Assembly (NCBI GenBank): GCA_041662625.1 | Contig: JBAZSB010000002.1 | Coordinates: 12,024 to 76,023 of the forward strand | Source of the DNA: Patescibacteria group bacterium | GTDB lineage: Bacteria; Patescibacteriota; Patescibacteriia; Buchananbacterales; UBA6539 | Length of the DNA: 64,000 nt | Direction of reading: 5' to 3' | Part shown: piece after piece, positions 1 to 64,000 of the stretch | How positions within the stretch are numbered: the first letter of the stretch is position 1 | How the letters are laid out: each line of letters starts with the position of its first letter | The notes under the pieces: generated by a model | Databases searched by the model: none | The model's input: the letters and a program-made list of their open reading frames with translations, nothing else | What the model was told of the DNA's origin: nothing | Program-made: the position numbers and the translations under genes

Positions 1-317
1 TCTAAACCTAATCTGATTTCCCAGCTGTCTGGTGCGCCGTCATTGTCCGAATCAAGGCTGGATAATTTAACCGGCTCAGCCTGACGGGGCGAATAGCCAT
101 TATAAATTTCTGTATAATCGTTATAGCCATCACCATCAGTGTCAGGGTTATTCGGGTCAGTTTTAAAAAGGTTAATCTCGTCTTGGTCACTTAAACCGTC
201 ATTATCCGAATCAATAATTTCGGCGGCTAAACTTTGGTCAGAAAAAATAAAAAAAGCCGCCAATACAATAAAAGCGACAAAAATAGCAAAAAGGGTTTTT
301 GGGCAGTAATTTTTCAT
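1..317 (-). CDS. Partial secreted calcium-binding repeat protein (signal peptide plus DxDxDG thrombospondin-type-3-like repeats); 3' end lies beyond the window start
   Basis: Hand translation of the minus strand from the ATG (complement of 315-317) gives MKNYCPKTLFAIFVAFIVLAAFFIFSDQSLAAEIIDSDNDGLSDQDEINLFKTDPNNPDTDGDGYNDY...SLDSDNDGAPDSWEIRLGL with no stop to position 1. It has a hydrophobic signal sequence and repeated DxDxDG motifs. It is absent from the ORF track because it has no in-window stop. Confidence 0.5.
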   Translation of the reverse strand, partial: MKNYCPKTLFAIFVAFIVLAAFFIFSDQSLAAEIIDSDNDGLSDQDEINLFKTDPNNPDTDGDGYNDYTEIYNGYSPRQAEPVKLSSLDSDNDGAPDSWEIRLGL

Positions 318-436
318 TTTTGTTTTTATTTTGGCTAGGACCGCTAAAACAAAAAAGGTAGCACTTTCTCTACCTTCATTATTATCAGTATACCACAAAT
401 AAATTTTTTTGTCAAATCTATATTATTTATCAAATA

Positions 437-1222
437 TTAAATCGCTTCTTCTCTTAATACTTGTTTGACCAAAGGCAATAATTCTTGATATATTTTTTCA
501 TTCCCACCTACAAATATTCTATCCGCAAGATTAAAATTGGACTCTCCATCTATATTAGTAAATTTACCACCAGCTTCTCTGATGATCAACGCGCCGGCGA
601 ATTCCGGAAAACAATCCCTGGTCATGGATATAACCCCATCATATCTTCCGCTAGCTAATTCACAATAGCTTAAAGCCATTGATTTTGAATGGTTGTATTG
701 GCTAACTTTGTACGGAAAAAGTAATTGCATTACCTTGTCTTCTTGTGCCTTATCCTTCCAATGTTTTGATATTCTTAACTCAACTTTTATCACTTCCGAA
801 TTGTCATTTTTTATCCTAATTAATTGTCCATTTACTTTTGCCCCTTGACCCAGATAAGCAGTAAAAAGTTCATCTTTAGCTGGATAATAAACTGCCGCAA
901 ATTGGGCAATGCCATTATGAACATGGGAAACCACAATCGTATAAAGATCAGTACCATTAATAAATGACTCCGTGCCGCTTATCGGGTCCACAACCCATAA
1001 ATCATCCGCTTCTTTAACTAAATCATTTTCCTCTTCGGCAAAAATAGCATGCTGATTACCAAAAGTTTTAAGGATGGCATTAATACCTCTTTCGATTTTT
1101 AAATCTTCCTCAGTCAAAAATCTTTTTGTCACTCCAATATCCTTAATATTACCAGATTTCTTTATTAGATCCTTCCCGGCTCCAACCATAAAATCTAATA
1201 TTTTCTGATAGTTATGGGACAT
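437..1222 (-). CDS. Inositol monophosphatase family protein (SuhB/CysQ-like phosphatase)
   Basis: 261 aa with the WVVDPISGT motif (family signature WxxDPIDGT), DG metal-binding motifs and IMPase-family length. Confidence 0.75.
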   Translation of the reverse strand: MSHNYQKILDFMVGAGKDLIKKSGNIKDIGVTKRFLTEEDLKIERGINAILKTFGNQHAIFAEEENDLVKEADDLWVVDPISGTESFINGTDLYTIVVSHVHNGIAQFAAVYYPAKDELFTAYLGQGAKVNGQLIRIKNDNSEVIKVELRISKHWKDKAQEDKVMQLLFPYKVSQYNHSKSMALSYCELASGRYDGVISMTRDCFPEFAGALIIREAGGKFTNIDGESNFNLADRIFVGGNEKIYQELLPLVKQVLREEAI

Positions 1223-1247
1223 GAAATTGTAATTTTAGTATAAAATT

Positions 1248-2834
1248 CTAATCAAGGCTACATTTAATCTGGCCGCTGGCAGCAATAATTTGATCAATTG
1301 TCACATACTTGGTAGTCGCTTCAATTATATTACCCGTTGCCCCTGGCCCTTTTGGTTCCAAATACATAATCGGTTCAGTCATCAGTTGCTTAGGGATCAA
1401 ACCCATTAAATATAAATCAAGTTTAGAATATTTGCGCAAATTAGTGTTGGCCATTTTGGTCAGGCCGTTAGTAAAAGTCCCGTCATTATTATCAAGCCAG
1501 CCAAAACCGCCAAGCGGTGAAATAAAACCAGCATAGTTACTCCAGTGAGAATAGTCATCATTGCGCAGCAAAGCTTGGCTTTTTTGTCCGGTTTCATCAG
1601 TAAATTCAATGTAGGCTGCCCAGTTGTGTAAAATTTCGTGCATAATAACATTTAAAGCTTCGTCTAAACCATCTTGAGTTTCGGGATGATACTTATTGAT
1701 ATTACCCATCATAATTATCCCTTTGAGTTTGCCAGTTGAGCCATAAACTTCGGAGCGGTCAGCGATCGCTTTGTTTAAACCTTCAACTCGATTGGTCACT
1801 GTAATAAAATGGGCAATCTCATTGGTGTTTTCTGTAGGGATTTTGAAATTAGTGAAGACGAAAATAAAATCAAAAATATCAGGATTATTATCATAAAAAG
1901 TATTGATCACTTCATTTTTGACTTCTATCGTGCCATCATTTCTTTGCTGAATCAAATAGCCGTCATCGATAACAACGGAAGTGGGATAATTAAAACTGAT
2001 TTCCGCCAGTCCATCAGTAACCCAGGTAAAGCGGCCAGAAATAGCGTCTTTAATCGTTTGGAGCGTTTCAATTTCCGGGCCGTTATATTTTTCTGAGGCC
2101 AAAAAAATAACAGCAGCTTTTAATTTTTTGTTTTCACAATCCCGCTTATCAGTAATTGGCTCGGCCACCGGATTAAAAACATTTTTATTCAATTCAGTGA
2201 TTGGCCGGGTCCGGATGGAAAAATCACGGCTGCGGCTGAGGGCAAAAGACAAATCAAAACGGTTGGCCAAAACCGCCCCAACTGATTCAAAGGGCTGAAG
2301 GATCCCGTTATTTCTATAGTAATATTTTTTGGAAACTGAATCTTGATACAAAATACTGTCTGGTGTTTGATAATCGTGAATTAAAGGTTCGCCGATTTGA
2401 TAATTTTCAAAAAAAACATCGGGGATATCCACGACCCGCTTGGGCCAAGCCTGACCATAAATTGCTTCGGCAATATATTCATCTTGAATTTCGCGTAAAA
2501 CCCCGCCCTGCTCCACGGCATAAACTTGCGGCGCAGTCCGGACTTTGACTAAATAAGTCCCGGGTCGAATTGTAATATTTTTTCCCAAAGGATAATTATA
2601 CAAAAAATCATTACTGACGGTGACAATTCTGGAAAAATCTGATCCATACCAACTTTTGTAAGTAGTCTCGTTAGGAAAAGGATGACGCAGGCCTTGGCTA
2701 TCCAAATAATACACCGTACCAAAATCTTTTGATTTGACCAGTTCCAAAGCCGCGGCTGCGGGTGGTACAAACAAAAAATTGCCTAAAATTGTTAGGCTGA
2801 AAAAGATAAGAATTGCTCCGGCTTTAATTTTCAT
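1248..2834 (-). CDS. Secreted protein with an HExxH zinc-metallopeptidase-like motif
   Basis: 528 aa with an N-terminal signal peptide (MKIKAGAILIFFSLTILGNFLFVPPAAAA) and the motif VIMHEILHNW...IEFTDETG (HExxH with a downstream Glu, gluzincin-like). No family assigned. Confidence 0.45.
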   Translation of the reverse strand: MKIKAGAILIFFSLTILGNFLFVPPAAAALELVKSKDFGTVYYLDSQGLRHPFPNETTYKSWYGSDFSRIVTVSNDFLYNYPLGKNITIRPGTYLVKVRTAPQVYAVEQGGVLREIQDEYIAEAIYGQAWPKRVVDIPDVFFENYQIGEPLIHDYQTPDSILYQDSVSKKYYYRNNGILQPFESVGAVLANRFDLSFALSRSRDFSIRTRPITELNKNVFNPVAEPITDKRDCENKKLKAAVIFLASEKYNGPEIETLQTIKDAISGRFTWVTDGLAEISFNYPTSVVIDDGYLIQQRNDGTIEVKNEVINTFYDNNPDIFDFIFVFTNFKIPTENTNEIAHFITVTNRVEGLNKAIADRSEVYGSTGKLKGIIMMGNINKYHPETQDGLDEALNVIMHEILHNWAAYIEFTDETGQKSQALLRNDDYSHWSNYAGFISPLGGFGWLDNNDGTFTNGLTKMANTNLRKYSKLDLYLMGLIPKQLMTEPIMYLEPKGPGATGNIIEATTKYVTIDQIIAASGQIKCSLD

Positions 2835-2938
2835 TAATCTATTATATCAAATAAACCCAAAAAGAAAAACCCAGGGCAACAGGGTGCACTGGGCTGCCAA
2901 GAGACTTGGCAAAACTTGGTTAGGACGTGGGGCGAAAG

Positions 2939-3541
2939 TCAGACTTCAGCCCGCGTCGGATCCTTCCCTTGTGATCGCAACGGCGGCAACGTCGGTCCTC
3001 CTGAACCAGCCCTGGCCTTCACGGTTGGGTCACCAGCATGTGCCGGCGGCGGAGTGTCCAAAGCAGACGCAACCATTGGCGGCGGCGGGCTTCCGGCCTT
3101 CACCGGGGCACTGGCCATCGCGACCGTAGGCGCAGCCGCGGCTGACTGGAACGCTGAGCCAACCTGGAGCAGAGCCACTTCCTTCAGCGCGCTAAACCAC
3201 CGGAGTACCTGGCCTTTGGGAGAAACCAGATTCTCGTTCAGGTGTCGGATCAGCGTCTCAAAATCCACCGATAACGGCAGATTGGTCGGCAAAAATCCGA
3301 ATCCGTCTTTGGCCCACCCGGGCGGCTGCAACACTTCTGGTCGCCAGCTCTTCTTCGCCTTGGCGGTAGGGACCACTTGGCTCAGCTCGAAGATGGCGAG
3401 AACAAAGCCGCCACCTCTGACCACCAAGACTCCGTCTCCTGCCTGCTTCACTGCGGTAGGGGCCAAGGCTCCTACCTGGCCGTGGTATGTCGACTGCGAC
3501 AACAGTTCGACTGCTCCGTCTATTCGAATCGCATCCATCAT
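2939..3541 (-). CDS. Hypothetical protein with a Pro/Ala-rich C-terminal tail (GC-rich insert)
   Basis: 200-aa ORF with the strong RBS AGGAGGG 7 nt upstream of ATGATG. A globular ~130-aa N-terminus is followed by a low-complexity A/P-rich tail. The opposite-strand ORF 2916..3584 looks like a shadow ORF. Confidence 0.45.
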   Translation of the reverse strand: MMDAIRIDGAVELLSQSTYHGQVGALAPTAVKQAGDGVLVVRGGGFVLAIFELSQVVPTAKAKKSWRPEVLQPPGWAKDGFGFLPTNLPLSVDFETLIRHLNENLVSPKGQVLRWFSALKEVALLQVGSAFQSAAAAPTVAMASAPVKAGSPPPPMVASALDTPPPAHAGDPTVKARAGSGGPTLPPLRSQGKDPTRAEV

Positions 3542-3715
3542 GGTAAACGCCCTCCTATCCTTTCCTTGTTGTCTCCTTCACTAGGAACAACTCAATATTG
3601 GCAAATTTTTGCTTTTTTGTCAATCCCTAATTATATTGACGGCATGCCTAAAATATGTAAAAATTGAATTTATCCCTTGACGCAGCAGCTGGGAACAACC
3701 CATGGAGGGAGAAGT

Positions 3716-4144
3716 ATGCACCAACTCGCAGTAAAACAGCAACCGGATGCATTTGTGGTTGCCATCAACGAGGGAGCACTGAGTCATGGCGCTGAAGCCA
3801 GTGGCACCCTAAAGTGCGTCCAAGTCATGCAAGGCCGACGTCATGTCGACCGCGAAGCAGTGGCCGGCGCGATGTTTCTCTGTGAGGCGGATTTTCGCCC
3901 GCGCGAAACCTTCACGCCCGGAGATGGCACGCCGGTACCGGCAGAAAGTGAGGTCGTCTTTGTCGGCCTGGACAAAGTGCCCAAAAGGCGACTCCCGGAG
4001 AATCCGGGCTTCTATGATGTACATGGCGTCACTTTGTCGACCAATGGCCGAGTTGCCATTACCTTCGGCTCTGAGTCGATATTTGTCCCTGTACCCGCAC
4101 CGCGGAAAGTTTCCCAACATCCAAGCTCCGCAGTCCGAGTCTAG
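3716..4144 (+). CDS. Hypothetical protein (GC-rich insert), divergent from 2939..3541
   Basis: RBS GGAGGGAG lies upstream of the internal ATG at 3716 (MHQLAVKQQ...). A candidate TTGACG-N16-TAAAAA promoter lies upstream and a stem-loop plus T-run terminator follows. Confidence 0.45.
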   Translation: MHQLAVKQQPDAFVVAINEGALSHGAEASGTLKCVQVMQGRRHVDREAVAGAMFLCEADFRPRETFTPGDGTPVPAESEVVFVGLDKVPKRRLPENPGFYDVHGVTLSTNGRVAITFGSESIFVPVPAPRKVSQHPSSAVRV

Positions 4145-4203
4145 GGCGACATTGCCAAAGAAACAATAACTGTGTTGCTGCGTCGAACCGGATAACAGGC
4201 GCT

Positions 4204-4237
4204 CCGCTGCCAAGAGCGCCTGTCTTTTTAAAATTTT
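4204..4237 (+). terminator. Rho-independent terminator
   Basis: Stem CAGGCGCTC...GAGCGCCTG followed by TCTTTTT. Confidence 0.6.
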
Positions 4238-4313
4238 AAATTGCTGTTAATTTTGGTTACAAAAATAGCCCCCGCCTGGACGAAAGCTAATTAAGATAAA
4301 ATTAATTAAAAAT

Positions 4314-5135
4314 TTAAACCATTTTACCCGCGCAATATTCCTTGAATAACCGCATCAGGGCTTTGGTTTTTTGGCCAACACCACTTGCTACCACCAGTTC
4401 ATCAATTTGTCTGACGGGCATCACATTCAAAGTTGTGGCGGTTAAAAAATATTCATCATAGTCTTTAATTTTAGCCAAAGCAATATCGGCAATTTTTACT
4501 TTCATAATTTTTGGCGCAATTTCTAAAATGATTTTTTGGGTCACTCCTTCTAAAACTTTTTCGTCTGGCGAAGAAATTAAAGTATTACCTTTGATAACAA
4601 AAAAACTGCTTCGCGTGCCGCCGCAGATATTGCCAGATGGGTCAATCAATAAAGCGTCGAGGGCACCATTTTCAACGGCCTGGCCATAAGCCAAATACTG
4701 CATTAATAAATTTTTGGTTTTAGCCATGGGCAAAAACCGCTCCCCAGCATAAGTAATAACTTTAACGCCTTTTTGGTAAAAATTATTCGGGTAAAAAGTC
4801 AGGCCCACTGGAAATAAAAATAAAATCGGCTCGGTTTTGGTTTCCGGACCAATCAGTAAAACCCGAATCAAGGCATTTTCTAATTTATTTTTTTTAATTA
4901 ATTCTTCAGCCCAGTTCACTACAGTTTTAGTTTTAAATGGGTGTTTCAGACCAATAAGCCGGGCTGAGGCAAAAAGCTTTTCGATTTCCAATTCCGGCCA
5001 AAACATCTTCTTGGCCACAACTTTGATATTGGAATAAACGGCAAAGTCAAAAAACAGTGCTTTATTATAAACACTGACAGAAGCTTCCGATGAAGGGATT
5101 AATCGCCCATTTTTTATGACGTATTCAGCTGGCAT
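4314..5135 (-). CDS. Class IV (fold-type IV) PLP aminotransferase (branched-chain / D-amino-acid aminotransferase family)
   Basis: 273 aa with the family fold and length; similarity to BCAT/DAAT/ADC-lyase-type proteins judged by eye (ERFLPMAKTKN region). Confidence 0.65.
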   Translation of the reverse strand: MPAEYVIKNGRLIPSSEASVSVYNKALFFDFAVYSNIKVVAKKMFWPELEIEKLFASARLIGLKHPFKTKTVVNWAEELIKKNKLENALIRVLLIGPETKTEPILFLFPVGLTFYPNNFYQKGVKVITYAGERFLPMAKTKNLLMQYLAYGQAVENGALDALLIDPSGNICGGTRSSFFVIKGNTLISSPDEKVLEGVTQKIILEIAPKIMKVKIADIALAKIKDYDEYFLTATTLNVMPVRQIDELVVASGVGQKTKALMRLFKEYCAGKMV

Positions 5136-5141
5136 AATAAA

Positions 5142-7421
5142 CTATTTTGTAACCAACTTTTTGGCCGGCACACTTTGGCCAAATTTCTTTTCTGGCTGAG
5201 CCGAAGACAATTCATTAAGCCCAGCTTTAGTTGACAGCGAAAAACAGAACTTGGAACCTTTGTCGGCGCCTTCGCTTTCCACCCAAATCCTGCCCCGATG
5301 AGCATCAATAATCATTTTCGCTACGTAAAGCCCCAACCCCACGCCTTCGGTATGAACTCGGAAGCTGCCTTTACCCCGGGAAAATTTGCGGAACAATAAA
5401 GGCACCATGTTTTTTTCCACGCCGCGGCCGGTATCTTTAACGCAAAAAGTAATCAAATCTTTTTGGGGTTCATGCAAAAATGAAACGATAATTTCACCTT
5501 TTTCCGTATATTTAATGGCATTATCAACAAAATTCATCATCACTTCATGAATCTTATTGGGATCAGCGGTGATTTCGGGAGTGGGAACTTTTGGTTTATT
5601 AAATAATAATGTTAGATTTTTGGCTGTAGCGGTATTCTTCAAATTATCAACTACAGTCTGGGCAATATCTTCCAGGCGAACTTTTTTCCAGTCAAATTCC
5701 TGCCGGCCTGATTCAATCCGCGAAATATCAAGCAGATTTTCCACCAGTCCAATCAGCCGTTCGTTGGAAGCATAAACTTTTTCTAAATTCGCCATGATGG
5801 TCGGCGAAACCGGACCAAAAGATCCTTCACGCATCATCGAGATATAACCTTTAATCACAGTCAAAGGCGTGCGCAGCTGATGCGAAGCAATGGAAATAAA
5901 TTCAGACTTGGCCTGATCCAGCTGGCGCAGCTCCTGATTAGCTCTGCGCAACTGGGCAGTTTTACGCCGGACTTCTTCCTCCAATTTAACATTGAAATCT
6001 TTCAACTCATCATAAAGCCGGGCGTTTTCAATAGCAATACCCGCTTGACCAGAAATAAGTTTTAAGACATTTAAATCCTGACGGTTATAGGGATCACCGG
6101 ATTTTTTCGTACCAAAGGCAATTATCCCGATTAGCTGCTCTTTGACATACAGAGGAATAATCAAGGCAATATCGTTTTGATAAAGCGACAAAAGCAATTT
6201 GGCATCAACCGGCTGGAATTCGCCATTCTCATACCGCGTTTTCATTTCATCAATAACTAAAATACCTTTAATATTCTTTAATTCCTGGTTTAAAATTTTA
6301 ACGACATTGGGATAATTAGCCAATTTTTCGGCTTCCAGCGGCACGAAACCTTCCTGATAAAAAATTTCCAACTTGTTTTTTTTATTCAAAAGCACAACCC
6401 CGATTTTTTCACAGTGTAAGGACTCAACCAAAGTTTTGGCAATAGAAGCCAAAAGATTATGTAAATCCAAAATTGAAGAAGTAACTTCGGCAATCTGGGC
6501 CAACAAAATATCAGGGTTATATGACTTTTTATAAAGAAAGCGGTCAGTGATTCCTTCAATAGACCGGCGCAATGGCTGATAAGTAACAGAAACTAAAATT
6601 CCAACAATCAAACCAGAGATTAGATTTGATTTAAAGCCAAGAATGTCCTGAAAAAAAGTGGCGATTACGCCAGAAATAATGGCAAAGGTGATAGTAATAA
6701 CCAGAACAAAAAAACCAAAAGCTAGAGAACGGAAAACAACCAAACGAATATCCATTAAACGATAACGGGTAATGGCATAAGCCACAAAAACTACCATTAT
6801 AATTGTTCCAGTTGGACCTACCCAATTATATTTCGTGGTAAAAAAGAACAGAATTAAATTAGTGATTACGGCAATAATTGTCGAGGCTATTGTCCCCAAA
6901 AACAAATACCATAATTGTAAACGTGAAGTGCCCGAAGATTTTAAAAATTTTGTAACTAAATTAGCAAACGCCCAAGCCATGAATATAAAGGTAACAACTG
7001 AATGAATGTAATATCCCCATCCCACTCTAGCATCTATCTCACCATTACTATGTACAACCGCATCAGCAATAATAGAATGGGGAATTAAAGAAATAGTCCA
7101 TATTATAATTGGAGGTAAAAATAAAATTAGTTTAATTAGTTTGCTCTTGGGAAATTCACCTTTAGGGAAAACAAAAGAAAAATATAAAAAGAAGACAATT
7201 GTAAAATTGACTGCAAAATATACAAATTGTCCCCAAAAATAAACTGTTGCAAGTGTGGCCATCCTAAAAAAAGCTATACCAAAGCACCAAGCCGCAATAC
7301 CAAGAATGGTAATAGCAAAAAGAATATTAGACTTGCTTTTCTTATTTCTTATATAAACAAAAAAAGACAAAAATAAATTTATTACTCCTACAACTAATAA
7401 AATTATATTGCTATAATGCAT
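5142..7421 (-). CDS. Sensor histidine kinase: N-terminal 7TM sensor domain - GAF - HisKA - HATPase_c
   Basis: 759 aa with ~7 N-terminal TM helices, a central GAF-like region, the H-box SIASHQLRTPLTVIKGY, N/G1/G2 boxes (DNAIKYT, DTGRGV, GVGLGL) and a coiled-coil linker. Confidence 0.85.
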   Translation of the reverse strand: MHYSNIILLVVGVINLFLSFFVYIRNKKSKSNILFAITILGIAAWCFGIAFFRMATLATVYFWGQFVYFAVNFTIVFFLYFSFVFPKGEFPKSKLIKLILFLPPIIIWTISLIPHSIIADAVVHSNGEIDARVGWGYYIHSVVTFIFMAWAFANLVTKFLKSSGTSRLQLWYLFLGTIASTIIAVITNLILFFFTTKYNWVGPTGTIIMVVFVAYAITRYRLMDIRLVVFRSLAFGFFVLVITITFAIISGVIATFFQDILGFKSNLISGLIVGILVSVTYQPLRRSIEGITDRFLYKKSYNPDILLAQIAEVTSSILDLHNLLASIAKTLVESLHCEKIGVVLLNKKNKLEIFYQEGFVPLEAEKLANYPNVVKILNQELKNIKGILVIDEMKTRYENGEFQPVDAKLLLSLYQNDIALIIPLYVKEQLIGIIAFGTKKSGDPYNRQDLNVLKLISGQAGIAIENARLYDELKDFNVKLEEEVRRKTAQLRRANQELRQLDQAKSEFISIASHQLRTPLTVIKGYISMMREGSFGPVSPTIMANLEKVYASNERLIGLVENLLDISRIESGRQEFDWKKVRLEDIAQTVVDNLKNTATAKNLTLLFNKPKVPTPEITADPNKIHEVMMNFVDNAIKYTEKGEIIVSFLHEPQKDLITFCVKDTGRGVEKNMVPLLFRKFSRGKGSFRVHTEGVGLGLYVAKMIIDAHRGRIWVESEGADKGSKFCFSLSTKAGLNELSSAQPEKKFGQSVPAKKLVTK

Positions 7422-8148
7422 TCAATTTCTGAAAAACTTTAAAAATAAATTGATTTCTAAATATTAATCTCCCAGAATTTCCTCTCTTGAAAAACAATTG
7501 ATTATTAAAAATTTTATTACAATATGGCACTACCTCTTCAGATAAATAATAAATCGGCCAAACTGGATCTTTATTATCCTTAAAATAATTGCTCAGCACA
7601 CTCTTACAATAAACTTGTTTGAAATCTTTAATAAAATGAAAAGGAAATTTTAATTTTTCAAGCTTCAGCCTTAAAGAATCTTTGATAAACGAGTAACCAC
7701 CATATATATTATTTTCTAAAGCATAATTCATTACAGTATATGTCAATCCTAATAAAACTAAATGTCGAGGTAAAAACGATTTTTCATCATAGCGCTCCAC
7801 GATTAATCGACCGAGTTCAGCCCTTTTATTTCTAGGAATTTTGGAAATTTCTAATGGCTCTTGGAATTGAAAACAATCTTTCTCTGTCGGCAAATATTCA
7901 TCTCGGATTAATCTCACGGTACCAATAATCCTATCATCAATTTTAGCTATAAAATAAACACTCCGGCCATCATCATAGTCATCAACTTCTTTCTCTTCTT
8001 GATTTCTAATAATATAGCTACGTTCTAAATAAATCCTATATCTAAATTTATACATCTCAACCAGCTCCTCATTATGATCTGGCATGCCAAAATAAATTGT
8101 CTTTTCATTCTTATTTATTCTTAAGCTGATCTCGTTTAATACTTTCAT
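7411..8148 (-). CDS. GNAT-fold N-acyl amino acid synthase / autoinducer-synthase-like acyltransferase (Acetyltransf_5-like)
   Basis: 245 aa with YKFRYRIYLERSYI...DDYDD...YFIAKIDDRIIGTVRLI...ELGRLIV, which matches the NAS/LuxI-like GNAT core pattern. Overlaps the upstream methyltransferase by 38 nt; alternative start at 8085. Confidence 0.5.
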   Translation of the reverse strand: MKVLNEISLRINKNEKTIYFGMPDHNEELVEMYKFRYRIYLERSYIIRNQEEKEVDDYDDGRSVYFIAKIDDRIIGTVRLIRDEYLPTEKDCFQFQEPLEISKIPRNKRAELGRLIVERYDEKSFLPRHLVLLGLTYTVMNYALENNIYGGYSFIKDSLRLKLEKLKFPFHFIKDFKQVYCKSVLSNYFKDNKDPVWPIYYLSEEVVPYCNKIFNNQLFFKRGNSGRLIFRNQFIFKVFQKLNAL

Positions 8149-8854
8149 AATCTCTTGGCTTTATCGCTGAATTTAATATTGCCTGACCGGCATAGACTAA
8201 TTTATTCTCTGAAACTTCGACGAAACCATTACGAATGAGCAATTCTTTTTGTTCATTATCCTTCATTAAATGACCCGCTCCTTCATTTTTTTTGATCTTA
8301 GAATTGTAGTAAAACATCTTAACGGTAGGAACGATCATTTTAAAAACTTTTAAAATTAAACACCAAAAACCTATCTTTTTAATATCTTTTTTAAAATGAT
8401 CTTTATAAATATTCACTGGGTTCCAACCTTCTCGGACATTTGAGATAACAATTTTTCCACCTGGTTTTAAAATTCTGTAAAACTCCTTAAAGACTTTATC
8501 TCTATCTCCAGGGGCTAAAGTATAAATAACATTGTTTGAAACTATCTTATCAAAATAATCATCTGAAAATGACAAAGGCTTAGCTAAGTCATGAAATATA
8601 ATTCCAATTTCTTGATCTTTTACTCTAAGTTGCCTTAAACCTTCTTCGCTATTATCTAAGGCGACCACATTCGCCCCTCTTTGTTTTAATCTTACTGCTA
8701 AATTGCCTGTTCCAGCCCCAGCATCTAAGACTAAATCTCCTTTATTAACTACAGATTCTTTGATCAGTTCTTCCATTAATTCTTGGTAAGGAATAACAAT
8801 GTTCAAGATATCGTAGGTTTTAAAATACTGCTGCCAGAATTCTGCATCCAACAT
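8111..8854 (-). CDS. Class I SAM-dependent methyltransferase
   Basis: 247 aa with motif I VLDAGAGTGNLAVRL and motif post-I/II (VVALDNSE, IVSNNVIY). Confidence 0.8.
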   Translation of the reverse strand: MLDAEFWQQYFKTYDILNIVIPYQELMEELIKESVVNKGDLVLDAGAGTGNLAVRLKQRGANVVALDNSEEGLRQLRVKDQEIGIIFHDLAKPLSFSDDYFDKIVSNNVIYTLAPGDRDKVFKEFYRILKPGGKIVISNVREGWNPVNIYKDHFKKDIKKIGFWCLILKVFKMIVPTVKMFYYNSKIKKNEGAGHLMKDNEQKELLIRNGFVEVSENKLVYAGQAILNSAIKPRDYESIKRDQLKNK

Positions 8855-8859
8855 ATAAC

Positions 8860-9534
8860 TTAATCCTTCTTATAAATAAACCTGACCAAAAGAATTATCA
8901 TTGGTAAAGAAAAATATGGTCCTAACCAATATGGTCCGAGTTGCAAAAAAAATAAAGGGGCCAAAGCGGCAAAAAATGAGGCAAAAATTCCAATTATTGC
9001 CGCAGCAGTCATCATATAAGTCAATTGCGTTCTGATAAATCCCTGACTTATTTTGTATTTCTGGAATAAAGTATAAAAAGCCAGAATAACATAAAAATAG
9101 AAATGAATATTAAAGTATGTAATGCCCAGCCGACCCAATAAGTAAGTATTATTTGAGGGCCTTAAGATAATTTCTTTAACCCAGATGCCCGGTATTATTG
9201 TTACTAGAATCATAACAACAATACTTATTCCGATTAACAAAACCTGCCAAGATTTTAAAATTTTACTTTGATAAGGAAAATAAATGGAAAGAAAAAAGAA
9301 AGGAATTACTAACATTGCTCCTGACCCATTTTGTACCCAGGTCCAAATCCAGGCTGTCTGCACGGTTTGCGCTTCCCGAAAAAGCGCCATGCCCAGCGTC
9401 CAAGTACCTACCAAAAAAACCGTTATGGCAAAAGTGATATTAATTTTATTTTTTGGATTCCTTAGCCAGACCAAAAGTGCTAAACCGATATTGAGTCCGG
9501 CGACAATAATTAATCCAATATTTGTCCAGTACAT
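8860..9534 (-). CDS. Stand-alone 7TM membrane protein paralogous to the N-terminal sensor domain of the adjacent histidine kinase
   Basis: 224 aa with 6-7 TM helices. Its N-terminus MYWTNIGLIIVAGLNIGLALLVWLRNPKNKINITFAITVFLVGTWTLGMALFREA aligns with the kinase N-terminus MHYSNIILLVVGVINLFLSFFVYIRNKKSKSNILFAITILGIAAWCFGIAFFRMA. Confidence 0.6.
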   Translation of the reverse strand: MYWTNIGLIIVAGLNIGLALLVWLRNPKNKINITFAITVFLVGTWTLGMALFREAQTVQTAWIWTWVQNGSGAMLVIPFFFLSIYFPYQSKILKSWQVLLIGISIVVMILVTIIPGIWVKEIILRPSNNTYLLGRLGITYFNIHFYFYVILAFYTLFQKYKISQGFIRTQLTYMMTAAAIIGIFASFFAALAPLFFLQLGPYWLGPYFSLPMIILLVRFIYKKD

Positions 9535-9714
9535 AAATTTTTAAAACCTCATTTTAATCATGTAATCTTAGATTCACCAATAAAAATAAGTCCAACCTAA
9601 TTTTAATTATACCACAAAACCCGCTGTTTTACATAACCAAATACCTATGTTAACCAAAGTCCTTCTGATTAACATATGTTAACCTACTTTCCCGTAGTTA
9701 ACAAAGAAAAAAGC

Positions 9715-9762
9715 CCCCTTTCCTGCTGTCAGGCAAAAAAGAGGGTTTAGGTTTGATCACAA
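9715..9762 (-). terminator. Rho-independent terminator downstream of the giant CHAP protein gene
   Basis: On the minus strand: hairpin CCTGACAGCAGG followed by GGGGGCTTTTTTCTTT. Confidence 0.5.
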
Positions 9763-9778
9763 GGTGCATCTAGCTTGT

Positions 9779-12700
9779 TTACGGCCCCAGATCCCGGTAC
9801 TTCAGCGAGTAGCTGCAACTGCTGCCCACGGAGTAGGCCCGGATGCGGAGGTAATACCAGCCGGTACTGTTTGGTTTATAGGTGAAGCTGAACTGAAGAT
9901 TACCACCGCTGTCATCGTTGTAGGCAACGCGGACAGTGCCGGCAGAATTGGAGTACAGCTCACCGTAGTCATCGCCAATGCCGCCAGTTGTGTTGAAATT
10001 GTAGCGGCGGCCGCTTACCAGATACACTCTGAACCAGTCGTAGCGATCGGCGCTCGACAAGGTGTGGGGTCCGTGGGCCTGTTCCGTAGCCGTCGGGTTA
10101 TTCAACACTGTGGAACCGGAAACAATGTTGTCAGCCGGATCCCAAGCATCATTGGCAGGCGGTGGCGGTATGACGGCCAAATCCCGGTACTTCAGCGAGT
10201 AGCTACAATTACTACCTACTGAGGAGGCCCGGATACGGAGGTAATACCAGCCGCTGACTGTCGGCGCATAGGTAAAACTGAACTGCAGGTTACCACCACT
10301 GTCGTCATTGTAAGCGACGCGAGTGGTACCCGTTGCATTGGAGTACAACTCGGCGTAATCATTACCGGTCCCGCCAGTTGTGTTGAAATTGTAGCGACGG
10401 CCGCTTACCAGATACACCCTGAACCAGTCGTAGCGATCCATATTGGAAAGCGTATGTGGTCCATGGTTCTGCTCTGCAGTGGTCGGGTTGTTTAGCACTG
10501 TGGCGCTGGAGACAATCCCGTCAGCCGGATCCCAGGCGTCGATAATAGGTGTTGGAATAGTAGTAATATTCGACTCCAGCACCGTACCATCAACTTTATC
10601 CTGCAGGATAATGAACACTTGGGGTGGTGGCGCTTGGCCTAAGGGCACAGCAAACCAAATCCTGGTCAGGTCAGAGGCTTTACCAAGAGCACAGAAGCCG
10701 TAGATCCGACGTCGACTGCCGTCTGGTTTTGCCTCATAGATCTCAACCCAGGTTCGAGCGGCACTGGTGTTAAGGCCGCAAGTCACACAGTAGGCTGAAC
10801 TGAAAATCCGGTCAGGATATTCAGCCCAGTTACTGATTGACAAGAGATAGCGGGTCCAGTTACCACTGGAGGTGCTGTATTCTTCACTGCCAATGATGGT
10901 GAGCTGAGGAATTGGAACCAACTCCAAAGGCGAAATCACCTCAAAGGTAACGCCTCCTTCATTGTTGCTTTCATCCTCCTCGCTCACCTCGCTGTCACAG
11001 TCAGCATAAGCGCGCCAAGTGAAAATCCCGGAGCTGTCACAATGATCCAGATCAAAAATCACTTCCGCTGTCTGGCCAGAAGCCAGGGCCGGCAGGCGTT
11101 GCTTCAGGAAAAAATTGTTCCAGGTCAAGCCAACATTGAAAGCTGGCGCATCAACCGGACCAATATTTCCTGCCACAATAGTTACCTTGATCGGATCACC
11201 AGTCCAGGGATCAAGAGGATCGACTGAACAGTTCATGATGACGCAGTCAGCTCGCCGCGGTGGCAGGACTGTCACTGAAGCGCTTGCGGAGTTGTCGCCT
11301 TCGTTGCTTTCGGCCACAACATTGCCACTGTCAACGACCGCAGTCACCGTCTGTGTCCCTTCAGCTGTCAGATTGAAATTGACACTGAAAGGCACACTGC
11401 CACCCGCGGGAATCGCCGGCAGGTCAACAGTTGCTGTCTGCCCGCTGAAACTGATGGCCAGTTGGCAGACGCCAGAGGCCTCATTGCCACTGTTAGACAT
11501 TACACCCGAAACCGTGGCTGTTCCGCCAACTCGCAGTTCAGCCGGGCTGACTGAAAGGTTTGCAAGTGTCAGGTTAGGTTGAGCCGGCGGCGGCAAAGCT
11601 TGGATGATTGTCGATTCAGAGTTATCACCTTCGTTATACTCAGCAATAACCCCGGTTGAATCAACATAAGCATCCACCTTATAGCTGCCTTCGGCCTGTA
11701 TCCCGAGGTTGAAGGTGTGGTAATACACTCCGCCGTGAGACAAGCCGTCGATCTCAATGGCTTGACTGCTCTGGCCGGCAATGCCGACCGTCAGCACAAA
11801 CGGCGTATTGATGTTCACGTCGCCATCATTAATGATCCCAACCTGAATGCAAAGAGGATCACCAGTATGAACTTCGGCTGTTGCCAGTTCAAGTGATACA
11901 AACTTCAACTGGGCTTTTAGATCGGCTTCGTTAATAACCTTGAAACCGACTTTGACTTGGCAACCTTCAGCCGCCTGATTGATGACGTGCCAAACGTCGT
12001 TAATCCGAACGCAGGCAACCAGATAGTAGTCACCGGGTTCAGTCGAGACGTAGCTGCTGCCGACACTGCCGCTTTTCGTCTGACCCGGTTGTAAAGTTAC
12101 GGGCGTCGACATGTAGCTGGAGAAATCAACCCAGACGTTTTCGGGCAACCGGTAGGGGAAAAGCGACGGGCCTTGGTAGGTCACCACTTGGTCAGTCGGA
12201 TTTTCCACGGTGTAAGTTATCCTGGGACAAACATAGGGCAAATACGGCCCAGTGCTATCCTCGGTTAACCCAGCGACCAGCCTAAGCGGCGCTTCGGGAA
12301 AAGGCGGTTGAGGCGGTGGTTCGGGGTCAGGCAGCTTTTCCACGACAGTCACGGTCACTCTCTCTGACTGAATCGACCGGTCGTCGTAAAGCTCAATCCA
12401 TGTTTCTGCCGTACCGATGTTATTGGCAATGATGTAGCCATTGTCACCGGAGATGACAAAGACACTTGGGCTAGACGAAATGAAAAGCACTTGCACCCCA
12501 GTCATCTCATTGCCGTACTGGTCAAACACTTGAGCCGTGGCCCAGCCGTCCGTGGCATACTGCCAAGTAGTTTGCGTCAGATTGATCCGCAACGTTGTTG
12601 GCGTGGGTGCCGGTGTTGGCGGGGGCGGGGGTGTAGCTTCGGTTGTCACTGTCACCTCGTTGCTCCAACCAAAAACCAGCTCGCTGGCCGTAACTGCTGC

Positions 12701-14176
12701 CAGCTGATAGGTGCAGCTATGGCTTGGCTCCAATGGATAATCAGTCCACTGAGTAAAGCCACTGACCAGTTTGGCAATCTTTACCCCGTCACGAAACAGC
12801 CAGAGAAATGGCGCATACGGGTAGGCCGTGTTTTGCCACTGGAGGAACGCCGAGTTGTAGCCATCAGCAGTACCTTGCAGGGTAAAGCTGCCGGGATTTC
12901 CCGGGCCAGTAATGGTCACGATATTGGAGACATCAAGCGCGCCAGTACTATTGGACATGGCAAAGACTTGATATTGCCGTGTGCTGCCTGTTGGTAGGCC
13001 TGCTTCAGTGAATTCCCGAAGTGTGGTCTGGCCGATTTCAGTGCCGTTGGCAAACACGGCGTAGTAGTCGCATGTTGGACCACCTTCAATCCAAATAGTG
13101 TTGTGGTTTTCTGACATCGGTTTGCCGGTCAGAGTTAGGGCACTGAATTCACCGGTTGGCTCAAACACTTCAACCAGTGTACCGTCCAGACGGTGAAGTT
13201 CTACGCTGCCTGATTTGCAGTACCCGTTTTGGAAACACTGCTGGCCGTTAATGAAGTCACTGGTCGGACAGCCTAACACTGTTCCATCGTCCATCGGCAT
13301 ATCCGGACCATAGCGCTGGCAACCGCGAGTGTTGTCCCAACGACCGTAGCGGTAGAACTCCCAATACTTGCCGGGGATCAGGTAGGCCTGACTGCCAAAA
13401 AGCGGATCATAGATGATGATCGACTCTTCACCTCGGGCGTTGCGGAAGTTCTGGCAGAGGTAGCGGAACGGAGCCCAGTTATGGACAAAGATTCCGTCAC
13501 CGTCATCGATTGGCCAACCTACGCCATCCAAACCACCGTGGCGGTTGTAGCAGTTATTGATTTGTCGATCAATCGCTTGACCATCAGCAAACCGACCAAT
13601 GACCGAAAAACCAGGATAGTGTAACCAGCCTTTGACGAAGTAGTTAGTACTAAGTCGTTCTCCCGGCTCTACTTTCCAAGTGCCATCAGCGTTCTGACTC
13701 ATTGGCAACAGACGGAATGGCTTGGTGGAATTATTGATGTTTTGTTCAAACACCTCAATTCCATCCCTCATCACCCGTGAAACAATACCGACGTGGCCAG
13801 AACCACTATCGCAGGATGTCCAACCGTTATTCCACCAAATGATAAAGTCGCCAATCTGGGGCGGTACCACACTGCTATCGTTGGAAACAGCATGGTAACC
13901 CAACCTCTCCGGCAACCGCAACCACATATTGGCTGCACATCCGACTTCGTAGTCAATCACCTTATGGTACGCGGCAGCGAATCTCTTGGCCAAGTTAACA
14001 CACTGGTATTCCGCTTGGCTGGCCGTACAAGGCTTCTCGGTGCAGTCACCATTAGAATACGCGGTGACTCCCATGAAAGAGCCAATTTCGCGTCCGTAGT
14101 CCGGACCACAGTCGTTCGGGCACTGACCTGACGCCACTGTCGCCACAAACATAACCACACAAAATATCGTTCTCAT
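9779..14176 (-). CDS. Giant secreted cell-wall hydrolase-like surface protein: signal peptide - CHAP domain - Ig-like/CARDB repeats - Pro-rich linkers - two C-terminal PPC (pre-peptidase C-terminal) domains
   Basis: Start moved to MRTIFCVVMFVATVASG (RBS GGAGGT 9 nt upstream). The CHAP motif has a Cys near YQCVNLAKRF and a His at SGSGHVGIV. NEGDNSxST repeats are CARDB-like, linked by PPPPTPAPTPT. The two C-terminal ~130-aa units (AWDPAD...RYDWFRVYL...YNDDSGGN...YYLRIRA) are PPC-like. GC is ~57% in an AT-rich backbone. Confidence 0.75.
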   Translation of the reverse strand: MRTIFCVVMFVATVASGQCPNDCGPDYGREIGSFMGVTAYSNGDCTEKPCTASQAEYQCVNLAKRFAAAYHKVIDYEVGCAANMWLRLPERLGYHAVSNDSSVVPPQIGDFIIWWNNGWTSCDSGSGHVGIVSRVMRDGIEVFEQNINNSTKPFRLLPMSQNADGTWKVEPGERLSTNYFVKGWLHYPGFSVIGRFADGQAIDRQINNCYNRHGGLDGVGWPIDDGDGIFVHNWAPFRYLCQNFRNARGEESIIIYDPLFGSQAYLIPGKYWEFYRYGRWDNTRGCQRYGPDMPMDDGTVLGCPTSDFINGQQCFQNGYCKSGSVELHRLDGTLVEVFEPTGEFSALTLTGKPMSENHNTIWIEGGPTCDYYAVFANGTEIGQTTLREFTEAGLPTGSTRQYQVFAMSNSTGALDVSNIVTITGPGNPGSFTLQGTADGYNSAFLQWQNTAYPYAPFLWLFRDGVKIAKLVSGFTQWTDYPLEPSHSCTYQLAAVTASELVFGWSNEVTVTTEATPPPPPTPAPTPTTLRINLTQTTWQYATDGWATAQVFDQYGNEMTGVQVLFISSSPSVFVISGDNGYIIANNIGTAETWIELYDDRSIQSERVTVTVVEKLPDPEPPPQPPFPEAPLRLVAGLTEDSTGPYLPYVCPRITYTVENPTDQVVTYQGPSLFPYRLPENVWVDFSSYMSTPVTLQPGQTKSGSVGSSYVSTEPGDYYLVACVRINDVWHVINQAAEGCQVKVGFKVINEADLKAQLKFVSLELATAEVHTGDPLCIQVGIINDGDVNINTPFVLTVGIAGQSSQAIEIDGLSHGGVYYHTFNLGIQAEGSYKVDAYVDSTGVIAEYNEGDNSESTIIQALPPPAQPNLTLANLSVSPAELRVGGTATVSGVMSNSGNEASGVCQLAISFSGQTATVDLPAIPAGGSVPFSVNFNLTAEGTQTVTAVVDSGNVVAESNEGDNSASASVTVLPPRRADCVIMNCSVDPLDPWTGDPIKVTIVAGNIGPVDAPAFNVGLTWNNFFLKQRLPALASGQTAEVIFDLDHCDSSGIFTWRAYADCDSEVSEEDESNNEGGVTFEVISPLELVPIPQLTIIGSEEYSTSSGNWTRYLLSISNWAEYPDRIFSSAYCVTCGLNTSAARTWVEIYEAKPDGSRRRIYGFCALGKASDLTRIWFAVPLGQAPPPQVFIILQDKVDGTVLESNITTIPTPIIDAWDPADGIVSSATVLNNPTTAEQNHGPHTLSNMDRYDWFRVYLVSGRRYNFNTTGGTGNDYAELYSNATGTTRVAYNDDSGGNLQFSFTYAPTVSGWYYLRIRASSVGSNCSYSLKYRDLAVIPPPPANDAWDPADNIVSGSTVLNNPTATEQAHGPHTLSSADRYDWFRVYLVSGRRYNFNTTGGIGDDYGELYSNSAGTVRVAYNDDSGGNLQFSFTYKPNSTGWYYLRIRAYSVGSSCSYSLKYRDLGP
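9790..10565. repeat. Tandem duplication of ~390 bp (2 units, ~88% identical) encoding the two PPC domains
   Basis: 9790-10175 versus 10180-10565 share long identical runs, for example cccggtacttcagcgagtagct...ggaggtaataccagcc...gccagttgtgttgaaattgtagcg.cggccgcttaccagatacac.ctgaaccagtcgtagcgatc. Confidence 0.85.
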
Positions 14177-14231
14177 TTCTCGATACCTCCATATTGTCAA
14201 AGGTCTATGGTATTTCTCTTCTACTCACATC

Positions 14232-14262
14232 GTAGAAAAGGGAGCTTTTACAGAAAGCTCCT
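14232..14262 (-). terminator. Rho-independent terminator for the lipoprotein gene
   Basis: On the minus strand: GGAGCTTTCTGTAAAAGCTCC followed by CTTTTCT. Confidence 0.55.
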
Positions 14263-14340
14263 TAAAAAAATCAACATAGAACTTAATCTCTTTAAGGAGA
14301 TCTCTGGCGCTATGTTGATTATGGTCTTAGAATTTTAATT

Positions 14341-15030
14341 TTACTTCGTCGATAAAAACTTAAAACTGGATAAAATTTCGTAATAAGTTGGCAAAAACCT
14401 ACTATTTGAATCCAAATGCTCTGCTAATACAAAAACTATTTTATCATTATTCATTAAACAAAGATTTTTTTTGATAAATCTTTTATCGTTATCCATAATA
14501 TAATTAATTGAAAAAACCTTTTCACCATTAATATCCTCAAATCCTTTATCTAAAATGTTCAAATTATTATATTTATCATTCCAAATTGCATCAGAATATA
14601 ATATTAAATCTGTATCACACCATTGCTTATTGTTTTGGCCGGCATGACCAAGATCATTATCATCAGCTAAAAGAAAATGAAATTCCATATAAATTTCATC
14701 TTCCGGGACAAATACACTATTGCCGCTAGGTTCATAACGAGAAGCGAGTTGAATAATTGATCCCCCAGCATATAATTCCCAACGAGGGGGATACTTAAAC
14801 TCAAACCCATATTCCTCATTCCAATAAGTTTTCCAGTTACTCGTGTCTATTGCTTTAGTAGTTGTGGCAGTGTTGGTATTTACATTTTGATCTATCGGCT
14901 GATTCGTATTTTGATTTACATTCTGGTTCTGATTAACTACCGGATTCGGCTTTTTCAGGCACGCCGAAACAGCCAGGCTTAAGCCAGCTAAAAGGGCAAT
15001 AATTGCGAGTTTTTGGGTTAGTTTTTTCAT
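14341..15030 (-). CDS. Putative lipoprotein with an Asn/Gln-rich low-complexity region
   Basis: Signal peptide with lipobox-like LAVSAC, then NQNQNVNQNTNQPIDQNVNTN, then a globular domain. Confidence 0.45.
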   Translation of the reverse strand: MKKLTQKLAIIALLAGLSLAVSACLKKPNPVVNQNQNVNQNTNQPIDQNVNTNTATTTKAIDTSNWKTYWNEEYGFEFKYPPRWELYAGGSIIQLASRYEPSGNSVFVPEDEIYMEFHFLLADDNDLGHAGQNNKQWCDTDLILYSDAIWNDKYNNLNILDKGFEDINGEKVFSINYIMDNDKRFIKKNLCLMNNDKIVFVLAEHLDSNSRFLPTYYEILSSFKFLSTK

Positions 15031-15131
15031 ACTTTTTTGGTAAAAAATAAAGCGCTTGGGGCGCTATATTGAAACTCTTTGATTCTATTCTCATTTTATC
15101 ACTCCTAAAAACCGTGTCAATAGCAGTTATT

Positions 15132-16892
15132 TTAAAAAGTCAGCTCTTCTGGCTCGACTCGTCCATTAAGAGTCGAAGCAGACTCATCTGGTTCGGCCGG
15201 TGCTAAAACCAACCGGCAAAGCCTCAGCTCATCGTAAGAAAACCGGCCGCCTAGTTTTTCAAAAACCGGCGAAAGCCGCTCAAACCCCAGTTCATTAAAA
15301 GCTGCTGCTATTTCGGCCAGAGATTTTTGCAATGGCATTGAAAGTATCCGATTCAGATCCGCCTTCTCTACCAGATTTTTTGCCGCCAGCTTTTCCAAGT
15401 GATTTAAAATTGTGCCTTGGGTTAAGCCGCGCTGTTTGGCAATGGCCGCGATATCCTTGCCAGCGCGCCAAAGCGTTAAAGTTTCCATTTTAGTATCGGT
15501 TTTAATCTTTACGCGACGGTGCGAAGGGCGGGCGTTCAGATCACCGCCGCAGGCAATGATAAAATCGCGCTGTTGTTTTTCAATTTCTGCCGGTAAAACT
15601 TCAGCCAGCTCGGCTTGAGTCTTAAACGATAAATCCAAAAAATCTTTGTCTTTTTCTAAAACCTGCTTATCAACTTCAAAAGCGCGGCGATTATACCCAA
15701 GCAAAAAAAGTCCGGAAAGCCGCCGCACCCGCGACAGCGCCACGTAGCCTTGGCCGGCTTCAAAAACCTTGCTCAAATCAATTACGGCCTGATCCAAACT
15801 CATGCCTTGGCTTTTGTGAATGGTAATCGACCAGGCCAGCCGCAAAGGCAGCTGGCTGATTTTGGCGCGCGGGATGCCGTTTTCTTCGGCGGTCCAGTCT
15901 GCCGGTAAAACTTCAATCTGCCGGCTGTCTTTGGTTTGAACAATTGGATAATTGCTTTTCTCGTCAAAGCCTAATACCGTGCCGAGCGTGCCGTTGACAT
16001 ACCGATTGCCCGAATCATTTTTGGTAAACATCACAGCCGCGCCTTTTTTTAAACTTAAAACCTCCGGTGACAGACAGCCTTTCTGCAAAGCCGCCACCAG
16101 CGGTTTTGGCCCGCGGCCGGACATGATAAAATCCATCGCCTTGCCTGGCAGCTCGTTTAATTTTTTATCATTAATGTGGTCAACATCGGCATTATGAGAA
16201 AAAAGTTTTGGCGCACCGGCCGGCGCGGCTAAATATTCTATAACCTGAAGTTTAATCAAAGCCAAATGCGAATCAGAAAATTTGTTTTGGCGAATGGCCT
16301 GCAAAACGTTTAAAAAATCACCATCATCCTGTCGGTATTGCTCAGTTAAATAACAAACCTTTAAATCGGCTTTTTGCCAAACAAACGACTGAAAAGCAAA
16401 TCGCTGTTTGGCAGTACCAAAAAGATCAGTGGCAGCCTCCTCTTCATCCTTCTTTAAAACCGGCGGCAGCTGAAAAAAATCGCCGACTAAAATTATTTGC
16501 AAACCGCCAAACGGGCTGGAATTTTTTTTAACTTTCCGGCAAACGGCGTCAATCATTTCCAAAGTCTGTGGTTTTAGCATTGATACTTCGTCAACAATCA
16601 AAACCTTGGCATTGGCAATGCGTCTGGCCACCCGCCTGTTGGCGGCAATGTTAGTTAGGTCTGATTTGCTTAATTTTTCTTTGATGCCAATGCCGGACCA
16701 GGAATGAATAGTCAGCCCGCCGATGTGAGTCGCGGCAATGCCGGTGGCCGCGGTGATTGCCGGTTCAATGCCAAAAGATTTCAGGTAACTGACATATTCA
16801 TTAATAACATAGGTTTTGCCCGAGCCGGGTTGGCCGGTTAAAAAAACATTAACGCCGGTTTTCATTATTGCTAACGCTTGGGACTGTTTCAT
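15132..16892 (-). CDS. SF1 ATP-dependent DNA helicase, PIF1/RecD-like (AAA_30), with a C-terminal HTH-like tail
   Basis: Walker A GQPGSGKT near the N-terminus, Walker B LIVDEVSM, the PIF1-like motif VGDFFQLPPV and QYRQ in the helicase core. Confidence 0.8.
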   Translation of the reverse strand: MKQSQALAIMKTGVNVFLTGQPGSGKTYVINEYVSYLKSFGIEPAITAATGIAATHIGGLTIHSWSGIGIKEKLSKSDLTNIAANRRVARRIANAKVLIVDEVSMLKPQTLEMIDAVCRKVKKNSSPFGGLQIILVGDFFQLPPVLKKDEEEAATDLFGTAKQRFAFQSFVWQKADLKVCYLTEQYRQDDGDFLNVLQAIRQNKFSDSHLALIKLQVIEYLAAPAGAPKLFSHNADVDHINDKKLNELPGKAMDFIMSGRGPKPLVAALQKGCLSPEVLSLKKGAAVMFTKNDSGNRYVNGTLGTVLGFDEKSNYPIVQTKDSRQIEVLPADWTAEENGIPRAKISQLPLRLAWSITIHKSQGMSLDQAVIDLSKVFEAGQGYVALSRVRRLSGLFLLGYNRRAFEVDKQVLEKDKDFLDLSFKTQAELAEVLPAEIEKQQRDFIIACGGDLNARPSHRRVKIKTDTKMETLTLWRAGKDIAAIAKQRGLTQGTILNHLEKLAAKNLVEKADLNRILSMPLQKSLAEIAAAFNELGFERLSPVFEKLGGRFSYDELRLCRLVLAPAEPDESASTLNGRVEPEELTF

Positions 16893-16900
16893 AAAGATAA

Positions 16901-17614
16901 CTAGACAAAATTAATATAATCCCGCCAATACTCATATAATGCTCTGGTGGCTAGTAAATCACCGACATTGTATTTGGCAATGTCTAGAAATTTCTTTTCT
17001 TTAAAAAGCTTTCCGACATCATCGCCGGTAATGCCAGAAGCTTTCGGACTGGCAATGCCAAACGCCCGGCTCCAAAGATGCAAATTGCCTTTTTTCCTGG
17101 CGGCGCCGTAAAAAGTCAACTGGTCTAATAAATCAATGTGCCGCGCGCCGAATTTCTGGCTGGATAAATAACGGTTGGACATTAAATCTTTGGTCGGTTT
17201 AATTTTGTGAACAGCCGAGCGGATCATTAAAAAAGGCGCATCAAAACCGCGGCCGTTGAAACTGACAAAATTTTGGTAATTAGCCGCTCCCTGCCAAAAA
17301 TTTTGCAACATTTCCGCCTCAGTCATCGGTTTAAATTTAAATCCATTTTCTTCAAATTCCGCCAAGCTCTGCCCGGGCGCCTGAAAATAAATTGCTCCTT
17401 GGTTCTTTTCATAGTCCAAAATTCCAATTACCGCGATCTCGCCAGTCAGCGGTGAAAACCCCAGCCAATTTTTTAAATCAGTTAAATTGGCCTGATATTC
17501 ATTCTCATCTTTGGCTTCTTTCCTGATCCAATTAGTTAAAGAACTTTGGGTGGCTTCGTCCAAACTATCAAAATCCTCGCCAACAGTTTCTAAGTCAAAA
17601 ATTAGAGTAGACAT
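16901..17614 (-). CDS. RNase H-like 3'-5' exonuclease (PolB-exonuclease-like, YprB/MrfB-type)
   Basis: N-terminal Exo I motif IFDLETVG plus later acidic/His motifs (FNGRGFDAPFL, YNVGDL); ~237 aa as expected for this family. Confidence 0.6.
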   Translation of the reverse strand: MSTLIFDLETVGEDFDSLDEATQSSLTNWIRKEAKDENEYQANLTDLKNWLGFSPLTGEIAVIGILDYEKNQGAIYFQAPGQSLAEFEENGFKFKPMTEAEMLQNFWQGAANYQNFVSFNGRGFDAPFLMIRSAVHKIKPTKDLMSNRYLSSQKFGARHIDLLDQLTFYGAARKKGNLHLWSRAFGIASPKASGITGDDVGKLFKEKKFLDIAKYNVGDLLATRALYEYWRDYINFV

Positions 17615-17732
17615 ATTGCGGTTTATTAAAATGATATTTAGTTATTCTCAAGCTGATCTAAACCAGTACTATTATACCTTAATAATTCAACTCTTGACAT
17701 ATATTTTTAATCGAGTATTATGTAAATAAGAT

Positions 17733-17776
17733 CACGACGAAAAGTCCCCTTTAAGGTTCTGTCCTTATGGGGTCCT
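17733..17776. terminator. Bidirectional stem-loop terminator
   Basis: CCCCTTTAAGG-ttctgt-CCTTATGGGG with T-runs on both sides; 40 nt downstream of the NYN gene stop. Confidence 0.5.
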
Positions 17777-17808
17777 TTTCATATATGAAAGCTTTTTGCT
17801 TAATTCAT

Positions 17809-18264
17809 TCATAAAACTAATTTTTTGGCAGCCGCTTTCTTTAATAATCCAGAATACTTAAATATATTAGGGACTATTAAGGTCTCTAATTTGTTTTGTT
17901 CTCTTAAATACCGGATCAAACAATAAAAGTCACCATCGCCAGTAACAATAATTGCTTTATTGTAATTTTTGTATTCAATCATCGTATACAAAACTAATTC
18001 TGTATCAACATTGCCTTTAACCCGGCCGTCAGGTAATTCCATCGTTGGTTTAAAAATAAGAATATAGCCACATTTTTGCAAAGACAGGTAAAGACTGGCA
18101 TTGCCTGGCACGTAACCAACAAATAAGTAAGCTACTGCCACATTGTATTTTTCCTTAAGATAGATTCTAAATTTCAGCCAATCTAAAATCCAACCTTGAT
18201 CACGAATGGCCAGATTTAAATTCTGGCTATCAATAAAAGCGTAATTATTTTTACCAAAAGTCAT
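17809..18264 (-). CDS. NYN-domain (PIN-like) predicted ribonuclease
   Basis: AFIDSQNL at the N-terminus and the TGDGDF motif, both characteristic of NYN/LabA-like domains. Confidence 0.7.
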   Translation of the reverse strand: MTFGKNNYAFIDSQNLNLAIRDQGWILDWLKFRIYLKEKYNVAVAYLFVGYVPGNASLYLSLQKCGYILIFKPTMELPDGRVKGNVDTELVLYTMIEYKNYNKAIIVTGDGDFYCLIRYLREQNKLETLIVPNIFKYSGLLKKAAAKKLVL

Positions 18265-18418
18265 AAAAAAATAGCGCCAAAACGCTATGTTTAATCAACA
18301 CTTTCACTAACTTTGAAGTGGGTCCTAGGCTCAACCCCGCACCTTTATCTAAAAAACTATTATCAGGGCCCCAGGCTCAACATAGCGCGAAAAGCTCTAA
18401 GACCCTGATAATAATCCT

Positions 18419-18655
18419 TTAAAGAGCCGGCCGAAATAGGCGGCATTCTATCGTATTACCATTGGGTAGTTTGACCGTTACCCGCGATGGATAGCGACAA
18501 CCTAAAATCGCTTTGGCCAAAGGCGACAAAAAGGATATTTTGCCGGATTTTGGATCACCAGTTGGTAAATCAACGATTTCCAACTCTTTGATTTTGCCAT
18601 TTAAAACGACTAAGACTTTGTCCCCAATTGTAATTTTTTTAGACTTTTTGAACAT
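18419..18655 (-). CDS. Stand-alone GreA/GreB C-terminal (FKBP-like) domain protein
   Basis: 78 aa; KISFLSPLAKAILGCRYPSRVTVKLPNGNTIECRLFR matches the GreA C-terminal signature (KIS..SPlgkALlG...GD.v.v..P.G...y.I). Confidence 0.55.
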   Translation of the reverse strand: MFKKSKKITIGDKVLVVLNGKIKELEIVDLPTGDPKSGKISFLSPLAKAILGCRYPSRVTVKLPNGNTIECRLFRPAL

Positions 18656-18679
18656 AGCACGAAAAGCTTCTTATTAGTT

Positions 18680-18742
18680 TGTCATACTGAATTTATTTCA
18701 TCATCTCTACTAACTAGATTCTGAAACAAGTTCAGAATGACA
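18680..18742. repeat. REP/MITE-like nested inverted-repeat element (TGTCAYYCTGAAYTTRTTTCA family), copy 1
   Basis: TGTCATACTGAATTTATTTCA ...spacer... TGAAACAAGTTCAGAATGACA. The two arms are mutual reverse complements and each arm is internally palindromic. Confidence 0.7.
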
Positions 18743-18958
18743 ATGTAAGGGTTATCCCCAGCTTTTGCCGACGGCGGAAAAAACCGACGGCTCAAACTTA
18801 ATTTTTTCAAAAAAATTCACCGCAACTTGGATTCGGTGAACATTTTTTCAAAGTTCTTATTTACTTTTTGGTTTTTGCGACGGCGCTAGAGTATGCGACG
18901 GCTTTATTCTTATTAATAATCTTAGCATATTGAATTGCGATGTCAATAGTTTAATTGT

Positions 18959-19564
18959 TTAATCTTTTTTAACAAACTTTTGGTATTCTTCATCCTGATC
19001 AATTAATTTCTCAATTAACCCCCGCAAAAAATCGGCTTTGGAAATTGGCGTGTTATGTGTCTTCCAATGTAAAAACCGTTCAATCCGAGAATTGATTCTC
19101 AAAGTGAATTTGATCGTTGGCGCTTCGTGGCCTTCGCCCTTTTCCACAGTTTGCAAAAAATCAAGGATAATCTTTTCCAAATTTTTCTCAGTATAATATT
19201 GAAGCTGTAAGAATTTAGCTGTGCTTTTATCTTTTTGCAGATGAAGCAAATTTTTATTAATCAGCTTTCCTTTTTCTGAAAGATAAAGGATTGGTTTATG
19301 GTGCGCTAAGGCAATAGCAATTAAATAACCACTTTCGGGTAAAGGTCGACTGCCTTCAATAATTAAAGCATCCATCTTTTCTAAAAGAACTTCCCCGGCC
19401 TGATTAATTTTTTCTAAATCCTGATTAGAAAAACCGGAGATATTTTTGTCGGCCAAATTACTCATCACTAAAACTCCAGCTTGATTCAAAATATCAATTA
19501 TTTTAGAAAATCTGCTTTGGAAATTTTCTGATGCTTGATTGTCAGCAGCAAAATAGAGGCGCAT
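18959..19564 (-). CDS. Hypothetical protein: N-terminal Rossmann-like (nucleoside 2-deoxyribosyltransferase-like) domain plus C-terminal ribbon-helix-helix-like segment
   Basis: The N-terminus MRLYFAADNQ...EGSRPLPESGYLIAIALAHHKPILYL resembles NDT/DNPH1-type folds. The C-terminus TIKFTLRINSRIERFLHWKTHNTPISKADFLRGLIEKLI has a beta-alpha-alpha RHH pattern. This assignment is a weak inference. Confidence 0.3.
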   Translation of the reverse strand: MRLYFAADNQASENFQSRFSKIIDILNQAGVLVMSNLADKNISGFSNQDLEKINQAGEVLLEKMDALIIEGSRPLPESGYLIAIALAHHKPILYLSEKGKLINKNLLHLQKDKSTAKFLQLQYYTEKNLEKIILDFLQTVEKGEGHEAPTIKFTLRINSRIERFLHWKTHNTPISKADFLRGLIEKLIDQDEEYQKFVKKD

Positions 19565-19573
19565 TTAAATAAG

Positions 19574-20500
19574 TTAATAAATTATTTCTCCGGCGATATC
19601 TCTAGCCATTAATTCCTTTATTTTCGAAATATTTTTGGTTTGGGCAGTTGCCCACATGAATTTAGTTACAGTTGTTTCCCAGGTTAAATTATTAATTATT
19701 AAAATATTTTTTGGTGCCAAAACCGCGCCAGAAATTTTCTTTGACCAGATTACCACCGGCATGTCCGGCGTAATTTTTTCTAAAAGAAAAATTAAATCCT
19801 CGGGCAAAGTCTGGTAAATATTGGCATTAACCACAATTCCTTCTTTATCACTGACTTGTTTAGCCAGGGCTTTGGGGCTTAGAAACGGACCAAGCTGGAT
19901 TATCTCGATTTTATCGTTTAACTTGTCAAAAAAATTTACCTTGCCGCTGTTTTGCAAGGCCGCTTTTTCAAAAATCCGGATGCTGAAATCAATCCGGCCC
20001 AAAATACTTGGGGCTGGCGCGGTAAAAACATTTAATGATTCCTCTAGCGAACGACTGGCCTGGTTGGCGCGTAAAAGCCGGTTACCAAACATTAGGCAGA
20101 CTTCGGTGATATTATAATTGGCGCTTTGCACTGAATTAATTAAGTTAGCGCGAATTTCCAGTTTTTTGGTGTCAGCCGGATTGGATTGGCTGCCGGTAAA
20201 AATGATGGGTTTGCTCAAATTTTGCAGCAAAAATGAAAGAGCAGAAGCGGTGTAAAGCAGATTATCAATACCGTGTAAAATCACAAAACCATCAGCCGAA
20301 TCCAAACGGCTGTAAATTTCTTTGGCCAACTTTAACCAAAGCTCGGGCGTGATATCAGCGCCGGCTTTTTTGAAAAGCAAAACTGGCTCAATATCGGCAA
20401 TAATATTAAGCTCTTTGGTCTGGTCAAGCCAGTCTTTGGGCTGCAGGCCAAAAGGCTGGCTGGCCACCATTAAATAGATTTTTTTGCGGTTTTGGGTCAT
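19574..20500 (-). CDS. L-asparaginase/GatD-family-like protein, possibly non-catalytic (no N-terminal TGGT threonine motif)
   Basis: GFVILHGIDNL matches the asparaginase hinge/active-site region GFVI.HGTDT, and the two-domain length fits. The N-terminal catalytic TGGTIA motif was not seen (IYLMVASQPFG instead). Confidence 0.5.
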   Translation of the reverse strand: MTQNRKKIYLMVASQPFGLQPKDWLDQTKELNIIADIEPVLLFKKAGADITPELWLKLAKEIYSRLDSADGFVILHGIDNLLYTASALSFLLQNLSKPIIFTGSQSNPADTKKLEIRANLINSVQSANYNITEVCLMFGNRLLRANQASRSLEESLNVFTAPAPSILGRIDFSIRIFEKAALQNSGKVNFFDKLNDKIEIIQLGPFLSPKALAKQVSDKEGIVVNANIYQTLPEDLIFLLEKITPDMPVVIWSKKISGAVLAPKNILIINNLTWETTVTKFMWATAQTKNISKIKELMARDIAGEIIY

Positions 20501-20596
20501 AATCCTGCGCCGTCACGGTCTGACAGCCGTCTATATATATTTTACAATTTTAAGGACAAAAAAACAACCTCAAAAAATGTGGCATTAGCCAAATCT

Positions 20597-21097
20597 TTAG
20601 AGGCTGTTTTTTAGCAAACCACCGTAATAATCTAACTGATAAACTTCTTGGTTATTAAAACGAATAGTCTCATGACCCTGGAATCTTTTAATATCACCTT
20701 CAACCTTATTGAAATATTCAAACTCGCCTTCAGTAAAGTGGCTGGGGCCGCGGAAAGGCTTGGCAATGGTGACGTGCCGCAGGGCTTTTTTCAAAAATTC
20801 ATAAACTGTCTTTGGCTCAATGTCTGAATCAGTCACTTCGCCTTGGTAAGCCATCTCCCAGGCGGGCTGGCCTAAAAAGAAAACGGTTTCCTTGCCTTTA
20901 AAGGGATTAAAACCAGAATAATTATCCAGATACCGAAAACCATTCTGTTCAAATTCAAAAATTTTTTTGCCATCGGGCAGAACTGTTTTTTTGGCTAGTG
21001 GGGAAATATCTTCGATTTCATCGGGTGGCAAACTACTTTTGGCATAGCTACTAATTTTGGCGGAAACCAAAACATCAGCCAGTTGATTTAAATCCAT
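20597..21097 (-). CDS. Hypothetical protein
   Basis: 166-aa ORF with good coding appearance and no recognised motif. Confidence 0.4.
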   Translation of the reverse strand: MDLNQLADVLVSAKISSYAKSSLPPDEIEDISPLAKKTVLPDGKKIFEFEQNGFRYLDNYSGFNPFKGKETVFFLGQPAWEMAYQGEVTDSDIEPKTVYEFLKKALRHVTIAKPFRGPSHFTEGEFEYFNKVEGDIKRFQGHETIRFNNQEVYQLDYYGGLLKNSL

Positions 21098-21482
21098 ACT
21101 TATTTATCCTAACATATTTCCTGTTCAATCACTAATTAATTTTAATCAGTTGCTAAAGGCCGGGATATCTGCTAAACTTAAAGATATGATTTACGAGTCC
21201 TTAGAATTCTCCGCCAAAGGCGGATGCGCCTTGGGCGCAAAATAATTATACCTATTTATGATTTACGAATCATTGGAGTTCAAATAATAACAAAAGATTA
21301 GCCGCGTGTTTTTGATTTACAGGCGGTTTTTTATTACCGGACGAAGCGAGTAAAATAAAAAATGAAGTTTTCACATTTTTAAGCGAGTGAGGCAAAAAGA
21401 GTCTTTCTAAGACTTACTCTAGAGTTAATCCTATTTTTTTGCTAAGATTAAATTGCTAATTATTTAATTAGTAAATAAAATT

Positions 21483-22784
21483 ATGAAATATAAGTATCTT
21501 CAAACTCATGATCCTGAAGTCAGCCAAACTCTACAGGGAGAGATGAACCGACAAAGAGAAGGAATGGAATTGATTCCTTCGGAAAATTATGTTTCACAGG
21601 CGGTTTTGGATGCTTTGGGTTCAGAGTTCACAAATAAATATAGTGAAGGCTATCCGGGACGACGCTACTATGGCGGTCAGCAATTTACTGATCAAGTGGA
21701 GTCACTGGCTATTGAGCGAGCGAAAAAATTATTCCGTTGCGACCATGCCAATGTTCAGCCGCTTTCCGGCGCTCCCGCCAACGTCGCAGTCTATTCGGCC
21801 TGGCTTAATCCTGGTGATACCGTCATTGGGATGGACCTTTCCCATGGCGGTCATCTTACTCATGGCCATCCGGTTACCTACATGGCTAAAATTTATAATT
21901 TCGTCCGCTATAAAATTAAGGATTTGGAAACCGGGGAAATTGATTATGACCAGCTGCGGGATTTGGCCCTAAAGCATAAACCAAAAATTATCCTGGCCGG
22001 TTTTTCCGCCTACCCACGCGAATATGACTACGCCAAATTTTCTGAAATTGCTAAAGAAGTTGGCGCCATCGCTATGGCCGACATGGCTCATATTGCCGGT
22101 TTAATTGCCGCCGGCGAACTCAAAAATCCTTTTGATTATGGTTTCCAAATTGTCACTACCACTACACACAAAACTTTGCGCGGACCTCGCGGTGGCATGA
22201 TTATGTCCCAGGGCAAAGTCGGTAATCCTTTAAAAGAAGTAGAAAAAACTATTGAGAATCTACCAACCATTATTGACCGGGCGGTTTTTCCGGGTTTTCA
22301 GGGTGGACCGCATATGAATAATATCGCCGCCAAGGCTGTCGCTTTCGGCGAAGCGTTAACACCTGAATTTAAGGAATACGCCAAGCAAATTTTAAAAAAT
22401 GCCAAAGTTCTAGCGGAAACGCTAATGAGTTTAGGCTGTAAATTGGTTACCAACGGCACGGATAATCATTTAATGCTAATTGACACCGTCACTTCCTTTG
22501 GCATAACCGGCGACGTGGTGGAAAAAACCTTGGATAAAATCAATATTACTTCAAATAAAAACGCTATTCCGGATGATAAAAATCCCTATTACACACCATC
22601 AGGTATTCGGATCGGGACACCGGCCATTACCACCAGAGGCATGAAAGAACAAGAGATGAAACGAATTGCTGAATGGATTGTTGAGGCGGCGAAAAACCGG
22701 GATAATGAAGCGAAATTGAAAGAAATCCAGCAAACAGTCAAAGAGCTCTGCCTTAAATTTCCAATTCCCAGCATCCAGGAATAA
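21483..22784 (+). CDS. glyA: Serine hydroxymethyltransferase
   Basis: LIPSENYVSQAVLDALGSEFTNKYSEGYPGRRYYGG and the PLP-lysine region TTTTHKTLRGPRGGMI; 433 aa. Confidence 0.95.
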   Translation: MKYKYLQTHDPEVSQTLQGEMNRQREGMELIPSENYVSQAVLDALGSEFTNKYSEGYPGRRYYGGQQFTDQVESLAIERAKKLFRCDHANVQPLSGAPANVAVYSAWLNPGDTVIGMDLSHGGHLTHGHPVTYMAKIYNFVRYKIKDLETGEIDYDQLRDLALKHKPKIILAGFSAYPREYDYAKFSEIAKEVGAIAMADMAHIAGLIAAGELKNPFDYGFQIVTTTTHKTLRGPRGGMIMSQGKVGNPLKEVEKTIENLPTIIDRAVFPGFQGGPHMNNIAAKAVAFGEALTPEFKEYAKQILKNAKVLAETLMSLGCKLVTNGTDNHLMLIDTVTSFGITGDVVEKTLDKINITSNKNAIPDDKNPYYTPSGIRIGTPAITTRGMKEQEMKRIAEWIVEAAKNRDNEAKLKEIQQTVKELCLKFPIPSIQE

Positions 22785-22852
22785 GTGTGATTGAAAAAGA
22801 TAAGCAAGCAAATCCAGAAATTTCCGGTTTACCCCATAATGACACTGAAAAA

Positions 22853-23713
22853 ATGCCAAAAAAAACTGCTCAACTTATTGACGGCAAAAATTTGGCCGAA
22901 AAAATTCTTTTGGAACTCAAAGGCCAAATTGCCCAGCTGAACCGGCCGCCGGGACTGGCCGTGATTTTAATCGGCGACGATCCGGCCTCCAAACTTTATG
23001 TCCGAAACAAAAAACTGGCTTGCGAAAAAGTCGGCATTGTTTTCCATAGTTATTTTTGCGGCGGGACTTGTCTGCCTAACGTGACCGAAATTGAAATTTT
23101 AAAAGCAATTGATTTTTTAAATAATGATCCGACAATTGACGGCATTATCGTTCAGCTGCCAATCCCCCAAAAATTTAATACCCAAAAAATAATCAATCGG
23201 ATCGATCCGAAAAAAGATGTTGATGGTTTCCATCCAGAAAATCAGAAGAAAATTATTACCGGCACGGCAATTATAATTCCGCCTTTGATTCAGGCCGTAA
23301 ATGCGGCGTTAATGGCAACCCAGGAAGAATTAAAAGATAAAAATACAATTATTATTTCAAAAAACCCAATCTTTAGCGAGCCGCTCAAAATATATCTCAG
23401 TAATCAGGGATTGAAAGTAGAAACGGTTAAGCCTGACCAGGGCTTAGCTGATAAAACTAAAAAGGCCGACATTTTAATTACCGTTGTCGGCCAAAAACAC
23501 CTGATCAAAAAAAATATGGTCAAACCTGATGCCATTATCATTGACGTTGGAACTAATTTAATTAGTGAAAATAAGTGGACTGGTGATGTTGATCAAAAGG
23601 TAACCGAAGTGGCGGGATGGCTCACACCGGTTCCTGGCGGCATTGGCCCATTAACTGTCGCCTTTTTATTGACTAACACTTATCAATTAGCCAAAAAAAA
23701 TTTATATGCTTGA
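22853..23713 (+). CDS. folD: Bifunctional 5,10-methylene-THF dehydrogenase / 5,10-methenyl-THF cyclohydrolase
   Basis: AQLIDGKNLAEKI...YVRNKKLACEKVGI...GIIVQLPIP...PVPGGIGPLTVAFL. Start moved to MPKKTAQ; the ORF opens at 22787 immediately after glyA. Confidence 0.9.
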   Translation: MPKKTAQLIDGKNLAEKILLELKGQIAQLNRPPGLAVILIGDDPASKLYVRNKKLACEKVGIVFHSYFCGGTCLPNVTEIEILKAIDFLNNDPTIDGIIVQLPIPQKFNTQKIINRIDPKKDVDGFHPENQKKIITGTAIIIPPLIQAVNAALMATQEELKDKNTIIISKNPIFSEPLKIYLSNQGLKVETVKPDQGLADKTKKADILITVVGQKHLIKKNMVKPDAIIIDVGTNLISENKWTGDVDQKVTEVAGWLTPVPGGIGPLTVAFLLTNTYQLAKKNLYA

Positions 23714-24575
23714 CCAAAAAATCACTAAGCAAATTATCCGGGCTCAAAAAAATGAAATTACAGAATTTTACCTTTACCAAAAATTAGCCAGTATCACCAA
23801 AAATTCTCACAATCAAGAAGTACTGAAAAAAATCGCCCAAGAGGAAAAAGAACACTATAATTTCTGGCAAACTCAGACAAATCAAAAAATTAAACCACAC
23901 ACTTTAAAGCTTTGGTTTTATTTTTTAATCAGCAAATTCTTTGGCCTGACTTTCGGCATTAAGCTGATGGAAAAAGGCGAGGCCAAAGCCCAAATTAATT
24001 ACAATGAGATTGGCCGCCTTATTCCCCAGGCGCTTAAAATTTCGGCTGAAGAAAATCAGCACGAAAACAATTTGGTTAACATGATCGATGAGGAAAAATT
24101 AAAATATGTTGGCTCAATTGTCCTGGGTTTAAATGACGCCCTGGTGGAACTGACCGGCGCTTTAGCCGGCTACACTTTAGCCTTACATAATACCAAATTA
24201 ATCGCCATGACCGGCTTAATCACCGGTCTTGCAGCCTCACTTTCCATGGCCGCCTCGGAATATTTATCAACCAGTTCAGAAAAGACGGAAAAAAATCCGC
24301 TGCGGGCTTCAATTTATACCGGCATCACTTATGTTTTAGTCGTCTTATTTTTAATTCTGCCGTATTTAGTTTTAAACAATTTTTATCTTGCGCTGGTGGC
24401 CATTATTTTGGAATCGATGTTGATTATTCTAATCTTTACTTATTATGTTTCGGTCGCCCAAGATATCCCATTTAAAAAAAGGTTTATAACCATGGCTTCA
24501 GTCAGCTTGGGCGTGGCGGCGTTGACTTTTCTCATTGGCTTTATCGTCAGACTATTTTTTGGTCTTGAAGTTTAA
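23706..24575 (+). CDS. VIT1/CCC1-family iron/manganese transporter with an N-terminal ferritin-like (rubrerythrin-like) domain
   Basis: N-terminal EEKEHYNFW / AEENQHENNL di-iron-like motifs followed by a 5-TM VIT1-like C-terminus (GLNDALVELTGALAG). Confidence 0.7.
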   Translation: MLDQKITKQIIRAQKNEITEFYLYQKLASITKNSHNQEVLKKIAQEEKEHYNFWQTQTNQKIKPHTLKLWFYFLISKFFGLTFGIKLMEKGEAKAQINYNEIGRLIPQALKISAEENQHENNLVNMIDEEKLKYVGSIVLGLNDALVELTGALAGYTLALHNTKLIAMTGLITGLAASLSMAASEYLSTSSEKTEKNPLRASIYTGITYVLVVLFLILPYLVLNNFYLALVAIILESMLIILIFTYYVSVAQDIPFKKRFITMASVSLGVAALTFLIGFIVRLFFGLEV

Positions 24576-24673
24576 AAAATGATAAAGCTGGAACTACGGC
24601 TCAAAGCCTTCATAACAATTTGGTTAAAATTAAAAAAAGACGGGTTAGTCAGGCGACAACTCGTCTTGTTTGT

Positions 24674-25540
24674 TTATAACCGCCAAAGGTCGCCAGCAAC
24701 CAAATCCAGATCAGGCGACTCGAACTGCGCCAACTCAGGATGCTTCTCGACCGCAAAGGCCCAGAGCAAACTCCGTAGATAGGCAGCAACTCGCTCGCTG
24801 GTTAGCTGAATGTCGTCTCCTTGGCAAAGCTGATAAAGGGTCGTGGTGTGGTCTTGGGCCGCAATAGGCCGGCTGATCGAGTAGGTCACCCGAAAACGGC
24901 GCCAGAAAGGAAAACGCCAAGTCAAAGGCAGACGTGGCCACTGGCCTTTGTACCAAGACTCTTGACTGCCCTGATCCCAGAACAGCATGATTTTGAAATC
25001 CGCTCCCGTCCTAACAGCTTCAGCCACCAGACGACCGACTCCAGTAAGAAATGGATTTAGTATTTTATCGGCGTCCGTTCTGGTCCCTTCCCCATAGACC
25101 CAGAGAATGGCATTCCGGAATCTAGTTAGAACCTCGACTTGCCGACGGATGACTTCCCGCCGAACCGCCGCGGCACCCGCTTTACCTTTGTCCGGCAATT
25201 CGATCACCCGCAGGTGACGCAGCAGCGACCGGATCGGACCAAGGTGCTTGAGATATTTCTGTTTGCCGACAACGATAATCAGCATTGCCATATATCTCAA
25301 AACCCAGGGCCAAAGGAAGCTGTAGACGCCGAGGAAAATTCCAGGGTATGACGAATGGTTGGCAAAAATCAAAACCCGACCCTGCGTCGGGATATTGTTC
25401 CGGCCCGCCACCTGGAGACGAAAAAAAGGCAGCTTACAAATAAAGATCAAACTCGCAATCAGGGTGACGACCAGTCGATCCAGCCACCACAACACCCAGC
25501 CCTGACCTGGTTCCGAAACGTTCTGATTCTGAACCATCAA
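24674..25540 (-). CDS. Lysophospholipid (1-acyl-glycerol-3-phosphate-type) acyltransferase, PlsC/LPLAT family; GC-rich
   Basis: N-terminal TM segment, FANHSSYPG (NHxxxxD-like block I, with a G replacing the D) and YGEGTRT (EGTR block III). GC ~57%. Confidence 0.55.
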   Translation of the reverse strand: MMVQNQNVSEPGQGWVLWWLDRLVVTLIASLIFICKLPFFRLQVAGRNNIPTQGRVLIFANHSSYPGIFLGVYSFLWPWVLRYMAMLIIVVGKQKYLKHLGPIRSLLRHLRVIELPDKGKAGAAAVRREVIRRQVEVLTRFRNAILWVYGEGTRTDADKILNPFLTGVGRLVAEAVRTGADFKIMLFWDQGSQESWYKGQWPRLPLTWRFPFWRRFRVTYSISRPIAAQDHTTTLYQLCQGDDIQLTSERVAAYLRSLLWAFAVEKHPELAQFESPDLDLVAGDLWRL

Positions 25541-25596
25541 TTATCCTCCCACGGTTTTGATTTCAACTAGCCTGATTCAGCTTTTTATCTTAATAT

Positions 25597-25628
25597 AAAA
25601 AAATAGCCTTGGCAAGCCAGGCTATTTT
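25597..25628. terminator. Bidirectional stem-loop terminator
   Basis: AAAAAATAGCCTTGGCAAGCCAGGCTATTTTTT. Confidence 0.6.
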
Positions 25629-25638
25629 TTACTACTAA

Positions 25639-26100
25639 TTAAACTGTTGGTTTTTTGGGCAAGACAGGTGGCTGTTGCGGTTGCGGTGGCGGGGCAGTTG
25701 GTTTCATCAGTTGGCCACCACGAGTAGTCAAGGCGGCAATAACTAAAGCCCCAAACATCAATAAAAACCCAACCCAAAGATTCCACATGCTGTAAAAACT
25801 TTTTAAGCCAGAAAGATAAGTGCCAGCTGCCTTCACATATTGAATCGTTACCAATAAATCCAAAATGCCGCCCAAAATAAACCAGCTAACACCCAAAATC
25901 AAACCATCTTTAACACCACCAGGATGCTTTCTGAAATAGAGTCTACCCAAAACAAAGGCGGCCACACCAGATAAAATGATTTCTAAAATCTGTTGCCAAA
26001 TAACCGGCAAAGGCGTGACCATCAGGGCGCAAACGCCGATAAACATTACGGCCCACATGCCCGCACCAAGCCCTAAGGCAAGTTTTAAATTTTTGATCAT
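25639..26100 (-). CDS. Membrane protein (4 TM) with a Pro/Gln-rich C-terminus
   Basis: Hydrophobic helices and C-terminal PPPQPQQPPVLPKKP. Confidence 0.45.
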   Translation of the reverse strand: MIKNLKLALGLGAGMWAVMFIGVCALMVTPLPVIWQQILEIILSGVAAFVLGRLYFRKHPGGVKDGLILGVSWFILGGILDLLVTIQYVKAAGTYLSGLKSFYSMWNLWVGFLLMFGALVIAALTTRGGQLMKPTAPPPQPQQPPVLPKKPTV

Positions 26101-26111
26101 AGATTTTTTTA

Positions 26112-26492
26112 TTAATAAACTTTTATTAAATTGCAGTTACCGTCCACTTCGACAAAGTGATGAGCGGTACCTTCCCGAAAAGCCGGGCATTGATTTGCCA
26201 CTTCGTCATCAACGCTTTGGCGTGGATTATGGGCAACATCGCAAACCCAGTCCGGAACAATCGCATTACTCAGACACGGGCCGGCTTCAAAATCCTGGTC
26301 ACCACTGGAAAGCCTAGTTTGGCAAAGCTCCTGGCATTTAACCTGGGCCAAAGTCTTATCCGCCTGTTTTTTTTGTTCCACTTGGACCTTACCGGTTGTA
26401 TAATCAACGGCATTAATCACTCTTTGGCAGCCGGCAAGAATAAAAAAACCAGCCGCTAAAATCAGTGCTGTTTTTGTAAAACTTAATACCAT
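26112..26492 (-). CDS. Small secreted Cys-rich protein
   Basis: Signal peptide MVLSFTKTALILAAGFFILAGC followed by 8 Cys in ~100 aa. Confidence 0.4.
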   Translation of the reverse strand: MVLSFTKTALILAAGFFILAGCQRVINAVDYTTGKVQVEQKKQADKTLAQVKCQELCQTRLSSGDQDFEAGPCLSNAIVPDWVCDVAHNPRQSVDDEVANQCPAFREGTAHHFVEVDGNCNLIKVY

Positions 26493-26594
26493 ATTACCTC
26501 CTGGCTTTAGTATAGCATGGATAAGAAATTAAGAAAATAAGAAATTAATAAATTAAGACTGAGTTAGGCTTTAATTTTTTAATTTTTTAATTTC

Positions 26595-27062
26595 TTATTT
26601 TTTTACTTTAAATACCAGCCAATTCTTTTTTTGCGCCGTAAACTGGGTTAAAACATAAACTCCCCGGAGCTTTTTGCCCTTCAATTCAAACTTTAAAGAC
26701 TTGGATGTATGTTCCAACAGCTTAAATTTGCCTTTGTCCAAAATTTCCACCAGGCCGGCACCGTAATTACCTTTCGGGATTACTCCGGCAAAATTAATAT
26801 AGGCAACTGGATGATCTTCTACGGCAACAGCCAAATGTTTGACTCCGGCAATAGTTGGAATACCTTTGGGTACTGCCCAAGATTTTAAAACAACCGGACC
26901 TTTAATAATTTTATCTGGCAATTCCAACCTGAAATCATAATGCAAATGTGAGGCTGAATGTTTTTGGACAACAAAACGTGACTGGCTTTTTATTTTAGCT
27001 TGTGCCTTAGGCTCCGGCGTTTTACTAAACTTTCTTTTCTTTTGATATTTTTCTAAAGCCAT
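26595..27062 (-). CDS. Stand-alone LigD-type 3'-phosphoesterase (PE) domain protein
   Basis: RFVVQKHSASHLHYDFRLE...LKSWAVPKG matches the LigD PE active-site block (HxxHxHYDFRLE, WAVPKG); 155 aa. Confidence 0.7.
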   Translation of the reverse strand: MALEKYQKKRKFSKTPEPKAQAKIKSQSRFVVQKHSASHLHYDFRLELPDKIIKGPVVLKSWAVPKGIPTIAGVKHLAVAVEDHPVAYINFAGVIPKGNYGAGLVEILDKGKFKLLEHTSKSLKFELKGKKLRGVYVLTQFTAQKKNWLVFKVKK

Positions 27063-27068
27063 ACAAAT

Positions 27069-27130
27069 AGAAATCAGAAATTAGAAATCAGAAGAATAAT
27101 TCTGATCTCTGATCTCTGATTTCTGATCTC
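27069..27130. repeat. Long imperfect inverted repeat built of tandem AGAAATCAGA units
   Basis: agaaatcagaaattagaaatcagaagaat | aattctgatctctgatctctgatttctgatctc, lying between two minus-strand genes. Confidence 0.7.
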
Positions 27131-27134
27131 TGGA

Positions 27135-27416
27135 TTATCCCTTAAGATAAACCAAATCGCCTTCTTTGACTGACTGGGCCACTTTTAAACCAACAGCGTC
27201 ACCAGATTTAGCGACACTCACCTGTTCATGTTCGACTTGCATTGAATCAACCGGCTGCTCAAAATCACCACCATGAGTCGCGATGATAATGGTATCGCCG
27301 ACTTTAAGTTGGCCGGCTAATTCCAAGACTCCGACCCCGATTTTGTTAAAGTAGTGGGTGATTTTGCCAATCTGCTTACCTTTGGGTAATTCAATTTTTT
27401 GTGCATCGTCTGCCAT
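27135..27416 (-). CDS. Small beta-barrel protein resembling translation-factor domain 2 (EF-Tu D2-like)
   Basis: 93 aa; GKITHYFNKIGVGVLELAGQLKVGDTIII...GDAVGLKV...EGDLVYL is the pattern of the EF-Tu domain-2 barrel. Confidence 0.4.
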   Translation of the reverse strand: MADDAQKIELPKGKQIGKITHYFNKIGVGVLELAGQLKVGDTIIIATHGGDFEQPVDSMQVEHEQVSVAKSGDAVGLKVAQSVKEGDLVYLKG

Positions 27417-27461
27417 ATACTAAAATTCTAGCTTTTAAGCCAAAATAAGTCAATGGAGTCA

Positions 27462-27514
27462 AAAAAAGAGACCAGCTGACAGAGTACCTCCTTTCTTCTG
27501 TCAAACTGGTCACA
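27462..27514 (-). terminator. Rho-independent terminator ending the GC-rich purine operon
   Basis: On the minus strand: GACCAGTTTGACAG...CTGTCAGCTGGTC followed by TCTTTTTTT. Confidence 0.6.
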
Positions 27515-27540
27515 AGTAGCATTCAGGGCATCCCTCCGGA

Positions 27541-28842
27541 TTAGCCCATGTAGTTGTCGAGTTCTTCCCGACGCATCTGATCGAAGGCATACACTGCCGG
27601 ATTGGTCTGCCCCAGAATCTGCATCGCCGCTCCGATCGCGTTGCCTTCGGGCCAAGTCGTCAGATTCGGCGTCTGCGATGGCAGGTGTACGCTTGACCAA
27701 AGATCATCCGGAAATTGCTCGAGAGTCGCTGGGACCGAAATCACTGGCCAAGGACTGTGAGCCGCGACGATCGGACCCAGACCATTGGACCGGCCGGCCT
27801 TGACCACGATGACGCCACCTTGCGGATAGTCATAGAACAGCCGTTCCAGACGCTGCAGCCCCTCAACCGGACTCTTGTGGCCGGAAGCCACGATCCGTTC
27901 AACGGTGACTCCAGGCAACTGGGGAACTTTTGGTGCTTCATCCTTGTCGGACCCAAGCCAGACAACCAGCGCCTGTCTCGGGAGCACCAAGCGTTCGGCC
28001 ATCTGGGCGACGTAACGGTAGTTCTCTTCGACTTGGCCAAGGACAGCAGCGCCACCATCGCGGAACACCTGCTTATCGAGCGGTTTGCCATTTTCCCAAA
28101 GACGCCAACTGTCGTTGTCCACGACATCGGAAACTCGGAGTTCGCTGTCGGCTTCGATCTTGATGTCAAGCCATGTGAGGCCAAAGTTCGCCCAGGCCCG
28201 CTCAAGGATCAAAGACACCCGGCGAACCAATTGATCAAGCTTGGCCATATCCGCCAGATCGGTGATGACCCCACTAGCAGGAATCTTGGCAAACGGGCTA
28301 ACCCGATGTCGACTCTCACCCTCGCCCTCTTCATGCCAGATCGGCTTCTTGGGCAAGGCAAGATCCCAGGTATCCTTGAAGGGATCAAGGATCAACGGAT
28401 CGTCGCAGGGTAGTGATAGGCCTTTCCAATCTCGACCAGTCGTCTTGAGGAAGAACTCAACCAACAACCGGTGAAAACGGTACGGCTTGGTTGGATCAGC
28501 CGTTCGAAGCTGGGGATTGCGCATCAGGAAACTGCCAACTCCCAGCCGTCGGGCGACAATCTCCAGCAGCAACATCAGCGACCGCAGCGCGACAAACTCC
28601 GTTTCGGAAATCTGCTCCACGTAAGCCACCGGCACGTCGCAAGTCCGAAGAAGTTCGAAAACGCGGCAAGTGGTTATGGTAGCACATTGGGCTTTGGACC
28701 CAAACTTCTGGGTAAAACTCGGGTCATCATGGGCAGTGATGTCCGAACCATTCCTGACGATCACCAGATCGTCTCGGCCTTCTACTGCGAAGATACCCTT
28801 GGTTTTGCCCTTGGCTATCTGCTTACCTAGTGTATACTCCAT
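27541..28842 (-). CDS. purC-purE: Bifunctional SAICAR synthetase (PurC) - N5-CAIR mutase/AIR carboxylase (PurE) fusion, PAICS-like
   Basis: The N-terminal half has PurC blocks (GKTKGIF, DDLVIVRNGSDITAHDD, WLDIKIE). The C-terminal half has PurE blocks (VVWLGSDKDE, IVASGHKSP similar to SAHRTP, AGRSNGLGPIVAAHSPWPVISVP). GC ~60%. Confidence 0.75.
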   Translation of the reverse strand: MEYTLGKQIAKGKTKGIFAVEGRDDLVIVRNGSDITAHDDPSFTQKFGSKAQCATITTCRVFELLRTCDVPVAYVEQISETEFVALRSLMLLLEIVARRLGVGSFLMRNPQLRTADPTKPYRFHRLLVEFFLKTTGRDWKGLSLPCDDPLILDPFKDTWDLALPKKPIWHEEGEGESRHRVSPFAKIPASGVITDLADMAKLDQLVRRVSLILERAWANFGLTWLDIKIEADSELRVSDVVDNDSWRLWENGKPLDKQVFRDGGAAVLGQVEENYRYVAQMAERLVLPRQALVVWLGSDKDEAPKVPQLPGVTVERIVASGHKSPVEGLQRLERLFYDYPQGGVIVVKAGRSNGLGPIVAAHSPWPVISVPATLEQFPDDLWSSVHLPSQTPNLTTWPEGNAIGAAMQILGQTNPAVYAFDQMRREELDNYMG

Positions 28843-28863
28843 GGCATTCCTTTCTCCGACTTT

Positions 28864-29397
28864 TCAGCCGATCTGTTCCTGGTCTTCCGAATCTTCCGGT
28901 CGACCTTCCGATCTCTGACCACAACGGTCACAACCGTCACACTGGTGACCCACGGCAAACCGTTTCAACTCATCGAGCATCTCCAGCACTCCCGCTGCGG
29001 GTTGACCGGATTTCTCGAGTACGGCATCAGCGACCTTGATCGAACATTTGACGCGTAGCGCCACGGCAATGGCGTCGCTGGGCCGCGAATCAACCTTGAC
29101 GACCCCGCCTGCGGTTTTCAACTCGATATAGCCCAGGAAAATCCCGTTACCAGTGAGTTGGTTGATGCCAACTTCCAAAACCTCAGCATCCAAGCCAGCC
29201 AAGATGTTCACGATTAAGTCGTGGGTCATCGGCCTTATAGGCACTTGACCAGCCAAGGCCATACCGATGGCCACAGCTTCGGCTGGACCAATCATGACTG
29301 GTAAGATCAGAGCCGCCGCTTCACTGTGTAACAACACTGTTGGTCGACCTTGGCTATCCTGGACTACAGCCAACGCATGGAGTTCTTGTCTATCCAT
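28864..29397 (-). CDS. Bifunctional-nuclease (BFN/DUF151) family protein with a Cys-rich acidic C-terminal tail
   Basis: The PSDAIAVALR motif and domain length match BFN; the C-terminus carries CDGCDRCGQ. Confidence 0.55.
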   Translation of the reverse strand: MDRQELHALAVVQDSQGRPTVLLHSEAAALILPVMIGPAEAVAIGMALAGQVPIRPMTHDLIVNILAGLDAEVLEVGINQLTGNGIFLGYIELKTAGGVVKVDSRPSDAIAVALRVKCSIKVADAVLEKSGQPAAGVLEMLDELKRFAVGHQCDGCDRCGQRSEGRPEDSEDQEQIG

Positions 29398-29476
29398 CGC
29401 ATTCTCTCCTTATGTGGAGTAAGGGTGGGCCAGCCCGGCAAAGGACCGGCCCACACCAGTTTCAGGTTGGAGAACT

Positions 29477-30745
29477 CTACTCCGGCACTTTCCCGTCGGG
29501 ATAAAGGACCGAGTGGCCCTTGCCCTGCGAGATCAGCGACCGGTACGTTTCGAGTGCCGTTTGAACGGCCGGATCAGTCAGGTCCAGTGTCTGGCGTTTC
29601 TCGGCGGCCATATAGGCGGCCTGACAGAGCCTGGTGATTTCCAAGCCGTATTCCCAGTTCAACAGTCCGTCATGGCCTTCACGGAAAGCATCACGGGCAT
29701 CGACCTGCTCATCAACGTAACCGTAAAGGTCGGGTTCGTTGGGCTGAACAGCCAGAAGGCCACGCGAAGCCGTCGACTTCTCCAAGGCCCCCTCGGCATC
29801 GGTCACGGCTTCGGCCGCGGCATCGCCGATGAAGACCTCAAGCGACGAACGCAAGGAGTTGACCTCCAAAGCATAGCCCGGGCCCATTCCTTCCATCGAG
29901 AGTCGGAGGCCCTGCTTGTCGTACATCCAAGAAGTGGCAAACTGAGCCACAACACGCTGCCGGGTCTCCGGATTCTCAAAGGTGACCAGACCGGTGGCGA
30001 AGTCTTCGGCCGGAACCAACGCGTAGTCAACGCCCATCCTCTTCAGGAGTTGGGCTCGATACTTGGGCTGGCCCCACTTCAGAAGCAGGGTATCGGCCCC
30101 AATACTAACCGGCCTGAGGAATCTCAGATCCTTGCCGACCGGTGTCAAAAGACGCCAAAGCACCGCGATGGTGTGGCAAGCCATGTCCGAAAGGACACCG
30201 CCACCTTGCCGGGTTGCATCCCAGAACCAACCCTCGTGGGGTCCAGAATGTTCTTCGCCGCCACGAGCCAAAACCAACGGCCCCATCTTTCCTTGGACGC
30301 GAGCCAGACCTTTCAGCCCTGCTTTGATGGCTTTCATGTGGATCTGGTTCTCGAAGTACGAGGTCGGGCAGCCGAGAGTCTTGGCCAGCTCAACCATACG
30401 GCGAGCCTCGGTAATGGTTCGGCCCAACGGCTTTTCGCAGATCAGCCCTTTGGGTTTCTTACCCAGTCTCGTCGCCGCATCGACGACCTGTTCCATCAAT
30501 TCAACGCGGAACGGATTCGGGGCGAAATTGGCAATCACGTCGCAATGCTCGACAAGATCGGCGACGCTTTTGTATACTACGCAATCAATTTCGCCGGTAG
30601 CGGTGGCCTTAGCGGCCAGTTGTTCCGCACCCTTCAGGGCGTGGACACCGCCGAATTCCAAACCAGGTACCAACTGGTTGGCGGCCTGCTGGAAATTGGC
30701 AACAAATCCAGCACCCATCGATCCTAGTCTGAGGATTTCCTTCAT
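29477..30745 (-). CDS. Gfo/Idh/MocA-family NAD(P)-dependent oxidoreductase
   Basis: N-terminal Rossmann fold, the EKP motif (LICEKPLGRTITEARRMVELAK) and length 422 aa; RBS AAAGGAGAG. Confidence 0.75.
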   Translation of the reverse strand: MKEILRLGSMGAGFVANFQQAANQLVPGLEFGGVHALKGAEQLAAKATATGEIDCVVYKSVADLVEHCDVIANFAPNPFRVELMEQVVDAATRLGKKPKGLICEKPLGRTITEARRMVELAKTLGCPTSYFENQIHMKAIKAGLKGLARVQGKMGPLVLARGGEEHSGPHEGWFWDATRQGGGVLSDMACHTIAVLWRLLTPVGKDLRFLRPVSIGADTLLLKWGQPKYRAQLLKRMGVDYALVPAEDFATGLVTFENPETRQRVVAQFATSWMYDKQGLRLSMEGMGPGYALEVNSLRSSLEVFIGDAAAEAVTDAEGALEKSTASRGLLAVQPNEPDLYGYVDEQVDARDAFREGHDGLLNWEYGLEITRLCQAAYMAAEKRQTLDLTDPAVQTALETYRSLISQGKGHSVLYPDGKVPE

Positions 30746-30873
30746 CAGTCTCTCCTTTCAATCAAACACTGTCTCCAATCTCTCTCCCGCCCTGAAACAG
30801 ATCAGGCCGGAACACTTCTTTTTGTTTCTTTGCCGTTTCTCCTTCCTTATCTTTTGTAACTTCCCTCGCTTGG

Positions 30874-30946
30874 TTGTGAAAAAACAAGTCTTTCCCTCCC
30901 TTTGGAAAAGACTATTAAAACTGGGTTTAATTTAACAAAAAAAAGC
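30874..30946. promoter_or_regulatory. Conserved ~73-bp upstream element, copy 1 (second copy at 34510..34590), containing the palindrome AGTCTTTCC-N9-GGAAAAGACT
   Basis: ttgtgaaaaaacaagtctttccctccctttggaaaagactattaaaactgggtttaatttaacaaaaaaaagc compared with ttgtcaaaaaaacaaagtcttcccctcacgttggaaaagacttttccctacaaaactggctttaatttaacaaaaaaaagc. Both lie 5' of minus-strand operons. Confidence 0.6.
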
Positions 30947-30982
30947 TATAAAGTCAATCACATGATGCTAATCTACAATTTA

Positions 30983-31014
30983 TGCGAATGATAATAATAT
31001 TCGCAACATTCGCA
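30983..31014. promoter_or_regulatory. Perfect inverted repeat TGCGAAT-N9-ATTCGCA plus a third ATTCGCA half-site (candidate operator)
   Basis: tgcgaat gataataat attcgca ac attcgca; AT-rich and lies ~240 bp upstream of the oxidoreductase start. Confidence 0.5.
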
Positions 31015-31226
31015 TACTACTCGCATCCATTATCATTATATTAAAAAAAGGACCAGACAACCTTCTTCATCTCGCCGAATCCGCTTTCAAGCGGAGAAGG
31101 CGGGACTTGGTCGTTATGGTCCCTTGGATCTCAATAGTGTACAAAACCCTCCTTAGTCTCGCCGTAGTCCGAAGGACGTAGGCGGATTAGTCTCGCCGTA
31201 GTCCGAAGGACAAAGGCGGACTTGGG

Positions 31227-32924
31227 TTAGTGGCGAAAGCCCCGGCACTTCTTGTCTGGCATCAGGTACAGCGTCATACCGGCCGCAGTCAGTTCCTCCT
31301 GAACTTTTCCGTCGTTGACCGAACCGGACGAAGCGAATAAGACGGTGATTCCTGCTTCGTGCAACACCAGACCAGCATCACCGAAAGGCAAGAAGCTATC
31401 CGAATAGGCAGCGGCTTCCACCAACCCTACTTTTTCCTCGTCCTGTCTGTTGGCTTCACCGCGCTCATAGCCTCGAACTGCCAGCTCTGCCGCACCGACG
31501 CGATCCATCCGACCGCATCCGTTGCCTTCCAGTTCGTAGACGATCATATCTCTGACTTGCCTCTGCCTCACAATGGTGATGGTATTGCTCTTGGCCTGAG
31601 AGCCGATTGCCCAACCAGCCTTGAGACAGCCTTCCAATTCTGGTCGGCGAGGTCCGATGATTTGCAGATCCGGATCGTCAAACGACGGCACAAACTGGCT
31701 CGGCGGATAATGAGTGTAGTCCCCGCCACCGACATGGGTAAAGATCGGGGTATTATCCATAGGTAGATTGCCAGCCAGCGCCGGATTCAACATCACACGG
31801 CACTTGCCTGTCTTTTTGCGCGCCAGTATTTCGATCGCATTTTCGTCAGCGCTGGGCGCAAACACAGCATCCAGAATCCGGCGCTGTCCTTTCGGCATAT
31901 GGTAATACAGCAGCATGTCAGCGATCTCGGCAGTGATATGGAAGTTGAACAGCAGTACGCCGCCATGAATCGCCAATTCATCGCCTTCGATCATGCTTCT
32001 GACCGCCTCGACGATGGCATCTCGTCCTTTGCCTTTGACAATCCCGGCACCGCAGATATTGACGTGCTTGTCCGCCAAGGCAAAACTGTGTGTGTCTGCC
32101 GGAAATACTGCCGCCAGCCGTGTCATGGTTTCGGTCAGCGTATGGAGATCATCCAAGTTGTTGCAGCTTGGACTCATGCCTTCAACTCCGACGAAGCGGC
32201 TCGGCGCCAACTCCCAATCACCACCACCGGTATACAAGGCGGCTGGCACTTGGTGAGGATTGGGTCCATAAGCGAGCGACAAAACCCGTTCGCCGCTGAT
32301 GCCGGCGAACTGTCCGTCGCTGATGAAATCTGCTGCTGTCAGGTAATGTCTGGCAATCATTGCCAGCGCTTTGCCGGCGAGGCGCTTTCGGGTCTCGGGT
32401 AAGACATCGCCATCGTTTTTCACCATTTCTTCCCAGACCTTGGGAATGTCAGATTCATCGACAACGACGATGCGCAAACGCTTTGAACCCATCGCTGCTT
32501 GCGCCGGTCCACCGACGTCAACCTTTTCCAGCACCTCCTCAAACGATAGCGCTCCACTGTCGATCGCGGCCTGGAGATCGTAGAATCCGCCGACGAATAT
32601 CTCGCAAAGTGGCCCGCCGAGTTCACGCAGCTCATCAAGGTGTTTGGGTTTGGCTGGTTTGGCACACAGTGCACCAAGTACCTTGGGATGCAGCGATACT
32701 ACGCCGTGGTCGAACATCGGCGGCGAGCCAATGGTCGCATAGTTGTTACAGGTAATACCACTCCCTTCGAGGAAACAGGTTGTGCCGTCCGACCCATAGA
32801 GGGTCAATCCCAATGATTCATGCAGATAGCGAGCAAATGCTGCAATCCCTTCTGTCTTGTCAGCAACGCTTAAAAACGCTGCCCTGACAATTCCTGAATC
32901 TGCCGTACTCACTTTATCACTCAT
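31227..32924 (-). CDS. purH: Bifunctional AICAR transformylase / IMP cyclohydrolase
   Basis: N-terminal MGS-like block FLSVADKT...GSDGT...LHPKV and the C-terminus ...SDSFLPFGDAG...VLFASSGSVNDG...RGFRH, which matches the PurH C-terminus (ASDAFFPFRD...QPGGSIRD...RHFRH). Confidence 0.8.
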   Translation of the reverse strand: MSDKVSTADSGIVRAAFLSVADKTEGIAAFARYLHESLGLTLYGSDGTTCFLEGSGITCNNYATIGSPPMFDHGVVSLHPKVLGALCAKPAKPKHLDELRELGGPLCEIFVGGFYDLQAAIDSGALSFEEVLEKVDVGGPAQAAMGSKRLRIVVVDESDIPKVWEEMVKNDGDVLPETRKRLAGKALAMIARHYLTAADFISDGQFAGISGERVLSLAYGPNPHQVPAALYTGGGDWELAPSRFVGVEGMSPSCNNLDDLHTLTETMTRLAAVFPADTHSFALADKHVNICGAGIVKGKGRDAIVEAVRSMIEGDELAIHGGVLLFNFHITAEIADMLLYYHMPKGQRRILDAVFAPSADENAIEILARKKTGKCRVMLNPALAGNLPMDNTPIFTHVGGGDYTHYPPSQFVPSFDDPDLQIIGPRRPELEGCLKAGWAIGSQAKSNTITIVRQRQVRDMIVYELEGNGCGRMDRVGAAELAVRGYERGEANRQDEEKVGLVEAAAYSDSFLPFGDAGLVLHEAGITVLFASSGSVNDGKVQEELTAAGMTLYLMPDKKCRGFRH

Positions 32925-32954
32925 ACTCGTCTCTCTCCTTTTCTCTCTCTGTTC

Positions 32955-34481
32955 CTAGGCCACAATGGCCAAGGGTTTCATTGCCTTCAATCCATTCTTC
33001 ATTTCTCTTCGCGCATCCTTGATCGCATCACCAACATAGGCTGCCGGATGCTTCAGTAGGTAAATCTCGCGTGGAGTTAATCCTTTCCAGACGCGCCGGA
33101 ACTTAGGATCAGCCCCGTCAGACTCCATATATTGCTCGGCTGCAACGCAAAGATTGGGCGCACCAGCTTTGACCCGGGCCACTAGTTCCTTCTTGACGAA
33201 GGTGTGAGCGCCTTCAAAGCCTTGCCGCTGCAATGCGTTGTGGAGTAATTCCGCTAACGATGCTGGTCCGAATATCTTGACCCAGTGCAGGCAGCGTTCT
33301 TCGTTGAACGCCAGAGCGCCCATCTGCCGATGCACGCTGTACAACTCCTGGGTAAAGTACTCAAGGGCTTCGATGAAAGTGCGCATCACCGAGGACCACC
33401 GCAAATCGCGTTGGAAGTTGCTCCCGCGCGTCAGCCACGGTCTTAAGGCACAACTCAACACGATTGCATCGGCGCCAATGGCGTTCTCAGCCCGAATGGG
33501 GTTGGCTTCCTTGGCTGCTCCCGCCGAAGAGGTCGAGGTAATACCGACATCCTTTGAAGGAATGACCTCGCCGAGTTCAGGCATGTGCAAGATCCGGAGA
33601 TCATCACACAGACTCATCATCGGTCCGCTGATCGCGACGAGCTCGCTGTAAAAACGAACCGTGTGATGAATAGGCGGAACCTGACTAGCACCTCTGGCTA
33701 CCGGCAAGTCAAGAATATTCATCAGCGTCCGTTCGGCTTTTTTGGGAATACCGACGGCGCGCTGCGATGCGGCGGTACCGACGAAACCACAGAACTTGCC
33801 CGGCACCGCCAAGGCAGCCCGTTGCAGTTCCACAGCGCAGTCAATGTATTGCTGATGGCCACAAGCCAGATAAAATCCGACTGTACCTGGTATGGCCGGC
33901 TGCAAGTGGGTGCGAAACATCTCCCGCATCTTCAGGTTTTCACCAATCTTGGCTCGCCAAACTTCATCGAGTGCCATCATCTTTGGCCAAATAATCAGAC
34001 TGAACACAACTCGAAGCTGCAAGGCATATGCCGTCGAAATCGTGTCATAGGAAGTTGCCGTATAGTGCAACCACTTCCAAAGTCCTTTGGGAAGATAACG
34101 GCGCATCAATGCCAGAAGCGCCAGGATATCGTGGCCGATTCCTTTGGTCTTCTTCTTTCTGTCTCCGTATTCGAGGCGATCCTGTTTTGTTGTGGTGACA
34201 TTCTTGAGGACGTAGAGCAAACGCTCTTTCGTCAGCAATTTGGCGTCCTTTTCCGGCATGATTCCGATAATGGCTAACGCCACCATCCAGAACCATTCCA
34301 CCAGGACCAACCAAAGTGCCCATTGGTCATAGCCGAGGTACGGAACCAGTTCCGGTTGCTGTTCTGCATATCTGTGATCCATATGCATCACCAGCACCCG
34401 CCGTCGATCCTTGGCTAAAACCGCGAAATACGCAATCGCGGCCGCTAACATCTCTCGGGCTTTATCAATAGTCATACGCAC
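32955..34481 (-). CDS. Adenylosuccinate-lyase-like protein (fumarate-lyase superfamily), divergent with a hydrophobic N-terminal extension
   Basis: A fumarate-lyase signature-like block TSTSSAGAAKEANPIRAEN (consensus GSSxMPxKxNP), length 508 aa and operon context with purH/purC-E; RBS AAGGAGG. Confidence 0.5.
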   Translation of the reverse strand: MRMTIDKAREMLAAAIAYFAVLAKDRRRVLVMHMDHRYAEQQPELVPYLGYDQWALWLVLVEWFWMVALAIIGIMPEKDAKLLTKERLLYVLKNVTTTKQDRLEYGDRKKKTKGIGHDILALLALMRRYLPKGLWKWLHYTATSYDTISTAYALQLRVVFSLIIWPKMMALDEVWRAKIGENLKMREMFRTHLQPAIPGTVGFYLACGHQQYIDCAVELQRAALAVPGKFCGFVGTAASQRAVGIPKKAERTLMNILDLPVARGASQVPPIHHTVRFYSELVAISGPMMSLCDDLRILHMPELGEVIPSKDVGITSTSSAGAAKEANPIRAENAIGADAIVLSCALRPWLTRGSNFQRDLRWSSVMRTFIEALEYFTQELYSVHRQMGALAFNEERCLHWVKIFGPASLAELLHNALQRQGFEGAHTFVKKELVARVKAGAPNLCVAAEQYMESDGADPKFRRVWKGLTPREIYLLKHPAAYVGDAIKDARREMKNGLKAMKPLAIVA

Positions 34482-34509
34482 ACCTCCTTAGTTCCAACTC
34501 CAACCCTAA

Positions 34510-34590
34510 TTGTCAAAAAAACAAAGTCTTCCCCTCACGTTGGAAAAGACTTTTCCCTACAAAACTGGCTTTAATTTAACAAAAAAAAGC
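34510..34590. promoter_or_regulatory. Conserved ~73-bp upstream element, copy 2
   Basis: See 30874..30946; lies ~30-110 bp upstream of the purB-like start. Confidence 0.6.
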
Positions 34591-34608
34591 CTGACCGTCA
34601 AATGAAGA

Positions 34609-35229
34609 CTAATCAAGCCTGATGGCATTCAATACTTGCCAAATTTGCTCCGGCGTGGTTTCGGGCACAACGGCAAACTCGATGATTCGCACTTGGCCCG
34701 CCCGATAGTGCTGGATTAAAGGCAAGGTTTGTTGGTAGTAAATCCTAAGCCTCTCCGCAATGGCAGCAGGTGTGTTGTCGTCTCGGCCGCGGCGTTCATC
34801 ATGAGCATCAAGGGCAATCCTGGCAGCAACATCATCTGGTGAACACTCCAGTACCACCACCAGTTTGATTGTGGCAAAAGATTCAACCATGCGCGCCTGA
34901 AAGACGTTGCGGGGCAGACCGTTAAGAACTACCCAGTCATCAGCTCCAACGGCCGACTCAAGGTAATGCCTTAGGATTTTTCCCGCCACGGGAAATTCAT
35001 CGTCGGCAAGCAACCTGCTAGCAGCAAAAACTTGCCCTATTACTTCATGATCATGAGCATCCAAAAAAGGCATGACGTCCGGTTGTTTCTGAGCAGTTCT
35101 CAGCTGGTCCCCGAAGTCAAAATGACAGCAACGTCTGCCGCCAAAGCCCTGCTCTTGGATTAACTTACCCAGCGGTGATTTACCACTGCCAGTTGGACCT
35201 ACTACTAAAAGAGCTTTGTGTCGACGCAT
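34609..35229 (-). CDS. Adenylate-kinase-family nucleoside monophosphate kinase
   Basis: P-loop GPTGSGKS, NMP-binding and LID-like motifs (LNGLPRN, RRGRDDN). Start placed at the internal ATG that has RBS GGAGGAAGG; the ORF opens at 35307. Confidence 0.6.
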   Translation of the reverse strand: MRRHKALLVVGPTGSGKSPLGKLIQEQGFGGRRCCHFDFGDQLRTAQKQPDVMPFLDAHDHEVIGQVFAASRLLADDEFPVAGKILRHYLESAVGADDWVVLNGLPRNVFQARMVESFATIKLVVVLECSPDDVAARIALDAHDERRGRDDNTPAAIAERLRIYYQQTLPLIQHYRAGQVRIIEFAVVPETTPEQIWQVLNAIRLD

Positions 35230-35353
35230 TGTCCTTCCTCCGTTGTTGGGACAAACTTTTCGCCTCAAGATTAGATTAAAATTAACAGAAAATAACCAAG
35301 GCGTCAATAAAAGTCAATTGACAAAAAATAGCAACAAAACTATGCTACTAATA

Positions 35354-35552
35354 GCTGGGCGCACCGACCTTTGGTGAAACTTGTATCGGCTTCGGCCTGT
35401 CAACTGTTTGTCACCCATAACTGGTGCGCCCAACCCGAAAACTTACTGCCCTTTGTCTGGCTCACTACCAGGGCACGATCCCTGTCCTCCCCATGCAGGC
35501 CACGAATCTATGCAATGTAGTTCACCGCTACTCGTGGCCTGCTCTTTTTTTT
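35354..35552 (+). ncRNA. Candidate structured small RNA with intrinsic terminator (family unassigned)
   Basis: GC-rich segment in an intergenic region: a 9-bp closing stem GGGCGCACC/GGUGCGCCC encloses a UUCG-tetraloop hairpin (GGCUUCGGCC); further hairpins follow (CUGGCUCACUACCAG, CAGGGCACGAUCCCUG); it ends in an 11-bp stem GCAGGCCACGA/TCGTGGCCTGC plus T8. Confidence 0.35.
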
Positions 35553-35608
35553 GATTGAAAAAACTCCTCTCTTCTGCTAAGCTTAGATAGTTAAATGTTA
35601 AATGTTAA

Positions 35609-36703
35609 TTGTTAATTGTTATTATGTCGTTTAGTATCGGCATCGTCGGCCTGCCTAACGTCGGCAAATCAACACTTTTCAAAGCCCTGACCAAAAAACA
35701 GGTTGATGCTTCTAATTATCCTTTTTGCACCATTGACCCAAACATTGGAGTGGTGGCCGTGCCTGATGAACGAATTGATAAATTGTCAGTGATGTCAAAA
35801 TCAGCCAAAACGATTTATACCACCATTGAATTTGTTGACATCGCCGGCCTAGTTAAGGATGCTCATAAAGGTGAAGGGCTGGGTAACCAATTTTTAGCCA
35901 ACATCCGGGAAGTTGATGCCATTGTTCAAGTCGTCCGGCAGTTTTCCGATAAAAATGTCATTCATGTCGCCGGCAAGGTGGACCCCGAGTCGGACAAAGA
36001 AACAATTAGTCTGGAATTAATTTTTGCTGATTTACAAACTTTGGGAAAAAGAATCAGTAAAAACCAAAAAGATTTACATGCCAATTTAAAAGAAGCAAAA
36101 GAGATTCAGCCGGTTTTGGAAAAATTAAAAACCGGCTTTAACGCCGGCAAGCTGGCTTCGGAAATCATTACTGATGAAAAAGAAAAATTATTAATCCGCG
36201 ACTTGAATCTTTTGACCATCAAACCAATGATTTATGTTTTGAATGTGGATGAAGACAAAGTTTATCCCGCCTCCGCTAAAGCTACGGCGGGCAAGCAAGA
36301 AACAGATTACATTACCATTTCGGCAAAAATTGAATCGGAATTAGCCGAACTGCCCGAGGTCGAAGCTAAAGAAATGCTCAAAGAACTCAAGCTGGAATCT
36401 TCAGGTTTAGATAAACTGATCAAAAAATCATACGAAATTTTAGGCTTGATTACTTTTTTGACTACCGGTCCGACCGAATCACGCGCTTGGACAATCAAAA
36501 AAGGGACAAAAGCGCCCCAGGCCGCCGGCGTGATCCACACTGATTTTGAAAAAAACTTTATCCGCGCTGAAGTGATTAACTGGCAAAAATTGTTGGAAGT
36601 TGGCTCTGAAGCTAAGGCCAAGGAATTAGGCTTAATCCGGATTGAAGGCAAAGATTACGTGATGCAAGACGGCGACACGGTTTATTTTAGAACTAACGCC
36701 TAA
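35609..36703 (+). CDS. ychF: Ribosome-binding ATPase YchF (Obg-like GTPase family)
   Basis: G1 GIVGLPNVGKSTLF, G3 DIAGLV, NxxD, and a C-terminal TGS domain (RAWTI..GTKAPQAAGVIHTDFEKNFIRAEV); 364 aa. Confidence 0.9.
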   Translation: MLIVIMSFSIGIVGLPNVGKSTLFKALTKKQVDASNYPFCTIDPNIGVVAVPDERIDKLSVMSKSAKTIYTTIEFVDIAGLVKDAHKGEGLGNQFLANIREVDAIVQVVRQFSDKNVIHVAGKVDPESDKETISLELIFADLQTLGKRISKNQKDLHANLKEAKEIQPVLEKLKTGFNAGKLASEIITDEKEKLLIRDLNLLTIKPMIYVLNVDEDKVYPASAKATAGKQETDYITISAKIESELAELPEVEAKEMLKELKLESSGLDKLIKKSYEILGLITFLTTGPTESRAWTIKKGTKAPQAAGVIHTDFEKNFIRAEVINWQKLLEVGSEAKAKELGLIRIEGKDYVMQDGDTVYFRTNA

Positions 36704-36985
36704 AATAATGTTTTTATTTATAATTCCAATATTATTGCTCAACATTTTCGTTTCTGGTTTTATTTTGATAATTCATATTAATAAATCCTTATGGAACAGA
36801 TGGGAGCAGATGACTATAAAATATCCTGTTTCTCATTATTACATTGCTGTTTTAAATGTGATTGTCTGCGTGTCTAATATTTTTCTTCTATATTACTTAT
36901 TAAAAACTGCCCAGGGTTAAAACCCCGGGCTACAATAATAAAGCAAATGATTTTAATTTAGGACGATTACGGATTGATAAAATTT

Positions 36986-38158
36986 TTAGCGCTGGAAGAC
37001 ATAAATCTGCCGCCAGACTTTTTGGCCTTCGCGACTATAAACTAATTTATCTTTATTCAACTGGGTAAAACCCAGTTTTTTTATTTCTGGCAAAACCGGC
37101 AGTTCCAAAACTTCCTTACCGAGGCGAAAAGCCGGAAAGATAATTACCACCTTGCTACCGGGATTTAAAATCTTTCTGAACTCACCAAATGCCGCATCAT
37201 AAAGCTTTGATAATTCTTCAACAATTTCTGATATCTGTTTTCTGTCTTCTGAACCCCGAAGCGGCGGGCCAAGGTATGGCTCAGTCACCACCGCATCAAC
37301 CTGCTGGACATATTTAGAAATCTGCTTTACATCCGCCTTGATAATTTGGAATTTGGAATTTGAGATTTGGAATTTATTTGGAATTTGACCCATTCGACTA
37401 CGCTCAGGGTCACCTTGAGCAGAGGCCGAAAGGTGAGATTTGGAATTTGTAATTTTTAAAAGCCATTCTAAGTTTTTCTTTGTATCCTTAACCGCTTTAT
37501 CAGAAATATCAGAACCAATCATTTTGTAGCCAAGCAAAAGTCCTTCTTGCAAAACTGTACCGGATCCGCAAAAGGGATCTAAAATTGTTGCCCCCCTTGG
37601 CAGCTGGGCTAAATTAATCATAATTTTTGCCAGCTTCGGCGGCATTGACCCGGATAACAAATCACGGACCGGCCGGCCAAAGTCGCGCTTACTATATTCT
37701 TCAAATTCCTGAACCGCACAAGTCTCGCCTAGCCATTTATTACCCAAAACCAAAAATTCCGCACATTGATTTTTTGAAACAACAACTGAAGACAAGGCCT
37801 TGTCTTTACTGGTAACTAAACGACAACTGATACCAGCTTCTTTTAAGTCCTTTTTAATTTCCATGCCAAAATTATCCGGCTTAGCCTCATAATAACTAAT
37901 GCCGAAATTGAGCTTTGTTTCTTTTTTAAGGGCTTTTAATTTTTCAACTGTCACCTTTCGACTGATTTGATTACCAATAATTTTACCGACTTTTATTGTC
38001 CCGCCAAGCCGACTCAAAACTTCAGCGCAATCAAAATCGTCATTTTCGATAATTAAAAAAGAGCCGGTTTCAGCAATAATTTTGGCAGGGGGTAAAACTG
38101 CCAAGATTTCTGCCACGGAAAGCTTTGGGTTGTGTCCTAAGATGAAAACGTATTGCAT
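36986..38158 (-). CDS. THUMP-domain RNA methyltransferase (Trm11/RlmL/UPF0020 family) carrying an in-frame repeat-element insertion
   Basis: Motif I DPFCGSGT, motif IV VVTEPYLGPP and an N-terminal THUMP-like region. Residues ~SKSHLSASAQGDPERSRMGQIPNKFQISNSKFQI are encoded by the TTTGGAATTTG repeat block at 37326-37455. Confidence 0.7.
   Translation of the reverse strand: MQYVFILGHNPKLSVAEILAVLPPAKIIAETGSFLIIENDDFDCAEVLSRLGGTIKVGKIIGNQISRKVTVEKLKALKKETKLNFGISYYEAKPDNFGMEIKKDLKEAGISCRLVTSKDKALSSVVVSKNQCAEFLVLGNKWLGETCAVQEFEEYSKRDFGRPVRDLLSGSMPPKLAKIMINLAQLPRGATILDPFCGSGTVLQEGLLLGYKMIGSDISDKAVKDTKKNLEWLLKITNSKSHLSASAQGDPERSRMGQIPNKFQISNSKFQIIKADVKQISKYVQQVDAVVTEPYLGPPLRGSEDRKQISEIVEELSKLYDAAFGEFRKILNPGSKVVIIFPAFRLGKEVLELPVLPEIKKLGFTQLNKDKLVYSREGQKVWRQIYVFQR
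37326..37455. repeat. TTTGGAATTTG-type tandem repeat element (copy inside the methyltransferase CDS)
   Basis: tttggaatttggaatttgagatttggaatttatttggaatttg ... gagatttggaatttgtaattttt; related copies at 43600-43665 and 44040-44094. Confidence 0.8.
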
Positions 38159-38241
38159 ATTATTGGCTTAGTAACTTACCAACTTAAAAACTTACTAACT
38201 TAAGTATACCATATAAAATTAAAAACTATTAAATTTAAAAT

Positions 38242-38310
38242 AAAAAAAGCCCCGGAACGAAAACCTGGGTTCTCGTCCGGGAAAAACAAAAAAGCCTACT
38301 GTCGCTAGGC
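38242..38310 (-). terminator. Two tandem Rho-independent terminators
   Basis: On the minus strand: GCCTAGCGACAGTAGGC + TTTTTTGTTTTT, then CCCGGACGAGAACCCAGGTTTTCGTTCCGGGG + CTTTTTTT. Confidence 0.65.
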
Positions 38311-38631
38311 TACCTCTGCCAATAAGTTGGCCGGTTGGAAAACGACTTCGGCGAACGAATCTTCTTCACCTAGATCAGCAACCAACGGATCAGCCGCCTG
38401 GCACGAACCGGGGCAATCCATCCCTTTTGCTCCAATATGAAGCAACGTTCTTAGGCCATTGTTACCAATGGCACCAATAACTTGCTTCCCACAGCTCTGG
38501 CATGTGACATAACCGATAGTGAATGAACCAATCACTGCTGCCAACAAAATACCTGGACTTTCTTTCTTTTCTGACTTCAAGACTAATTCCTTCTTGTTTG
38601 ACCGGTTAAGAGCAGCAATACAAAGAACCAT
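38305..38631 (-). CDS. Small membrane protein with CxxC and CPGSC motifs
   Basis: 108 aa with two hydrophobic segments, CQSCGK...DCPGSCQ, followed by tandem terminators; no family recognised. Confidence 0.4.
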   Translation of the reverse strand: MVLCIAALNRSNKKELVLKSEKKESPGILLAAVIGSFTIGYVTCQSCGKQVIGAIGNNGLRTLLHIGAKGMDCPGSCQAADPLVADLGEEDSFAEVVFQPANLLAEVA

Positions 38632-38639
38632 TCTACCTT

Positions 38640-38880
38640 ACTTCAGAACATCTGTCAATACTATCGGTATACCTACTACATTCAAAGATTGTGGTTGGTT
38701 AATTTTTTTCGGCCAGAATAGAACTTCATCTCGCCTCTCGGCTTCCACTCGAGGCGCCCTGAGCATAGCCGAACGGGCGCCCCGCCTCAAGCCTATGATA
38801 TGAGCTTATCTTTAATAAACGTGAGCCGACCTGCCCGCCAACGTGCAGCAGGCGGGAGGCGACTCCGAGAGTAGAGGTTT
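38640..38880 (-). ncRNA. GC-rich structured 5' leader or small RNA candidate (family unassigned)
   Basis: A local GC spike in AT-rich intergenic DNA with several mutually exclusive hairpins (GCGCCC-N15-GGGCGC; CCCGCC-N11-GGCGGG; GCCTC...GAGGC). It lies immediately 5' of the 38305..38631 gene on its strand. Confidence 0.3.
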
Positions 38881-39010
38881 AATTTTTTAAAAATAACTAT
38901 TCTGGCTTGGGGCGGGGTCAATGAAAATCTCTGCCAATGATTTATATATAAAAGAAGAACCCCGGGGGTAACCCGGGGCCCTTCTGACGATAATATAGTC
39001 ATCTCTGATT

Positions 39011-39187
39011 TTAGAATCGTCTTCGTGGAGGTCGACTCTGTCGTTTCTTCCGGTGGCAATCCCGACAAAAAATTGGTCGGTCACCATCTGGTTCAAACGG
39101 TAGTTCGGTAATCTCAGCGCCGCATTCAGAACAGGTCCAATGTCCCTGGAACATCTGGCGCTGACCAAATTGATTTTGATCGTCCAT
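39011..39187 (-). CDS. Small zinc-ribbon protein (58 aa, CxxC-N17-CxxC, basic C-terminus)
   Basis: Hand translation gives MDDQNQFGQRQMFQGHWTCSECGAEITELPFEPDGDRPIFCRDCHRKKRQSRPPRRRF. A terminator hairpin GGGCCCCGGGTTACCCCCGGGG + T-run follows. Below the 60-aa ORF-track cutoff. Confidence 0.45.
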   Translation of the reverse strand: MDDQNQFGQRQMFQGHWTCSECGAEITELPFEPDGDRPIFCRDCHRKKRQSRPPRRRF

Positions 39188-39688
39188 CTAATTACCTTCT
39201 CGTTGTTTTGTTAAACTTAATGCTCAAAATCAACTTGGCTTAAACGCTAAAATTATTTTGAAAAATTAAGTGTAAACAAAACTATTAATTATTAATGGCT
39301 ATATACTAGCATACTTTTAAAATTTTGTCAATAATCCACAAATCTCCTAGATGCTAAAGGGGGAATTGACTTATTTTTTAACCTATGATAAGCTATTTAA
39401 GATCCTGAATAATCCATAAGTCGGATTCAGGCATTAGGCTTAACAATTAAACCTTTCCCCGTGTTACCCTTCTAACTTAGATCGGGTGACCATTACCTTA
39501 TCCAATTCTGCGATAAGGAAAGGCGTTTTTCAAACAGTTAACAGTTAACTGCCAAGTGTTAATTGTTATTAACATAGCGCTGGGAAAATACCGAGCGTTT
39601 TTAATAAATTAAAATAACAAGGATTTAGCAAAATTAGGAGTTGAGATCCAAAACCTACTTCCTACTACCTACTTCCTACTACCTAACT

Positions 39689-40153
39689 ATGACTAACCAC
39701 TACGAACTGCTTTATTTGGTAGGCGCTAATTACACCGATGAAGAGTTGATGCCAATTAAAGAAAAAGTAAAAGAATTACTCAAAAAATTTGGCGGCGAGA
39801 TTACGCTGGAAGACAGTTTGGGCAAAAAGAAACTGGCTTATCCCATCAAAGGTAACCACCAAGGTTATTACTTGCTGATGGAATTCAATATAGACGGGGC
39901 TAAGCTGAAAGAGTTAAACCAAAACCTTAAACTCACTAGTGAAGTTTTAAGGCATGTTGTTGTCAGCAGAAAAATTGAGACTCCCAGCTTACTGAAAACG
40001 ACTGCCGCTAAATTAAAGACTGCTGAACAAAAAGAGAGAGAAGTTAAAATCACACCCGAGGAAGAACGTAAAACCGAACCAGAAAAAGGTAAAATTAAAT
40101 TGGAAGACCTAGACCAGCGGCTTGATGAGATTTTGGAAGGTGATATAATGTAG
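39689..40153 (+). CDS. rpsF: 30S ribosomal protein S6
   Basis: Start at MTNHYELLYLV...; S6 fold pattern and the rpsF-ssb-rpsR operon context. Confidence 0.85.
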   Translation: MTNHYELLYLVGANYTDEELMPIKEKVKELLKKFGGEITLEDSLGKKKLAYPIKGNHQGYYLLMEFNIDGAKLKELNQNLKLTSEVLRHVVVSRKIETPSLLKTTAAKLKTAEQKEREVKITPEEERKTEPEKGKIKLEDLDQRLDEILEGDIM

Positions 40154-40237
40154 AAACATCAAATAAATAACGGAGCCAACAACCATATATTTCTATACAA
40201 TCAATATAGCGCGCCTAAATCTTAAACCTAAAAAAAT

Positions 40238-40675
40238 ATGAACCTAAATAAAGCCATGATTATCGGCAACTTGACCCGGGATCCGGAAACGCGAACTACG
40301 CCTTCAGGCCAAACCGTTACGTCCTTTAGCGTTGCCACCAACTTAATCTGGACTGACGCTAACGGCGAAAAACAAAAAAAAGTGGAATTCCATAATATCG
40401 TGGCCTGGCGGAAATTAGCCGAAATTTGTGCCCAGTATTTAAAAAAAGGCAATAAAGTCTATATTGAAGGCCGGCTCCAAACTCGCGATTGGGAAGGTCA
40501 AGATGGTGTTAAACGTTATCGCACTGAAATTATTGCCGAAAATATGATAATGCTTGACACTAAAGGTACCAGCTCTGGTTCAAGAGAATCCACCCCTTCC
40601 CCTACCGATGATTTCAGTCAGCCTGAGCCAACCAAACAAGAGGATGAAATCCAAGTAGAAAATATTCCCTTTTAA
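40238..40675 (+). CDS. ssb: Single-stranded DNA-binding protein
   Basis: MNLNKAMIIGNLTRDPETRTTPSGQTVTSFSVATN...VEFHNIVAWRKLAE... OB-fold and the acidic C-terminal tail ending in DIPF-like EDEIQVENIPF. Confidence 0.9.
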   Translation: MNLNKAMIIGNLTRDPETRTTPSGQTVTSFSVATNLIWTDANGEKQKKVEFHNIVAWRKLAEICAQYLKKGNKVYIEGRLQTRDWEGQDGVKRYRTEIIAENMIMLDTKGTSSGSRESTPSPTDDFSQPEPTKQEDEIQVENIPF

Positions 40676-40748
40676 TTAATAAACTCACCATTAGCCGTTG
40701 ACCGCTTTACTACCACGGTTAACGGTTAATGGTTTAGAATTATATACT

Positions 40749-40982
40749 ATGATTAAAAACAATAATAATTCAATGGCCAAAGAAAAAAATTGCCATTTTT
40801 GCCTTAATAACATCCAGGATATTGATTACAAAGATGTTCAGACTTTACGGCGATTTATTTCTTCCTATTCTAAAATTGTTCCTCGCAAAAGAAGCGGCGT
40901 CTGCTCCAAACACCAAAGAAAATTAGCTACCGCCATCAAACGAGCCCGGACAATGGCAATCTTACCCTTTACTACCCGCTAA
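40749..40982 (+). CDS. rpsR: 30S ribosomal protein S18
   Basis: CHFCLNNIQDIDYKDVQTLRRFISSYSKIVPRKRSGVCSKHQRKLATAIKRAR; the ORF opens at 40698. Confidence 0.85.
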   Translation: MIKNNNNSMAKEKNCHFCLNNIQDIDYKDVQTLRRFISSYSKIVPRKRSGVCSKHQRKLATAIKRARTMAILPFTTR

Positions 40983-40983
40983 A

Positions 40984-41556
40984 ATGGCAATCCTCAGCAC
41001 TCTCAATGACATCAAACAGGGTTTAACTATTATTTATAATGGTGAGCCTTGTAAAGTAGTCCAGGCGCGGTTTGTCCGGATGCAACAACGAAAGCCAGTA
41101 ATGCAAACCAAGCTGAAAAATCTAATCAACGGTAAAATGATTGAATATAATTTCAAGCCGGGCGAAAAAATCGAAACTGGTGATTTAATTAATAAAAAAG
41201 TCAGTTTTTTATATGCCGCCGGGGATGAATTTAGCTTCATGGATAACAAAACTTATGAGCAGTTTTCTTTTTCCAAAGAGCAACTCGGCGAACAAATCAA
41301 TTTTTTGAAAGAAGGCTCCGAAGTGAATCTATTGTCTTTTAATAACCAGCCAATCAATATTGAGCTGCCGGCAAAAATGGATTTTAAAATTACTTCTGCC
41401 CCAGAAGGCATCAGAGGCGATTCCGCTCAGGGCCGGGTGACCAAAACCGCTGAAGTTGAAACCGGCTTCACCGTTCAAGTGCCTTTGTTTGTCAAAGAAG
41501 GCGACGTAATCAAAGTTAACACGGAAACCGGCGAATACGTAGAAAGAGTCAGTTGA
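40984..41556 (+). CDS. efp: Elongation factor P
   Basis: 190 aa; the KPG loop (EYNFKPGEK) and three-OB-domain length. Confidence 0.9.
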   Translation: MAILSTLNDIKQGLTIIYNGEPCKVVQARFVRMQQRKPVMQTKLKNLINGKMIEYNFKPGEKIETGDLINKKVSFLYAAGDEFSFMDNKTYEQFSFSKEQLGEQINFLKEGSEVNLLSFNNQPINIELPAKMDFKITSAPEGIRGDSAQGRVTKTAEVETGFTVQVPLFVKEGDVIKVNTETGEYVERVS

Positions 41557-41561
41557 CACTT

Positions 41562-41634
41562 TATGTCACCCTGAACTTGTTTCAGGGTCTTGATTTAAAT
41601 CTTAGAGATGCCGAAACAAGTTCGGCATGACACA
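41562..41634. repeat. REP/MITE-like nested inverted-repeat element, copy 2
   Basis: TATGTCACCCTGAACTTGTTTCAGGGTC ... GCCGAAACAAGTTCGGCATGACACA. Confidence 0.7.
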
Positions 41635-41645
41635 TACTTAAAAAT

Positions 41646-41753
41646 ATGGGACAAAACAGCGCTTTAAGAGCCAGAATCAAACATGCGAAAAAAAATACCC
41701 GAAAAGGTAAAGAGTTAAGAATGAAAACTCGGGACCTCCGACCTAAAAGATAA
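41646..41753 (+). CDS. Small basic ORF (35 aa) resembling the N-terminus of ribosomal protein S20; possible truncated rpsT
   Basis: MGQNSALRARIKHAKKNTRKGKELRMKTRDLRPKR resembles the S20 N-terminus (..NIKSAKKR....K.R.KN..). It is followed by a terminator hairpin AGCCGGGAAACTGGCT + T7 and there is no SD. Confidence 0.25.
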   Translation: MGQNSALRARIKHAKKNTRKGKELRMKTRDLRPKR

Positions 41754-41868
41754 TAAATCTGGAAAATTATTCAAAAGATTAGCCGGGAAACTGGCTAATT
41801 TTTTTATAAAAAAAGGCCTGAGGTGTTAGCCTCAAGAGCCACGATGAACAATTTCAATTACCCTCCCT

Positions 41869-42336
41869 TTATTGTAGCGGCAGCGCCAGCAGTTTGGCCA
41901 ATGTCTCCTCGGGCAGGTCCGGCGGAACCATTAAGTAGGGCGGCAGCATACGCTGTCGGATCCGGATGAATTTCTTCAGGGCCTCAATTGTCAGAAAATG
42001 ACAAATCGTTTCGGTCATCAGACCGACGTGAGTATGAGTAGTAGAATCCAAATCCGAGATTTCCGCCTTAACGGCTTTAGCCGCGGATAGGATTTGACCA
42101 CCCAGTGACCGGCACTCCCAACAAGTCGGCAAGCGCAGCAGAACTGCCATGCCATTGCCCTCACCGAACATCAGTAGTCCGTAGTGCTGACTAATGATTT
42201 GAGGCTTTGCCTCTAATTGCTCCAGTTGTGGCAGTTCCCTGATACAAGTGGTTGGCAATTCGCTCAAGGCTAGTTCAGCCAAAATCATTGCTGCGGCTGC
42301 TTGGGGATCTGCCTCAGTCAAATTTTCCAAAGACAT
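41869..42336 (-). CDS. Hypothetical protein (downstream of recA, in the position often occupied by recX but not recognisably RecX)
   Basis: 155-aa ORF, moderately GC-rich, with a TCWECRS motif and a terminator after it. Confidence 0.35.
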   Translation of the reverse strand: MSLENLTEADPQAAAAMILAELALSELPTTCIRELPQLEQLEAKPQIISQHYGLLMFGEGNGMAVLLRLPTCWECRSLGGQILSAAKAVKAEISDLDSTTHTHVGLMTETICHFLTIEALKKFIRIRQRMLPPYLMVPPDLPEETLAKLLALPLQ

Positions 42337-42470
42337 GCTTCGACCCTCCTTCGTCTTTCTTGATTGCCTGTTTCGGATATCTCATCTTAACATATTGTGA
42401 AATTTTTGCAAATTTAAAAAACCACCCTGACATAACATCAGGGCGGTTTTCTATTTGAAGCTTTATATTA

Positions 42471-43520
42471 CTATTTTTCTTTTTTGTCTGGGCTTTCGCC
42501 GGCTTTAATCTTTTGCCAGACTTGTTTTCTCACTTCGGCAATCAGCTTGGGATTTTCTTTCAAAAACTGCTTAACATTCTCCCGGCCAGTGCCTAATTTC
42601 TCAGCGCCAAAAGTATAAGTATTGCCGGATTTACTAATCACACCATAAGTTACACCGGTATCCAAAGCATCGCCAGCAATCGAAATGCCTTCATTATACA
42701 TAATGTCAAACTCACAAATTTGGAAGGGCGGCGCCACTTTATTTTTTACTACTTTAGCCTTCACCCGGTTACCAATAATTTTCTCCCCCATTTTAATTTG
42801 AGCGGCGCGGCGGACTTCGATTCGAACGGAAGAATAAAATTTCAATGCTGTACCGCCGGTGGTGGTCTCCGGATTACCAAAGAAAATACCAATCCGCATC
42901 CGGGTCTGATTGATGAAAATGACCATCGTATTACTTTTAGAAATAATACCGGCCAATTTTCTTAAAGCCTGGCTCATCAGACGCGCCTGCAAGCCAATAT
43001 GGGTATCACCCATCTCGCCCTCAATTTCTTTTTTCGGCGTCAGGGCAGCGACAGAATCAATAACAATCACATCAATGCCATTAGACCGCACCAAAGTTTC
43101 CACAATTTCCAAAGCTTGTTCTCCGGTATCGGGTTGAGAAATCAGTAAATCCTTGATATTAACCCCGATTTTTTTGGCGTATTCGGGATCCAGGGCATGC
43201 TCGGCGTCGACAAAAGCGGCAATCCCGCCGACTTTCTGAACTTCAGCCACAATGTGCTGGGCTAAGGTGGTTTTTCCTGAAGCTTCCGGGCCAAAAATTT
43301 CAATGATTCGGCCACGCGGTACCCCACCCACGCCTAAAGCAATGTCTAAGGATAAACAACCAGTGGAAACCGCTGCCACTTCCATTCTTTTAGCTTCACC
43401 CAGTTTCATGATTGAACCATCGCCAAATCGCTGCTTGATTTGGTCAATGGCTTGTTGGGCAGCAGAAATTCGGTTGGCTATGTTTGAAGCGCTAGTTGAT
43501 TTTTCGTCTTTTTTTGCCAT
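42471..43520 (-). CDS. recA: Recombinase RecA
   Basis: [11 protein letters not shown] Walker [46 protein letters not shown]. Confidence 0.95.
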
Positions 43521-43599
43521 AAGTTTGATCGATAGTTATTTAATTCATTAAAACATTAAGGTGCTATAATCCGATGTAAAAAATAGAAGAATAGTCAAG

Positions 43600-43665
43600 A
43601 TTATTAAGCACCAAATTCTAAATTACAAATTCCAAACAAATCTCAAATTACAATCTTCAAAACAT
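43600..43665. repeat. TTTGGAATTTG-type repeat element (intergenic copy, opposite orientation)
   Basis: caaattctaaattacaaattccaaacaaatctcaaattacaatc is the reverse complement of the GGAATTTG(T/A) units. Confidence 0.7.
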
Positions 43666-43677
43666 TTAGTTATTATT

Positions 43678-44094
43678 CTACTTGGTTTTTTCTAATATTG
43701 CAGCCAGTATCCTCAGTAATTCCATATTTTCCTGTAATATCGGTTTGATTTCTTCTTGAAGTTGAGTGTTAGCTTCGATCATTAAATTCAGCCAATAAAT
43801 AGTTTCTTTGGCTTCTTTGCGGCTGATCCTTAATCGAAATTGAAAATCTTTTTTTGTTTCTGTCTCATTAGCTTCACGATAATTAGCGCCAATTGATGTG
43901 CCTGACCTTATAGCCTGGCGGCCTAATACAAAATTGATATCATTTTTAGGTAAGACCTTAGCTAGTCTAATAAGTCTTTTGCTAAATTCCAAGGTCCTAT
44001 CTTCTAAGTCATACCGTTTTGAATTTTGAACATTAGTGCTTGGAATTTGTTTGGAATTTGAGATTTTGGATTTGTAATTTTCAACATAGCCCAT
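43678..44094 (-). CDS. Four-helix-bundle protein of the '23S rRNA intervening-sequence protein' family (TIGR02436-like)
   Basis: ...SIGANYREA...DFQFRLRISRKEAKETIYWLNLM matches the family core (GANI.EA....dF..fl.iA.GS..E...wl). The N-terminal ~20 aa (ENYKSKISNSKQIPSTN) are encoded by the repeat element, so the true start is uncertain. Confidence 0.6.
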   Translation of the reverse strand: MGYVENYKSKISNSKQIPSTNVQNSKRYDLEDRTLEFSKRLIRLAKVLPKNDINFVLGRQAIRSGTSIGANYREANETETKKDFQFRLRISRKEAKETIYWLNLMIEANTQLQEEIKPILQENMELLRILAAILEKTK

Positions 44095-44195
44095 ACTACT
44101 TTATTTAATAGTTAGTTTGGCACTATGTTGATTATATTTTAATAAGTAAATCGAACCCCTAAAAACCTTCCCCTAAGAACCTAAAAACCTACAAC

Positions 44196-44900
44196 CTAAT
44201 TATTACTACTACTCTCCGCTTCATTGACCACAACCTGAAGATATTTCTTGGTTTGCTTGCCATGCCGGCTTTCCGCTGTAACTTCGATGATATTAACGCC
44301 GGACTGAAGATCGATTGTTTCGGAAAAATTGCCTTGAGTATCGGCCAGCACTTGTTGACCATTGATTTCCAAAACGGCTTCGGGCTCAGCTTGGCCGACT
44401 AATTCAATAAAACTTTGTTCAGTTATCAAGTTATTACTTGGGCTAATAATTGTCAAAAACGGCGGGGTCATGATCGCTTTAACTTTTAGTCCTAGATACG
44501 CCAGGCAGGCTAAAGCTAAAAGCCCAATAAGTATCCCCCGAACAATTTTTGGCGTCACCACCAGATGGAATCGAGAAATTCTTCTGACTGGTTTTTTAAA
44601 GTCCTCTTCGGGAAATTTTCTGGTTTTACTGTAAACTTTTCTTTCGCTCTGATAAGTCACCAGGGAATCTTTATCATTTAGGCCTAAATACTTGGCATAA
44701 ACCTTTAAAAAATTCTTTGCATAAACTTCACCGGGCAATTTATCAAATTCGCTGCTTTCGATGGCAGCCAAATATCTAGCTGAAATATTAGTCGCTTGAC
44801 TGGCCTGCGCTAGACTAACGCCCTTTTTCTCCCGGCTTAATTTTAAGCTTTCGCCTAAGTTCGGCGGATTAGAAATTTCTTTAGCCTGAAAACCAACCAT
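44196..44900 (-). CDS. RodZ-like cytoskeleton protein (N-terminal XRE-type HTH, single TM, C-terminal periplasmic domain)
   Basis: GESLKLSREKKGVSLAQASQATNISARYLAAIE HTH, a TM helix ILIGLLALACLAYLGL, and a C-terminal beta-rich domain. Confidence 0.55.
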   Translation of the reverse strand: MVGFQAKEISNPPNLGESLKLSREKKGVSLAQASQATNISARYLAAIESSEFDKLPGEVYAKNFLKVYAKYLGLNDKDSLVTYQSERKVYSKTRKFPEEDFKKPVRRISRFHLVVTPKIVRGILIGLLALACLAYLGLKVKAIMTPPFLTIISPSNNLITEQSFIELVGQAEPEAVLEINGQQVLADTQGNFSETIDLQSGVNIIEVTAESRHGKQTKKYLQVVVNEAESSSNN

Positions 44901-44909
44901 AAATTTAAG

Positions 44910-47204
44910 CTAACTTTGCTCCTCCTCATCCTCTTCAAAGTCTTCTTCCTCTTCTTCAATTTCATCATCAGAAGTATTTTCTATTGTATCACCATCAAAG
45001 TGATTTATCAAAACTTCCCTGGGTTTAGCGCCGTCACCGGGCCCAATCACTCCCTGCTCTTCCAATAAATCCAAAATTCTGGCTGCCCGGGCATAGCCAA
45101 TCCGCAACCGGCGCTGCAAAAGCGAGGCGGAAGCTTTTTTTGCCCGGACAATGACTTCTTTGGCTTCGGGCAACAAAGGATCACCATCTTCAATATCGCC
45201 AGAAAAATTTGAGGCCTCGCTGAAACCAGTTTGCTGCTTTTCCACCACTTCTTCAATATAGTCGGGCTTCGAGCGGTCTTTAAGATACTCAGTGACCCGC
45301 TTAATTTCGTCATCAGAGGCAAAAGCACCCTGGAGCCGTTTGGGTTTGGAAATTTCCGCGGAGATGTAAAGCATATCACCTTTACCCAGTAATTTTTCCG
45401 CTCCTGACATATCCAAAATCGTCCGGGAATCAACTAGTGAAGCAACCGAAAAAGCCACCCGCGAAGTAATGTTGGCTTTGATTAACCCGGTCAAAACATC
45501 AACTGATGGCCGTTGCGTTGCTAAAACTAAATGGATACCGACCGCCCGCGACATCTGCGCCAGCCGGACAATAGCGGCTTCCACTTCAGCGCCGGCGCTG
45601 GCCATCAAATCGGCCAGCTCATCAATCACAAAAACAATATAAGGCATTTTATCAGCCGCCTCATTATTATAACTTTCAATATTGCGATGATGAGAAGCGG
45701 CTAAAGTATCAAAGCGCTTTTCCATTTCTTTAATCGTCCAGCGCAAAGCGTTAATCGTTTTTCGGACGTCAATAATCACCGGCGTCAATAAATGGGGAAT
45801 ACTATTATAAATCGGCAGCTCCACCCGTTTAGGATCAACCATGATAAATTTTAAATCGCCCGGCCCATTTTCAAACAGTAAAGTTAAAATAATTGAATTG
45901 ATACAAACACTTTTTCCTGAACCGGTGGCACCAGCAATCAAAAGATGGGGCATCTTGGCTAAATCCGCCAGCCACGGCCGGCCCATGACATCTTTACCCA
46001 AAGCAACAGTCAAATTAGTTTTTCGGCCCTTGAATGGTTCACTACTAATAATATCTTTCAGCGGAACAATGGCGGCGGCTTGGTTGGGAACTTCCACGCC
46101 CACCAAAGACCGGCCGGGAATCGGGGCTTCGATCCGAATCGGATGCGCCGCCAAAGCCAAAGCTAAATTATCGGCTAAAGCAGTAATGCGGGACAGTTTA
46201 ACACCTTCGGCCGGTTTCAAAGTATACTGGGTCACGGTTGGTCCGACCTGGGCCTCCCCCATTTCCACTCTAATCCCAAAGTTCTCTAGCGTCTTTTCAA
46301 TAATCATTTTGTTGGCTTTGAGATCACCACCATTGGGGGTAGTGGTTTTACCGGTCAATAAATCAAGTGGTAAATCAATTTTGGTTTGTTTAAATTTGCT
46401 GACGCCAAGATCCAGCTGCCGATCTTCTTTTTCTTCCTCACTTTCTTGCACTTGGGCCCGATGGCCACTGCCAGCCTGTTCCACTTCAACTTCATGCTGA
46501 GAAAAATTTAATTCCTCTTCTTCCGGCTCAGGCTCAGGTGGTTCAATTTGAGATCTTTCTCTTTGGGCCTGAACCTTACGAATCTTGCGCTGGGTAAAAG
46601 AATCTCTAATTCTGCTAATCCAAGAATCTGCTTCTTCATCCTCCTCTTCTTCTGCTTGGTCGCGTCTTTTTTCCAAAAGATTAATTAAATAGGATTCAAA
46701 AAGCAAAATAAAACCAATAATGGTTAAAGCCAGTAAAACGACTAGGGCCGCCCAAAAACCCATCAGCCTCAAAAAAAGCCAGGCTAAAACTAAACCAGAA
46801 TAACCACCGCCCAAACCAATCTTAGCGGCTTCGACCAAATCGTCTGCATGGAAAACTAAATGGACTAAGCCATTAAAACTGAAAATAAAAAGAAAAAGAC
46901 CAAGCACATTTGAAGTCTTAAACTCATATTTGGCTGGCCGGAGTAAAAAATAACCAACTATTATCAAAACTACGGGCAAATACCAGCGAACGGCGCCAAA
47001 CAAAATCTTCAAAAAACTGTTGAGATAAACGCCAAGTGTTCCGGCTAAATTAAAAAGACTTAAAATTGCCACTGCGCCAAAAGCTAAAAGTAAAACAATA
47101 AGGATGCCGCGCTTGGTTTCACTAGAGACTTGAAAACCCGGCCGGCTGAAATCCAGGTCGCGTAAACCTTTGATCCTTTGAATTTTTCGTTTTCGTTGCG
47201 CCAT
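44910..47204 (-). CDS. ftsK: DNA translocase FtsK/SpoIIIE
   Basis: N-terminal 4 TM, an acidic linker, a motor domain with HLLIAGATGSGKSV Walker A, and a C-terminal gamma winged helix (SLLQRRLRIGYARAARILDLLEEQGVIGP). Confidence 0.9.
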   Translation of the reverse strand: MAQRKRKIQRIKGLRDLDFSRPGFQVSSETKRGILIVLLLAFGAVAILSLFNLAGTLGVYLNSFLKILFGAVRWYLPVVLIIVGYFLLRPAKYEFKTSNVLGLFLFIFSFNGLVHLVFHADDLVEAAKIGLGGGYSGLVLAWLFLRLMGFWAALVVLLALTIIGFILLFESYLINLLEKRRDQAEEEEDEEADSWISRIRDSFTQRKIRKVQAQRERSQIEPPEPEPEEEELNFSQHEVEVEQAGSGHRAQVQESEEEKEDRQLDLGVSKFKQTKIDLPLDLLTGKTTTPNGGDLKANKMIIEKTLENFGIRVEMGEAQVGPTVTQYTLKPAEGVKLSRITALADNLALALAAHPIRIEAPIPGRSLVGVEVPNQAAAIVPLKDIISSEPFKGRKTNLTVALGKDVMGRPWLADLAKMPHLLIAGATGSGKSVCINSIILTLLFENGPGDLKFIMVDPKRVELPIYNSIPHLLTPVIIDVRKTINALRWTIKEMEKRFDTLAASHHRNIESYNNEAADKMPYIVFVIDELADLMASAGAEVEAAIVRLAQMSRAVGIHLVLATQRPSVDVLTGLIKANITSRVAFSVASLVDSRTILDMSGAEKLLGKGDMLYISAEISKPKRLQGAFASDDEIKRVTEYLKDRSKPDYIEEVVEKQQTGFSEASNFSGDIEDGDPLLPEAKEVIVRAKKASASLLQRRLRIGYARAARILDLLEEQGVIGPGDGAKPREVLINHFDGDTIENTSDDEIEEEEEDFEEDEEEQS

Positions 47205-47384
47205 ATTTAGTTAACCAATCCTCAAATAATAGTAAACACTTGATGATATATATTTTAGCATATTTTGTCGGATAAATCATCAGTTGTTGATTTCGTGACT
47301 TTTCCTTATAACAAAGCACCCACCTGAGGTGGGCGCTATGTTGATTCTATCTAATAGATTATATTAACTCTCTAACTTTATCGT

Positions 47385-50300
47385 TTATTTTTCTTCCAGC
47401 TTAAATCCAGTACCAGCCGGAATTAACCGACCAATGATAACATTTTCCTTAAGGCCTTTCAGGTGATCAATTCGGCCTTCGACTGCGGCATTAATTAAGA
47501 CCCGCGAAGTTTCTTGGAAAGAAGCCGCCGACAAAAAGCTGGAGGTTGATAAAGAAACTTTGGAAATACCCAAAAGTAATTCTTCACCAACTGCCGACTG
47601 CGCCTCTTTCTTTTTAAGTGACGAGTTAGCTTCATCAAGTTCATCTTTTTCAATTCTTTGACCTTCTAAAAGTTGGGTGTCACCGATTTTATTAACTAAA
47701 ACCCGGGAAAACATCTGCCGGACAATTAATTCAATATGACGATTATCTAATTTCTGACCTTGGGAGGAATAAATAGTTTGAATTTCATCCACCACATACC
47801 TCTGGGTCTCTGCTTTACCTTTAAGGTGATAAAGCTGCTTTAAATCCAAACTGCCATTAGTCAAAGCATCACCTTTAGTAATCAAATCGCCATCGGCCAC
47901 TAACAAATTAAATTCGGGCGGGATCTTATAAACTTGTGATTTCTTCTCTTTGACTGAAATAATAATTTTGTCTTCTTCCAATTTAACAGTGCCATCCTGT
48001 TTAGCTAAGACTTTTTCTCCATCCTCATTAGTAAATAAAAGTTCACCCTTTTTAATCTTCTGTTTATTCTTGGCGGCAATTTTTACCTTAGCTTTGTCTT
48101 TAGCCTTTAAGGGATAAGTATCTTGATCAACATGTTCATAAAAAACTTTAATTACCTTAAACCGATTCAGACCGGATTCTTTTTTCGGTTCTTCAATTTT
48201 AACGGTACCATCAACTTCGGAGACAAAAGCTCGTCTTTTTGGCGGCCTGGCCTCAAAAATTTCCTCAACTCGAGGCAAACCTTGGGTAATATCTAATCCC
48301 GCCACACCACCAGTATGAAAAGTTCTCATCGTCAGCTGCGTTCCCGGCTCACCAATACTTTGAGCGGCAATAATTCCAACCGCTGTCCCCATGGCGACTG
48401 GCTTATTGTAAGCCAGATCCCAGCCGTAACATTTCTGGCAAATTCCCCGGTGGGTTTTACAAGCCATAACTGACCGCACTTTGATTTCGGCTAGATCTAA
48501 TTGTTTCAAAACTGCAACTTTTTCAGAATTAATTAAATCCCCTTTATTAATAATTACTTTTTTAGTTTTGGGATCAACAATTTTTTCCGCAATATAGCGA
48601 CCCTTTACCCGATCAATTAAATTCAAATTAATGGCTTCGCTGGCTTTTTTGGTCAATACTACCCCTTCAGTATCACCGCAATCTTTTTCATTAATCACCA
48701 AATCCTGCGAAACATCAACTAGCCGCCGCGTCAAATAGCCAGCATTAGCTGTTCTTAAGGCGGTGTCGGATAAACCTTTTCGGGCACCATGGGTAGAAAT
48801 GAAGTATTCCAACACATCAAAACCTTCTTTGAAATTACCTTTGACCGGTAATTCAATAATATCACCAGCCGGATTGGTCACTAAGCCCTTCATTCCAACG
48901 ATTTGAATCAACTGACTCCAACTCCCACGAGCGCCTGACTCAACCATGGTAAAAATTGGCCCATAGGGATCAAGAGTATTTTGACTCATTTTGACAATTT
49001 TATCCTTAATATTCATCCAAATCTCAATGATTTTGGTATGACGTTCACTGTCAGTGAGCAGCCCGGAATTATATTGATTTTCCACTTCTTCCACTTCTTG
49101 CTCACCAGATGTAATCACCTCTTTTTTACCAGCAATTTTAGGCACATCATCCATCCCCCAAGAATAACCCGACTGAGTCAGATATTTAAAGCCTAAATTT
49201 TTAATTTTATCCAACAGGTGGGCCACTTCGATTTCATCATATTTTTCCAAAAATTCAGAAACCATTTGGCGTAAGCTTTTACTATCCACGACGCTGTTTT
49301 GAAATGGATAATCATCGGGCAAAACTTGATTAAAAATCAGGCGGCCAACTGAAGTTTCATAAAGTTTGTCTTTGAACCCAACTGATTTCAATTTCTTTTC
49401 CAACCAGCTGCCAGGACGAACCCTGATGGTTTGCTGAATTTTAATTTTTTGCAAGTTGTAAGCTAAAATTGCTTCATCACAATCGGCAAAAATTTTGACT
49501 TTATCATCTTTAGCGTTTTGAATCAAAGTTAAATAATGACAGCCCCAGACTATATCTTTGGTCGGCCGGGCGACAGGATCACCAGTGGCTGGTTTCAAAA
49601 TATTACGTGAGGCAATCATCAAGTTAGCGGCTTCCCATTTAGCCTTCTCGGTTAATGGCACATGAACTGCCATCTGGTCACCATCAAAATCAGCATTAAA
49701 AGCCTCGCAAACCATAGGGTGAATTTGAATGGCTTTACCCTCAATCAAAACTGGCTTGAAAGCTTGAATCCCTAAACGATGGAGGGTAGGAGCACGATTA
49801 AGTAAGACGTGGGCGTCTTTAACAATATTTTCTAAAATATCCCAGACTTCGTTGCGGCCCGATTCAATAAAACGATTGGCACTTCGGACATTATGGACGT
49901 ATTCTTGCTGAATTAATTTACTGATGACAAAAGGCTTAAATAATTCTAAAGCCATTCGTTTGGGCAAGCCACACTCATAAATTTTCAATTTTGGTCCAAC
50001 AACAATCACGCTGCGGCCAGAATAGTCGATTCTTTTACCTAATAAATTTTGACGAAATCGGCCTTGCTTACCTTTCAAAATATCAGCCAAAGACTTAAGC
50101 ATCCGCTTCTGACCGGTGGAAGCCACCACCGTTTTGCCGTGGCGGGCCGAGTTATCAATCAAAGCATCAACTGCTTCCTGTAACATTCTTTTTTCATTCC
50201 GACAAATTACTTCAGGCGCATTTAATTCTTTTAATTGTTTCAACCGATTATTCCGATTGATAATGCGCCGATATAAATCATTAAGGTCAGAAGTAGCAAA

Positions 50301-51302
50301 ACGGCCGCCATCCAAAGGAACCATTGGCCGCAGGTCGGGCGGGATAACGGGCACACTTACTAAAATCATCCACTCGGGCCGGATTTTATTTTTCAAAAAA
50401 TTCTTGGCTAGTCTGAGCTGCTTTAAAAGTTTATCTTTTTGCGGCGTTTCGTTGCCTTCAATTTGCTGCTCTAATTCCGCCACTAGTTTTTCCAAATTAA
50501 TTTTTTCTAGCAGGCGCCTGACACCATCGCCGCCAATATCAGCCTCAAAGATATGGCCGTATTTCAAAGATAAATCTTGATAAACATGCTCAGAAATAAT
50601 TCTTAAAGGCTTTAAATCTTTGAGCTCTTGCTCGGCCAGGCGCAAAATCTGTTCCAACTCTTTAGTCTTTTCCTTGCGGGAATCGTCCAAAGCCACCATT
50701 TCCTTCTCGGGATCACTGCTTGATCCGCCCTTACCTTTGGTCTCTTCTTTGTTTGTTTGGCCGGCTCGGCTTTTGATTAAATTTAATTGATGATTAAAAT
50801 CACTTTCAATTTTTTTCTTTTTAACTTTAAATTCCTGACGAATTTGCTCCAAAGTTTCTTTTTTCAAATCTTCATTAACTTCAGTAATAATAAAATCGGC
50901 AAAATAAATTACTTTTTCTAAGGCTTGCGGTGACAAATTTAAAATCAAACCAATTTTAGAAGGCACACCGCGTAAAAACCAAATGTGGGAACAGGGGGCG
51001 GCTAAATCAATGTGGCCCATCCGTTCGCGTCTGACCACCGAACGAGTGACTTCCACACCGCATTTATCGCAGACAATACCTTTATAGCGGATTTTTTTGT
51101 ATTTACCGCAATAACATTCCCAGTCTTTGGAAGGTCCAAAGATTCTTTCGCAAAATAAACCATCCTTCTCAGGTTTCTGAGTTCGATAATTAATAGTTTC
51201 CGGCTTAGTCACTTCCCCAAAAGACCAATCATGAATCTGATCGGGCGAAGCTAAACTCAGCCTTAAAGCGTCAAAATCAATTACACTTTTTTCTTCGACC
51301 AT
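47385..51302 (-). CDS. rpoC: DNA-directed RNA polymerase subunit beta'
   Basis: 1305 aa; zinc-finger CYCGKYKKIRYKGIVCDKCGVEV, the NADFDGDQM catalytic motif, and the trigger loop and bridge helix regions. Confidence 0.97.
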   Translation of the reverse strand: MVEEKSVIDFDALRLSLASPDQIHDWSFGEVTKPETINYRTQKPEKDGLFCERIFGPSKDWECYCGKYKKIRYKGIVCDKCGVEVTRSVVRRERMGHIDLAAPCSHIWFLRGVPSKIGLILNLSPQALEKVIYFADFIITEVNEDLKKETLEQIRQEFKVKKKKIESDFNHQLNLIKSRAGQTNKEETKGKGGSSSDPEKEMVALDDSRKEKTKELEQILRLAEQELKDLKPLRIISEHVYQDLSLKYGHIFEADIGGDGVRRLLEKINLEKLVAELEQQIEGNETPQKDKLLKQLRLAKNFLKNKIRPEWMILVSVPVIPPDLRPMVPLDGGRFATSDLNDLYRRIINRNNRLKQLKELNAPEVICRNEKRMLQEAVDALIDNSARHGKTVVASTGQKRMLKSLADILKGKQGRFRQNLLGKRIDYSGRSVIVVGPKLKIYECGLPKRMALELFKPFVISKLIQQEYVHNVRSANRFIESGRNEVWDILENIVKDAHVLLNRAPTLHRLGIQAFKPVLIEGKAIQIHPMVCEAFNADFDGDQMAVHVPLTEKAKWEAANLMIASRNILKPATGDPVARPTKDIVWGCHYLTLIQNAKDDKVKIFADCDEAILAYNLQKIKIQQTIRVRPGSWLEKKLKSVGFKDKLYETSVGRLIFNQVLPDDYPFQNSVVDSKSLRQMVSEFLEKYDEIEVAHLLDKIKNLGFKYLTQSGYSWGMDDVPKIAGKKEVITSGEQEVEEVENQYNSGLLTDSERHTKIIEIWMNIKDKIVKMSQNTLDPYGPIFTMVESGARGSWSQLIQIVGMKGLVTNPAGDIIELPVKGNFKEGFDVLEYFISTHGARKGLSDTALRTANAGYLTRRLVDVSQDLVINEKDCGDTEGVVLTKKASEAINLNLIDRVKGRYIAEKIVDPKTKKVIINKGDLINSEKVAVLKQLDLAEIKVRSVMACKTHRGICQKCYGWDLAYNKPVAMGTAVGIIAAQSIGEPGTQLTMRTFHTGGVAGLDITQGLPRVEEIFEARPPKRRAFVSEVDGTVKIEEPKKESGLNRFKVIKVFYEHVDQDTYPLKAKDKAKVKIAAKNKQKIKKGELLFTNEDGEKVLAKQDGTVKLEEDKIIISVKEKKSQVYKIPPEFNLLVADGDLITKGDALTNGSLDLKQLYHLKGKAETQRYVVDEIQTIYSSQGQKLDNRHIELIVRQMFSRVLVNKIGDTQLLEGQRIEKDELDEANSSLKKKEAQSAVGEELLLGISKVSLSTSSFLSAASFQETSRVLINAAVEGRIDHLKGLKENVIIGRLIPAGTGFKLEEK

Positions 51303-51341
51303 ACCCGGTTATAAATTTAATGATTATTATTTACTATTAAT

Positions 51342-54300
51342 TTAACTTTTGGCTGCTTTTTCCTTTTTGTCTGCCTTAGATGTTAATTCCTCGGCCTGAT
51401 CTTTTGCTCCATCAGCTTCTTCTACCAATTCAGTCAAAACTGAAGTTGCCACTGGTTTATTTTCCTTAATTAATTCGATATTTAAACATAAACCATTTAA
51501 TTCACGCAGCAAAACATTAAATGACTCGGGAATATTTAATCGCCGAATCGGTTCACCCTTAATAATTGATTCGTAAGCTTTTGATCGGCCCGGCACATCA
51601 TCGGATTTGATTGTTAAAATCTCTTGCAAAGTATTAGCCGCCCCATAAGCTTCCAAAGCCCAAACTTCCATTTCACCAAACCGCTGACCGCCAAACTGAG
51701 CTTTACCACCCAAGGGCTGCTGAGTAATTAATGAGTAAGGACCAATTGACCGTTGGTGAATCTTATCTTCCACCATGTGATTTAATTTCATTATGTAAAT
51801 TTTGCCAACTGTTACCGGCTGCTCAAAGGCTTCGCCTGTTCGACCATCATAAACCGTCATTTTGCCATCGGGGGAAAAACCTGCTTTTTGGAGTTCTTGC
51901 TTGATTTGTTCCTCATTCATCCCATTTAAAACCGGCGTGGCCACCCGATAACCTAATTTATCAGCAGCTAACCCCAAATGAGTTTCCAAAATCTGACCTA
52001 AGTTCATCCGCGAAACTACCCCTAATGGACTTAAAATTATATCAACTGGCTTACCATCTTTTAGAAACGGCATATCTTCTAGCGGCAGAACGACAGAAAC
52101 TACACCTTTATTACCATGGCGACCGGCCATTTTATCACCCACTTGAATTTTCCGTAAGTTGGCAATAGAAACTTGGTACATCTTAATTACACCAGATGGC
52201 AACTTGTCGCCGCCTTCGCGGGTGAATAATTTGATATCAACAACTTTACCTTTTTCACCATGTTCCAAATAAAGAGAACTATCACGAACATCCCGGGCTT
52301 TCTCACCAAAAATTGCCCGGAGTAATTTTTCTTCAGCGGAAAGTTCAGTTTCACCTTTTGGCGTAATCTTACCGACTAAAATATCACCGGAAGAAACTGC
52401 CGCGCCAATTCGCACGACCCCTTCGGCATCTAAATCTTTGAGTTTTTCTTCACCAATATTAGGGATATCGGAAGTGACTAATTCCGGTCCTAATTTAGTA
52501 TCACGGACTTCAACCTGAAAATCTTCAATATAAATAGAAGTATAACGATCCTCTTGGACAACTCGCTCGGAAACAATGATGGCATCTTCATAGTTATAGC
52601 CTTCCCAAGCCATAAAGGCGACAGTAATATTTTGGCCCAAAGACAATTCACCATGATCGGTGGCTGGCCCATCGGCTAAAACATCACCTTTCTTAACTTC
52701 CTGGCCTTTTTGGACAACTGGTCTTTGATTAATACAAGTTGAAGCATTGGAACGGATAAATTTATTAAGCCGATAACGTTTCAGTCCACCGCTGTTTTCT
52801 AAAATTTGAATCCGATCGGCTTGGACTTCGGCGATTTTACCATCAGCCTGACAAACAATAACATGGCCTGAATCACAAGCCGCTTTTTCTTCCAAACCCG
52901 TACCAACGATTGGGGCTTGGGGATTAATACAGGGCACGGCCTGACGTTGCATGTTCGAACCCATCAAGGCGCGAACGGCATCATCATGTTCCAAAAATGG
53001 AATTAGGGAAGTGGCCACACTGACAATTTGATTCGGGGCCACATCCATATAATCAATAACATCAACGTGTTCAATTTCTGGCTCACCATACTTTCTGACT
53101 TCGGCGCGCTCAACCAAAAAATAGCCCTTTTCGTCAATCGGCGTAGTGGCGGCAGTGGTGATTGAATTTTCACTCTGAAAAGCGGTTAAATAAATTACCT
53201 CATCAGTTACCCTTGGCTTCAGGGGAACTTTTTTGAGGCTTTTAATTTTTTCTATTTGCTTAGCTGATTTCGAAGTAATAATTTCACCAGCCTTAACGAT
53301 AACTTCTTTAGTGGCTGGATCACTAATATCTTGCCGGGCAATTTCCTCTTGGGTTTCCACTGCGTCATTGTTGACGTCATGTTTGACTTTCCGAAAAGGA
53401 GTTTCAATAAATCCGTATTCATTAACTTTGGCGTAAGTGGCCAAGTGGCCGACTAAACCGATATTTGGACCTTCGGGAGTGGCAATCGGGCAAATCCGGC
53501 CGTAGTGAGTCGGATGCACATCGCGGACATCAAATCCAGCGCGTTCCCGCGAAAGACCGCCCGGACCCATGGCTGATAACCGACGCTTATGTTCCAGCTC
53601 GGCCAAAGGATTAGTTTGGTCCATAAACTGAGATAACTGCGAAGACATGAAAAACTCTTTAACTGCACCAATAACCGGCCGGGCATTAATCAAACGATTA
53701 GGATTAATTTCGGCCACATCCAAAGTGCTCATTCTGTCTTTGACAATTCTTTCCATTCGAGCTAAACCAATACGAAATTTGTTTTGGACTAGTTCACCAA
53801 TAGCCCGAACGCGCCGATTACCCAAATGATCAATATCATCAGGTTCTTTTTGAGAAATATTAAGTTTGATAATTTCGGAAGTGACATTAACCAAATCTTC
53901 CAGTCTTAAAACCCGGTTTTCCTTGGTGATGGGCAAATCCTGACTAAAACGCTGATTAATTTTATAACGGCCGACTTTACCAAAATCATAACGGTCAAAA
54001 TTAAAAAACATGGCATAAATTAAAGATTTCGCATTATCAACTGTCGCCAAATCGCCGGGACGAATTCTTTTATAAACTTCGATCAAACCTTCACTCTCGT
54101 TACCAGTGGCATCTTTGGCTAATGTATTTTTGATGTAAGAAATTTCTGGATGAGTATCAACGTTTTTAAAAAGTTCTAAAATTTCTTCATCATTACTATG
54201 ACCGAAAGCCCGGAGTAATGCCGTCACGGCAATTTTTCTTTTGCGATCAATTTTAACCCAAATGACATTATTGATATCAGTTTCAAATTCTAACCAGGAA

Positions 54301-54788
54301 CCGCGATTAGGAATTATCTTTGCCCCATAATAACGCCGCTCACCAAAAACTTCTGAGGTAAAGAAAATCCCAGCTGATCTAATTAACTGGGAAACCACGG
54401 CTCGCTCAATGCCATTAATGATAAAAGTGCCCCGGTCAGTCATCAAAGGAAAATCACCCAGATACACTTCTTGCTCAATTTCTTTATTTAATTTTTTGTT
54501 AACTAATTTACCAACAACGCGTAAAGGGGCTTCATAACTTAAATTTTTTTCTTTACTGGTGACTTCGTCAAATTTCGGTTCGTCCAAATAATATTTACCA
54601 AAATATAATTCCAAATCACGGCCAATAAAATCACGGATCGGCGAAACTTCTTCAAACAGCTCTGACAAGCCGTGATCTAAAAACCATTTATAAGAATCCT
54701 TCTGGACTTCAATCAAATCAGGCATCGGTACGGCTGGCCGAAGAGTGGTGAAAACCTTTCTCTTTGAAGTTGAGGTTTTGGTGGTCAT
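51342..54788 (-). CDS. rpoB: DNA-directed RNA polymerase subunit beta
   Basis: 1148 aa; GNRRVR, the rifampicin-cluster region ([13 protein letters not shown]), and [12 protein letters not shown]. Confidence 0.97.
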
Positions 54789-55152
54789 AGTTAATTTAGA
54801 TCTCCGGAAAAAACAACAAAAATCTCTCCCAACCCCTAAGCGGGAAGCGAGTTGATTTTTTTGTTTTTAGTTTTGAGAAAAAAAGAAGCCCACTATGTTT
54901 GTTTTTAAAATCAATGCGTTAGTTCGAATAGCGGGAATTTTTTAAATCGCCATTTAATGGAAATTAACTTGTCAATATTATCATAATTCCAAGGCCTTGT
55001 CAAATGTTTTCTCCTTTTATAATACGATTAATACCAATTTGGCTAAATTTAGCTAAAAAAATTCAAAAAAATAAAGACTTATCCACAATTTTTCCCACTA
55101 GCCACCTAAGGGTTAATTTTTGGGTAACCAAAAATGATGAACAATAAGTTGA

Positions 55153-55410
55153 TTAAAAATTTGGTTTTTTGGGTTTTTGCCGGGGCAGACTGTTAAATGT
55201 TTCGGGTTTTTCCACAATTCGATCCAAAACTGGATTAGGTGGCGCCCCAACATTTTTAATGGTCCGCAGACTAGTTTCTGTTGCCAAGGCAACGCCCGTA
55301 CAACCCAAAGCCCAGGCTAAATAATCCTGGGAACCCAAAAGATGGTTTATTCCTAAACCAATACCCACGCCAATGATGGTGGCTAAAATAATTCGCGACC
55401 AATAATCCAT
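55153..55410 (-). CDS. Small membrane protein
   Basis: 85 aa with two hydrophobic helices; weak evidence. Confidence 0.3.
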   Translation of the reverse strand: MDYWSRIILATIIGVGIGLGINHLLGSQDYLAWALGCTGVALATETSLRTIKNVGAPPNPVLDRIVEKPETFNSLPRQKPKKPNF

Positions 55411-55499
55411 AGGCTAAATTATAATTTTTAATTATTAATTTTGAATCAATTTTGAATATTCAAATATTAAAATATTGAATCAAAATTCGAATTTCAAAA

Positions 55500-56831
55500 T
55501 TAATAATTATAATTGCTATCTTTTAACTTTTTCAATTCTTCTCTAACAATTGCCCGGTCATCCCAGGGAATATTTTTATCCCCAACCACCATGGCTTGCT
55601 CACAACCCTTACCGGTAATCAAAACTAAATCATCAGGCCCAGCTAAACTCAAGGCTTTAGAAATTGCTTCCCGGCGATCTAAAATTTTAAATAAATTTTG
55701 ATTAATGATTTTGCCCTCTTCAATTGCTCCGGCCGCGACCTGATCAATAATGGTTTGCGGATCGTCATCATAGGGATCTTCATTAGTGACAATTACCAAA
55801 TCAGCTTTTTGGCCAGCCAACTGGCCAAGTTTGGGTCGGCGGGCAATATCCCTTCCGCCACCGGTTGAACCTAAAACCTGAATCACTTTCTGATGCGGAA
55901 TTAATTTAACAATATCATAGAGAGCACCAACCGCCTTTGGTTCATAAGCATAGTCAACAATTATTTTAAACGCTTGGCCTTCACTAATAAATTCAATGCG
56001 ACCCGGTATCCCCTCAATTGTCCCAAGGCTTTTAGCCATACTGGCCAAACTTAAACCTTGCGATAAACCAATGGTGATAGCGGCTAAAGAATTATAAATA
56101 TTATGTTGGCCAAAAAGTTTAAACTCAAAAATTTGACGGTCGATGACAAACTCAATGCCATCGGCTGTAACTTTTTGATTTTCTGCCCGAATGACTCGGC
56201 CCTGATTGGTGGACTTATTAGTCAGAGTAAAAACTAATTTTTCTTCCGCCCAATTATTTAAAAAGTCATTAACATTTTCATCGTCCAAATTTGCAATGAT
56301 AGTCTTTTTAATTTTTTGACCACTAATTAATTTTGGTGAATCATTTTTAAGCTTTTTAAATAATTTTAATTTAGCATTTTTATAGTTAGCAAACCCACCA
56401 TGGGCCTCGATATGCTCCGGGTATAAATTAGTAAAAACTAAAATATCATAATTAATACCTAAATGGCGAAATTGCTCAATGCCCTGGGAAGTCGTTTCAA
56501 TCACCGCATACTGACAATTGAATTTGACCATCTGCTTAATTAATTTCTGCAAAGCCAACCGGCCAACCATTGTCATCTTTTTATTATTCAGCCACTCTTT
56601 TCTATCCACCTGAAAAAAGAAAGTTGAAGCCGCCCCCACTTTATAACCGGCTTTTTCTAAAATTTTAGTAATCAAATAAACGACACTTGATTTGCCCGAA
56701 GTTCCGGTAACACCAATCACAATGAGTTTATCAGACGGTGAACCATAAAAAAAATTAGCGGCAATTGCCAGAGTATAATGGTAAGCCTTAATGAAAGGTT
56801 TAGGAATTATTTTACGCAGAAAAGTTAACAT
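55500..56831 (-). CDS. Mur ligase family protein, MurE-like UDP-N-acetylmuramoyl-tripeptide ligase
   Basis: P-loop VIGVTGTSGKSS, the central domain, and the C-terminal GKGCEQAMVVGDKNIPWDDRAIVREEL matching the Mur C-terminal block (GKGHE.yQ...k.pF.Dre.vreaL). Confidence 0.65.
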   Translation of the reverse strand: MLTFLRKIIPKPFIKAYHYTLAIAANFFYGSPSDKLIVIGVTGTSGKSSVVYLITKILEKAGYKVGAASTFFFQVDRKEWLNNKKMTMVGRLALQKLIKQMVKFNCQYAVIETTSQGIEQFRHLGINYDILVFTNLYPEHIEAHGGFANYKNAKLKLFKKLKNDSPKLISGQKIKKTIIANLDDENVNDFLNNWAEEKLVFTLTNKSTNQGRVIRAENQKVTADGIEFVIDRQIFEFKLFGQHNIYNSLAAITIGLSQGLSLASMAKSLGTIEGIPGRIEFISEGQAFKIIVDYAYEPKAVGALYDIVKLIPHQKVIQVLGSTGGGRDIARRPKLGQLAGQKADLVIVTNEDPYDDDPQTIIDQVAAGAIEEGKIINQNLFKILDRREAISKALSLAGPDDLVLITGKGCEQAMVVGDKNIPWDDRAIVREELKKLKDSNYNY

Positions 56832-56846
56832 AGAAAATTATGTATT

Positions 56847-56910
56847 AAGAATTATAAATTCAGAATTGTCACCCTGAATTTATTTCAGAATCTCTGAATT
56901 TATAATTCTT
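56847..56910. repeat. Perfect 18-bp inverted repeat (AAGAATTATAAATTCAGA) enclosing a REP-like arm (copy 3 of the family)
   Basis: aagaattataaattcagaa TTGTCACCCTGAATTTATTTCAGAATC tctgaatttataattctt. Confidence 0.7.
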
Positions 56911-57056
56911 GGTTGCTACTACAATTCTACCACCTTGATAGTCTTTCCGGCAAACTAGGCAGGTTTTAGATCTGACCAAAAATACTTTGCTTTTTAGGCC
57001 ATTTTCTAGCCTAATTAAACCCTTTTCTGACTTATTAACTTATCCCCTGCCTCATC

Positions 57057-57116
57057 TTGACAGGGGTTTTTGTTTTAAGGTATACTATCAATATATTGAT
57101 ATCAATATATTGATAG
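57057..57116 (+). promoter_or_regulatory. Sigma70-type promoter (TTGACA-18-TATACT) with an overlapping double palindromic operator
   Basis: ttgaca ggggtttttgttttaagg tatact followed by CTATCAATATATTGATA TCAATATATTGATAG. The 18-mer CTATCAATATATTGATAG is self-complementary and is present as two overlapping copies. Confidence 0.65.
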
Positions 57117-57131
57117 AGCAGGGGACCATGA

Positions 57132-57344
57132 ATGCGCATTAATGCCAAAAAATTAGGCAAAAACATCAAAAACAAACGGCTAAGAAAAGGCATCTCACAA
57201 GAGATGCTGGCCCGAGCCGCTAATTTGAAGCTCTCTAATTTAGCGAAATTAGAGGGCGGTTTTAATTCTAATCCAACTTTAGAAACACTGGCTAGTATTG
57301 CCGGTGTTTTAACTAACGGGAGTATCGATGCCTTGGTTAGATAG
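57132..57344 (+). CDS. XRE-family helix-turn-helix transcriptional regulator
   Basis: KNKRLRKGISQEMLARAANLKLSNLAKLEGG matches the HTH_3 pattern; 70 aa. Confidence 0.8.
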   Translation: MRINAKKLGKNIKNKRLRKGISQEMLARAANLKLSNLAKLEGGFNSNPTLETLASIAGVLTNGSIDALVR

Positions 57345-60300
57345 AAAAAGACTACTAAAATCTAGACTGGAAAACCTCCGGGAGGCAGGTAAGTTCTTGG
57401 GGTTGTCAATTTTATCTATCATTTTGGTTTTGTTTATCTTAGGCTGGGTCGCTTATGCTTTCCAAGCTTCGGCGGCAACCGGCATCAATTCTCAACTCAA
57501 CTACCAAGGTAAACTTAACGACAGTAGTGGCGTAGCAGTAAGTGACGGGACCTACAACATTAAACTGGCAATTTATGCTGCCAGTAGTGGTGGGACCTGT
57601 CTTTGGACTGCAGTTGGATCTTGCGCTGATGGCAATGTGGCAACAACCACAGTTACCACAGTCAACGGAGTCTTTTCGGTAACTTTGGGTGGATCGGGCC
57701 AAAATTCGTTAGCCACTTCAACGATTGCTACTGTTTACAAATGGAATACTGATAGTTTGTATTTAGGAGTGACGATTCGAGGCACGACTGCTTCTCCTGT
57801 CTACGATGAAGAAATGACGCCAAGAAAGAGAATTACTTCGTCAGCTTATGCTTTCAATGCTGATTTGGTGGATGGGATCAGTGCGACTTCAACTGCTGCT
57901 GTGGCCAACGAACTTTTAGCTTTAGATGCTTTTGGTAATTTGAATTTGTTTAATCAAGGGGTATCGAGTACTTATGCCACGACCAGCTGGTTATTGGTTA
58001 GAGAAAGCTCAACGATGAAAGAACTTAATGCCACTTCAACTAACGTTGATAATTTAACAGTGTTTAATACTGGGACCTTTAACTGGCTGTCAGCCACGAC
58101 ATCGTTAGACTACTGGTTTAATGCTTCGTCGACTTTGGGTAGCTGGGATTATTTAAAGATGAAACCAGCCACTTCCACCGTCTTAAGCTTGCTTGATTCG
58201 GATTATCGGATTTCAACTTTGAATGCGACGAGCACTCTGACTGACCACAGCACGACAACCGGCAACTTATATACCGGCAGACTTTGTTTTGCCAACGGCA
58301 ACTGCTATGACGATATCACCACCATTTTAAGCGGCGTCGAGTTCTTCTTACATGAAGATGATTCCGATGTGGTGGGCTACGAAAAGCTGTTGCGCGATCC
58401 GGCCAGTGGCGCTCAGACCACTGATTTCTGTAATGCGGAAGACAGCCTTTATTGCGCGATTGATGAATATGTCACGGAAACTGACGATCTTAATACGACC
58501 GTTATTCCTTCAGGAACCTGGTCGTTTCATACTTTTATCAATATTGATTCTAATACGGGCGTGTCAAATATGGTGATTAGGGTTTATGCCCGAACCGCCG
58601 GCGGGGCGGAAACCCAGCTGTTTAGCGCCACTTCCACCGAGTTGACTACCGGGCTTAAAGAATACCAGATCAGTACGGTCCAGTCTGAATTCAATATTAA
58701 TACTACCGATCGCTTGGTCGTCAAATACTTGGGCTGGTCTACCTCAGCCGCCGCCCGAACCATCACCTTATATTATGAAGGCACGGCTAATTATTCTCAT
58801 TTAGTGACACCCTTTACCGTGGTTGATTTAGGTTCTTATGTCCAACGCAATATCAATGAGACAATTACGGCTAATTGGATTTACAATTCATTGACAACTT
58901 TTTCTGATTTACGAGCTACGACTTTGAATGCCACGACGACTAATGTTGATAATCTCAAAGTCTTGAATACGGGTACCTTTAACTGGTTATCGGCCACTTC
59001 ATCTTTAGATTACTGGTTTAATGCATCATCGACCTTAGCTTCTGGTTTGAGCCAGTGGTACTACCCCTGGACTGGGGCCATTACGCCAACCAGTTCAGTT
59101 GGTATATTTGTTAATGCGTCCTCAACGATTGCGGCTAACTTTAGGGTGGATGGGAATGCGACGACAACTGGCCACTTTGAAGCGGATTCCAATTTCTATG
59201 TCAAAGACGGCATGGTTAGTATCGGTATAGAGCCAGGGATATTTGCCGGAGCATCTACTTTCATCAACTATGAAACCTGGACAGGAAATACTGGCACTCT
59301 TATCAGCAATAATTTTATATCTACCTTCAGCCCAACAACTAATTCTAATTCTTTGAACGTTGGTATAAATAATGATGCAACTGGCAATGGCACAGAACAC
59401 CAGACTTATATTGCCGGTTATCTTGGTACCACTAATTATGAAGGTACGGCTAGTCTAGAAAATCTAATTGGCCTGCAATCAACTGCTGAATTAGCCAATG
59501 CTGGAAGCGTGACCAGTACGGTAGCAATTGGCGGTCTGATTAATAATGGCATAGCTGATACTGATGGGGGCGGAGATATGACCAATGCTTATGTTTTTAA
59601 CAGCGCTTTTACCATCGGCACCCAGGCCGGAACTATTGCCAATGCCTATATGTATAATAGCAATGGATTTGTACTAAATGGTGGCACAATTACTAACGCT
59701 TACGGGTTAAATTTGGAAACACCAGCCTACAATGGTGGCACAATTACTAATTTGTATGGCATCTATATTGATAACCAAACTGGTGCTACCAATAACTATG
59801 CAATTTATACCAATACGGGTAACGTCAGATTTGGTGATGACTTATTAGTGGTGGGTAATGCCACGACTTCCGGTTACTTGGTTGTAGGCACAACTAACCC
59901 CACCACCAATTTGGGTGCCGGTGACTTGTTGGTGGGTAGAAATGCGACCACAACCAACCATTTTGAAGCTGATTCTACTTTTTATGTCAAAGAAGGACAA
60001 GTTGGCATTGCTACATCAACACCTTGGGCAACCTATGAATTAGCCGTGAATGGTGAGGCGATAATCACTGGCGATACTTTAATTAATAATGATTTGTATG
60101 TTGCTGAAAGCTATGCAGCTGATGGCGCCAACGGCAATCTATTTTTAGGCAGAAACGTCGGTAATTGGGAAAGCTTAATTTGGAACGTATCCAACAATCA
60201 ATTTGAGCTTTCGGATGAGTTAGCAGTTACAGGTAACCTTTATGTCTCTGGCTATGCCAGTACTACTAACTTGGTTTTAGGCAATGATGGGTCAAACCTC

Positions 60301-63300
60301 GGGACTTATGCTGACTTGTACGTTAATTCTGGAAACTTATTCTTTAATGGGACTCAGTTGACTGGTTCTTCTGGACTTTCTTTCTGGCAGTATAATCCCG
60401 GCTTGAGTAATAGTACCTATAAGGCGATTTCGCCAACTTCGACTGACATTGGTATTTTTGTCACGGCGTCTTCGACGATTGCCGCTAACTTCAGAGTGGA
60501 TGGGAATGCGACGACAACGGGTAATACTTCTTTACAAGGTACTTTATATGTTAAAGATGGTAACGTCGGCATTGGGACATCAACACCACAACAAGAATTA
60601 TTTGTCAATAATTCAACGGGTGAAGCTGATATTGTAATGAGTAGTGCGCTTAATAATGATGTTAATCTTAGATGGACTATTGAAGGAAAAAATAAATTTA
60701 ATATCTTTTATGATGCTAGTGATGGTGATTTGGCTTTTTATGATAACGTGGGTGTAGCTCAAAGAATGACGATTGATACAACTGGCAATGTCGGTATTGG
60801 CACGACTGCCCCGGGAGATCTATTAAGTGTTAATGGCAAAACTTTCTTGGGTGGCAATGCTTCGACGACTGGGACATTAGTTGTCAATGCTCAATCAGGT
60901 TATACTGGCTGGGCCGCACCAACCAACACTTTCACTGTCGTTGGCTCAGGGTTGTTTACCGGTAATGCCACGACTTCGGGTAACTTTACCGCTCAAAATA
61001 CTTTGTATGTTAAAGATGACAATGTCGGCATTGGGACGGCGAGCCCAAGAGCAAAATTAGAAGTAAAAAGTGCAGGAACTATAGTTACTTTCCCCGCTGG
61101 AACGCAAGATTTAATTATTGATAATTATTCAGCCGCAGCGGCCTCAGAAGCAGCAATTTTATTAGGTGGTTCGGGGACAGGCGGATATGGTATCTATTCA
61201 AAAATTTTACAGACTAATAATGGCAATTTTGGTTCTCTTCAATTTCAGTCAAGGGCTGATGCCGCAGGGACTGGCTGGACAACACGAATGACAATTGACG
61301 CTACCGCTGGCAATGTCGGTATTGGTTTAACCGCTCCCGGGTATAAACTTGATGTCTTAGGTACAGCTTCAACCACTGATTTATACGTTGGCGGTAATTT
61401 GGCCCGGACTTCGACTTCTACTAATATCTATGGCGGCATGATTGTTGATACTGATACTTTGGTGGTTAATGCCAATGAGAACCGGGTGGGAATTGGGACG
61501 GCGAGTCCGGCATATCCATTAGATATTTACACTGCAAGCGGCGACGCTAATTTGAGAGTTAAATCAAATACTGATGACGCCAACATCTCTCTTACTTCAA
61601 ACGGTGATGGAGTTGGTACCGAGAAAAGTCAAATAACATTTATAGATAATGTGACCTCAAAATGGACTATTGGTAAAAGCGATGATAACAATTTCTTATT
61701 ATATGATTACACTCGTGGAAGCACAATTTTTAGAGCTTATGCTAACGGGAATTTAGCGTTAATGGAGAACGGTGGCAATGTCGGTATTGGCACGACTGCC
61801 CCGGGAGATCTATTAAGTGTTAATGGCAAAACTTTCTTGGGTGGCAATGCTTCGACGACTGGGACATTAGTCGTCAACGCTCAATCAGGCTATTCTGGCT
61901 GGGCCGCACCAACCAACACTTTAACCGTGGTTGGGTCCGGTTACTTTACTACTAATTTGAGAGTATCAGGCAACGCCACGACTTCGGGTAACCTTAATGT
62001 CTCTGGCTATGCTTCAACTACTAACTTAGTCCTAGCTGACGGGGCGTCTAACCTAGGAACTTACTCTGATTTGTATGTTAATTCTGGGAATCTATTCTTT
62101 AATGGTACCCAGTTAACTGGCTCTAATGGTTTGGCTTTCTGGCAGTATAATCCCGGCTTGAGTAATAGTACCTATAAGGCGATTTCGCCAACTTCAACTG
62201 ACATTGGTTTCTTTGTTAATGCTTCTTCAACGGTGGCGGCAAACTTCCGGGTGGATGGGAATGCGACGACGACTGGCAATACTACCTTACAAAATACTTT
62301 GTATGTTAAAGATAGTAGCGTCGGGATTGGGACAACTGATTTAACTGACTACAAATCAAGTGGCAATAATTATTCCAGTGAATTAGTTGTAGATTTAGCT
62401 AGCACAGTAACTACTTGGAATACTGCTCAATCTCAACTTACACTAAGAAATTCCAATACGACGGCTAACAACTGGTCTGGACTCGCTTTTGCATCCAACG
62501 ACGGCACAAATACTGCTTATGGTGCTGCCATAGCCGCTCAATTCACAGACAGGACAGCTGGCGGCTGGACGAGCGCTGAACTAGCATTTTTTACTGGTAC
62601 TAAAGGAGCGGCTCCTTTGGAAAGAATGAGAATAGACAAAAGTGGCAATGTCGGGATTGGACTTACCCCAGTTGCTGGAAGAAAACTCCAGGTTACATCT
62701 GGTGCTTCAGAGCATCCTCTTTGGCTCCAGACAGCTGATCGGTGGGGTGGGTTAACATTATCTGATACAGCTGACAATATTATGATGTATGTCTATCCAG
62801 ATGATGCTGATTTGGGTGGAACAATACTTAACCTTCGTGATGCTGGAACTACAAAAGTAATGATAGATACTGATGGTGATACTTATTTCAATGGCGGCAA
62901 TGTCGGGATTGGGACGACTATACCTTTGACAAAATTGCAAGTTGGAGTTGATAATGCGGGAGAGGCATTATCAATGGGTTCACTTGTGCCACAAGTGGCG
63001 ATAATGGGAGCGCAAAATAATACATCAGAAGATAGTATTTTGAGATTAATAAGGCCTACTTATTCAGGTAATTTATATCCTGCATCAGTTGATTTTAAAA
63101 TGAGCACTTGGAATTCACTTGGTTGTGTTAATGGTTGTGCATCTAGAACCAAACTTACAATTGGGTTAAAAGATGGCACTTTATACGACACCAGTAATGT
63201 TGCGGATATTATGACATTATTATCAAGTGGTAATGTCGGTATTGGCACGACTGCCCCTTACTACAAGCTTGAAGTTTCAGCGCCAACTGCTACTACCACT

Positions 63301-64000
63301 TTGTATGTGGTGGGCAATACCAGATTAGAAGGCAATGCCACCACTACTGGTAATGTCTACCTTGGCACTAATCAAAATAACTTTGTCCGGTTAGAAGATG
63401 GCCAGGTTGACTCTCTTAGTCTAGCACCTGCTACTTCGACGGTTTTAATTTTTGATAGTCAAGCTTATTGGTCTGATGACAGTACTTATTTAGACGGCCA
63501 AACTTTATTATCAAACAAAGGTACTAATCATCCATATTTTTCTATAGATATGACTTATAGTGAAATGGTGGCAGGTCCAGTCGTAACCAGTAAAGATGTA
63601 TTTTCAGTAATGCATACTAGCAGTGGCGATAGTGTTGGTATTGGTTTAGAAAATGGTGCTAATAGTGATTTAATTTGGTTTGATACTTGGGGTACGTATC
63701 AACAAGGAAGACAAGGAACTCAATATTTTGGCTGGCTAGATACCCTAAATGAATTTTATCTAACGAATAATTTTGCTATTTCTGGCAATGCCACCACCAC
63801 CGGCTGGCTGACGGTTGGAATAGTCTCTCCGGCTCGGACTTGGGCAACGGGTGATGCCAGTATCGGCAACCGCCTCTTAGTGGATGAAGACATTTATGTT
63901 GGTGAATCTGCTAGTAATGATGATGATTCCATATTCTTTGATGCCGGTAATGAATCTATCGTCTGGGATGATAGCCCAGGAGAATTTGACTTTAGCGATG
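57328..64000 (+). CDS. Partial giant secreted, repeat-rich surface protein (>2,200 aa in window) with tail-fibre-like 'GNVGIGTTAP / GNATTTG...LYVKDG' beta-helix repeats; N-terminal signal/anchor; continues past the window end
   Basis: Frame established by hand: ATG at 57328 (MPWLDRKRLLKSRLENLREAGKFLGLSILSIILVLFILGWVAYAFQASAATGINSQ...) overlaps the XRE stop by 17 nt. The frame stays open through sampled blocks to 64000. No complete ORFs >=60 aa occur on the + strand over 6.6 kb in the track (expected when the long frame has no stop in the window). Internal DNA repeats: 60238-60575 ~ 61997-62335; 60781-60960 ~ 61781-61960; 58020-58140 ~ 58930-59050. Confidence 0.6.
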   Translation, partial: MPWLDRKRLLKSRLENLREAGKFLGLSILSIILVLFILGWVAYAFQASAATGINSQLNYQGKLNDSSGVAVSDGTYNIKLAIYAASSGGTCLWTAVGSCADGNVATTTVTTVNGVFSVTLGGSGQNSLATSTIATVYKWNTDSLYLGVTIRGTTASPVYDEEMTPRKRITSSAYAFNADLVDGISATSTAAVANELLALDAFGNLNLFNQGVSSTYATTSWLLVRESSTMKELNATSTNVDNLTVFNTGTFNWLSATTSLDYWFNASSTLGSWDYLKMKPATSTVLSLLDSDYRISTLNATSTLTDHSTTTGNLYTGRLCFANGNCYDDITTILSGVEFFLHEDDSDVVGYEKLLRDPASGAQTTDFCNAEDSLYCAIDEYVTETDDLNTTVIPSGTWSFHTFINIDSNTGVSNMVIRVYARTAGGAETQLFSATSTELTTGLKEYQISTVQSEFNINTTDRLVVKYLGWSTSAAARTITLYYEGTANYSHLVTPFTVVDLGSYVQRNINETITANWIYNSLTTFSDLRATTLNATTTNVDNLKVLNTGTFNWLSATSSLDYWFNASSTLASGLSQWYYPWTGAITPTSSVGIFVNASSTIAANFRVDGNATTTGHFEADSNFYVKDGMVSIGIEPGIFAGASTFINYETWTGNTGTLISNNFISTFSPTTNSNSLNVGINNDATGNGTEHQTYIAGYLGTTNYEGTASLENLIGLQSTAELANAGSVTSTVAIGGLINNGIADTDGGGDMTNAYVFNSAFTIGTQAGTIANAYMYNSNGFVLNGGTITNAYGLNLETPAYNGGTITNLYGIYIDNQTGATNNYAIYTNTGNVRFGDDLLVVGNATTSGYLVVGTTNPTTNLGAGDLLVGRNATTTNHFEADSTFYVKEGQVGIATSTPWATYELAVNGEAIITGDTLINNDLYVAESYAADGANGNLFLGRNVGNWESLIWNVSNNQFELSDELAVTGNLYVSGYASTTNLVLGNDGSNLGTYADLYVNSGNLFFNGTQLTGSSGLSFWQYNPGLSNSTYKAISPTSTDIGIFVTASSTIAANFRVDGNATTTGNTSLQGTLYVKDGNVGIGTSTPQQELFVNNSTGEADIVMSSALNNDVNLRWTIEGKNKFNIFYDASDGDLAFYDNVGVAQRMTIDTTGNVGIGTTAPGDLLSVNGKTFLGGNASTTGTLVVNAQSGYTGWAAPTNTFTVVGSGLFTGNATTSGNFTAQNTLYVKDDNVGIGTASPRAKLEVKSAGTIVTFPAGTQDLIIDNYSAAAASEAAILLGGSGTGGYGIYSKILQTNNGNFGSLQFQSRADAAGTGWTTRMTIDATAGNVGIGLTAPGYKLDVLGTASTTDLYVGGNLARTSTSTNIYGGMIVDTDTLVVNANENRVGIGTASPAYPLDIYTASGDANLRVKSNTDDANISLTSNGDGVGTEKSQITFIDNVTSKWTIGKSDDNNFLLYDYTRGSTIFRAYANGNLALMENGGNVGIGTTAPGDLLSVNGKTFLGGNASTTGTLVVNAQSGYSGWAAPTNTLTVVGSGYFTTNLRVSGNATTSGNLNVSGYASTTNLVLADGASNLGTYSDLYVNSGNLFFNGTQLTGSNGLAFWQYNPGLSNSTYKAISPTSTDIGFFVNASSTVAANFRVDGNATTTGNTTLQNTLYVKDSSVGIGTTDLTDYKSSGNNYSSELVVDLASTVTTWNTAQSQLTLRNSNTTANNWSGLAFASNDGTNTAYGAAIAAQFTDRTAGGWTSAELAFFTGTKGAAPLERMRIDKSGNVGIGLTPVAGRKLQVTSGASEHPLWLQTADRWGGLTLSDTADNIMMYVYPDDADLGGTILNLRDAGTTKVMIDTDGDTYFNGGNVGIGTTIPLTKLQVGVDNAGEALSMGSLVPQVAIMGAQNNTSEDSILRLIRPTYSGNLYPASVDFKMSTWNSLGCVNGCASRTKLTIGLKDGTLYDTSNVADIMTLLSSGNVGIGTTAPYYKLEVSAPTATTTLYVVGNTRLEGNATTTGNVYLGTNQNNFVRLEDGQVDSLSLAPATSTVLIFDSQAYWSDDSTYLDGQTLLSNKGTNHPYFSIDMTYSEMVAGPVVTSKDVFSVMHTSSGDSVGIGLENGANSDLIWFDTWGTYQQGRQGTQYFGWLDTLNEFYLTNNFAISGNATTTGWLTVGIVSPARTWATGDASIGNRLLVDEDIYVGESASNDDDSIFFDAGNESIVWDDSPGEFDFSD

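What the first reader, a model, noticed from the sequence alone, without database searches (positions are those of the whole stretch)
15132..18655. PIF1/RecD-like helicase + PolB-exo-like 3'-5' exonuclease pair followed by NYN nuclease and an orphan GreA C-terminal domain
The helicase (586 aa) and the RNase-H-fold exonuclease (237 aa) are adjacent and co-directional with a 9-nt gap. This is reminiscent of the B. subtilis MrfA(helicase)-MrfB(exonuclease) repair pair but uses a PIF1-type rather than DEXH helicase. Downstream on the same strand are an NYN-domain RNase and a 78-aa protein that is only the FKBP-like C-terminal domain of GreA/GreB. That is a domain that normally docks in the RNAP secondary channel region, here lacking the coiled coil. 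Whether this is a repair module, a nucleic-acid defence cluster or unrelated neighbours is open.
Basis: partly seen in the sequence, partly recalled or inferred. Interest (0 to 1): 0.5.

Follow-up and report, generated by a model that had tools for sequence, protein, structure and literature searches.

The report
Exonuclease–Pif1 helicase operon, unrelated neighbours
In this Patescibacteria (candidate phyla radiation) genome, a small DNA-trimming exonuclease gene and a Pif1-type DNA helicase gene form a tight two-gene unit that is kept together in only one sub-lineage, while the adjacent NYN nuclease and mini-GreA genes are incidental neighbours, so the find is real but modest.

Summary
All four ORFs and their domain assignments are real: Pif1 helicase with a C-terminal HTH_40, a PF10108 PolB-exo-like DEDDy exonuclease, an NYN domain and a GreA C-terminal domain only. 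They lie on the minus strand, so transcription runs GreA-CTD > NYN > exo > helicase. NYN and GreA-CTD are therefore upstream of the pair, not downstream, and the exo–helicase gap is 8 nt.

The four genes are not one module. Of 80 genomes carrying the exonuclease, one has a Pif1 gene within 10 kb, one has an NYN fragment and none has the GreA-CTD. Of 80 metagenome contigs carrying the helicase, two have the exonuclease.

The exo>Pif1 pair (5–9 nt gap) is kept in every examined member of one monophyletic helicase clade. That is six distinct flank contexts in relatives, plus the window, and all flanks differ. A reverse-order pair (L120) arose independently.

The GreA-CTD belongs to a different conserved block (asparaginase-like > 201-aa protein > GreA-CTD) and ends in a strong terminator. 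No defence-system signature and no phage origin were found.

Best reading: three unrelated transcription units. One is a lineage-specific operon joining two widespread, uncharacterised DNA-metabolism genes that plausibly cooperate as a helicase–exonuclease. It resembles DinG-exo, WRN and MrfAB by analogy only. Interest is low to moderate.

The parts
16901..17614 (-). Stand-alone PolB-exonuclease-like 3'-5' exonuclease (PF10108/COG3298 family, DEDDy type). First gene of the two-gene operon.
   Evidence: Pfam PF10108 3.9e-21 and PF13482 1.9e-11. D7, E9, D125, Y215 and D219 are invariant in 16 homologues. AF2 model has pLDDT 88.8, and its best PDB folds are the exonuclease domains of Pol epsilon and archaeal PolB, E about 3e-9, TM about 0.6. 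The profile-versus-PDB search hits only family-B polymerases.
16893..16900 (-). 8-nt spacer between the exonuclease stop and the helicase start (no room for a promoter).
   Evidence: Sequence. The equivalent spacers in relatives are 5-9 nt.
15132..16892 (-). Pif1-family SF1B helicase (core about residues 1-420) with a C-terminal HTH_40 domain (467-560). Second gene of the operon.
   Evidence: Pfam PIF1 2e-36 and HTH_40 2.9e-21. PDB best hits are human PIF1 8e-71, ScPif1 and BaPif1. Walker A is GQPGSGKT, motif II is DEVSM, and the Pif1 signature plus motif III reads LEMIDAVCRKVKKNSSPFGGLQIILVGDFFQLPPV, with P127, F128, G129, G130 and Q132 invariant.
17671..17700 (-). Promoter-like site (ATGTCA-18-TATAAT) about 57 nt upstream of the exonuclease start. 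Candidate operon promoter; consensus match only.
   Evidence: 10 of 12 matches. It lies within a roughly 30-nt stretch absent from the homologous junction in L004.
17809..18264 (-). NYN-domain (LabA-like) protein gene. Separate unit, not linked to the pair in relatives. The acidic motifs IDSQN, VDTEL and TGDGDF are present.
   Evidence: Pfam NYN 1.2e-11. It is found near exo or helicase in only 2 of the 160 census loci (L004, L140). It is replaced by a Nudix gene in the 89%-identical relative L082.
17735..17808 (-). Decayed 3' tail of the NYN gene (three in-frame stops compared with homologues), which also folds into a stable hairpin (17737-17782).
   Evidence: Read-through translation compared with L004 and L140. 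DNA alignment with L004. Fold -26.5 kcal/mol, z -4.85.
18419..18655 (-). 78-aa stand-alone GreA/GreB C-terminal-domain protein (no coiled-coil N-domain). Last gene of a different conserved block.
   Evidence: Pfam PF01272 1e-12. Full-length GreAs align only through their residues about 80-150, and no N-domain is encoded upstream. The family consists of proteins of similar length.
18343..18423 (-). Strong terminator-like hairpin plus U-run directly after the GreA-CTD stop codon. It separates that gene from NYN.
   Evidence: Inverted repeat with 19-nt arms. RNA fold -44.7 kcal/mol, z -5.72, 0 of 200 shuffles as stable.
18959..20500 (-). Asparaginase/GatD-like gene (19574-20500) and a conserved 201-aa gene with no Pfam hit (18959-19564). 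Together with the GreA-CTD gene they form the block conserved in relatives.
   Evidence: Co-linear in L171-174, L175 and L176 at 59-65%, 70-78% and 68-76% identity, with variable downstream genes.

Best explanation
The region holds three independent transcription units that are neighbours by accident of genome arrangement.

(1) A conserved block: asparaginase-like gene > 201-aa gene > stand-alone GreA C-terminal-domain gene, closed by a strong intrinsic-terminator-like hairpin.

(2) A monocistronic NYN (LabA-like) gene whose 3' tail has decayed.

(3) A bicistronic operon: PolB-exo-like DEDDy 3'-5' exonuclease > Pif1-family helicase with a C-terminal HTH_40 domain.

Both operon genes belong to families that are widespread and usually unlinked in Patescibacteria. 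Their fusion into one operon happened once, in the ancestor of one clade that includes a Buchananbacteria-labelled MAG, and it has been retained there.

Inferred mechanism. The two products cooperate as a helicase-nuclease in replication or repair. Pif1 loads on a 5' single-stranded tail, gap or flap and translocates 5'>3'. The complementary strand it peels off presents a 3' end that the exonuclease can degrade 3'>5', which is the same direction along the duplex. This is the polarity combination of the exonuclease-DinG fusion of Staphylococcus aureus.

Shown: the ORFs, the families, intact catalytic motifs, the fold, the tight spacing, and clade-restricted conservation with shuffled flanks. 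Inferred: co-transcription, physical or functional cooperation, the substrates, and the polarity of each enzyme.

My confidence that these are three separate units and that there is no four-gene module is about 0.9. My confidence that the pair reflects functional cooperation rather than neutral linkage is about 0.55.
For: Families and active sites.

Pair conserved with different flanks:
- L082, Nudix upstream.
- L083/84, DapB | pair | APS-kinase-like.
- L085, Memo/PGA_cap | pair | TrmB.
- L086/87, response regulator | pair | FBPase.
- L088, MerR-like | pair.
- L169, hypothetical | pair | HD_4.
Spacers are 5-9 nt. In a neighbour-joining tree of helicase cores, all exo>helicase pairs form one clade with the window as its deepest branch. 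The sister clade (51-61% identity; L089-L098, L170) is unpaired.

Independent juxtapositions in the opposite order. In L120, a 415-aa Pif1 is followed after 15 nt by a PF10108 exonuclease. In L022, Pif1 > PAP2 > exonuclease.

No four-gene module. In the exonuclease census, 1 of 80 loci has a helicase, 1 of 80 has an NYN fragment and 0 of 80 has GreA-CTD (71-72 of the 80 have at least 1.5 kb of flank on a given side). In the helicase census, 2 of 80 loci have the exonuclease.

GreA-CTD block. Terminator after GreA-CTD. Promoter-like site upstream of the exonuclease.

No defence signature. Viral relatives of the exonuclease are at most 35% identical and are not paired with Pif1.

Polarity analogy: SaDinG has a 3'-5' exonuclease N-domain plus a 5'-3' helicase, and both activities are needed for crosslink repair (PMC12345164).
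Against: In the great majority of genomes sampled, the two genes are not neighbours. An obligate complex would usually leave a stronger neighbourhood signal, and no fusion protein was seen among the top hits.

Within the clade, an 8-nt spacer means the helicase depends on the upstream promoter. The pair could therefore be locked in without any functional tie.

The conserved neighbours of the exonuclease elsewhere are cell-envelope genes, not DNA-repair genes: ftsX/envC/ctpA in Nitrospirota, and polyprenyl synthase/uppS and PAP2 in Patescibacteria.

The independent re-pairings are few: two tight and one loose among about 160 loci. By a rough estimate about 0.3 would be expected by chance, so the evidence is only marginal.

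Promoter and terminator calls are consensus or energy matches only. In the scan, terminator-like sites were not enriched over shuffles (7 against 6.1).

No transcript, interaction or activity data exist.
Confidence: 0.55

Rival explanations
1. Neutral linkage. The exonuclease and Pif1 are two independent housekeeping genes that became adjacent once by rearrangement. The pair persists only because the helicase lost its own promoter (operon lock-in). There is no functional cooperation.
For: The genes are unlinked in about 97-99% of sampled loci outside the clade. All exo>helicase pairs trace to one ancestral event. The other recurrent neighbours of the exonuclease are envelope genes. No fusions appear among the top hits.
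Against: Both are DNA enzymes with complementary polarities. The pair survives total flank turnover in six distinct relative contexts, plus the window. At least one independent tight pairing exists in the reverse order (L120). Operons usually join functionally related genes (general knowledge).
Confidence: 0.33
2. A four-gene nucleic-acid defence or repair island (GreA-CTD + NYN + exonuclease + helicase) acting together, for example against phage.
For: Four nucleic-acid-related domains lie on one strand within 3.5 kb. NYN and RecD-like models exist in PADLOC and give weak hits.
Against: No relative shares the four genes. The closest relative (89% nt identity) has a Nudix gene instead of NYN, and homology ends 14 nt upstream of the exonuclease. 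GreA-CTD belongs to another conserved block and is followed by a strong terminator. PADLOC hits cover only the P-loop N-terminal part of large proteins or a generic NYN. The flanks are housekeeping genes (glyA, folD, asparaginase-like). No integrase or phage signal was found.
Confidence: 0.03
3. A true MrfA/MrfB-type lesion-specific repair pair, homologous or orthologous to the B. subtilis mitomycin-C repair system.
For: It is a helicase plus 3'-5' exonuclease pair. The exonuclease also hits PF13482, the Pfam family that holds COG3359/YprB-type nucleases, and one source labels a homologue 'YprB with RNaseH-like and TPR domain'.
Against: MrfA is an SF2 DEXH helicase with DUF1998 (PMC7797055), whereas this helicase is SF1B Pif1. 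MrfB is DEDDh with a C-terminal TPR domain (PMC11194089), whereas this exonuclease is DEDDy (Y215-x3-D219), 237 aa, has no TPR, and matches PF10108 better than PF13482.
Confidence: 0.04
4. The exonuclease is a trans-acting proofreader or Okazaki/3'-end-processing factor for the replisome. The operon simply co-regulates two replication accessory factors (Pif1 as an accessory fork helicase) that act at different steps.
For: The fold and motifs are those of family-B polymerase proofreading domains. The family shows very high conservation in Patescibacteria, with the best 120 hits 68-95% identical. Eukaryotic Pif1 acts at forks and with Pol delta (PMC8998199, listed; otherwise my own knowledge).
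Against: No polymerase gene is a conserved neighbour. There is no evidence that it binds any polymerase. Bacterial Pif1 function is itself unknown (PMC3113762 and PMC9964779).
Confidence: 0.05

Closest known systems
Staphylococcus aureus DinG (N-terminal DnaQ-like 3'-5' exonuclease fused to a 5'-3' SF2 helicase; PMC12345164)
   Same: Same combination of activities and the same N-to-C / 5'-to-3' order: exonuclease first, then a helicase of 5'-3' polarity. [quoted passage not shown]
   Different: DinG is an SF2 Fe-S/XPD-like helicase, and its exonuclease belongs to a different DEDD family from the PolB-exo-like PF10108 one here. It is one polypeptide. Here there are two genes, an SF1B Pif1 and a PolB-type DEDDy nuclease, and in most genomes they are unlinked.
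Bacillus subtilis MrfA/MrfB (YprA/YprB) mitomycin-C repair pair (PMC11194089, PMC7797055)
   Same: A separately encoded helicase and a metal-dependent 3'-5' DEDD exonuclease that act in one pathway. Both exonucleases fall in the PolB-exo/PF13482 neighbourhood of the RNase H-like superfamily (PMC3985635).
   Different: MrfA is a DEXH SF2 helicase with DUF1998, and MrfB is DEDDh with a TPR domain. Here the helicase is Pif1 SF1B with HTH_40, and the exonuclease is DEDDy without TPR. There is no homology at family level.
Pif1-family helicases (human PIF1, ScPif1, Bacteroides BaPif1, Thermotoga/Deferribacter Pif1-WYL)
   Same: Helicase core with all SF1B motifs, the Pif1 signature motif and a 2B region. 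The best sequence matches in the PDB are Pif1 structures.
   Different: It carries a C-terminal HTH_40 domain instead of the WYL or short tails described for bacterial Pif1 (PMC9964779). The 2B-domain Pfam hit is just below cut-off (21.4 against 23.9 bits). Operon linkage to an exonuclease was not found in the literature I searched.
[quoted passage not shown] 2014, PMC3985635)
   Same: Member by Pfam score, DEDDy motifs and predicted fold.
   Different: The family is itself uncharacterised, so membership gives chemistry but not biology.
WRN (RecQ helicase fused to a DEDD 3'-5' exonuclease), and eukaryotic Pif1 working with Pol delta / Dna2
   Same: The general logic of coupling a helicase to a DEDD exonuclease, or Pif1 to a family-B polymerase that carries the homologous exonuclease domain. 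(Basis: my own knowledge.)
   Different: WRN's helicase is SF2 with 3'-5' polarity. The eukaryotic Pif1 partners are polymerases or a PD-(D/E)XK nuclease. There is no evidence of shared ancestry of the association.
GreA/GreB, Gfh1 and Rnk secondary-channel factors (for the 78-aa protein)
   Same: Homologous C-terminal globular domain (PF01272), which in Gre factors anchors the protein to RNA polymerase. (Basis: my own knowledge.)
   Different: It lacks the N-terminal coiled coil that reaches the active site, so it cannot be a cleavage factor. It belongs to a family of roughly 60-120-aa stand-alone CTD proteins.

Membership tests
Pif1 family (SF1B helicase) | Match to the PIF1 family model above the curated threshold | tested here: met
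   PF05970 126.1 bits against cut-off 25.9, residues 8-206.
Pif1 family (SF1B helicase) | Closest solved relatives are Pif1, not RecD/Dda/UvrD | tested here: met
   Human PIF1 8.4e-71, ScPif1 2.9e-67, BaPif1 2.7e-57; RecD2 3e-6.
Pif1 family (SF1B helicase) | Pif1 signature motif between motifs II and III, plus Walker A/B | tested here: met
   GQPGSGKT and DEVSM are present, and the signature reads LEMIDAVCRKVKKNSSPFGGLQ-IILVGDFFQLPPV, read from the translation. P127, F128, G129, G130, Q132 and G137-P144 are invariant in 17 homologues. The comparison with the published consensus is from memory.
Pif1 family (SF1B helicase) | ATP-dependent 5'-3' DNA unwinding | not testable with these tools
   Needs biochemistry.
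RecD2 | Score at or above the equivalog cut-off of TIGR01448 | tested here: not met
   74.2 bits against 500.
PF10108/COG3298 PolB-exo-like exonuclease | Family model above threshold, and an RNase H-like fold closest to family-B polymerase exonuclease domains | tested here: met
   76.2 bits against 24. Foldseek best hits are Pol epsilon and archaeal PolB exonuclease domains, E about 3e-9, on a model with pLDDT 88.8.
PF10108/COG3298 PolB-exo-like exonuclease | Intact DEDDy catalytic residues (ExoI DxE, ExoII D, ExoIII Yx3D) | tested here: met
   D7, E9, D125, Y215 and D219 are invariant in 16 sequences.
PF10108/COG3298 PolB-exo-like exonuclease | 3'-5' exonuclease activity | not testable with these tools
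   Needs biochemistry. The family has no characterised member that I could find.
DnaQ / Pol III epsilon | PF00929-type DEDDh exonuclease | tested here: not met
   No PF00929 hit at E<=0.01. The general base is Tyr, not His.
MrfA/MrfB repair pair | Helicase is a DEXH SF2 helicase with DUF1998 | tested here: not met
   The helicase is SF1B Pif1 with no DEXH or DUF1998 hit. MrfA definition from PMC7797055.
MrfA/MrfB repair pair | Exonuclease is DEDDh with a C-terminal TPR domain | tested here: not met
   It is DEDDy, 237 aa, with no TPR hit. MrfB definition from PMC11194089.
Known anti-phage defence systems (PADLOC) | Proteins match system-specific models over most of their length, and partners co-occur | tested here: not met
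   The helicase matches only through its P-loop part (residues about 3-208) of much larger proteins. The exonuclease and GreA-CTD have no hit. NYN gives 5.3e-6 to a generic NYN model.
Conserved operon (gene-neighbourhood criterion) | Adjacency kept in diverged genomes whose other synteny is lost | tested here: met
   Met for exo>helicase within one clade, in six distinct relative contexts with different flanks. Not met outside the clade. Not met for NYN or GreA-CTD with the pair.
GreA/GreB transcript-cleavage factors | N-terminal coiled-coil domain (PF03449) with an acidic tip, plus the C-terminal domain | tested here: not met
   Only PF01272 is present, at residues 5-70 of 78. Full-length GreAs align only by their residues about 80-150, and nothing upstream encodes the N-domain. 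GreA NCBIfam models score 35 bits against a cut-off of 145.
NYN domain nucleases | NYN model above threshold, with conserved acidic residues | tested here: met
   45.7 bits against 24.2. D in IDSQN, D in VDTEL and D-x-D in TGDGDF were read from the translation. Assigning these as catalytic is from memory of the NYN/PIN literature.

The most novel reading that the evidence does not exclude
The PF10108 PolB-exo-like nuclease and the Pif1-HTH_40 helicase form a previously unrecognised two-component helicase-exonuclease of Patescibacteria, and possibly of other phyla that carry both. They would work together even where they are encoded apart. The clade-specific operon and the independent reverse-order pair (L120) would then be the 'Rosetta-stone' clue. 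This would give bacterial Pif1 its first defined partner and the PF10108 family its first function, for example 3'-end, flap or stalled-fork processing in organisms with minimal repair toolkits.
Probability: 0.25. Interest if true: 0.55.

Novelty: new variant of a known kind. Interest (0 to 1): 0.3.

Why it matters
Helicase-exonuclease couples such as WRN, exonuclease-DinG, MrfAB and RecBCD/AddAB are central to genome maintenance. Bacterial Pif1 helicases still lack a known physiological role or partner (PMC3113762, PMC9964779), and the PF10108 exonuclease family is uncharacterised.

A conserved exo>Pif1 operon in one Patescibacteria lineage is a cheap, testable lead for both questions: express the two proteins and test for interaction and coupled activity.

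The value is limited because the linkage is confined to one clade and the rest of the reported 'cluster' dissolves into unrelated neighbours. The negative result also matters. This locus should not be catalogued as a defence island or as an MrfAB homologue.

Tried and rejected
(1) Four-gene module: rejected by the two censuses and by the closest relative.

(2) Defence system: PADLOC gave only generic partial hits.

(3) Phage origin: PHROG hits are generic (Dda-like helicase, polymerase exonuclease subunit). IMG/VR relatives of the exonuclease are at most 35% identical, and only 3 of 38 have any distant SF1 helicase within 5 kb.

(4) RecD2 and DnaQ identities: rejected.

(5) MrfAB membership: rejected.

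(6) Structured RNAs: no Rfam family at gathering score in the whole window, and only sub-threshold noise in 18250-19000.

(7) A conserved functional partner for the exonuclease or the helicase elsewhere. The exonuclease has only lineage-specific envelope-gene neighbours, and the helicase has none.

(8) Exonuclease-Pif1 fusion proteins. None appears among the 120 best hits of either search.

(9) Literature on a Pif1-exonuclease operon, PF10108 function, or Pif1 in CPR: nothing relevant found.

(10) Structure of the 201-aa neighbour.

(11) The terminator-like site downstream of the helicase (15051-15065) is not distinguishable from chance (fold z -1.1; the terminator scan is not enriched).

Full report
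**Observation**

The four ORFs exist exactly where stated, all on the minus strand.

Pfam assigns the 586-aa protein to the PIF1 family (2e-36), with a C-terminal HTH_40 domain at residues 467-560. It assigns the 237-aa protein to PF10108 'PolB-exonuclease-like' (3.9e-21), with a weaker PF13482 hit. The 151-aa protein is NYN (1.2e-11). The 78-aa protein is the GreA/GreB C-terminal domain alone (1e-12).

Because the genes are on the minus strand, transcription runs GreA-CTD (18655>18419), NYN (18264>17809), exonuclease (17614>16901), helicase (16892>15132). NYN and GreA-CTD are therefore upstream of the pair, the exonuclease precedes the helicase, and the spacer is 8 nt. The public record of this contig (172 kb, 'Patescibacteria group bacterium') gives helicase and GreA-CTD protein accessions three apart, consistent with four consecutive genes.

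**What the proteins are**

- *Helicase.* It is a bona fide Pif1. Its best solved relatives are human PIF1 (8e-71), yeast Pif1 and Bacteroides Pif1, whereas RecD2 reaches only 3e-6 and the RecD2 equivalog model scores 74 bits against a 500-bit cut-off. Walker A, motif II and the Pif1 signature/motif III stretch (…PFGGLQIILVGDFFQLPPV) are present and invariant among 17 homologues.
- *Exonuclease.* It has the DEDDy set D7, E9, D125, Y215 and D219, invariant in 16 homologues. An AlphaFold model (pLDDT 88.8) matches the proofreading domains of Pol epsilon and archaeal PolB best (E about 3e-9). These are also the only sequence-level PDB matches. PF10108/COG3298 is an uncharacterised cluster next to the family-B exonuclease domain in the RNase H-like superfamily classification (PMC3985635).
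- *GreA-CTD.* The 78-aa protein is a genuine stand-alone domain. Full-length GreAs align only through their residues about 80-150, and no N-domain is encoded upstream or elsewhere in the window. Its closest relatives are all 43-83 aa, and about 60 of 104 representative clusters found are 120 aa or shorter.

**Is it a module?**

Both the exonuclease and the helicase belong to large families with many close homologues in public Patescibacteria data. Source labels span several named candidate phyla. The exonuclease search returned about 5,000 hits, the best 120 at 68-95% identity. The helicase search reached the 8,000 cap, the best 120 at 54-100% identity.

I ran two censuses.

- *Exonuclease-centred.* I took 80 species-representative genomes with up to 10 kb on each side (71-72 have at least 1.5 kb on a given side). 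One has a Pif1 gene nearby (L022, where a PAP2 gene lies between them), one has an NYN fragment (L004), and none has GreA-CTD.
- *Helicase-centred.* Among 80 metagenome contigs, two carry the exonuclease. One belongs to the window's own clade (L163). The other (L120) has the reverse order, a 415-aa Pif1 without HTH_40 followed after 15 nt by the exonuclease.

The conserved neighbours of the exonuclease elsewhere are envelope genes: ftsX-envC-ctpA in Nitrospirota, and polyprenyl synthase-uppS in some Patescibacteria. The helicase has no conserved neighbour.

**The pair is nevertheless a unit within one clade**

Every helicase I looked up at 63-67% identity to the window's has the exonuclease immediately upstream with a 5-9 nt gap (P0124, P0125, P0128, P0130, P0129). 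The flanks differ every time: DapB/APS-kinase-like, Memo/TrmB, response regulator/FBPase, MerR-like, and hypothetical/HD_4.

A relative with 89% nucleotide identity keeps the pair but loses homology 14 nt upstream of the exonuclease start. There, a Nudix gene replaces NYN.

In a neighbour-joining tree of helicase cores, these pairs form one clade with the window as its deepest branch. The sister clade (51-61% identity) is unpaired, including P0135. L120 and L022 sit on distant branches, so they are independent juxtapositions. One member of the clade is labelled Candidatus Buchananbacteria.

**NYN and GreA-CTD**

GreA-CTD travels with the two genes upstream of it. The asparaginase/GatD-like gene (59-65% identity), the 201-aa gene with no Pfam hit (70-78%) and GreA-CTD (68-76%) are co-linear in three further contexts whose downstream genes differ: radical SAM, bAvd-like and others. 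None of those downstream genes is NYN, the exonuclease or the helicase.

Directly after the GreA-CTD stop codon there is a 19-bp-arm hairpin plus U-run (-44.7 kcal/mol, z -5.7).

NYN has lost its C-terminal tail to three in-frame stops relative to homologues. In L004, a degraded NYN remnant sits in the same position upstream of the exonuclease, with DNA homology running through the junction, but no helicase follows. So NYN-exonuclease adjacency also occurs without the helicase, and the pair occurs without NYN.

A promoter-like site (ATGTCA-18-TATAAT, 17700-17671) lies between NYN and the exonuclease. These regulatory calls are consensus or energy matches, not proof.

**Defence or phage origin**

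PADLOC gives only partial P-loop matches to large RecD-like or PDC proteins and a generic NYN hit. It gives nothing for the exonuclease or GreA-CTD. The PHROG matches are generic replication functions. Exonuclease relatives in IMG/VR are at most 35% identical and not paired with Pif1. The flanking genes are housekeeping. I reject a defence-island reading.

**Mechanism (inferred)**

The operon co-expresses a 3'-5' DEDDy exonuclease and a helicase whose family translocates 5'-3'. A 5'-3' helicase moving along one strand exposes the complementary strand from its 3' end, so a 3'-5' exonuclease can follow in the same direction.

This is the arrangement of S. aureus DinG, where an N-terminal 3'-5' exonuclease and a 5'-3' helicase are both required for crosslink repair (PMC12345164). 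MrfAB is a looser analogue: its helicase is SF2 DEXH and its exonuclease is DEDDh with a TPR domain (PMC11194089, PMC7797055). Neither defining feature is met here.

I put about 0.55 on real functional cooperation and about 0.33 on neutral operon lock-in. The linkage is rare outside the clade. The independent re-pairings, two tight and one loose in about 160 loci, only marginally exceed a rough chance expectation of about 0.3. That expectation is my own estimate, assuming roughly 1,000 genes per genome.

**Novelty and verdict**

Each gene is an ordinary member of a known family. The Pif1 + PF10108 operon is an undescribed variant of the helicase-exonuclease theme, and I found no literature on it. 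It is a reasonable lead towards a partner for bacterial Pif1, whose role remains obscure (PMC3113762, PMC9964779). The four-gene 'cluster' as reported is not a functional entity. Interest is 0.3.

Noticed in passing
window 18735-18950 (minus strand); also L171:3545-3765, L175:2605-2825, L176:3765-3985: A conserved non-coding element lies between the 201-aa gene and the GreA-CTD gene. It starts with a strong promoter-like site (TTGACA-16-TGcTAAGAT). A direct-repeat pair GCCGTCGC-N10-GCCGTCGC follows, then a conserved GAACtTTGAAAA plus a variable-sequence hairpin and a T7 run (terminator-like). A second GCCGTC-N10-12-GCCGTCG pair sits just upstream of an extended -10-like motif. The layout is the same in four contexts, at 76% mean column identity. 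There is no Rfam family. It could be a small RNA or leader plus operator sites.
   Followed up: partly
L171 about 1420-1445, L175 about 642-667, L176 2014-2037: Further GCCGTC-N12-GCCGTC pairs lie just upstream of the asparaginase-like gene in relatives, which suggests a common regulator for the block. The 201-aa protein ends in a stretch that looks like a ribbon-helix-helix (IKFTLRINSRIERFLHW…ADFLRGLIEKL) and might be that regulator. This was read by eye only.
   Followed up: no
window 18959-19564 (minus strand): The 201-aa protein has no Pfam, NCBIfam, PHROG or PADLOC hit, yet is 70-78% identical in three other contexts and is always placed between the asparaginase-like gene and GreA-CTD. 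The single-sequence AF2 model was unusable (pLDDT 33.8).
   Followed up: partly
window 17735-17808; L004:1506-1751: The NYN gene is decaying. In the window its C-terminal tail is broken by three in-frame stops but is still recognisable (…KGPHKDRTLKG). In L004 only the C-terminal 81 aa remain as an ORF, directly upstream of the exonuclease.
   Followed up: yes
window 18651-18668, 18379-18396, 18268-18285: An 18-nt motif, AGCTTTTCGYGCTATGTT (minus strand), overlaps the GreA-CTD start codon. It recurs at 94% identity inside the loop of the terminator hairpin after that gene, and more weakly just upstream of the NYN start. This may be a remnant of a duplication or a shared translation-initiation region.
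   Followed up: no
window 9779-14200 and about 27000-35000: GC content is strongly heterogeneous. The 1473-aa surface-protein gene is 53% GC (GC3 58%) and the 27-35 kb stretch is 52-56% GC, against 32-47% for the genes around the finding. The cause could be horizontal acquisition, a binning or assembly chimera, or a compositional bias of particular genes.
   Followed up: no
L171-L174, position 1-130: A second GreA_GreB-only mini-gene (74 aa) lies about 4 kb upstream of the GreA-CTD orthologue in one relative, so these mini-proteins can be multi-copy.
   Followed up: no
L086/L087 9182-9547; L175 2861-3226 and 4272-4634; L176 5075-5395: Genes of the 23S_rRNA_IVP / bAvd-like four-helix-bundle type recur near both the pair and the GreA-CTD block in relatives. 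They may mark diversity-generating retroelements or other mobile cassettes, which could drive the local gene shuffling.
   Followed up: no
L036-L061 (Nitrospirota / Thermodesulfovibrionia loci): In these phyla the exonuclease orthologue sits immediately downstream of an ftsX - M23 peptidase (EnvC-like) - C-terminal processing peptidase cluster, in 13-20 loci and on the same strand. That is an unexpected context for a DNA exonuclease.
   Followed up: partly
whole window: No Rfam family, tRNA included, reaches gathering score anywhere in the 64 kb.
   Followed up: yes

What the first reader, a model, noticed from the sequence alone, without database searches (positions are those of the whole stretch)
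18680..18742. Family of REP/MITE-like nested-hairpin elements (TGTCAYYCTGAAYTTRTTTCA), 3 copies, one nested inside a perfect 18-bp inverted repeat
Copies occur at 18680-18742 (between the GreA-C-like gene and the next gene), 41562-41634 (immediately after efp) and 56866-56892 (upstream of the MurE-like gene). Each copy consists of two arms that are mutual reverse complements, and each arm is itself a hairpin (e.g. ACCCTGAA-CTTGT-TTCAGGGT). The third copy is bracketed by the perfect inverted repeat AAGAATTATAAATTCAGA ... TCTGAATTTATAATTCTT (56847-56910). This is the signature of a small non-autonomous mobile or REP-like element family and is useful as a strain marker. The copies may act as mRNA-stability elements or recombination sites.
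Basis: seen in the sequence. Interest (0 to 1): 0.5.

Follow-up and report, generated by a model that had tools for sequence, protein, structure and literature searches.

The report
CGTC-type REP hairpins; linked GIY-YIG nuclease
The three repeats are real copies of a known, very widespread family of bacterial hairpin repeats (CGTC-2 REPs), and tracing the family showed that the same hairpin pairs regularly enclose a tiny GIY-YIG nuclease gene, a candidate for the enzyme this repeat family was reported to lack.

Summary
The window, from a Patescibacteria MAG, holds five arms of TGTCA + 8-bp stem + 5-nt loop + C, against 0.01 expected by chance. They form two head-to-head dimers (18680-18742, 41564-41632) and one single chimeric arm (56867-56892) at the centre of a perfect 18-bp inverted repeat.

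They belong to the CGTC-2 family of tagged REPs (Di Nocera et al. 2013). That family is known, spans several phyla, and was reported to have no dedicated transposase. The "REP-like" reading is therefore supported. The IS200/RAYT and MITE-with-duplication parts are not: no such gene recurs near arms, the tag is not GTAG, and there is no target-site duplication. The efp copy is missing from relatives at 92, 81 and 71% identity, so it is a lineage-specific gain or loss.

Following the family outward gave an association I did not find in the literature. A roughly 90-100-aa GIY-YIG nuclease gene sits inside head-to-head CGTC arm pairs at nearly all of about 20 independent sites, across CGTC-1, -2 and -3 and many phyla (background: 1 of 650 ORFs). 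Homology between copies stops at the arms' outer edges. A Sinorhizobium site holds a clean internally deleted derivative and has an unoccupied orthologous site.

The window itself has no nuclease gene. Its copies are gene-less, and two arms are partly decayed.

The parts
18680..18705 (+). Copy 1, arm A: decayed ATGC-type ('TG', right-end type) CGTC-2 arm, TGTCATACTGAATTTATTTCATCATC. It differs by two substitutions from GTCATGCTGAATTTATTTCAGCATC and keeps 6 of 8 stem pairs.
18717..18742 (-). Copy 1, arm B: intact ATTC-type (left-end type) CGTC-2 arm, TGTCATTCTGAACTTGTTTCAGAATC, 8/8 stem pairs. With arm A it forms a head-to-head heterodimer (11-nt spacer by these coordinates), 25 nt upstream of the GreA-C-like gene start.
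41563..41589 (+). Copy 2, arm A: intact ACCC-type (left-end type) arm, (A)TGTCACCCTGAACTTGTTTCAGGGTC, starting 7 nt after the efp stop codon.
41607..41632 (-). Copy 2, arm B: intact ATGC-type (right-end type) arm, TGTCATGCCGAACTTGTTTCGGCATC. It forms a head-to-head heterodimer with arm A (17-nt spacer) and ends 13 nt before the ATG of a conserved 35-aa basic ORF.
56866..56892 (+). Copy 3: single chimeric arm, TTGTCACCCTGAATTTATTTCAGAATC. The 5' stem half is ACCC-type and the 3' half ATTC-type, giving 6/8 pairs.
56847..56910 (.). Perfect 18-bp inverted repeat AAGAATTATAAATTCAGA / TCTGAATTTATAATTCTT enclosing copy 3. Its inner 11-13 nt resemble REP halves. It occurs only here in the window, 16 nt upstream of the Mur ligase start codon.

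Best explanation
The three loci are gene-less members of the CGTC-2 family of tagged repetitive extragenic palindromes. Each arm is a (C/T)GTC tag followed by an 8-bp stem, a 5-nt loop (CTTGT or TTTAT) and a short tail. Two arms in head-to-head orientation make one unit.

I propose that these units are the non-autonomous form of a small selfish cassette: left hairpin, then a gene for a ~90-100-aa stand-alone GIY-YIG nuclease, then right hairpin. The nuclease, supplied in trans from a copy elsewhere in the genome, would recognise the tagged hairpins (as single-stranded hairpins or an extruded cruciform) and cut at or near the tag. The unit would then be copied into new intergenic sites without a target duplication, either by repair-mediated copying (homing-like) or by a cut-and-paste or copy-out reaction.

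Shown here: the family membership, selection for each arm's own hairpin, insertion polymorphism, the gene-arm association, the shared left/right arm asymmetry, unit boundaries at the arms, and one natural deletion derivative.

Inferred only: that the nuclease acts on the arms, the cleavage site, and the copying mechanism.

In this window the copies look like products of past activity. Copy 2 is intact and recent. One arm of copy 1 and the arm of copy 3 have decayed or recombined. As a side effect, the stable hairpins (-21 to -31 kcal/mol as RNA) in the efp 3' region and in two 5' leaders probably influence mRNA stability or translation.
For: Family identity:
- Tag, 8-bp stem beginning A-T, 5-nt loop, tail, head-to-head heterodimers and lack of a transposase all match the published CGTC-2 description.
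- The Sulfurovum CGTC-2 peptide RHSELVSGS back-translates compatibly to CGTCATTCTGAACTTGTTTCAGGATC.

Hairpin selection:
- In 173 arms, stem pair 5-21 reads CG 83 / GC 61 / TA 19, with about 95% of cells paired. Pair 7-19 reads TA 142 / CG 27.
- Only 5 of 55 dimers have arms that match each other at the variable stem positions.

Mobility:
- The efp copy is absent in relatives at 92, 81 and 71% protein identity.
- There is no target-site duplication.

Gene link:
- A Pfam GIY-YIG ORF (E 1e-15) lies inside head-to-head arms in L109, L014 and L065.
- Every context fetched by protein homology alone shows arms on at least one side: L205, L206, L207, L218, L219 and L233 have a canonical forward arm 13-120 nt upstream; L205, L207, L219 and L233 also have a canonical reverse arm within about 20 nt of the stop; L204, L206, L208 and L218 have decayed or loop-expanded arms. 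L224 and L225 are bracketed by other GTCA-tagged hairpin types.
- In finished proteobacterial replicons the gene is bracketed by that host's own CGTC-1 or CGTC-3 arms.
- Background: 3.2% of 650 other ORFs have an upstream arm and 1 of 650 has both, against 6 of 8 for the first set of GIY-YIG sites, P = 3e-8.

Shared asymmetry:
- The 5' arm is non-ATGC in 8 of 8 gene-bearing units and the 3' arm is ATGC-type in at least 8 of 10.
- 38 of 53 gene-less dimers pair one ATGC arm with one non-ATGC arm, against 24.8 expected, P = 0.001. Window copies 1 and 2 fit.

Boundaries:
- Homology between non-orthologous copies starts and stops at the arms' outer edges.

Derivative and unoccupied site:
- In S. 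meliloti a 162-nt unit equals the 376-nt unit minus one 213-nt internal deletion (154/162 identical).
- Strain K101 lacks both units at the same gltA-lpxB site.

The nuclease's catalytic residues are invariant across 15 members tied to CGTC-1, -2 and -3 arms.
Against: - The window contains no GIY-YIG gene or remnant (best HMM E about 4). Only 64 kb of the 172-kb contig was seen, so a trans-acting copy in this genome is assumed, not shown.
- No biochemical or genetic evidence shows that the nuclease binds or cuts the arms.
- The association is equally expected if the gene merely homes into pre-existing REP dimers.
- Long-spacer CGTC-2 dimers show no gene remnants. The only deletion intermediate found is in a CGTC-3 host.
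- The first GIY-YIG queries came from REP-adjacent genes, so the sampled clade is partly pre-selected. Other UPF0213 proteins (for example the solved BH0048 and EF2693) were not examined for arms.
- Some sites (L204/L111, L220, L238, L239) sit within REP clusters where the bracketing is less clean.
- Gene-less dimers show no orientation bias relative to neighbouring genes (6 vs 8).
Confidence: 0.6

Rival explanations
1. Landing-pad model. CGTC REP dimers exist and spread independently by an unknown route. The small GIY-YIG gene is a separate selfish homing-type gene that specifically inserts between the two arms of existing dimers, much as IS110-family elements target REPs. Under this model the window copies are unoccupied targets, not derivatives.
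For: The gene always lies between arms, and most dimers are gene-less (about 4 occupied among roughly 220 arms). GIY-YIG enzymes are classic homing endonucleases (established knowledge), and there is a weak sub-threshold NCBIfam similarity to group I intron endonucleases. The K101 site holds REP arms without the gene. Long CGTC-2 spacers hold no gene remnants.
Against: Homology between non-orthologous copies includes the arms, the leader and the trailer and ends at the arms' outer edges. The left/right arm asymmetry of gene-less dimers matches that of gene-bearing units. The S. meliloti 162-nt unit is an internal-deletion product that keeps both arms. Arm family changes together with the nuclease lineage and host. 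None of this fully excludes homing. The two models also overlap, because in both the nuclease would recognise the arms.
Confidence: 0.25
2. One reading: REPIN-like elements mobilised by an IS200/IS605-type Y1 (RAYT) transposase encoded elsewhere in the genome.
For: The architecture (two inverted palindromic REPs plus a spacer, with no target duplication) is that of REPINs/BIMEs. The published survey left open that CGTC repeats might be mobilised by RAYTs or other transposases (PMC3733652).
Against: The tag is (C/T)GTC, not GTAG. No transposase-like family recurs near arms in 120 loci, where recurring clusters are housekeeping genes. None of 30 window ORFs scanned is a transposase. The 2013 survey found RAYT genes in CGTC hosts, but none flanked by CGTC units. 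A different, consistently associated nuclease gene was found instead.
Confidence: 0.05
3. Host-function model: the hairpins are primarily cis-acting RNA or DNA elements (3'-end mRNA stabilisers, terminators, translation modulators or protein-binding sites) kept by selection, and any link to mobile genes is secondary.
For: Stable folds: z-scores of -3.9 to -7.4 and -21 to -31 kcal/mol. There is strong stem covariation. Copy 2 begins 7 nt after the efp stop codon. REPs that close to a stop codon reduce translation in E. coli (Liang, Rudd and Deutscher 2015, recalled from memory, not checked here). One arm scores as a weak terminator-like site.
Against: The copies are not conserved at orthologous sites. 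The three window copies sit in three different kinds of context: an intra-operon 3' region, a 5' leader and a divergent promoter region. Two arms have broken stems. There is no U-tract. Wobble pairs are no commoner than C-A mismatches, so there is no strand-specific RNA signature. No Rfam family matches even at E <= 1. Near-identical sequence across phyla is not needed for a generic hairpin function.
Confidence: 0.1

Closest known systems
CGTC-tagged REPs, family CGTC-2 (Di Nocera, De Gregorio & Rocco, BMC Genomics 2013, PMC3733652)
   Same: The (C/T)GTC unpaired tag, an 8-bp stem starting with A-T residues, a 5-nt loop, a short tail, head-to-head heterodimers, intergenic location with occasional intragenic units, and presence in several phyla. 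The sequence is compatible with the published Sulfurovum CGTC-2 peptide.
   Different: The host phylum (Patescibacteria) and several others seen here (Melainabacteria, Nitrospirota, Ignavibacteria, Elusimicrobia, a Nanoarchaeota MAG) are outside the five phyla listed in 2013. The tail is mostly CTN here, not the CCA consensus. The paper reports no dedicated enzyme, whereas a GIY-YIG gene is found inside the dimers here.
REPIN-RAYT / REPtron systems (GTAG REPs with TnpA-REP Y1 transposases; Nunvar 2010; Bertels & Rainey 2011; Ton-Hoang 2012; from established knowledge and PMC3116915, PMC8266576 listings)
   Same: The same logic: two inverted palindromic REPs form a non-autonomous unit, many gene-less copies accompany few gene-bearing copies flanked by the same hairpins, and there is no target duplication.
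   Different: The tag differs (CGTC vs GTAG), and the associated protein is a ~90-aa GIY-YIG nuclease, not a HUH/Y1 transposase. REPIN families are lineage-specific and mostly inherited vertically, whereas this arm sequence is nearly identical across phyla.
GIY-YIG homing endonucleases (e.g. I-TevI) and stand-alone UPF0213/YhbQ-type GIY-YIG proteins (PDB 1zg2, 1ywl)
   Same: The same catalytic fold and invariant Tyr, Arg, His, Glu and Asn residues. They behave selfishly, being inserted between operon partners (carA|carB, cydA|cydB, sufB|sufC, NurA|HerA-like).
   Different: There is no intron or intein context and no separate DNA-binding domain. The gene is bracketed by tagged hairpins, which is not a described feature of homing endonuclease genes.
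Rickettsia palindromic elements and Neisseria dRS3/NIME repeats (classed as CGTC-4/-1 and CGTC-1 by Di Nocera et al.)
   Same: They belong to the same tagged-hairpin superfamily. In the N. gonorrhoeae record the GIY-YIG gene sits inside an array of GTCATTCCCGC...GCGGGAAT arms.
   Different: The stem and loop sequences differ. RPEs are known for in-frame insertion into genes, which is not seen in this window.

Membership tests
CGTC-2 tagged REP (Di Nocera 2013) | Unpaired 5' tag CGTC (TGTC allowed) next to the stem | tested here: met
   All five window arms start TGTC. In 173 arms from other genomes the base before GTC is C in 98 and T in 58.
CGTC-2 tagged REP (Di Nocera 2013) | [quoted passage not shown] | tested here: met
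   Three arms have 8/8 pairs and two have 6/8, interpreted as decayed. The loops are CTTGT or TTTAT.
CGTC-2 tagged REP (Di Nocera 2013) | Short unpaired 3' tail (consensus CCA) | tested here: inconclusive
   A tail beginning with C is present (C in 164 of 173 arms), but the commonest tails are CTC, CTT and CCA (40, 37, 36). The window tails are CTT, CTC, CTA and (decayed arm 18680) CTC.
CGTC-2 tagged REP (Di Nocera 2013) | Mostly head-to-head dimers, heterodimers in CGTC-2 | tested here: met
   64 head-to-head, 10 tail-to-tail and 7 head-to-tail in 120 loci. 50 of 55 unique dimers have arms that differ. Window copies 1 and 2 are head-to-head heterodimers and copy 3 is a singleton.
CGTC-2 tagged REP (Di Nocera 2013) | Sequence identity with a published CGTC-2 unit | tested here: met
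   The supplement lists the Sulfurovum CGTC-2 intragenic unit as RHSELVSGS, which is compatible at every codon with CGTCATTCTGAACTTGTTTCAGGATC. This is indirect, because the consensus figure itself is not held.
CGTC-2 tagged REP (Di Nocera 2013) | High copy number across the host genome | not testable with these tools
   Only 64 kb of the 172-kb contig was seen. It holds five arms against 0.01 expected.
REPIN/RAYT system | GTAG tag at the REP 5' end | tested here: not met
   The tag is TGTC/CGTC.
REPIN/RAYT system | A Y1 (HUH) RAYT transposase gene flanked by the same REPs | tested here: not met
   No transposase was found among 30 window ORFs. No transposase-like cluster appeared in 120 loci. 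The literature reports none for CGTC repeats. The rest of the host genome could not be examined.
MITE (IS-derived, DDE transposase) | Target-site duplication flanking terminal inverted repeats | tested here: not met
   The 12-nt flanks of 64 dimers share a mean of 3.4 identical positions as direct repeats, the random level, and only 1 of 64 reaches 8 or more.
Intrinsic terminator | G+C-rich stem followed by a U/T run | tested here: not met
   Only one arm (41568-41588) scores weakly, with tail CTTGATTTAA. The other sites give none.
Known structured RNA (Rfam 15) | Match to a curated covariance model | tested here: not met
   There are no hits at the three sites at gathering threshold or at E <= 1.
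   Copy 2 pairs ACCC with ATGC. Copy 1 pairs ATTC with a decayed ATGC arm. The same asymmetry holds in 8 of 8 5' arms, at least 8 of 10 3' arms, and 38 of 53 gene-less dimers.
   The window has no GIY-YIG gene or remnant (tblastn; HMM best E about 4). The rest of the genome is not available. A Kerfeldbacteria (CPR) contig does show an arm, 21 nt, then the gene.

The most novel reading that the evidence does not exclude
CGTC-tagged REPs (CGTC-1, -2 and -3, including Neisseria dRS3-type and rhizobial repeats) are the terminal hairpins and miniature derivatives of a previously unrecognised, cross-phylum class of mobile elements. The only gene of such an element is a ~90-aa stand-alone GIY-YIG nuclease. 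This would be a GIY-YIG counterpart of the REPIN-RAYT system, and the missing enzyme for a repeat superfamily reported in 2013 to have none.
Probability: 0.5. Interest if true: 0.85.

Novelty: new member of a known kind. Interest (0 to 1): 0.55.

Why it matters
Taken alone, the window repeats are an ordinary new occurrence of a described repeat family, now seen in a reduced Patescibacteria genome.

The wider value lies in what the family led to. CGTC REPs occur in many bacteria, including Neisseria, rhizobia, sphingomonads, Bacteroidota and CPR. In 2013 they were reported to have no dedicated mobilising enzyme and an unexplained preference for heterodimers.

A nuclease gene that consistently sits between the arms offers two things. 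It gives a concrete, testable candidate enzyme. It also offers a simple explanation of the heterodimers as distinct left and right ends of one unit.

If confirmed, this would define a new type of prokaryotic mobile element and give a function to thousands of genes now annotated only as 'GIY-YIG nuclease family protein'. It would also improve annotation, because the arms regularly generate spurious ORFs such as MLKQVQHD... and ...VILNLFQNL....

Tried and rejected
1. Close relatives fetched through the exact efp protein (L001-L003) were 100% identical across the region compared, so they say nothing about conservation.
2. Literature searches for the DNA motif and its peptide read-throughs found nothing. 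Searches pairing GIY-YIG with REP, REPIN, RAYT, palindromic repeats, YhbQ or UPF0213 found no relevant paper. This covers the held open-access library only.
3. Target-site duplication or a palindromic insertion target: neither is general. Copy 3 sits at the centre of a palindrome, and the 2013 paper notes such cases.
4. Association with 23S_rRNA_IVP four-helix-bundle genes was my first guess. Those genes are inserted after efp in L127 and L134 but are not flanked by CGTC arms, so I dropped it.
5. Orientation bias of asymmetric dimers relative to neighbouring genes: none (6 vs 8).
6. Nuclease-gene remnants in long-spacer CGTC-2 dimers: none.
7. One long inter-arm hairpin as the selected structure: rejected, because arms match each other at the variable positions in only 5 of 55 dimers while each arm's own stem covaries.
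8. Other GTCA-tagged hairpin types or extra degenerate copies in the window: none above chance.
9. An unoccupied copy of the 36-bp palindrome that hosts copy 3: none in the window.

Full report
**1. Observation**

They lie at 18680-18700 (+), 18722-18742 (-), 41564-41584 (+), 41612-41632 (-) and 56867-56887 (+). Shuffles of the window give 0.01. A looser core search adds only two 2-mismatch hits, which is the chance level.

Each arm reads TGTC-A, then a stem of 8 positions, a 5-nt loop (CTTGT or TTTAT), the complementary stem, and C.

- Copies 1 and 2 are pairs of arms in inverted, head-to-head orientation, with spacers of 11 and 17 nt by the part coordinates.
- Copy 3 is a single arm lying exactly in the centre of a perfect 18-bp inverted repeat (56847-56864 / 56893-56910).
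- Three arms have perfect 8/8 stems. Arm 18680 and the copy-3 arm have 6/8.
- Arm 18680 differs by two substitutions from the common ATGC-type arm.
- The copy-3 arm is chimeric: an ACCC 5' half and an ATTC-type 3' half.
- All three regions fold far better than shuffles: -21 to -31 kcal/mol, z from -3.9 to -7.4.

Context:
- Copy 1 lies between a 201-aa ORF and a GreA/GreB C-terminal-domain gene, both on the minus strand.
- Copy 2 starts 7 nt after the efp stop and ends 13 nt before a conserved 35-aa basic ORF.
- Copy 3 is 16 nt upstream of a Mur ligase gene, in a divergent intergenic region.
- The host is a Patescibacteria group MAG.

**2. What the repeat is**

The loci come from Bacteroidota, Sphingomonadales, Treponema, Melainabacteria, Nitrospirota, Ignavibacteria, Elusimicrobia, several CPR lineages and a Nanoarchaeota MAG. 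A species-specific REP family does not behave like this.

In 173 arms the stem positions that the pattern left free covary strongly:
- pair 5-21: CG 83, GC 61, TA 19, about 95% paired;
- pair 4-22: TA 140, CG 26;
- pair 7-19: TA 142, CG 27;
- loop positions 1 and 4: CG 107, TA 61, mixed 5.

G-T wobbles are no commoner than C-A mismatches, so there is no strand-specific RNA signature.

The base before GTC is C in 98 arms and T in 58. This pointed to the 'CGTC-tagged REPs' of Di Nocera et al. 2013 (PMC3733652). That paper describes the following features:
- a terminal CGTC, often changed to TGTC;
- stems of 8 bp (families 1 and 2) that begin with A-T residues;
- loops of 5 nt in family 2;
- short tails;
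- predominantly head-to-head dimers, and heterodimers in CGTC-2;
- presence in five phyla;
- no associated transposase.

Its supplement lists a Sulfurovum CGTC-2 unit as peptide RHSELVSGS. That back-translates compatibly to CGTCATTCTGAACTTGTTTCAGGATC.

In the 120 loci I count 64 head-to-head, 10 tail-to-tail and 7 head-to-tail pairs, with no target-site duplication. Only 5 of 55 unique dimers have arms that match each other at the variable stem positions. Each arm's own hairpin is therefore the conserved structure, not one long hairpin across both arms.

Rfam has no match at these sites, at gathering threshold or at E <= 1.

I file the window elements as CGTC-2 REPs.

**3. Polymorphism**

Metagenome relatives of the efp locus at 92% (L124), 81% (L126) and 71% (L128) protein identity keep efp and the small basic ORF but lack the dimer.
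- L124 carries an unrelated AT-rich palindrome at that spot.
- L127 and L134 carry a four-helix-bundle gene there.
- L129 (61%) has an independent single CGTC-2 arm.

The efp copy is therefore a lineage-specific gain or loss at an insertion-prone site.

**4. Search for a partner gene**

Clustering 842 ORFs from the 120 loci gave only housekeeping families and no transposase. One small cluster stood out: a ~95-102-aa ORF directly beside arms in L014, L109 and L111, and in the CPR contig L065. Pfam identifies it as a GIY-YIG catalytic domain (E 1e-15).

In L109 the ORF lies inside a head-to-head pair. The forward arm ends 25 nt before the ATG, and the reverse arm follows the stop.

I then tested from the gene's side.

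*First protein search.* A profile search found at least 7,996 homologs, annotated only as 'GIY-YIG nuclease family protein'. In the contexts fetched purely by protein identity:
- a forward arm lies 13-120 nt upstream in L205, L206, L207 and L218;
- a canonical reverse arm lies within about 20 nt of the stop in L205 and L207;
- L204, L206, L208 and L218 have decayed or loop-expanded 3' arms there.

*Background control.* With strict arm criteria, 6 of 8 independent sites have the upstream arm. Among 650 other ORFs from loci that were themselves selected for containing arms, 3.2% have an upstream arm and 1 of 650 is bracketed on both sides (P = 3e-8).

*Second protein search, from the CPR fragment.* This reached Chloroflexota, Ignavibacteria, Deltaproteobacteria, Acidobacteriota and Firmicutes. 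The contexts were as follows:
- L219 (between carA and carB) and L233 (between cydA and cydB) have canonical CGTC-2 arms on both sides;
- L220 is a frameshifted copy flanked by dimers;
- L224 and L225 are bracketed by other GTCA-tagged hairpin types.

*Finished replicons.* In finished proteobacterial replicons the gene is bracketed by the host's own CGTC family:

| Host | Forward arm upstream (nt) | Reverse arm downstream (nt) | Arm type |
|---|---|---|---|
| S. meliloti | 24 | 12 | CGTC-3 |
| Shinella | 24 | 21 | CGTC-3 |
| Sphingobium | 60 | 11 | CGTC-3-like |
| Aeromonas caviae | 65 | 21 | CGTC-1 |
| N. aromaticivorans pNL2 | 41 | 5 | GC-rich variant, identical arms |
| A. lipoferum (between sufB and sufC) | dimer on each side | dimer on each side | CGTC-1 |

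The identical arms on pNL2 match the homodimers the 2013 paper reports for that species. The N. gonorrhoeae copy lies inside an array of CGTC-1 arms.

Several of these hosts are species the 2013 paper lists as CGTC carriers.

**5. Are the arms part of the unit?**

Four results bear on this.

- **Shared asymmetry.** In gene-bearing CGTC-2 units the 5' arm is never the ATGC type (8 of 8), and the 3' arm is the ATGC type in at least 8 of 10. Of 53 unique gene-less dimers, 38 pair exactly one ATGC arm with one other arm, against 24.8 expected (P = 0.001). This offers an explanation for the heterodimer preference that the 2013 paper called unexplained. Window copies 1 and 2 fit it.
- **Boundaries.** Querying the S. 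meliloti unit with about 340 nt of flank on each side shows that non-orthologous copies share homology over roughly positions 341-716. The arms' outer edges are at 343 and 715. For CGTC-2, L219 vs L233 homology ends at the reverse arm's outer edge, and L206 vs L218 homology begins at the forward arm's outer edge.
- **A deletion derivative.** The S. meliloti gltA-lpxB spacer carries, upstream of the full 376-nt unit, a 162-nt unit that equals the full one minus a single 213-nt internal deletion (154/162 identical). It keeps both arms, the leader and the last 77 nt of the gene. This is a natural step from a gene-bearing unit to a gene-less one.
- **An unoccupied site.** Sinorhizobium sp. K101 lacks both units at that site.

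The nuclease keeps the Tyr/Gly of the YIG motif, Arg, His, Glu and Asn invariant in 15 members tied to all three CGTC families. Its nearest solved relatives are the uncharacterised UPF0213 proteins 1zg2 and 1ywl.

**6. Interpretation**

The best-supported reading is that the window copies are gene-less CGTC-2 units related to a hairpin-nuclease-hairpin cassette. The GIY-YIG nuclease is the candidate enzyme acting on the tagged hairpins.

- Shown: family membership, hairpin covariation, insertion polymorphism, the gene-arm association with a background control, the shared arm asymmetry, unit boundaries, one deletion derivative and one unoccupied site.
- Not shown: any activity of the nuclease on the arms, the cut site, whether spread is homing-like or transposition-like, and whether this particular genome encodes the nuclease.

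The window has no GIY-YIG gene and no transposase among 30 ORFs scanned.

The main rival is that the gene simply homes into pre-existing dimers. The data disfavour this but do not exclude it, and in both cases the nuclease would recognise the arms. A RAYT partner and a purely host-functional RNA or terminator role are poorly supported.

**7. Novelty**

The repeats themselves are a new occurrence of a known family, in a phylum not listed in 2013. I did not find the GIY-YIG association in the held literature, which covers open-access papers and bioRxiv only. It makes the open question of what mobilises CGTC REPs directly testable.

Noticed in passing
window 41646-41753 (+): A 35-aa, very basic ORF (MGQNSALRARIKHAKKNTRKGKELRMKTRDLRPKR) lies directly after efp. 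It is conserved at the protein level in relatives L124, L126 and L128, so it is probably a real small protein that gene callers may miss.
   Followed up: partly
window 26521-26609, 27069-27132, 55417-55514; L124 about 3575-3650: AT-rich palindromic repeats (e.g. AAATTAAGAAAATAAGAAATTAA...) form a second palindrome family. The 92% relative carries one of this kind at the efp site, where the window has the REP dimer.
   Followed up: partly
window 43678-44094 (-); L127 and L134 just after efp: A 23S_rRNA_IVP (four-helix-bundle) gene. Homologous small genes are inserted right after efp in two relatives, which suggests that these genes are also mobile. They are not flanked by CGTC arms.
   Followed up: partly
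window 57313-64000 (+): One giant ORF of at least 2,229 aa runs off the right end of the window. This explains the apparent lack of ORFs there.
   Followed up: yes
window 28000-36000: A block with 51-54% G+C against about 40% elsewhere. It has long overlapping ORFs on both strands (e.g. 29477-30745 - and 29513-30727 +). It was not examined.
   Followed up: no
L240 (S. meliloti Ak57 pSymB-labelled record, gltA-lpxB spacer) and L245 (Sinorhizobium sp. K101): A tandem array: a 162-nt internally deleted unit, 124 nt, the 376-nt full GIY-YIG unit, 121 nt, then an arm. The two inter-unit spacers are 103/117 identical. K101 has only one doubly tagged hairpin and one arm at the same site.
   Followed up: yes
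L204, L219, L220 upstream of the GIY-YIG start codons: A recurrent TAAATATTTAGG-like motif lies 25-45 nt upstream of the nuclease ATG in several units. It may be a promoter or a second recognition site.
   Followed up: no
L208, L218, L204 3' arms; L010, L016: Some arms carry an extra hairpin inserted in the loop (e.g. GATGCTGAA-ACCAGGCTGCCTAACGGCAGCCAGG-TTCAGCAT), so the arm loop itself seems to accept insertions.
   Followed up: no
many loci (e.g. L013, L041, L049, L081) and window 18682-18810 (-): Arms create recurrent spurious ORF peptides (MLKQVQHD..., ...RNKFGMT..., ...VILNLFQNL...). These can extend or fake gene calls in public annotations.
   Followed up: partly

What the first reader, a model, noticed from the sequence alone, without database searches (positions are those of the whole stretch)
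27440..35310. GC-rich (~60%) island encoding a complete AIR-to-IMP purine module with a rare PurC-PurE fusion, plus oxidoreductase and BFN nuclease, inside an AT-rich genome
Within ~8 kb, all on the minus strand and with GGAGG-type RBSs unlike the backbone, the island carries five things. These are a PurC-PurE fusion (an animal PAICS-like arrangement, unusual in bacteria), an adenylosuccinate-lyase-like protein, PurH, an adenylate-kinase-family NMP kinase, and between them a Gfo/Idh/MocA oxidoreductase and a BFN/DUF151 nuclease. Together PurE/PurC/PurB/PurH convert AIR to IMP, but no upper-pathway genes (purF/D/N/L/M) are present in the window. The GC content (~60% versus ~38% backbone) and codon style indicate recent horizontal acquisition (or an assembly chimera). 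A plausible source is a high-GC (actinobacterial-type) donor such as a host cell of an epibiont. A partial purine pathway plus a redox enzyme could also be an intermediate-scavenging or modified-purine route rather than de novo synthesis.
Basis: partly seen in the sequence, partly recalled or inferred. Interest (0 to 1): 0.65.

Follow-up and report, generated by a model that had tools for sequence, protein, structure and literature searches.

The report
GC-rich late-purine operons in Patescibacteria
A GC-rich block in an AT-rich candidate-phyla-radiation (Patescibacteria) genome encodes the last steps of purine synthesis. It is not an assembly error or a recent import from a high-GC host: relatives carry the same genes at the same spot, with the same odd composition and a shared control element, and only the sugar-type oxidoreductase is clearly borrowed from another phylum.

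Summary
The block is real but weaker than described. GC is 53.8% over 27541-35307 against 41.3% for the rest of the window, and GC3 is 0.47-0.67 against about 0.3-0.44. It is one of several GC-rich patches. All six genes are as named, and all have Shine-Dalgarno sites that backbone genes mostly lack.

The PurC-PurE protein is a true PAICS-type enzyme with class II PurE motifs, and its model matches human and insect PAICS. It is not rare: more than 400 homologues were found, and at least 587 species genomes carry it, mostly Patescibacteria.

Its nearest relatives sit at the same locus (YchF ... LigD-PE) in related Patescibacteria. There too the purine genes are GC3-rich and SD-led within AT-rich flanks.

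Nine copies of one promoter-proximal terminator hairpin precede purine genes in five or six related genomes (L085's genome is unassigned), two of them here. PurH is Patescibacteria-type on database evidence; PurB and the kinase have relatives in Patescibacteria loci.

Only the Gfo/Idh/MocA gene is clearly foreign (63-68% identical to Planctomycetota/Hydrogenedentes proteins). It and BFN are missing from that slot in the closest relative.

A chimera is excluded. An actinobacterial donor is not supported. The cause of the persistent GC richness, and the source of AIR, remain open.

The parts
35267..35307 (-). Promoter-like element upstream of adk. It is a weaker third copy of the pur promoter (TTGACG-17-TTAATT).
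   Evidence: It is 66% identical to the reference copy in repeat family D1. Sequence was read.
34609..35229 (-). Divergent adenylate-kinase-family NMP kinase, 206 aa from the ATG at 35229. It has a P-loop GPTGSGKS, a GD.LR motif, a G.PR motif and a short-LID RGRDD.
   Evidence: Pfam ADK 45.8 bits. It scores far below all NCBIfam adk cut-offs. Best PDB match is AK5/AK1 at 2e-8. An ADK gene holds the same position next to YchF in L088 (36% identity).
34509..34601 (-). Pur leader copy B. It comprises the promoter TTGACG-17-TAAATT, then the hairpin AAAGUCUUUUCC/GGGGAAGACUUU plus a U-run, 40 nt before the purB start.
   Evidence: Covariance model (CM) hit of 70.2 bits.
32955..34475 (-). PurB-like lyase of the fumarase/aspartase superfamily (506 aa), presumed SAICAR/adenylosuccinate lyase. 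Its signature loop is atypical (SSAGAAKEANP).
   Evidence: Pfam Lyase_1. NCBIfam purB scores 108 bits against a cut-off of 326. PDB ADSL 1dof matches at 2e-18. Motifs were compared. It is 45% identical to the lyase of locus L021 (Parcubacteria) but 21-31% to the lyases at the same locus in L006, L086 and L088.
31227..32924 (-). PurH (AICAR formyltransferase plus IMP cyclohydrolase), 565 aa. The KHxNxCG motif is kept. The N-terminal IMPCH motifs are degenerate.
   Evidence: Pfam AICARFT_IMPCHas 112 bits with no MGS hit. NCBIfam scores 201 bits against 402. PDB 3zzm matches at 1e-33. The best relative is 60% identical (L088); a mostly unnamed 34-39% set follows. Motifs were compared.
31042..31220 (-). 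The 3' region of purH. It holds two tandem 34-nt hairpin repeats (31153-31220), a third related hairpin, and a long-range GGACCA/UGGUCC stem plus a U-run, which looks like a terminator.
   Evidence: The terminator part is conserved in L085. Logan contigs break at the repeat.
30873..30957 (-). Pur leader copy A. It comprises the promoter TTGACT-17-TAAATT, then the hairpin AGUCUUUUCC/GGAAAGACU plus a U-run, 134 nt before the gfo start.
   Evidence: Covariance model (CM) hit of 70.0 bits. It is 84-85% identical to copy B.
29477..30745 (-). Gfo/Idh/MocA NAD(P)-dependent oxidoreductase, 422 aa. It was acquired from outside the Patescibacteria and inserted between leader A and purCE.
   Evidence: Pfam. 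The 119 best hits are 63-68% identical; the named ones are Planctomycetota, Hydrogenedentes, Fidelibacterota and KSB1, and none is Patescibacteria. It is absent from all other purCE loci. In L085 the leader is followed directly by purCE.
28864..29397 (-). BFN/DUF151 bifunctional-nuclease-domain protein, 177 aa. It is part of the same insertion.
   Evidence: Pfam BFN_dom 104 bits. Its best relatives are only 34-52% identical, and the only named ones are Acidobacteriota. It does not neighbour the Gfo homologue in the one Planctomycetota contig examined, L089.
27541..28842 (-). PAICS-type bifunctional enzyme, 433 aa. The N-terminal domain is SAICAR synthetase (PurC) and the C-terminal domain is a class II AIR carboxylase (PurE).
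   Evidence: AlphaFold model with pLDDT 91. Top fold matches are human and Bombyx PAICS over the full length.
27461..27511 (-). Terminator-like hairpin (GACCAG...CUGGUC plus a U-run) that ends the gfo-bfn-purCE unit. The next promoter (27453-27425) belongs to the AT-rich backbone gene.
   Evidence: Sequence read. Promoter scan.
21483..23713 (+). Backbone glyA (SHMT) and folD. They are the likely source of the 10-formyl-THF that PurH needs. They also neighbour purCE in relatives L006 and L087.
   Evidence: Pfam. Synteny.

Best explanation
**What it is.** The block is the resident late-purine gene set of one Patescibacteria clade. It is not a recent foreign island.

**Proposed pathway (read from homology, not tested).**
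- The class II PurE domain of the PAICS-type protein carboxylates AIR to CAIR without PurK.
- The PurC domain of the same protein adds aspartate, using ATP, to give SAICAR.
- The PurB-like lyase releases fumarate to give AICAR.
- PurH formylates AICAR with 10-formyl-THF and closes the ring to IMP. The cofactor would come from GlyA and FolD, encoded 4-6 kb away.
- The ADK-family kinase phosphorylates a nucleoside monophosphate.

**Transcription.** There are three units: adk, purB-purH, and gfo-bfn-purCE. The last two begin with near-identical modules: a promoter, then a conserved terminator hairpin, then a U-run. I infer that this is a shared attenuator that co-regulates them.

**History.**
- The locus between ychF and the LigD phosphoesterase gene is conserved in relatives, but its content turns over. 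PurC and PurE are fused or separate. PurH is complete, cyclohydrolase-only, or absent. At least three mutually distant lyase types occur.
- In the window's lineage a Gfo/Idh/MocA gene from a Planctomycetota/Hydrogenedentes-like donor was inserted behind leader A, together with BFN.
- GC3 richness and Shine-Dalgarno leaders are long-standing traits of this module in the clade. My inference is that repeated gene exchange or GC-biased conversion at a recombination-prone locus keeps them up, not one recent transfer.
For: **Identity of the enzymes**
- Pfam, NCBIfam and PDB matches support each assignment.
- The PAICS-type assignment rests on a full-length match to PDB entries 4ja0 and 2h31 (2e-44, against 2e-11 for bacterial PurC). 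It also rests on catalytic motifs invariant in 31 homologues, a model with pLDDT 91, and best fold matches to human and Bombyx PAICS.

**Residence in the clade**
- The PurCE tree puts the window with L085, L086, L087, L005 and L006.
- L086 keeps purCE, the EF-Tu-D2-like gene (71% identity) and LigD-PE (77%).
- L006 keeps YchF (77%), purB, purC, purCE, LigD-PE (75%), folD and glyA.
- L087 keeps purCE near folD and glyA (79%).
- L088 keeps YchF (76%), adk, purB and purH (60%).

**Composition**
- In L086, L006 and L087 the purine genes have GC3 of 0.51-0.74 against 0.26-0.42 for the flanking backbone genes listed above.
- Across 36 Patescibacteria loci, purCE exceeds the median GC3 of its neighbours in 33 and ranks first in 17.
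- Four-fold sites within the clade are near saturation.
- SD motifs precede purine genes but not backbone genes in the window, L086, L087 and L088.

**Leader**
- Nine covariance-model hits (E <= 2e-6) occur in 741 kb. All lie directly upstream of purine genes.
- All fold into the same hairpin.
- The 3' arm varies A<->G while keeping U-A/U-G pairs. There is one compensatory change.

**The gfo insertion:**

**Not a chimera:**
Against: - No activity was measured.
- All five purine and kinase domains score far below the NCBIfam equivalog cut-offs.
- The PurB signature loop lacks the usual Met-Pro-His and has one extra residue.
- The IMP cyclohydrolase motifs of PurH are degenerate compared with its 60% relative, and Pfam sees no MGS domain. 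The last step may therefore be impaired.
- No upper-pathway gene, purA or guaAB is in the window, so the source of AIR and the fate of IMP are unknown.
- The cause of the persistent GC3 excess is not shown. Repeated transfer, biased gene conversion and selection are not separated.
- The purCE identities in the clade (53-74%) are lower than those of some flanking proteins (71-79%). That would also fit replacement events.
- The regulatory role of the leader is inferred from anatomy only. It has no aptamer-sized region, and one copy (L087) lacks a U-run.
Confidence: 0.6

Rival explanations
1. The whole 8-kb block is a recent horizontal acquisition from a high-GC non-Patescibacteria donor, such as an actinobacterial host.
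For: GC3 and amino-acid usage (Arg over Lys, more Ala) look like a GC-rich genome. SD sites are unlike the backbone. One gene, gfo, really is of non-Patescibacteria origin.
Against: - The best hits of PurCE are Patescibacteria proteins. PurH's best hits are mostly unnamed and match PurH in Patescibacteria loci at a similar level. PurB has a 45% relative in a Parcubacteria locus.
- No hit above 74% exists for any gene.
- The purine genes hold the same locus in relatives, with the same leader.
- No mobility genes, tRNA or flanking repeats are present.
- The AT-rich promoters and leaders inside the block are clade-specific.
Confidence: 0.04
2. The block is an assembly or binning chimera that joins DNA of two organisms.
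For: GC changes sharply at 27.45 kb. Logan contigs break inside the block at 31157-31185.
Against: - A Logan contig (window 22455-31185, 100% identical) and an ENA MEGAHIT contig (23697-29617) both span the 27.45-kb junction.
- A Logan contig spans 31157-35665, running into ychF.
- The internal break coincides with a 34-nt tandem repeat.
- The same GC-rich/AT-rich junctions and neighbours occur in L086, L006 and L087.
- PurH followed by the leader and then purCE is contiguous in L085.
Confidence: 0.02
3. The genome lacks purF/D/N/L/M. The module then converts scavenged imidazole ribotide precursors (AIR- or AICAR-type compounds taken from a host) into IMP, and is not the end of a de novo pathway.
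For: No upper-pathway gene lies in 64 kb. None lies within 10 kb (or to the contig end) of purCE in the clade relatives L005, L006, L086, L087 and L088. Patescibacteria are generally reported to have reduced biosynthesis (own knowledge).
Against: Five of 40 Patescibacteria purCE loci carry a large PurL next to purCE, so full pathways exist in the phylum. Only 64 kb of a 172-kb contig was visible. AIR is a labile phosphorylated intermediate with no known natural uptake route (own knowledge). No transporter or nucleoside kinase is in the block.
Confidence: 0.3
4. The persistent GC3 richness and SD leaders are kept by selection on expression. For example, SD-dependent, tightly regulated translation of this operon in an otherwise SD-poor genome. 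On this view neither transfer nor biased conversion is the cause.
For: The trait persists through near-saturated synonymous divergence. It travels with SD sites and a conserved leader even in the GC-rich relative L088, whose housekeeping genes lack SD.
Against: - Amino-acid composition is shifted too, which selection on codons does not predict.
- Unrelated accessory genes in the window share the trait: a CARDB/CHAP surface protein, hypothetical proteins and an acyltransferase.
- rpoB and rpoC are not GC3-rich.
- The demonstrably foreign gfo has the same composition.
Confidence: 0.15

Closest known systems
Metazoan PAICS (human 2H31/6YB8, Bombyx mori 4JA0)
   Same: It is a single chain with SAICAR synthetase at the N-terminus and AIR carboxylase at the C-terminus, of about 430 aa. 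It carries the class II PurE motifs (S-x-H-K and AGRSNGLGP) and the GKTK, RR..GS, D.KIE and DNDSWR motifs. It gives the best sequence match (2e-44) and the best fold match (TM 0.65-0.68).
   Different: It is bacterial and only 25-28% identical. It is encoded in an operon behind a terminator-type leader. Its oligomeric state and any channelling are unknown. It belongs to a large, mostly Patescibacteria family that I did not find described in the literature searched.
Class II PurE of Treponema denticola (3RGG) and archaea
   Same: The expected chemistry is PurK-independent direct carboxylation of AIR. This follows from the class II motifs. The motif definitions are from my own knowledge.
   Different: Those enzymes are stand-alone. 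Here the domain is fused to PurC. The fold match to 3RGG covers the C-terminal domain only.
Promoter-proximal attenuators of nucleotide operons (B. subtilis pur operon guanine riboswitch; pyrG reiterative-transcription attenuator; own knowledge)
   Same: An intrinsic terminator lies between the promoter and the first gene of nucleotide-synthesis operons. As in pyrG, the 5' arm is pyrimidine-rich and invariant (GUCUUUUCC).
   Different: There is no aptamer: only about 15-20 nt separate the -10 box from the hairpin. There is no Rfam match. No effector, anti-terminator or binding protein was identified. The element was found only in this clade.
Classical horizontally acquired genomic island
   Same: GC, codon, amino-acid and RBS usage are deviant, and the borders are sharp.
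   Different: There is no integrase, tRNA or flanking repeat. The core genes hold the same locus in relatives and have done so through saturated synonymous divergence. Only gfo (and probably bfn) behaves like a recent insert.

Membership tests
PAICS-type bifunctional PurC-PurE | SAICAR synthetase domain followed by AIR carboxylase domain in one polypeptide | tested here: met
   Pfam SAICAR_synt (residues 9-135 and more) plus AIRC (310-418). Full-length alignment to PDB entries 4ja0 and 2h31.
PAICS-type bifunctional PurC-PurE | Class II PurE signatures (S-x-H-K; A-G-R-S-N-G-L-G-P), as opposed to class I (S-A-H-R; A-G-G-A-A-H-L-P-G) | tested here: met
   SGHK and AGRSNGLGP were read in the alignment to PAICS. 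S320, H322, G350, S352, G354 and P357 are invariant in 31 homologues. The class definitions come from my own knowledge.
PAICS-type bifunctional PurC-PurE | Overall fold matches solved PAICS | tested here: met
   Model with pLDDT 91.1 and pTM 0.91. Foldseek ranks 1-6 are human and Bombyx PAICS, E 2.5e-30 to 1.2e-24, TM 0.56-0.68.
PAICS-type bifunctional PurC-PurE | Converts AIR, CO2, Asp and ATP to SAICAR | not testable with these tools
   This needs an enzyme assay.
Adenylosuccinate/SAICAR lyase (PurB) | Fumarase/aspartase fold with conserved regions 1 (TS.D) and 2 (TH.Q.A.P) | tested here: met
   Pfam Lyase_1. HYTATSYD and RTHLQPAIP are present.
Adenylosuccinate/SAICAR lyase (PurB) | Signature loop G-S-S-x-M-P-x-K-x-N | tested here: inconclusive
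   The window has TSSAGAAKEANP. Ser-Ser, Lys and Asn-Pro are kept, Met-Pro-His is lost, and there is one extra residue. The closest relative, L021, has SSSAMSHKKANP. NCBIfam purB scores 108 bits against a cut-off of 326.
Bifunctional PurH | AICAR formyltransferase domain with catalytic K-H (KHxNPCG) | tested here: met
   Pfam AICARFT_IMPCHas 112 bits. KHVNICG was aligned.
Bifunctional PurH | IMP cyclohydrolase (MGS-like) domain with the GRVKTLHP, NLYPF and IDIGG..RAAAKN motifs | tested here: inconclusive
   The region aligns to PurH from residue 12, but Pfam finds no MGS domain. The motifs read GVVSLHP, GGFYDL and VDVGGPAQAAMGSKR, whereas the 60% relative P0127 is canonical.
Adenylate kinase / NMP kinase family | P-loop, NMP-binding G-D-x-L-R, G-x-P-R, LID arginines | tested here: met
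   GPTGSGKS, FGDQLR, GLPRN and RGRDD were read in the alignment to AK5. Pfam ADK scores 45.8 bits against 26.8. Substrate specificity is not assignable, because all NCBIfam adk and UMP-CMP kinase models score far below their cut-offs.
Recently acquired genomic island | Absent from the same locus in close relatives | tested here: not met
   purCE, a purB-type lyase, purH and/or adk hold the YchF-LigD-PE locus in L006, L086 and L088. The feature is met only for gfo and bfn.
Recently acquired genomic island | Close homologues in a plausible donor lineage | tested here: not met
   PurCE is at most 74% identical to any hit, and the named hits are Patescibacteria. PurH is at most 60%. Gfo is at most 68% (Planctomycetota and others). 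BFN is at most 52%.
Recently acquired genomic island | Mobility signatures (integrase, tRNA target, flanking direct repeats) | tested here: not met
   No tRNA is in the window. No flanking repeat was found. No integrase or transposase domain was found among the island and flanking proteins scanned.
Known riboswitch or leader families (Rfam) | Match to a curated covariance model | tested here: not met
   No match at gathering score in 64 kb. With E <= 1 over 27-36 kb there were only chance miRNA hits.

The most novel reading that the evidence does not exclude
A clade of Patescibacteria keeps a compositionally distinct late-purine regulon inside AT-rich, SD-poor genomes. The regulon is GC3-rich and led by Shine-Dalgarno sites, and these traits have persisted through saturating divergence. 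It is controlled by a previously undescribed promoter-proximal terminator leader that senses purine or nucleotide status without an aptamer, for instance through an RNA-binding protein or transcription-initiation chemistry. On this reading the regulon turns imidazole ribotide intermediates obtained from a host into IMP, using a bacterial PAICS.
Probability: 0.15. Interest if true: 0.7.

Novelty: new variant of a known kind. Interest (0 to 1): 0.42.

Why it matters
**Limits of composition as evidence.** A GC-deviant block with foreign-looking ribosome-binding sites need not be a recent import or a mis-assembly. Here the same deviation sits at the same locus in relatives whose synonymous sites have almost fully turned over. 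That is a cautionary case for island callers and for MAG quality filters. It also poses a concrete question about what keeps local base composition away from the genomic equilibrium.

**A bacterial PAICS family.** The animal-type PAICS architecture, with PurK-independent class II PurE, is common in Patescibacteria. It also occurs in some Alphaproteobacteria, Verrucomicrobiota and Planctomycetota. This bears on the origin of the metazoan enzyme.

**A testable control element.** The shared leader gives a first handle on gene regulation of nucleotide metabolism in a phylum that is essentially uncultured.

Tried and rejected
1. **Metagenome-wide scan for the leader** (pattern GTCTTTTCCAAN{4,34}GGRAAGA). 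None of the 80 loci listed and fetched carried a purine gene. The single metagenome scan was wasted.
2. **Rfam.** Nothing was found at the gathering threshold or at E <= 1. ZTP, purine, PRPP and PyrR-type elements are therefore not detected.
3. **Literature.** Four searches for Patescibacteria purine metabolism or bacterial PAICS fusions returned nothing pertinent.
4. **Donor of BFN.** The exhaustive HMMER search gave only hits at 52% identity or less. The few named ones are Acidobacteriota, so no donor can be named.
5. **Co-transfer of gfo and bfn.** The one Planctomycetota contig examined has no BFN gene next to the Gfo homologue. Co-transfer is unsupported, though one contig is a thin test.
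6. **Gene context of the fusion in GC-rich non-Patescibacteria genomes.** Naive ORF calling was too noisy to use.
7. **Strain variation as a clock.** The ENA contig differs from the window only in a 240-nt patch at its end (35 differences at 23699-23939). It is identical across the island junction. It is an independent assembly, not a diverged strain.
8. **DNA operator reading of the leader.** I rejected this because the arms keep pairing through U-A/U-G alternation, which matters only in RNA.
9. **Walking the 172-kb contig to look for purF/D/N/L/M.** This was not possible.

Full report
**Source and observation**

The window comes from a 172-kb contig of a Patescibacteria metagenome-assembled genome (MAG) (NCBI proteins MFA62553xx).

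- The described block exists.
- Composition was overstated. GC is 53.8% over 27541-35307, against 41.3% for the rest of the window. Only a few 300-nt windows touch 0.60.
- The deviation is strongest at third codon positions. GC3 is 0.47-0.67 in the block, against about 0.25-0.44 in backbone genes, including rpoB and rpoC at 0.35-0.37.
- It extends to amino-acid usage: more Arg and Ala, less Lys, Ile and Asn.
- The block is not unique. A hypothetical gene (2939-3541), overlapping ORFs at 3677-4213, a 1473-aa CARDB/CHAP protein (9779-14200), an acyltransferase (24674-25537) and a small ORF (41869-42336) share the trait.
- The RBS remark holds. Eight of 9 genes with GC3 >= 0.5 have a GGAG/GAGG core upstream, against 5 of 35 others (p = 6e-5).

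**Not a chimera**

- A Logan contig from SRR18595301 equals window 22455-31185 exactly.
- An ENA MEGAHIT contig covers 23697-29617. It differs only in a 240-nt patch at its far end.
- A Logan contig covers 31157-35665, running into ychF.
- A second run (SRR6484324) yields 31157-33965.
- The only break, at 31157-31185, coincides with a 34-nt tandem repeat.
- Relatives show the same GC-rich/AT-rich junctions. This is independent biological support.

**The fusion protein**

The 433-aa protein matches insect and human PAICS over its full length (2e-44 and 3e-42). Bacterial PurC proteins match only its N-terminal domain (2e-11).

It carries the class II PurE motifs SGHK and AGRSNGLGP. It also carries the PurC motifs GKTK, RR..GS, D.KIE and DNDSWR. 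These are invariant in 31 homologues. An AlphaFold model (pLDDT 91, pTM 0.91) finds human PAICS 6YB8 and Bombyx PAICS 4JA0 first, with TM 0.61-0.68 for the top four chains.

The architecture is PAICS-like but not rare.
- The protein database returned 421 proteins at E <= 1e-5. The 120 listed are 43-74% identical, and nearly all show both domains. The named ones are Patescibacteria, Parcubacteria, Pacebacteria or Minisyncoccia.
- A scan of species-representative genomes found at least 587 loci before hitting its limit.
- About half of the 80 loci kept are Patescibacteria (37-53% identity). The rest are Xanthobacteraceae/Pseudolabrys, Verrucomicrobiota, Tepidisphaerales and Polyangiaceae at about 40%.

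**The locus in relatives**

The window's PurCE clusters with L085 (74%), L086 (59%), L087 (55%), L006 (53%) and L005 (53%). Gene order in the relatives is as follows.

| Locus | Genes, in order, with identity to the window |
|---|---|
| L086 | fxsA, lyase, IMPCH-only protein, purCE, EF-Tu-D2-like gene (71%), LigD phosphoesterase (77%) |
| L006 | YchF (77%), lyase, stand-alone purC, purCE, LigD-PE (75%), then folD and glyA; further shared flank genes on both sides |
| L087 | purCE two genes from folD (60%) and glyA (79%) |
| L088 | YchF (76%), adk (36%), lyase (30%), purH (60%), a deoxyribosyltransferase-like gene, unfused purE and purC; the genome is GC-rich throughout |

So the purine genes sit at an old, shared address whose content turns over. 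The lyases are the clearest sign. Those of the window, L086 and L006/L088 are only 21-31% identical to each other, while the window's is 45% identical to one in a Parcubacteria locus, L021.

**Composition in relatives**

- In L086 the lyase, IMPCH-only gene and purCE have GC3 of 0.59-0.74, against 0.40-0.42 for the flanks.
- In L006, purCE is 0.60, against about 0.31-0.42 for the backbone genes listed above.
- In L087, purCE is 0.51, against 0.26-0.36 for most flanking genes.
- Over 36 Patescibacteria loci, purCE exceeds the median GC3 of neighbouring genes in 33 and ranks first in 17. The mean excess is +0.10. PurH (6 of 6 loci) and the lyase (11 of 13) follow. PurL does not.
- Identity at four-fold sites between clade members is 0.31-0.48, against 0.25-0.34 expected at saturation.

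An un-ameliorated remnant of one ancestral transfer therefore cannot explain the pattern. Either each lineage was re-supplied from GC-richer sources, or a local force keeps GC3 high. SD motifs likewise precede the purine genes, but not housekeeping genes, in L086, L087 and even the GC-rich L088. Which force acts is inference. I favour recombination-linked processes, because unrelated accessory genes and the demonstrably foreign gfo share the trait.

**The other genes**

- *PurH.* It has one 60% relative (L088) and then a 34-39% set, mostly unnamed. I take this set to be Patescibacteria-type because PurH in five Patescibacteria loci is 33-37% identical. Ordinary bacterial PurH is 26-31%. Its formyltransferase K-H motif is intact. 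Its cyclohydrolase motifs are degenerate compared with the 60% relative, and Pfam sees no MGS domain.
- *The lyase.* It keeps regions 1 and 2 but has an atypical signature loop.
- *The kinase.* It has all the NMP-kinase motifs but no assignable specificity.
- *Gfo/Idh/MocA.* The best 119 hits are 63-68% identical. The named ones are Planctomycetota, Sedimentisphaerales, Hydrogenedentes, Fidelibacterota, KSB1 or FCB group, and none is Patescibacteria. It occurs at no other purCE locus. In L085 the purH 3' end, the terminator and the leader are followed directly by purCE. So gfo and bfn were inserted behind the leader in this lineage.
- *BFN.* It has no close relative.

**Transcription units and the leader**

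The AT-rich gap (30746-31226) holds the purH terminator region and a new promoter. A module of about 80 nt occurs upstream of both purB (34601-34517) and gfo (30957-30879), at 84-85% identity. It comprises TTGAC(T/G), 17 nt, TAAATT, then the hairpin AGUCUUUUCC..GGRAAGACU and a U-run. A weaker promoter copy lies before adk.

The same leader precedes purCE in L085, L086 and L087. It precedes the lyase in L086, L088 and L006. It also precedes the purE-purC unit in L088.

A covariance model found nine hits (E <= 2e-6) in 741 kb, all in these positions and none elsewhere. All fold alike. The 5' arm is invariant. The 3' arm varies A<->G while keeping U-A/U-G pairs, and there is one compensatory pair. 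This points to RNA, not a DNA operator.

A terminator placed 15-20 nt after a promoter, with no room for an aptamer, suggests attenuation by a protein or by initiation chemistry. This step is inferred, not shown.

**Function**

On paper the set converts AIR to IMP. GlyA and FolD, 4-6 kb away and syntenic in relatives, would supply 10-formyl-THF.

Whether AIR comes from an upper pathway elsewhere in the genome could not be tested. Five of 40 Patescibacteria purCE loci carry a large PurL beside purCE. Full pathways therefore exist in the phylum, but none was seen near purCE in this clade.

**Verdict**

It is wrong about the donor, the recency and the rarity.

The finding is a new variant of known things: a bacterial PAICS-type late-purine regulon. 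It has two open points worth following. One is the persistence of its deviant composition. The other is its clade-specific leader.

Noticed in passing
window 30873-30957 (-) and 34509-34601 (-); also L085 289-340, L086 598-659 and 3095-3180, L087 2031-2077, L088 8292-8396 and 11902-11961, L006 7102-7162: A conserved promoter-proximal terminator hairpin ('pur leader') lies directly upstream of purine genes in five or six related Patescibacteria genomes. There are nine covariance-model hits in 741 kb and none elsewhere. The 5' arm GUCUUUUCC is invariant, the loop is AAnGnGAGG, and GACAAT usually follows the U-run. Two copies carry an extra GC hairpin inside the loop. There is no Rfam match.
   Followed up: yes
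window ~35353-35555 (+), between adk and ychF: Candidate structured small RNA of about 200 nt. A promoter-like TTGACA-17-TATGCT lies at 35318-35346. The region folds into three hairpin domains (MFE -77.6 kcal/mol for 264 nt, z = -4.9). It ends in a 13-bp GC hairpin plus U8, just before the ychF start. No Rfam match was found, and no homologue in the 209 fetched loci.
   Followed up: partly
window 31153-31220 (-) and 31060-31100 (-): Two tandem 34-nt repeats, each a CCGCC..GUCCUUCGGAC..GGCG hairpin, follow the purH stop codon immediately, with a third related hairpin after them. They are absent elsewhere in the window. Independent Logan contigs break here. The closest relative, L085, lacks them.
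   Followed up: partly
window 2939-3541 (-), 3677-4213, 9779-14200 (-), 24674-25537 (-), 41869-42336 (-): Other GC3-rich (0.55-0.67) genes, mostly led by SD sites, are scattered through the AT-rich backbone. They comprise hypothetical proteins, a 1473-aa CHAP/CARDB/PPC surface protein and an acyltransferase. The genome is a compositional mosaic, not one island.
   Followed up: partly
L032-L084 (for example L035, L044, L048, L059, L077): PAICS-like PurC-PurE fusions of about 40% identity occur in GC-rich free-living bacteria: Xanthobacteraceae/Pseudolabrys, Rhodoplanes, Terrimicrobiaceae/Chthoniobacter, Tepidisphaerales and Polyangiaceae. In these the gene has the genome's own composition. In a rough neighbour-joining tree they group with a few GC-rich Patescibacteria copies. 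The direction of transfer is unknown.
   Followed up: partly
L006 8870-9772; L088 11997-13958; L086 2208-2888: The content of the locus varies among relatives. L006 has a stand-alone PurC next to the fused PurC-PurE. L088 has unfused PurE and PurC plus a nucleoside deoxyribosyltransferase-like gene. L086 has an IMP-cyclohydrolase-only (MGS domain, PurJ-like) protein and no full PurH.
   Followed up: partly
L007 12711-16529, with homologues in L013, L015, L018 and L031: A large single-chain PurL (FGAM synthase, about 1270 aa) lies beside purCE in five Patescibacteria loci. In those loci purCE has backbone-like GC3, so some Patescibacteria encode upper-pathway steps.
   Followed up: partly
window 23699-23939: The ENA contig L002 is identical to the window over 5.7 kb, except for 35 differences packed into 240 nt at the 5' end of the VIT1/rubrerythrin-like gene. 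This could be a recombination tract or a hypervariable patch.
   Followed up: no
window 26521-26609 and 27069-27132: AT-rich repeat structures occupy backbone intergenic regions. One is an imperfect 31-nt inverted repeat made of AAGAAA(T/A)TAA units. The other is an AGAAATCAGAA/TTCTGATCTCTGA hairpin between the LigD-PE gene and the EF-Tu-D2-like gene. The only weak Rfam chance hits fall on the second.
   Followed up: no
window 5142-9534 (-): Two proteins with a 7TM histidine-kinase N-terminal domain flank a FeeM/autoinducer-synthase-like N-acyl amino acid synthase (7411-8148). One of the two is a full GAF-HisKA-HATPase kinase. A possible acyl-signal module is unusual for a reduced genome.
   Followed up: no
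window ~56900-64000 (+): No complete ORF of 100 aa or more is listed here, and GC skew turns positive. Probably one very large plus-strand gene runs off the end of the window.
   Followed up: no
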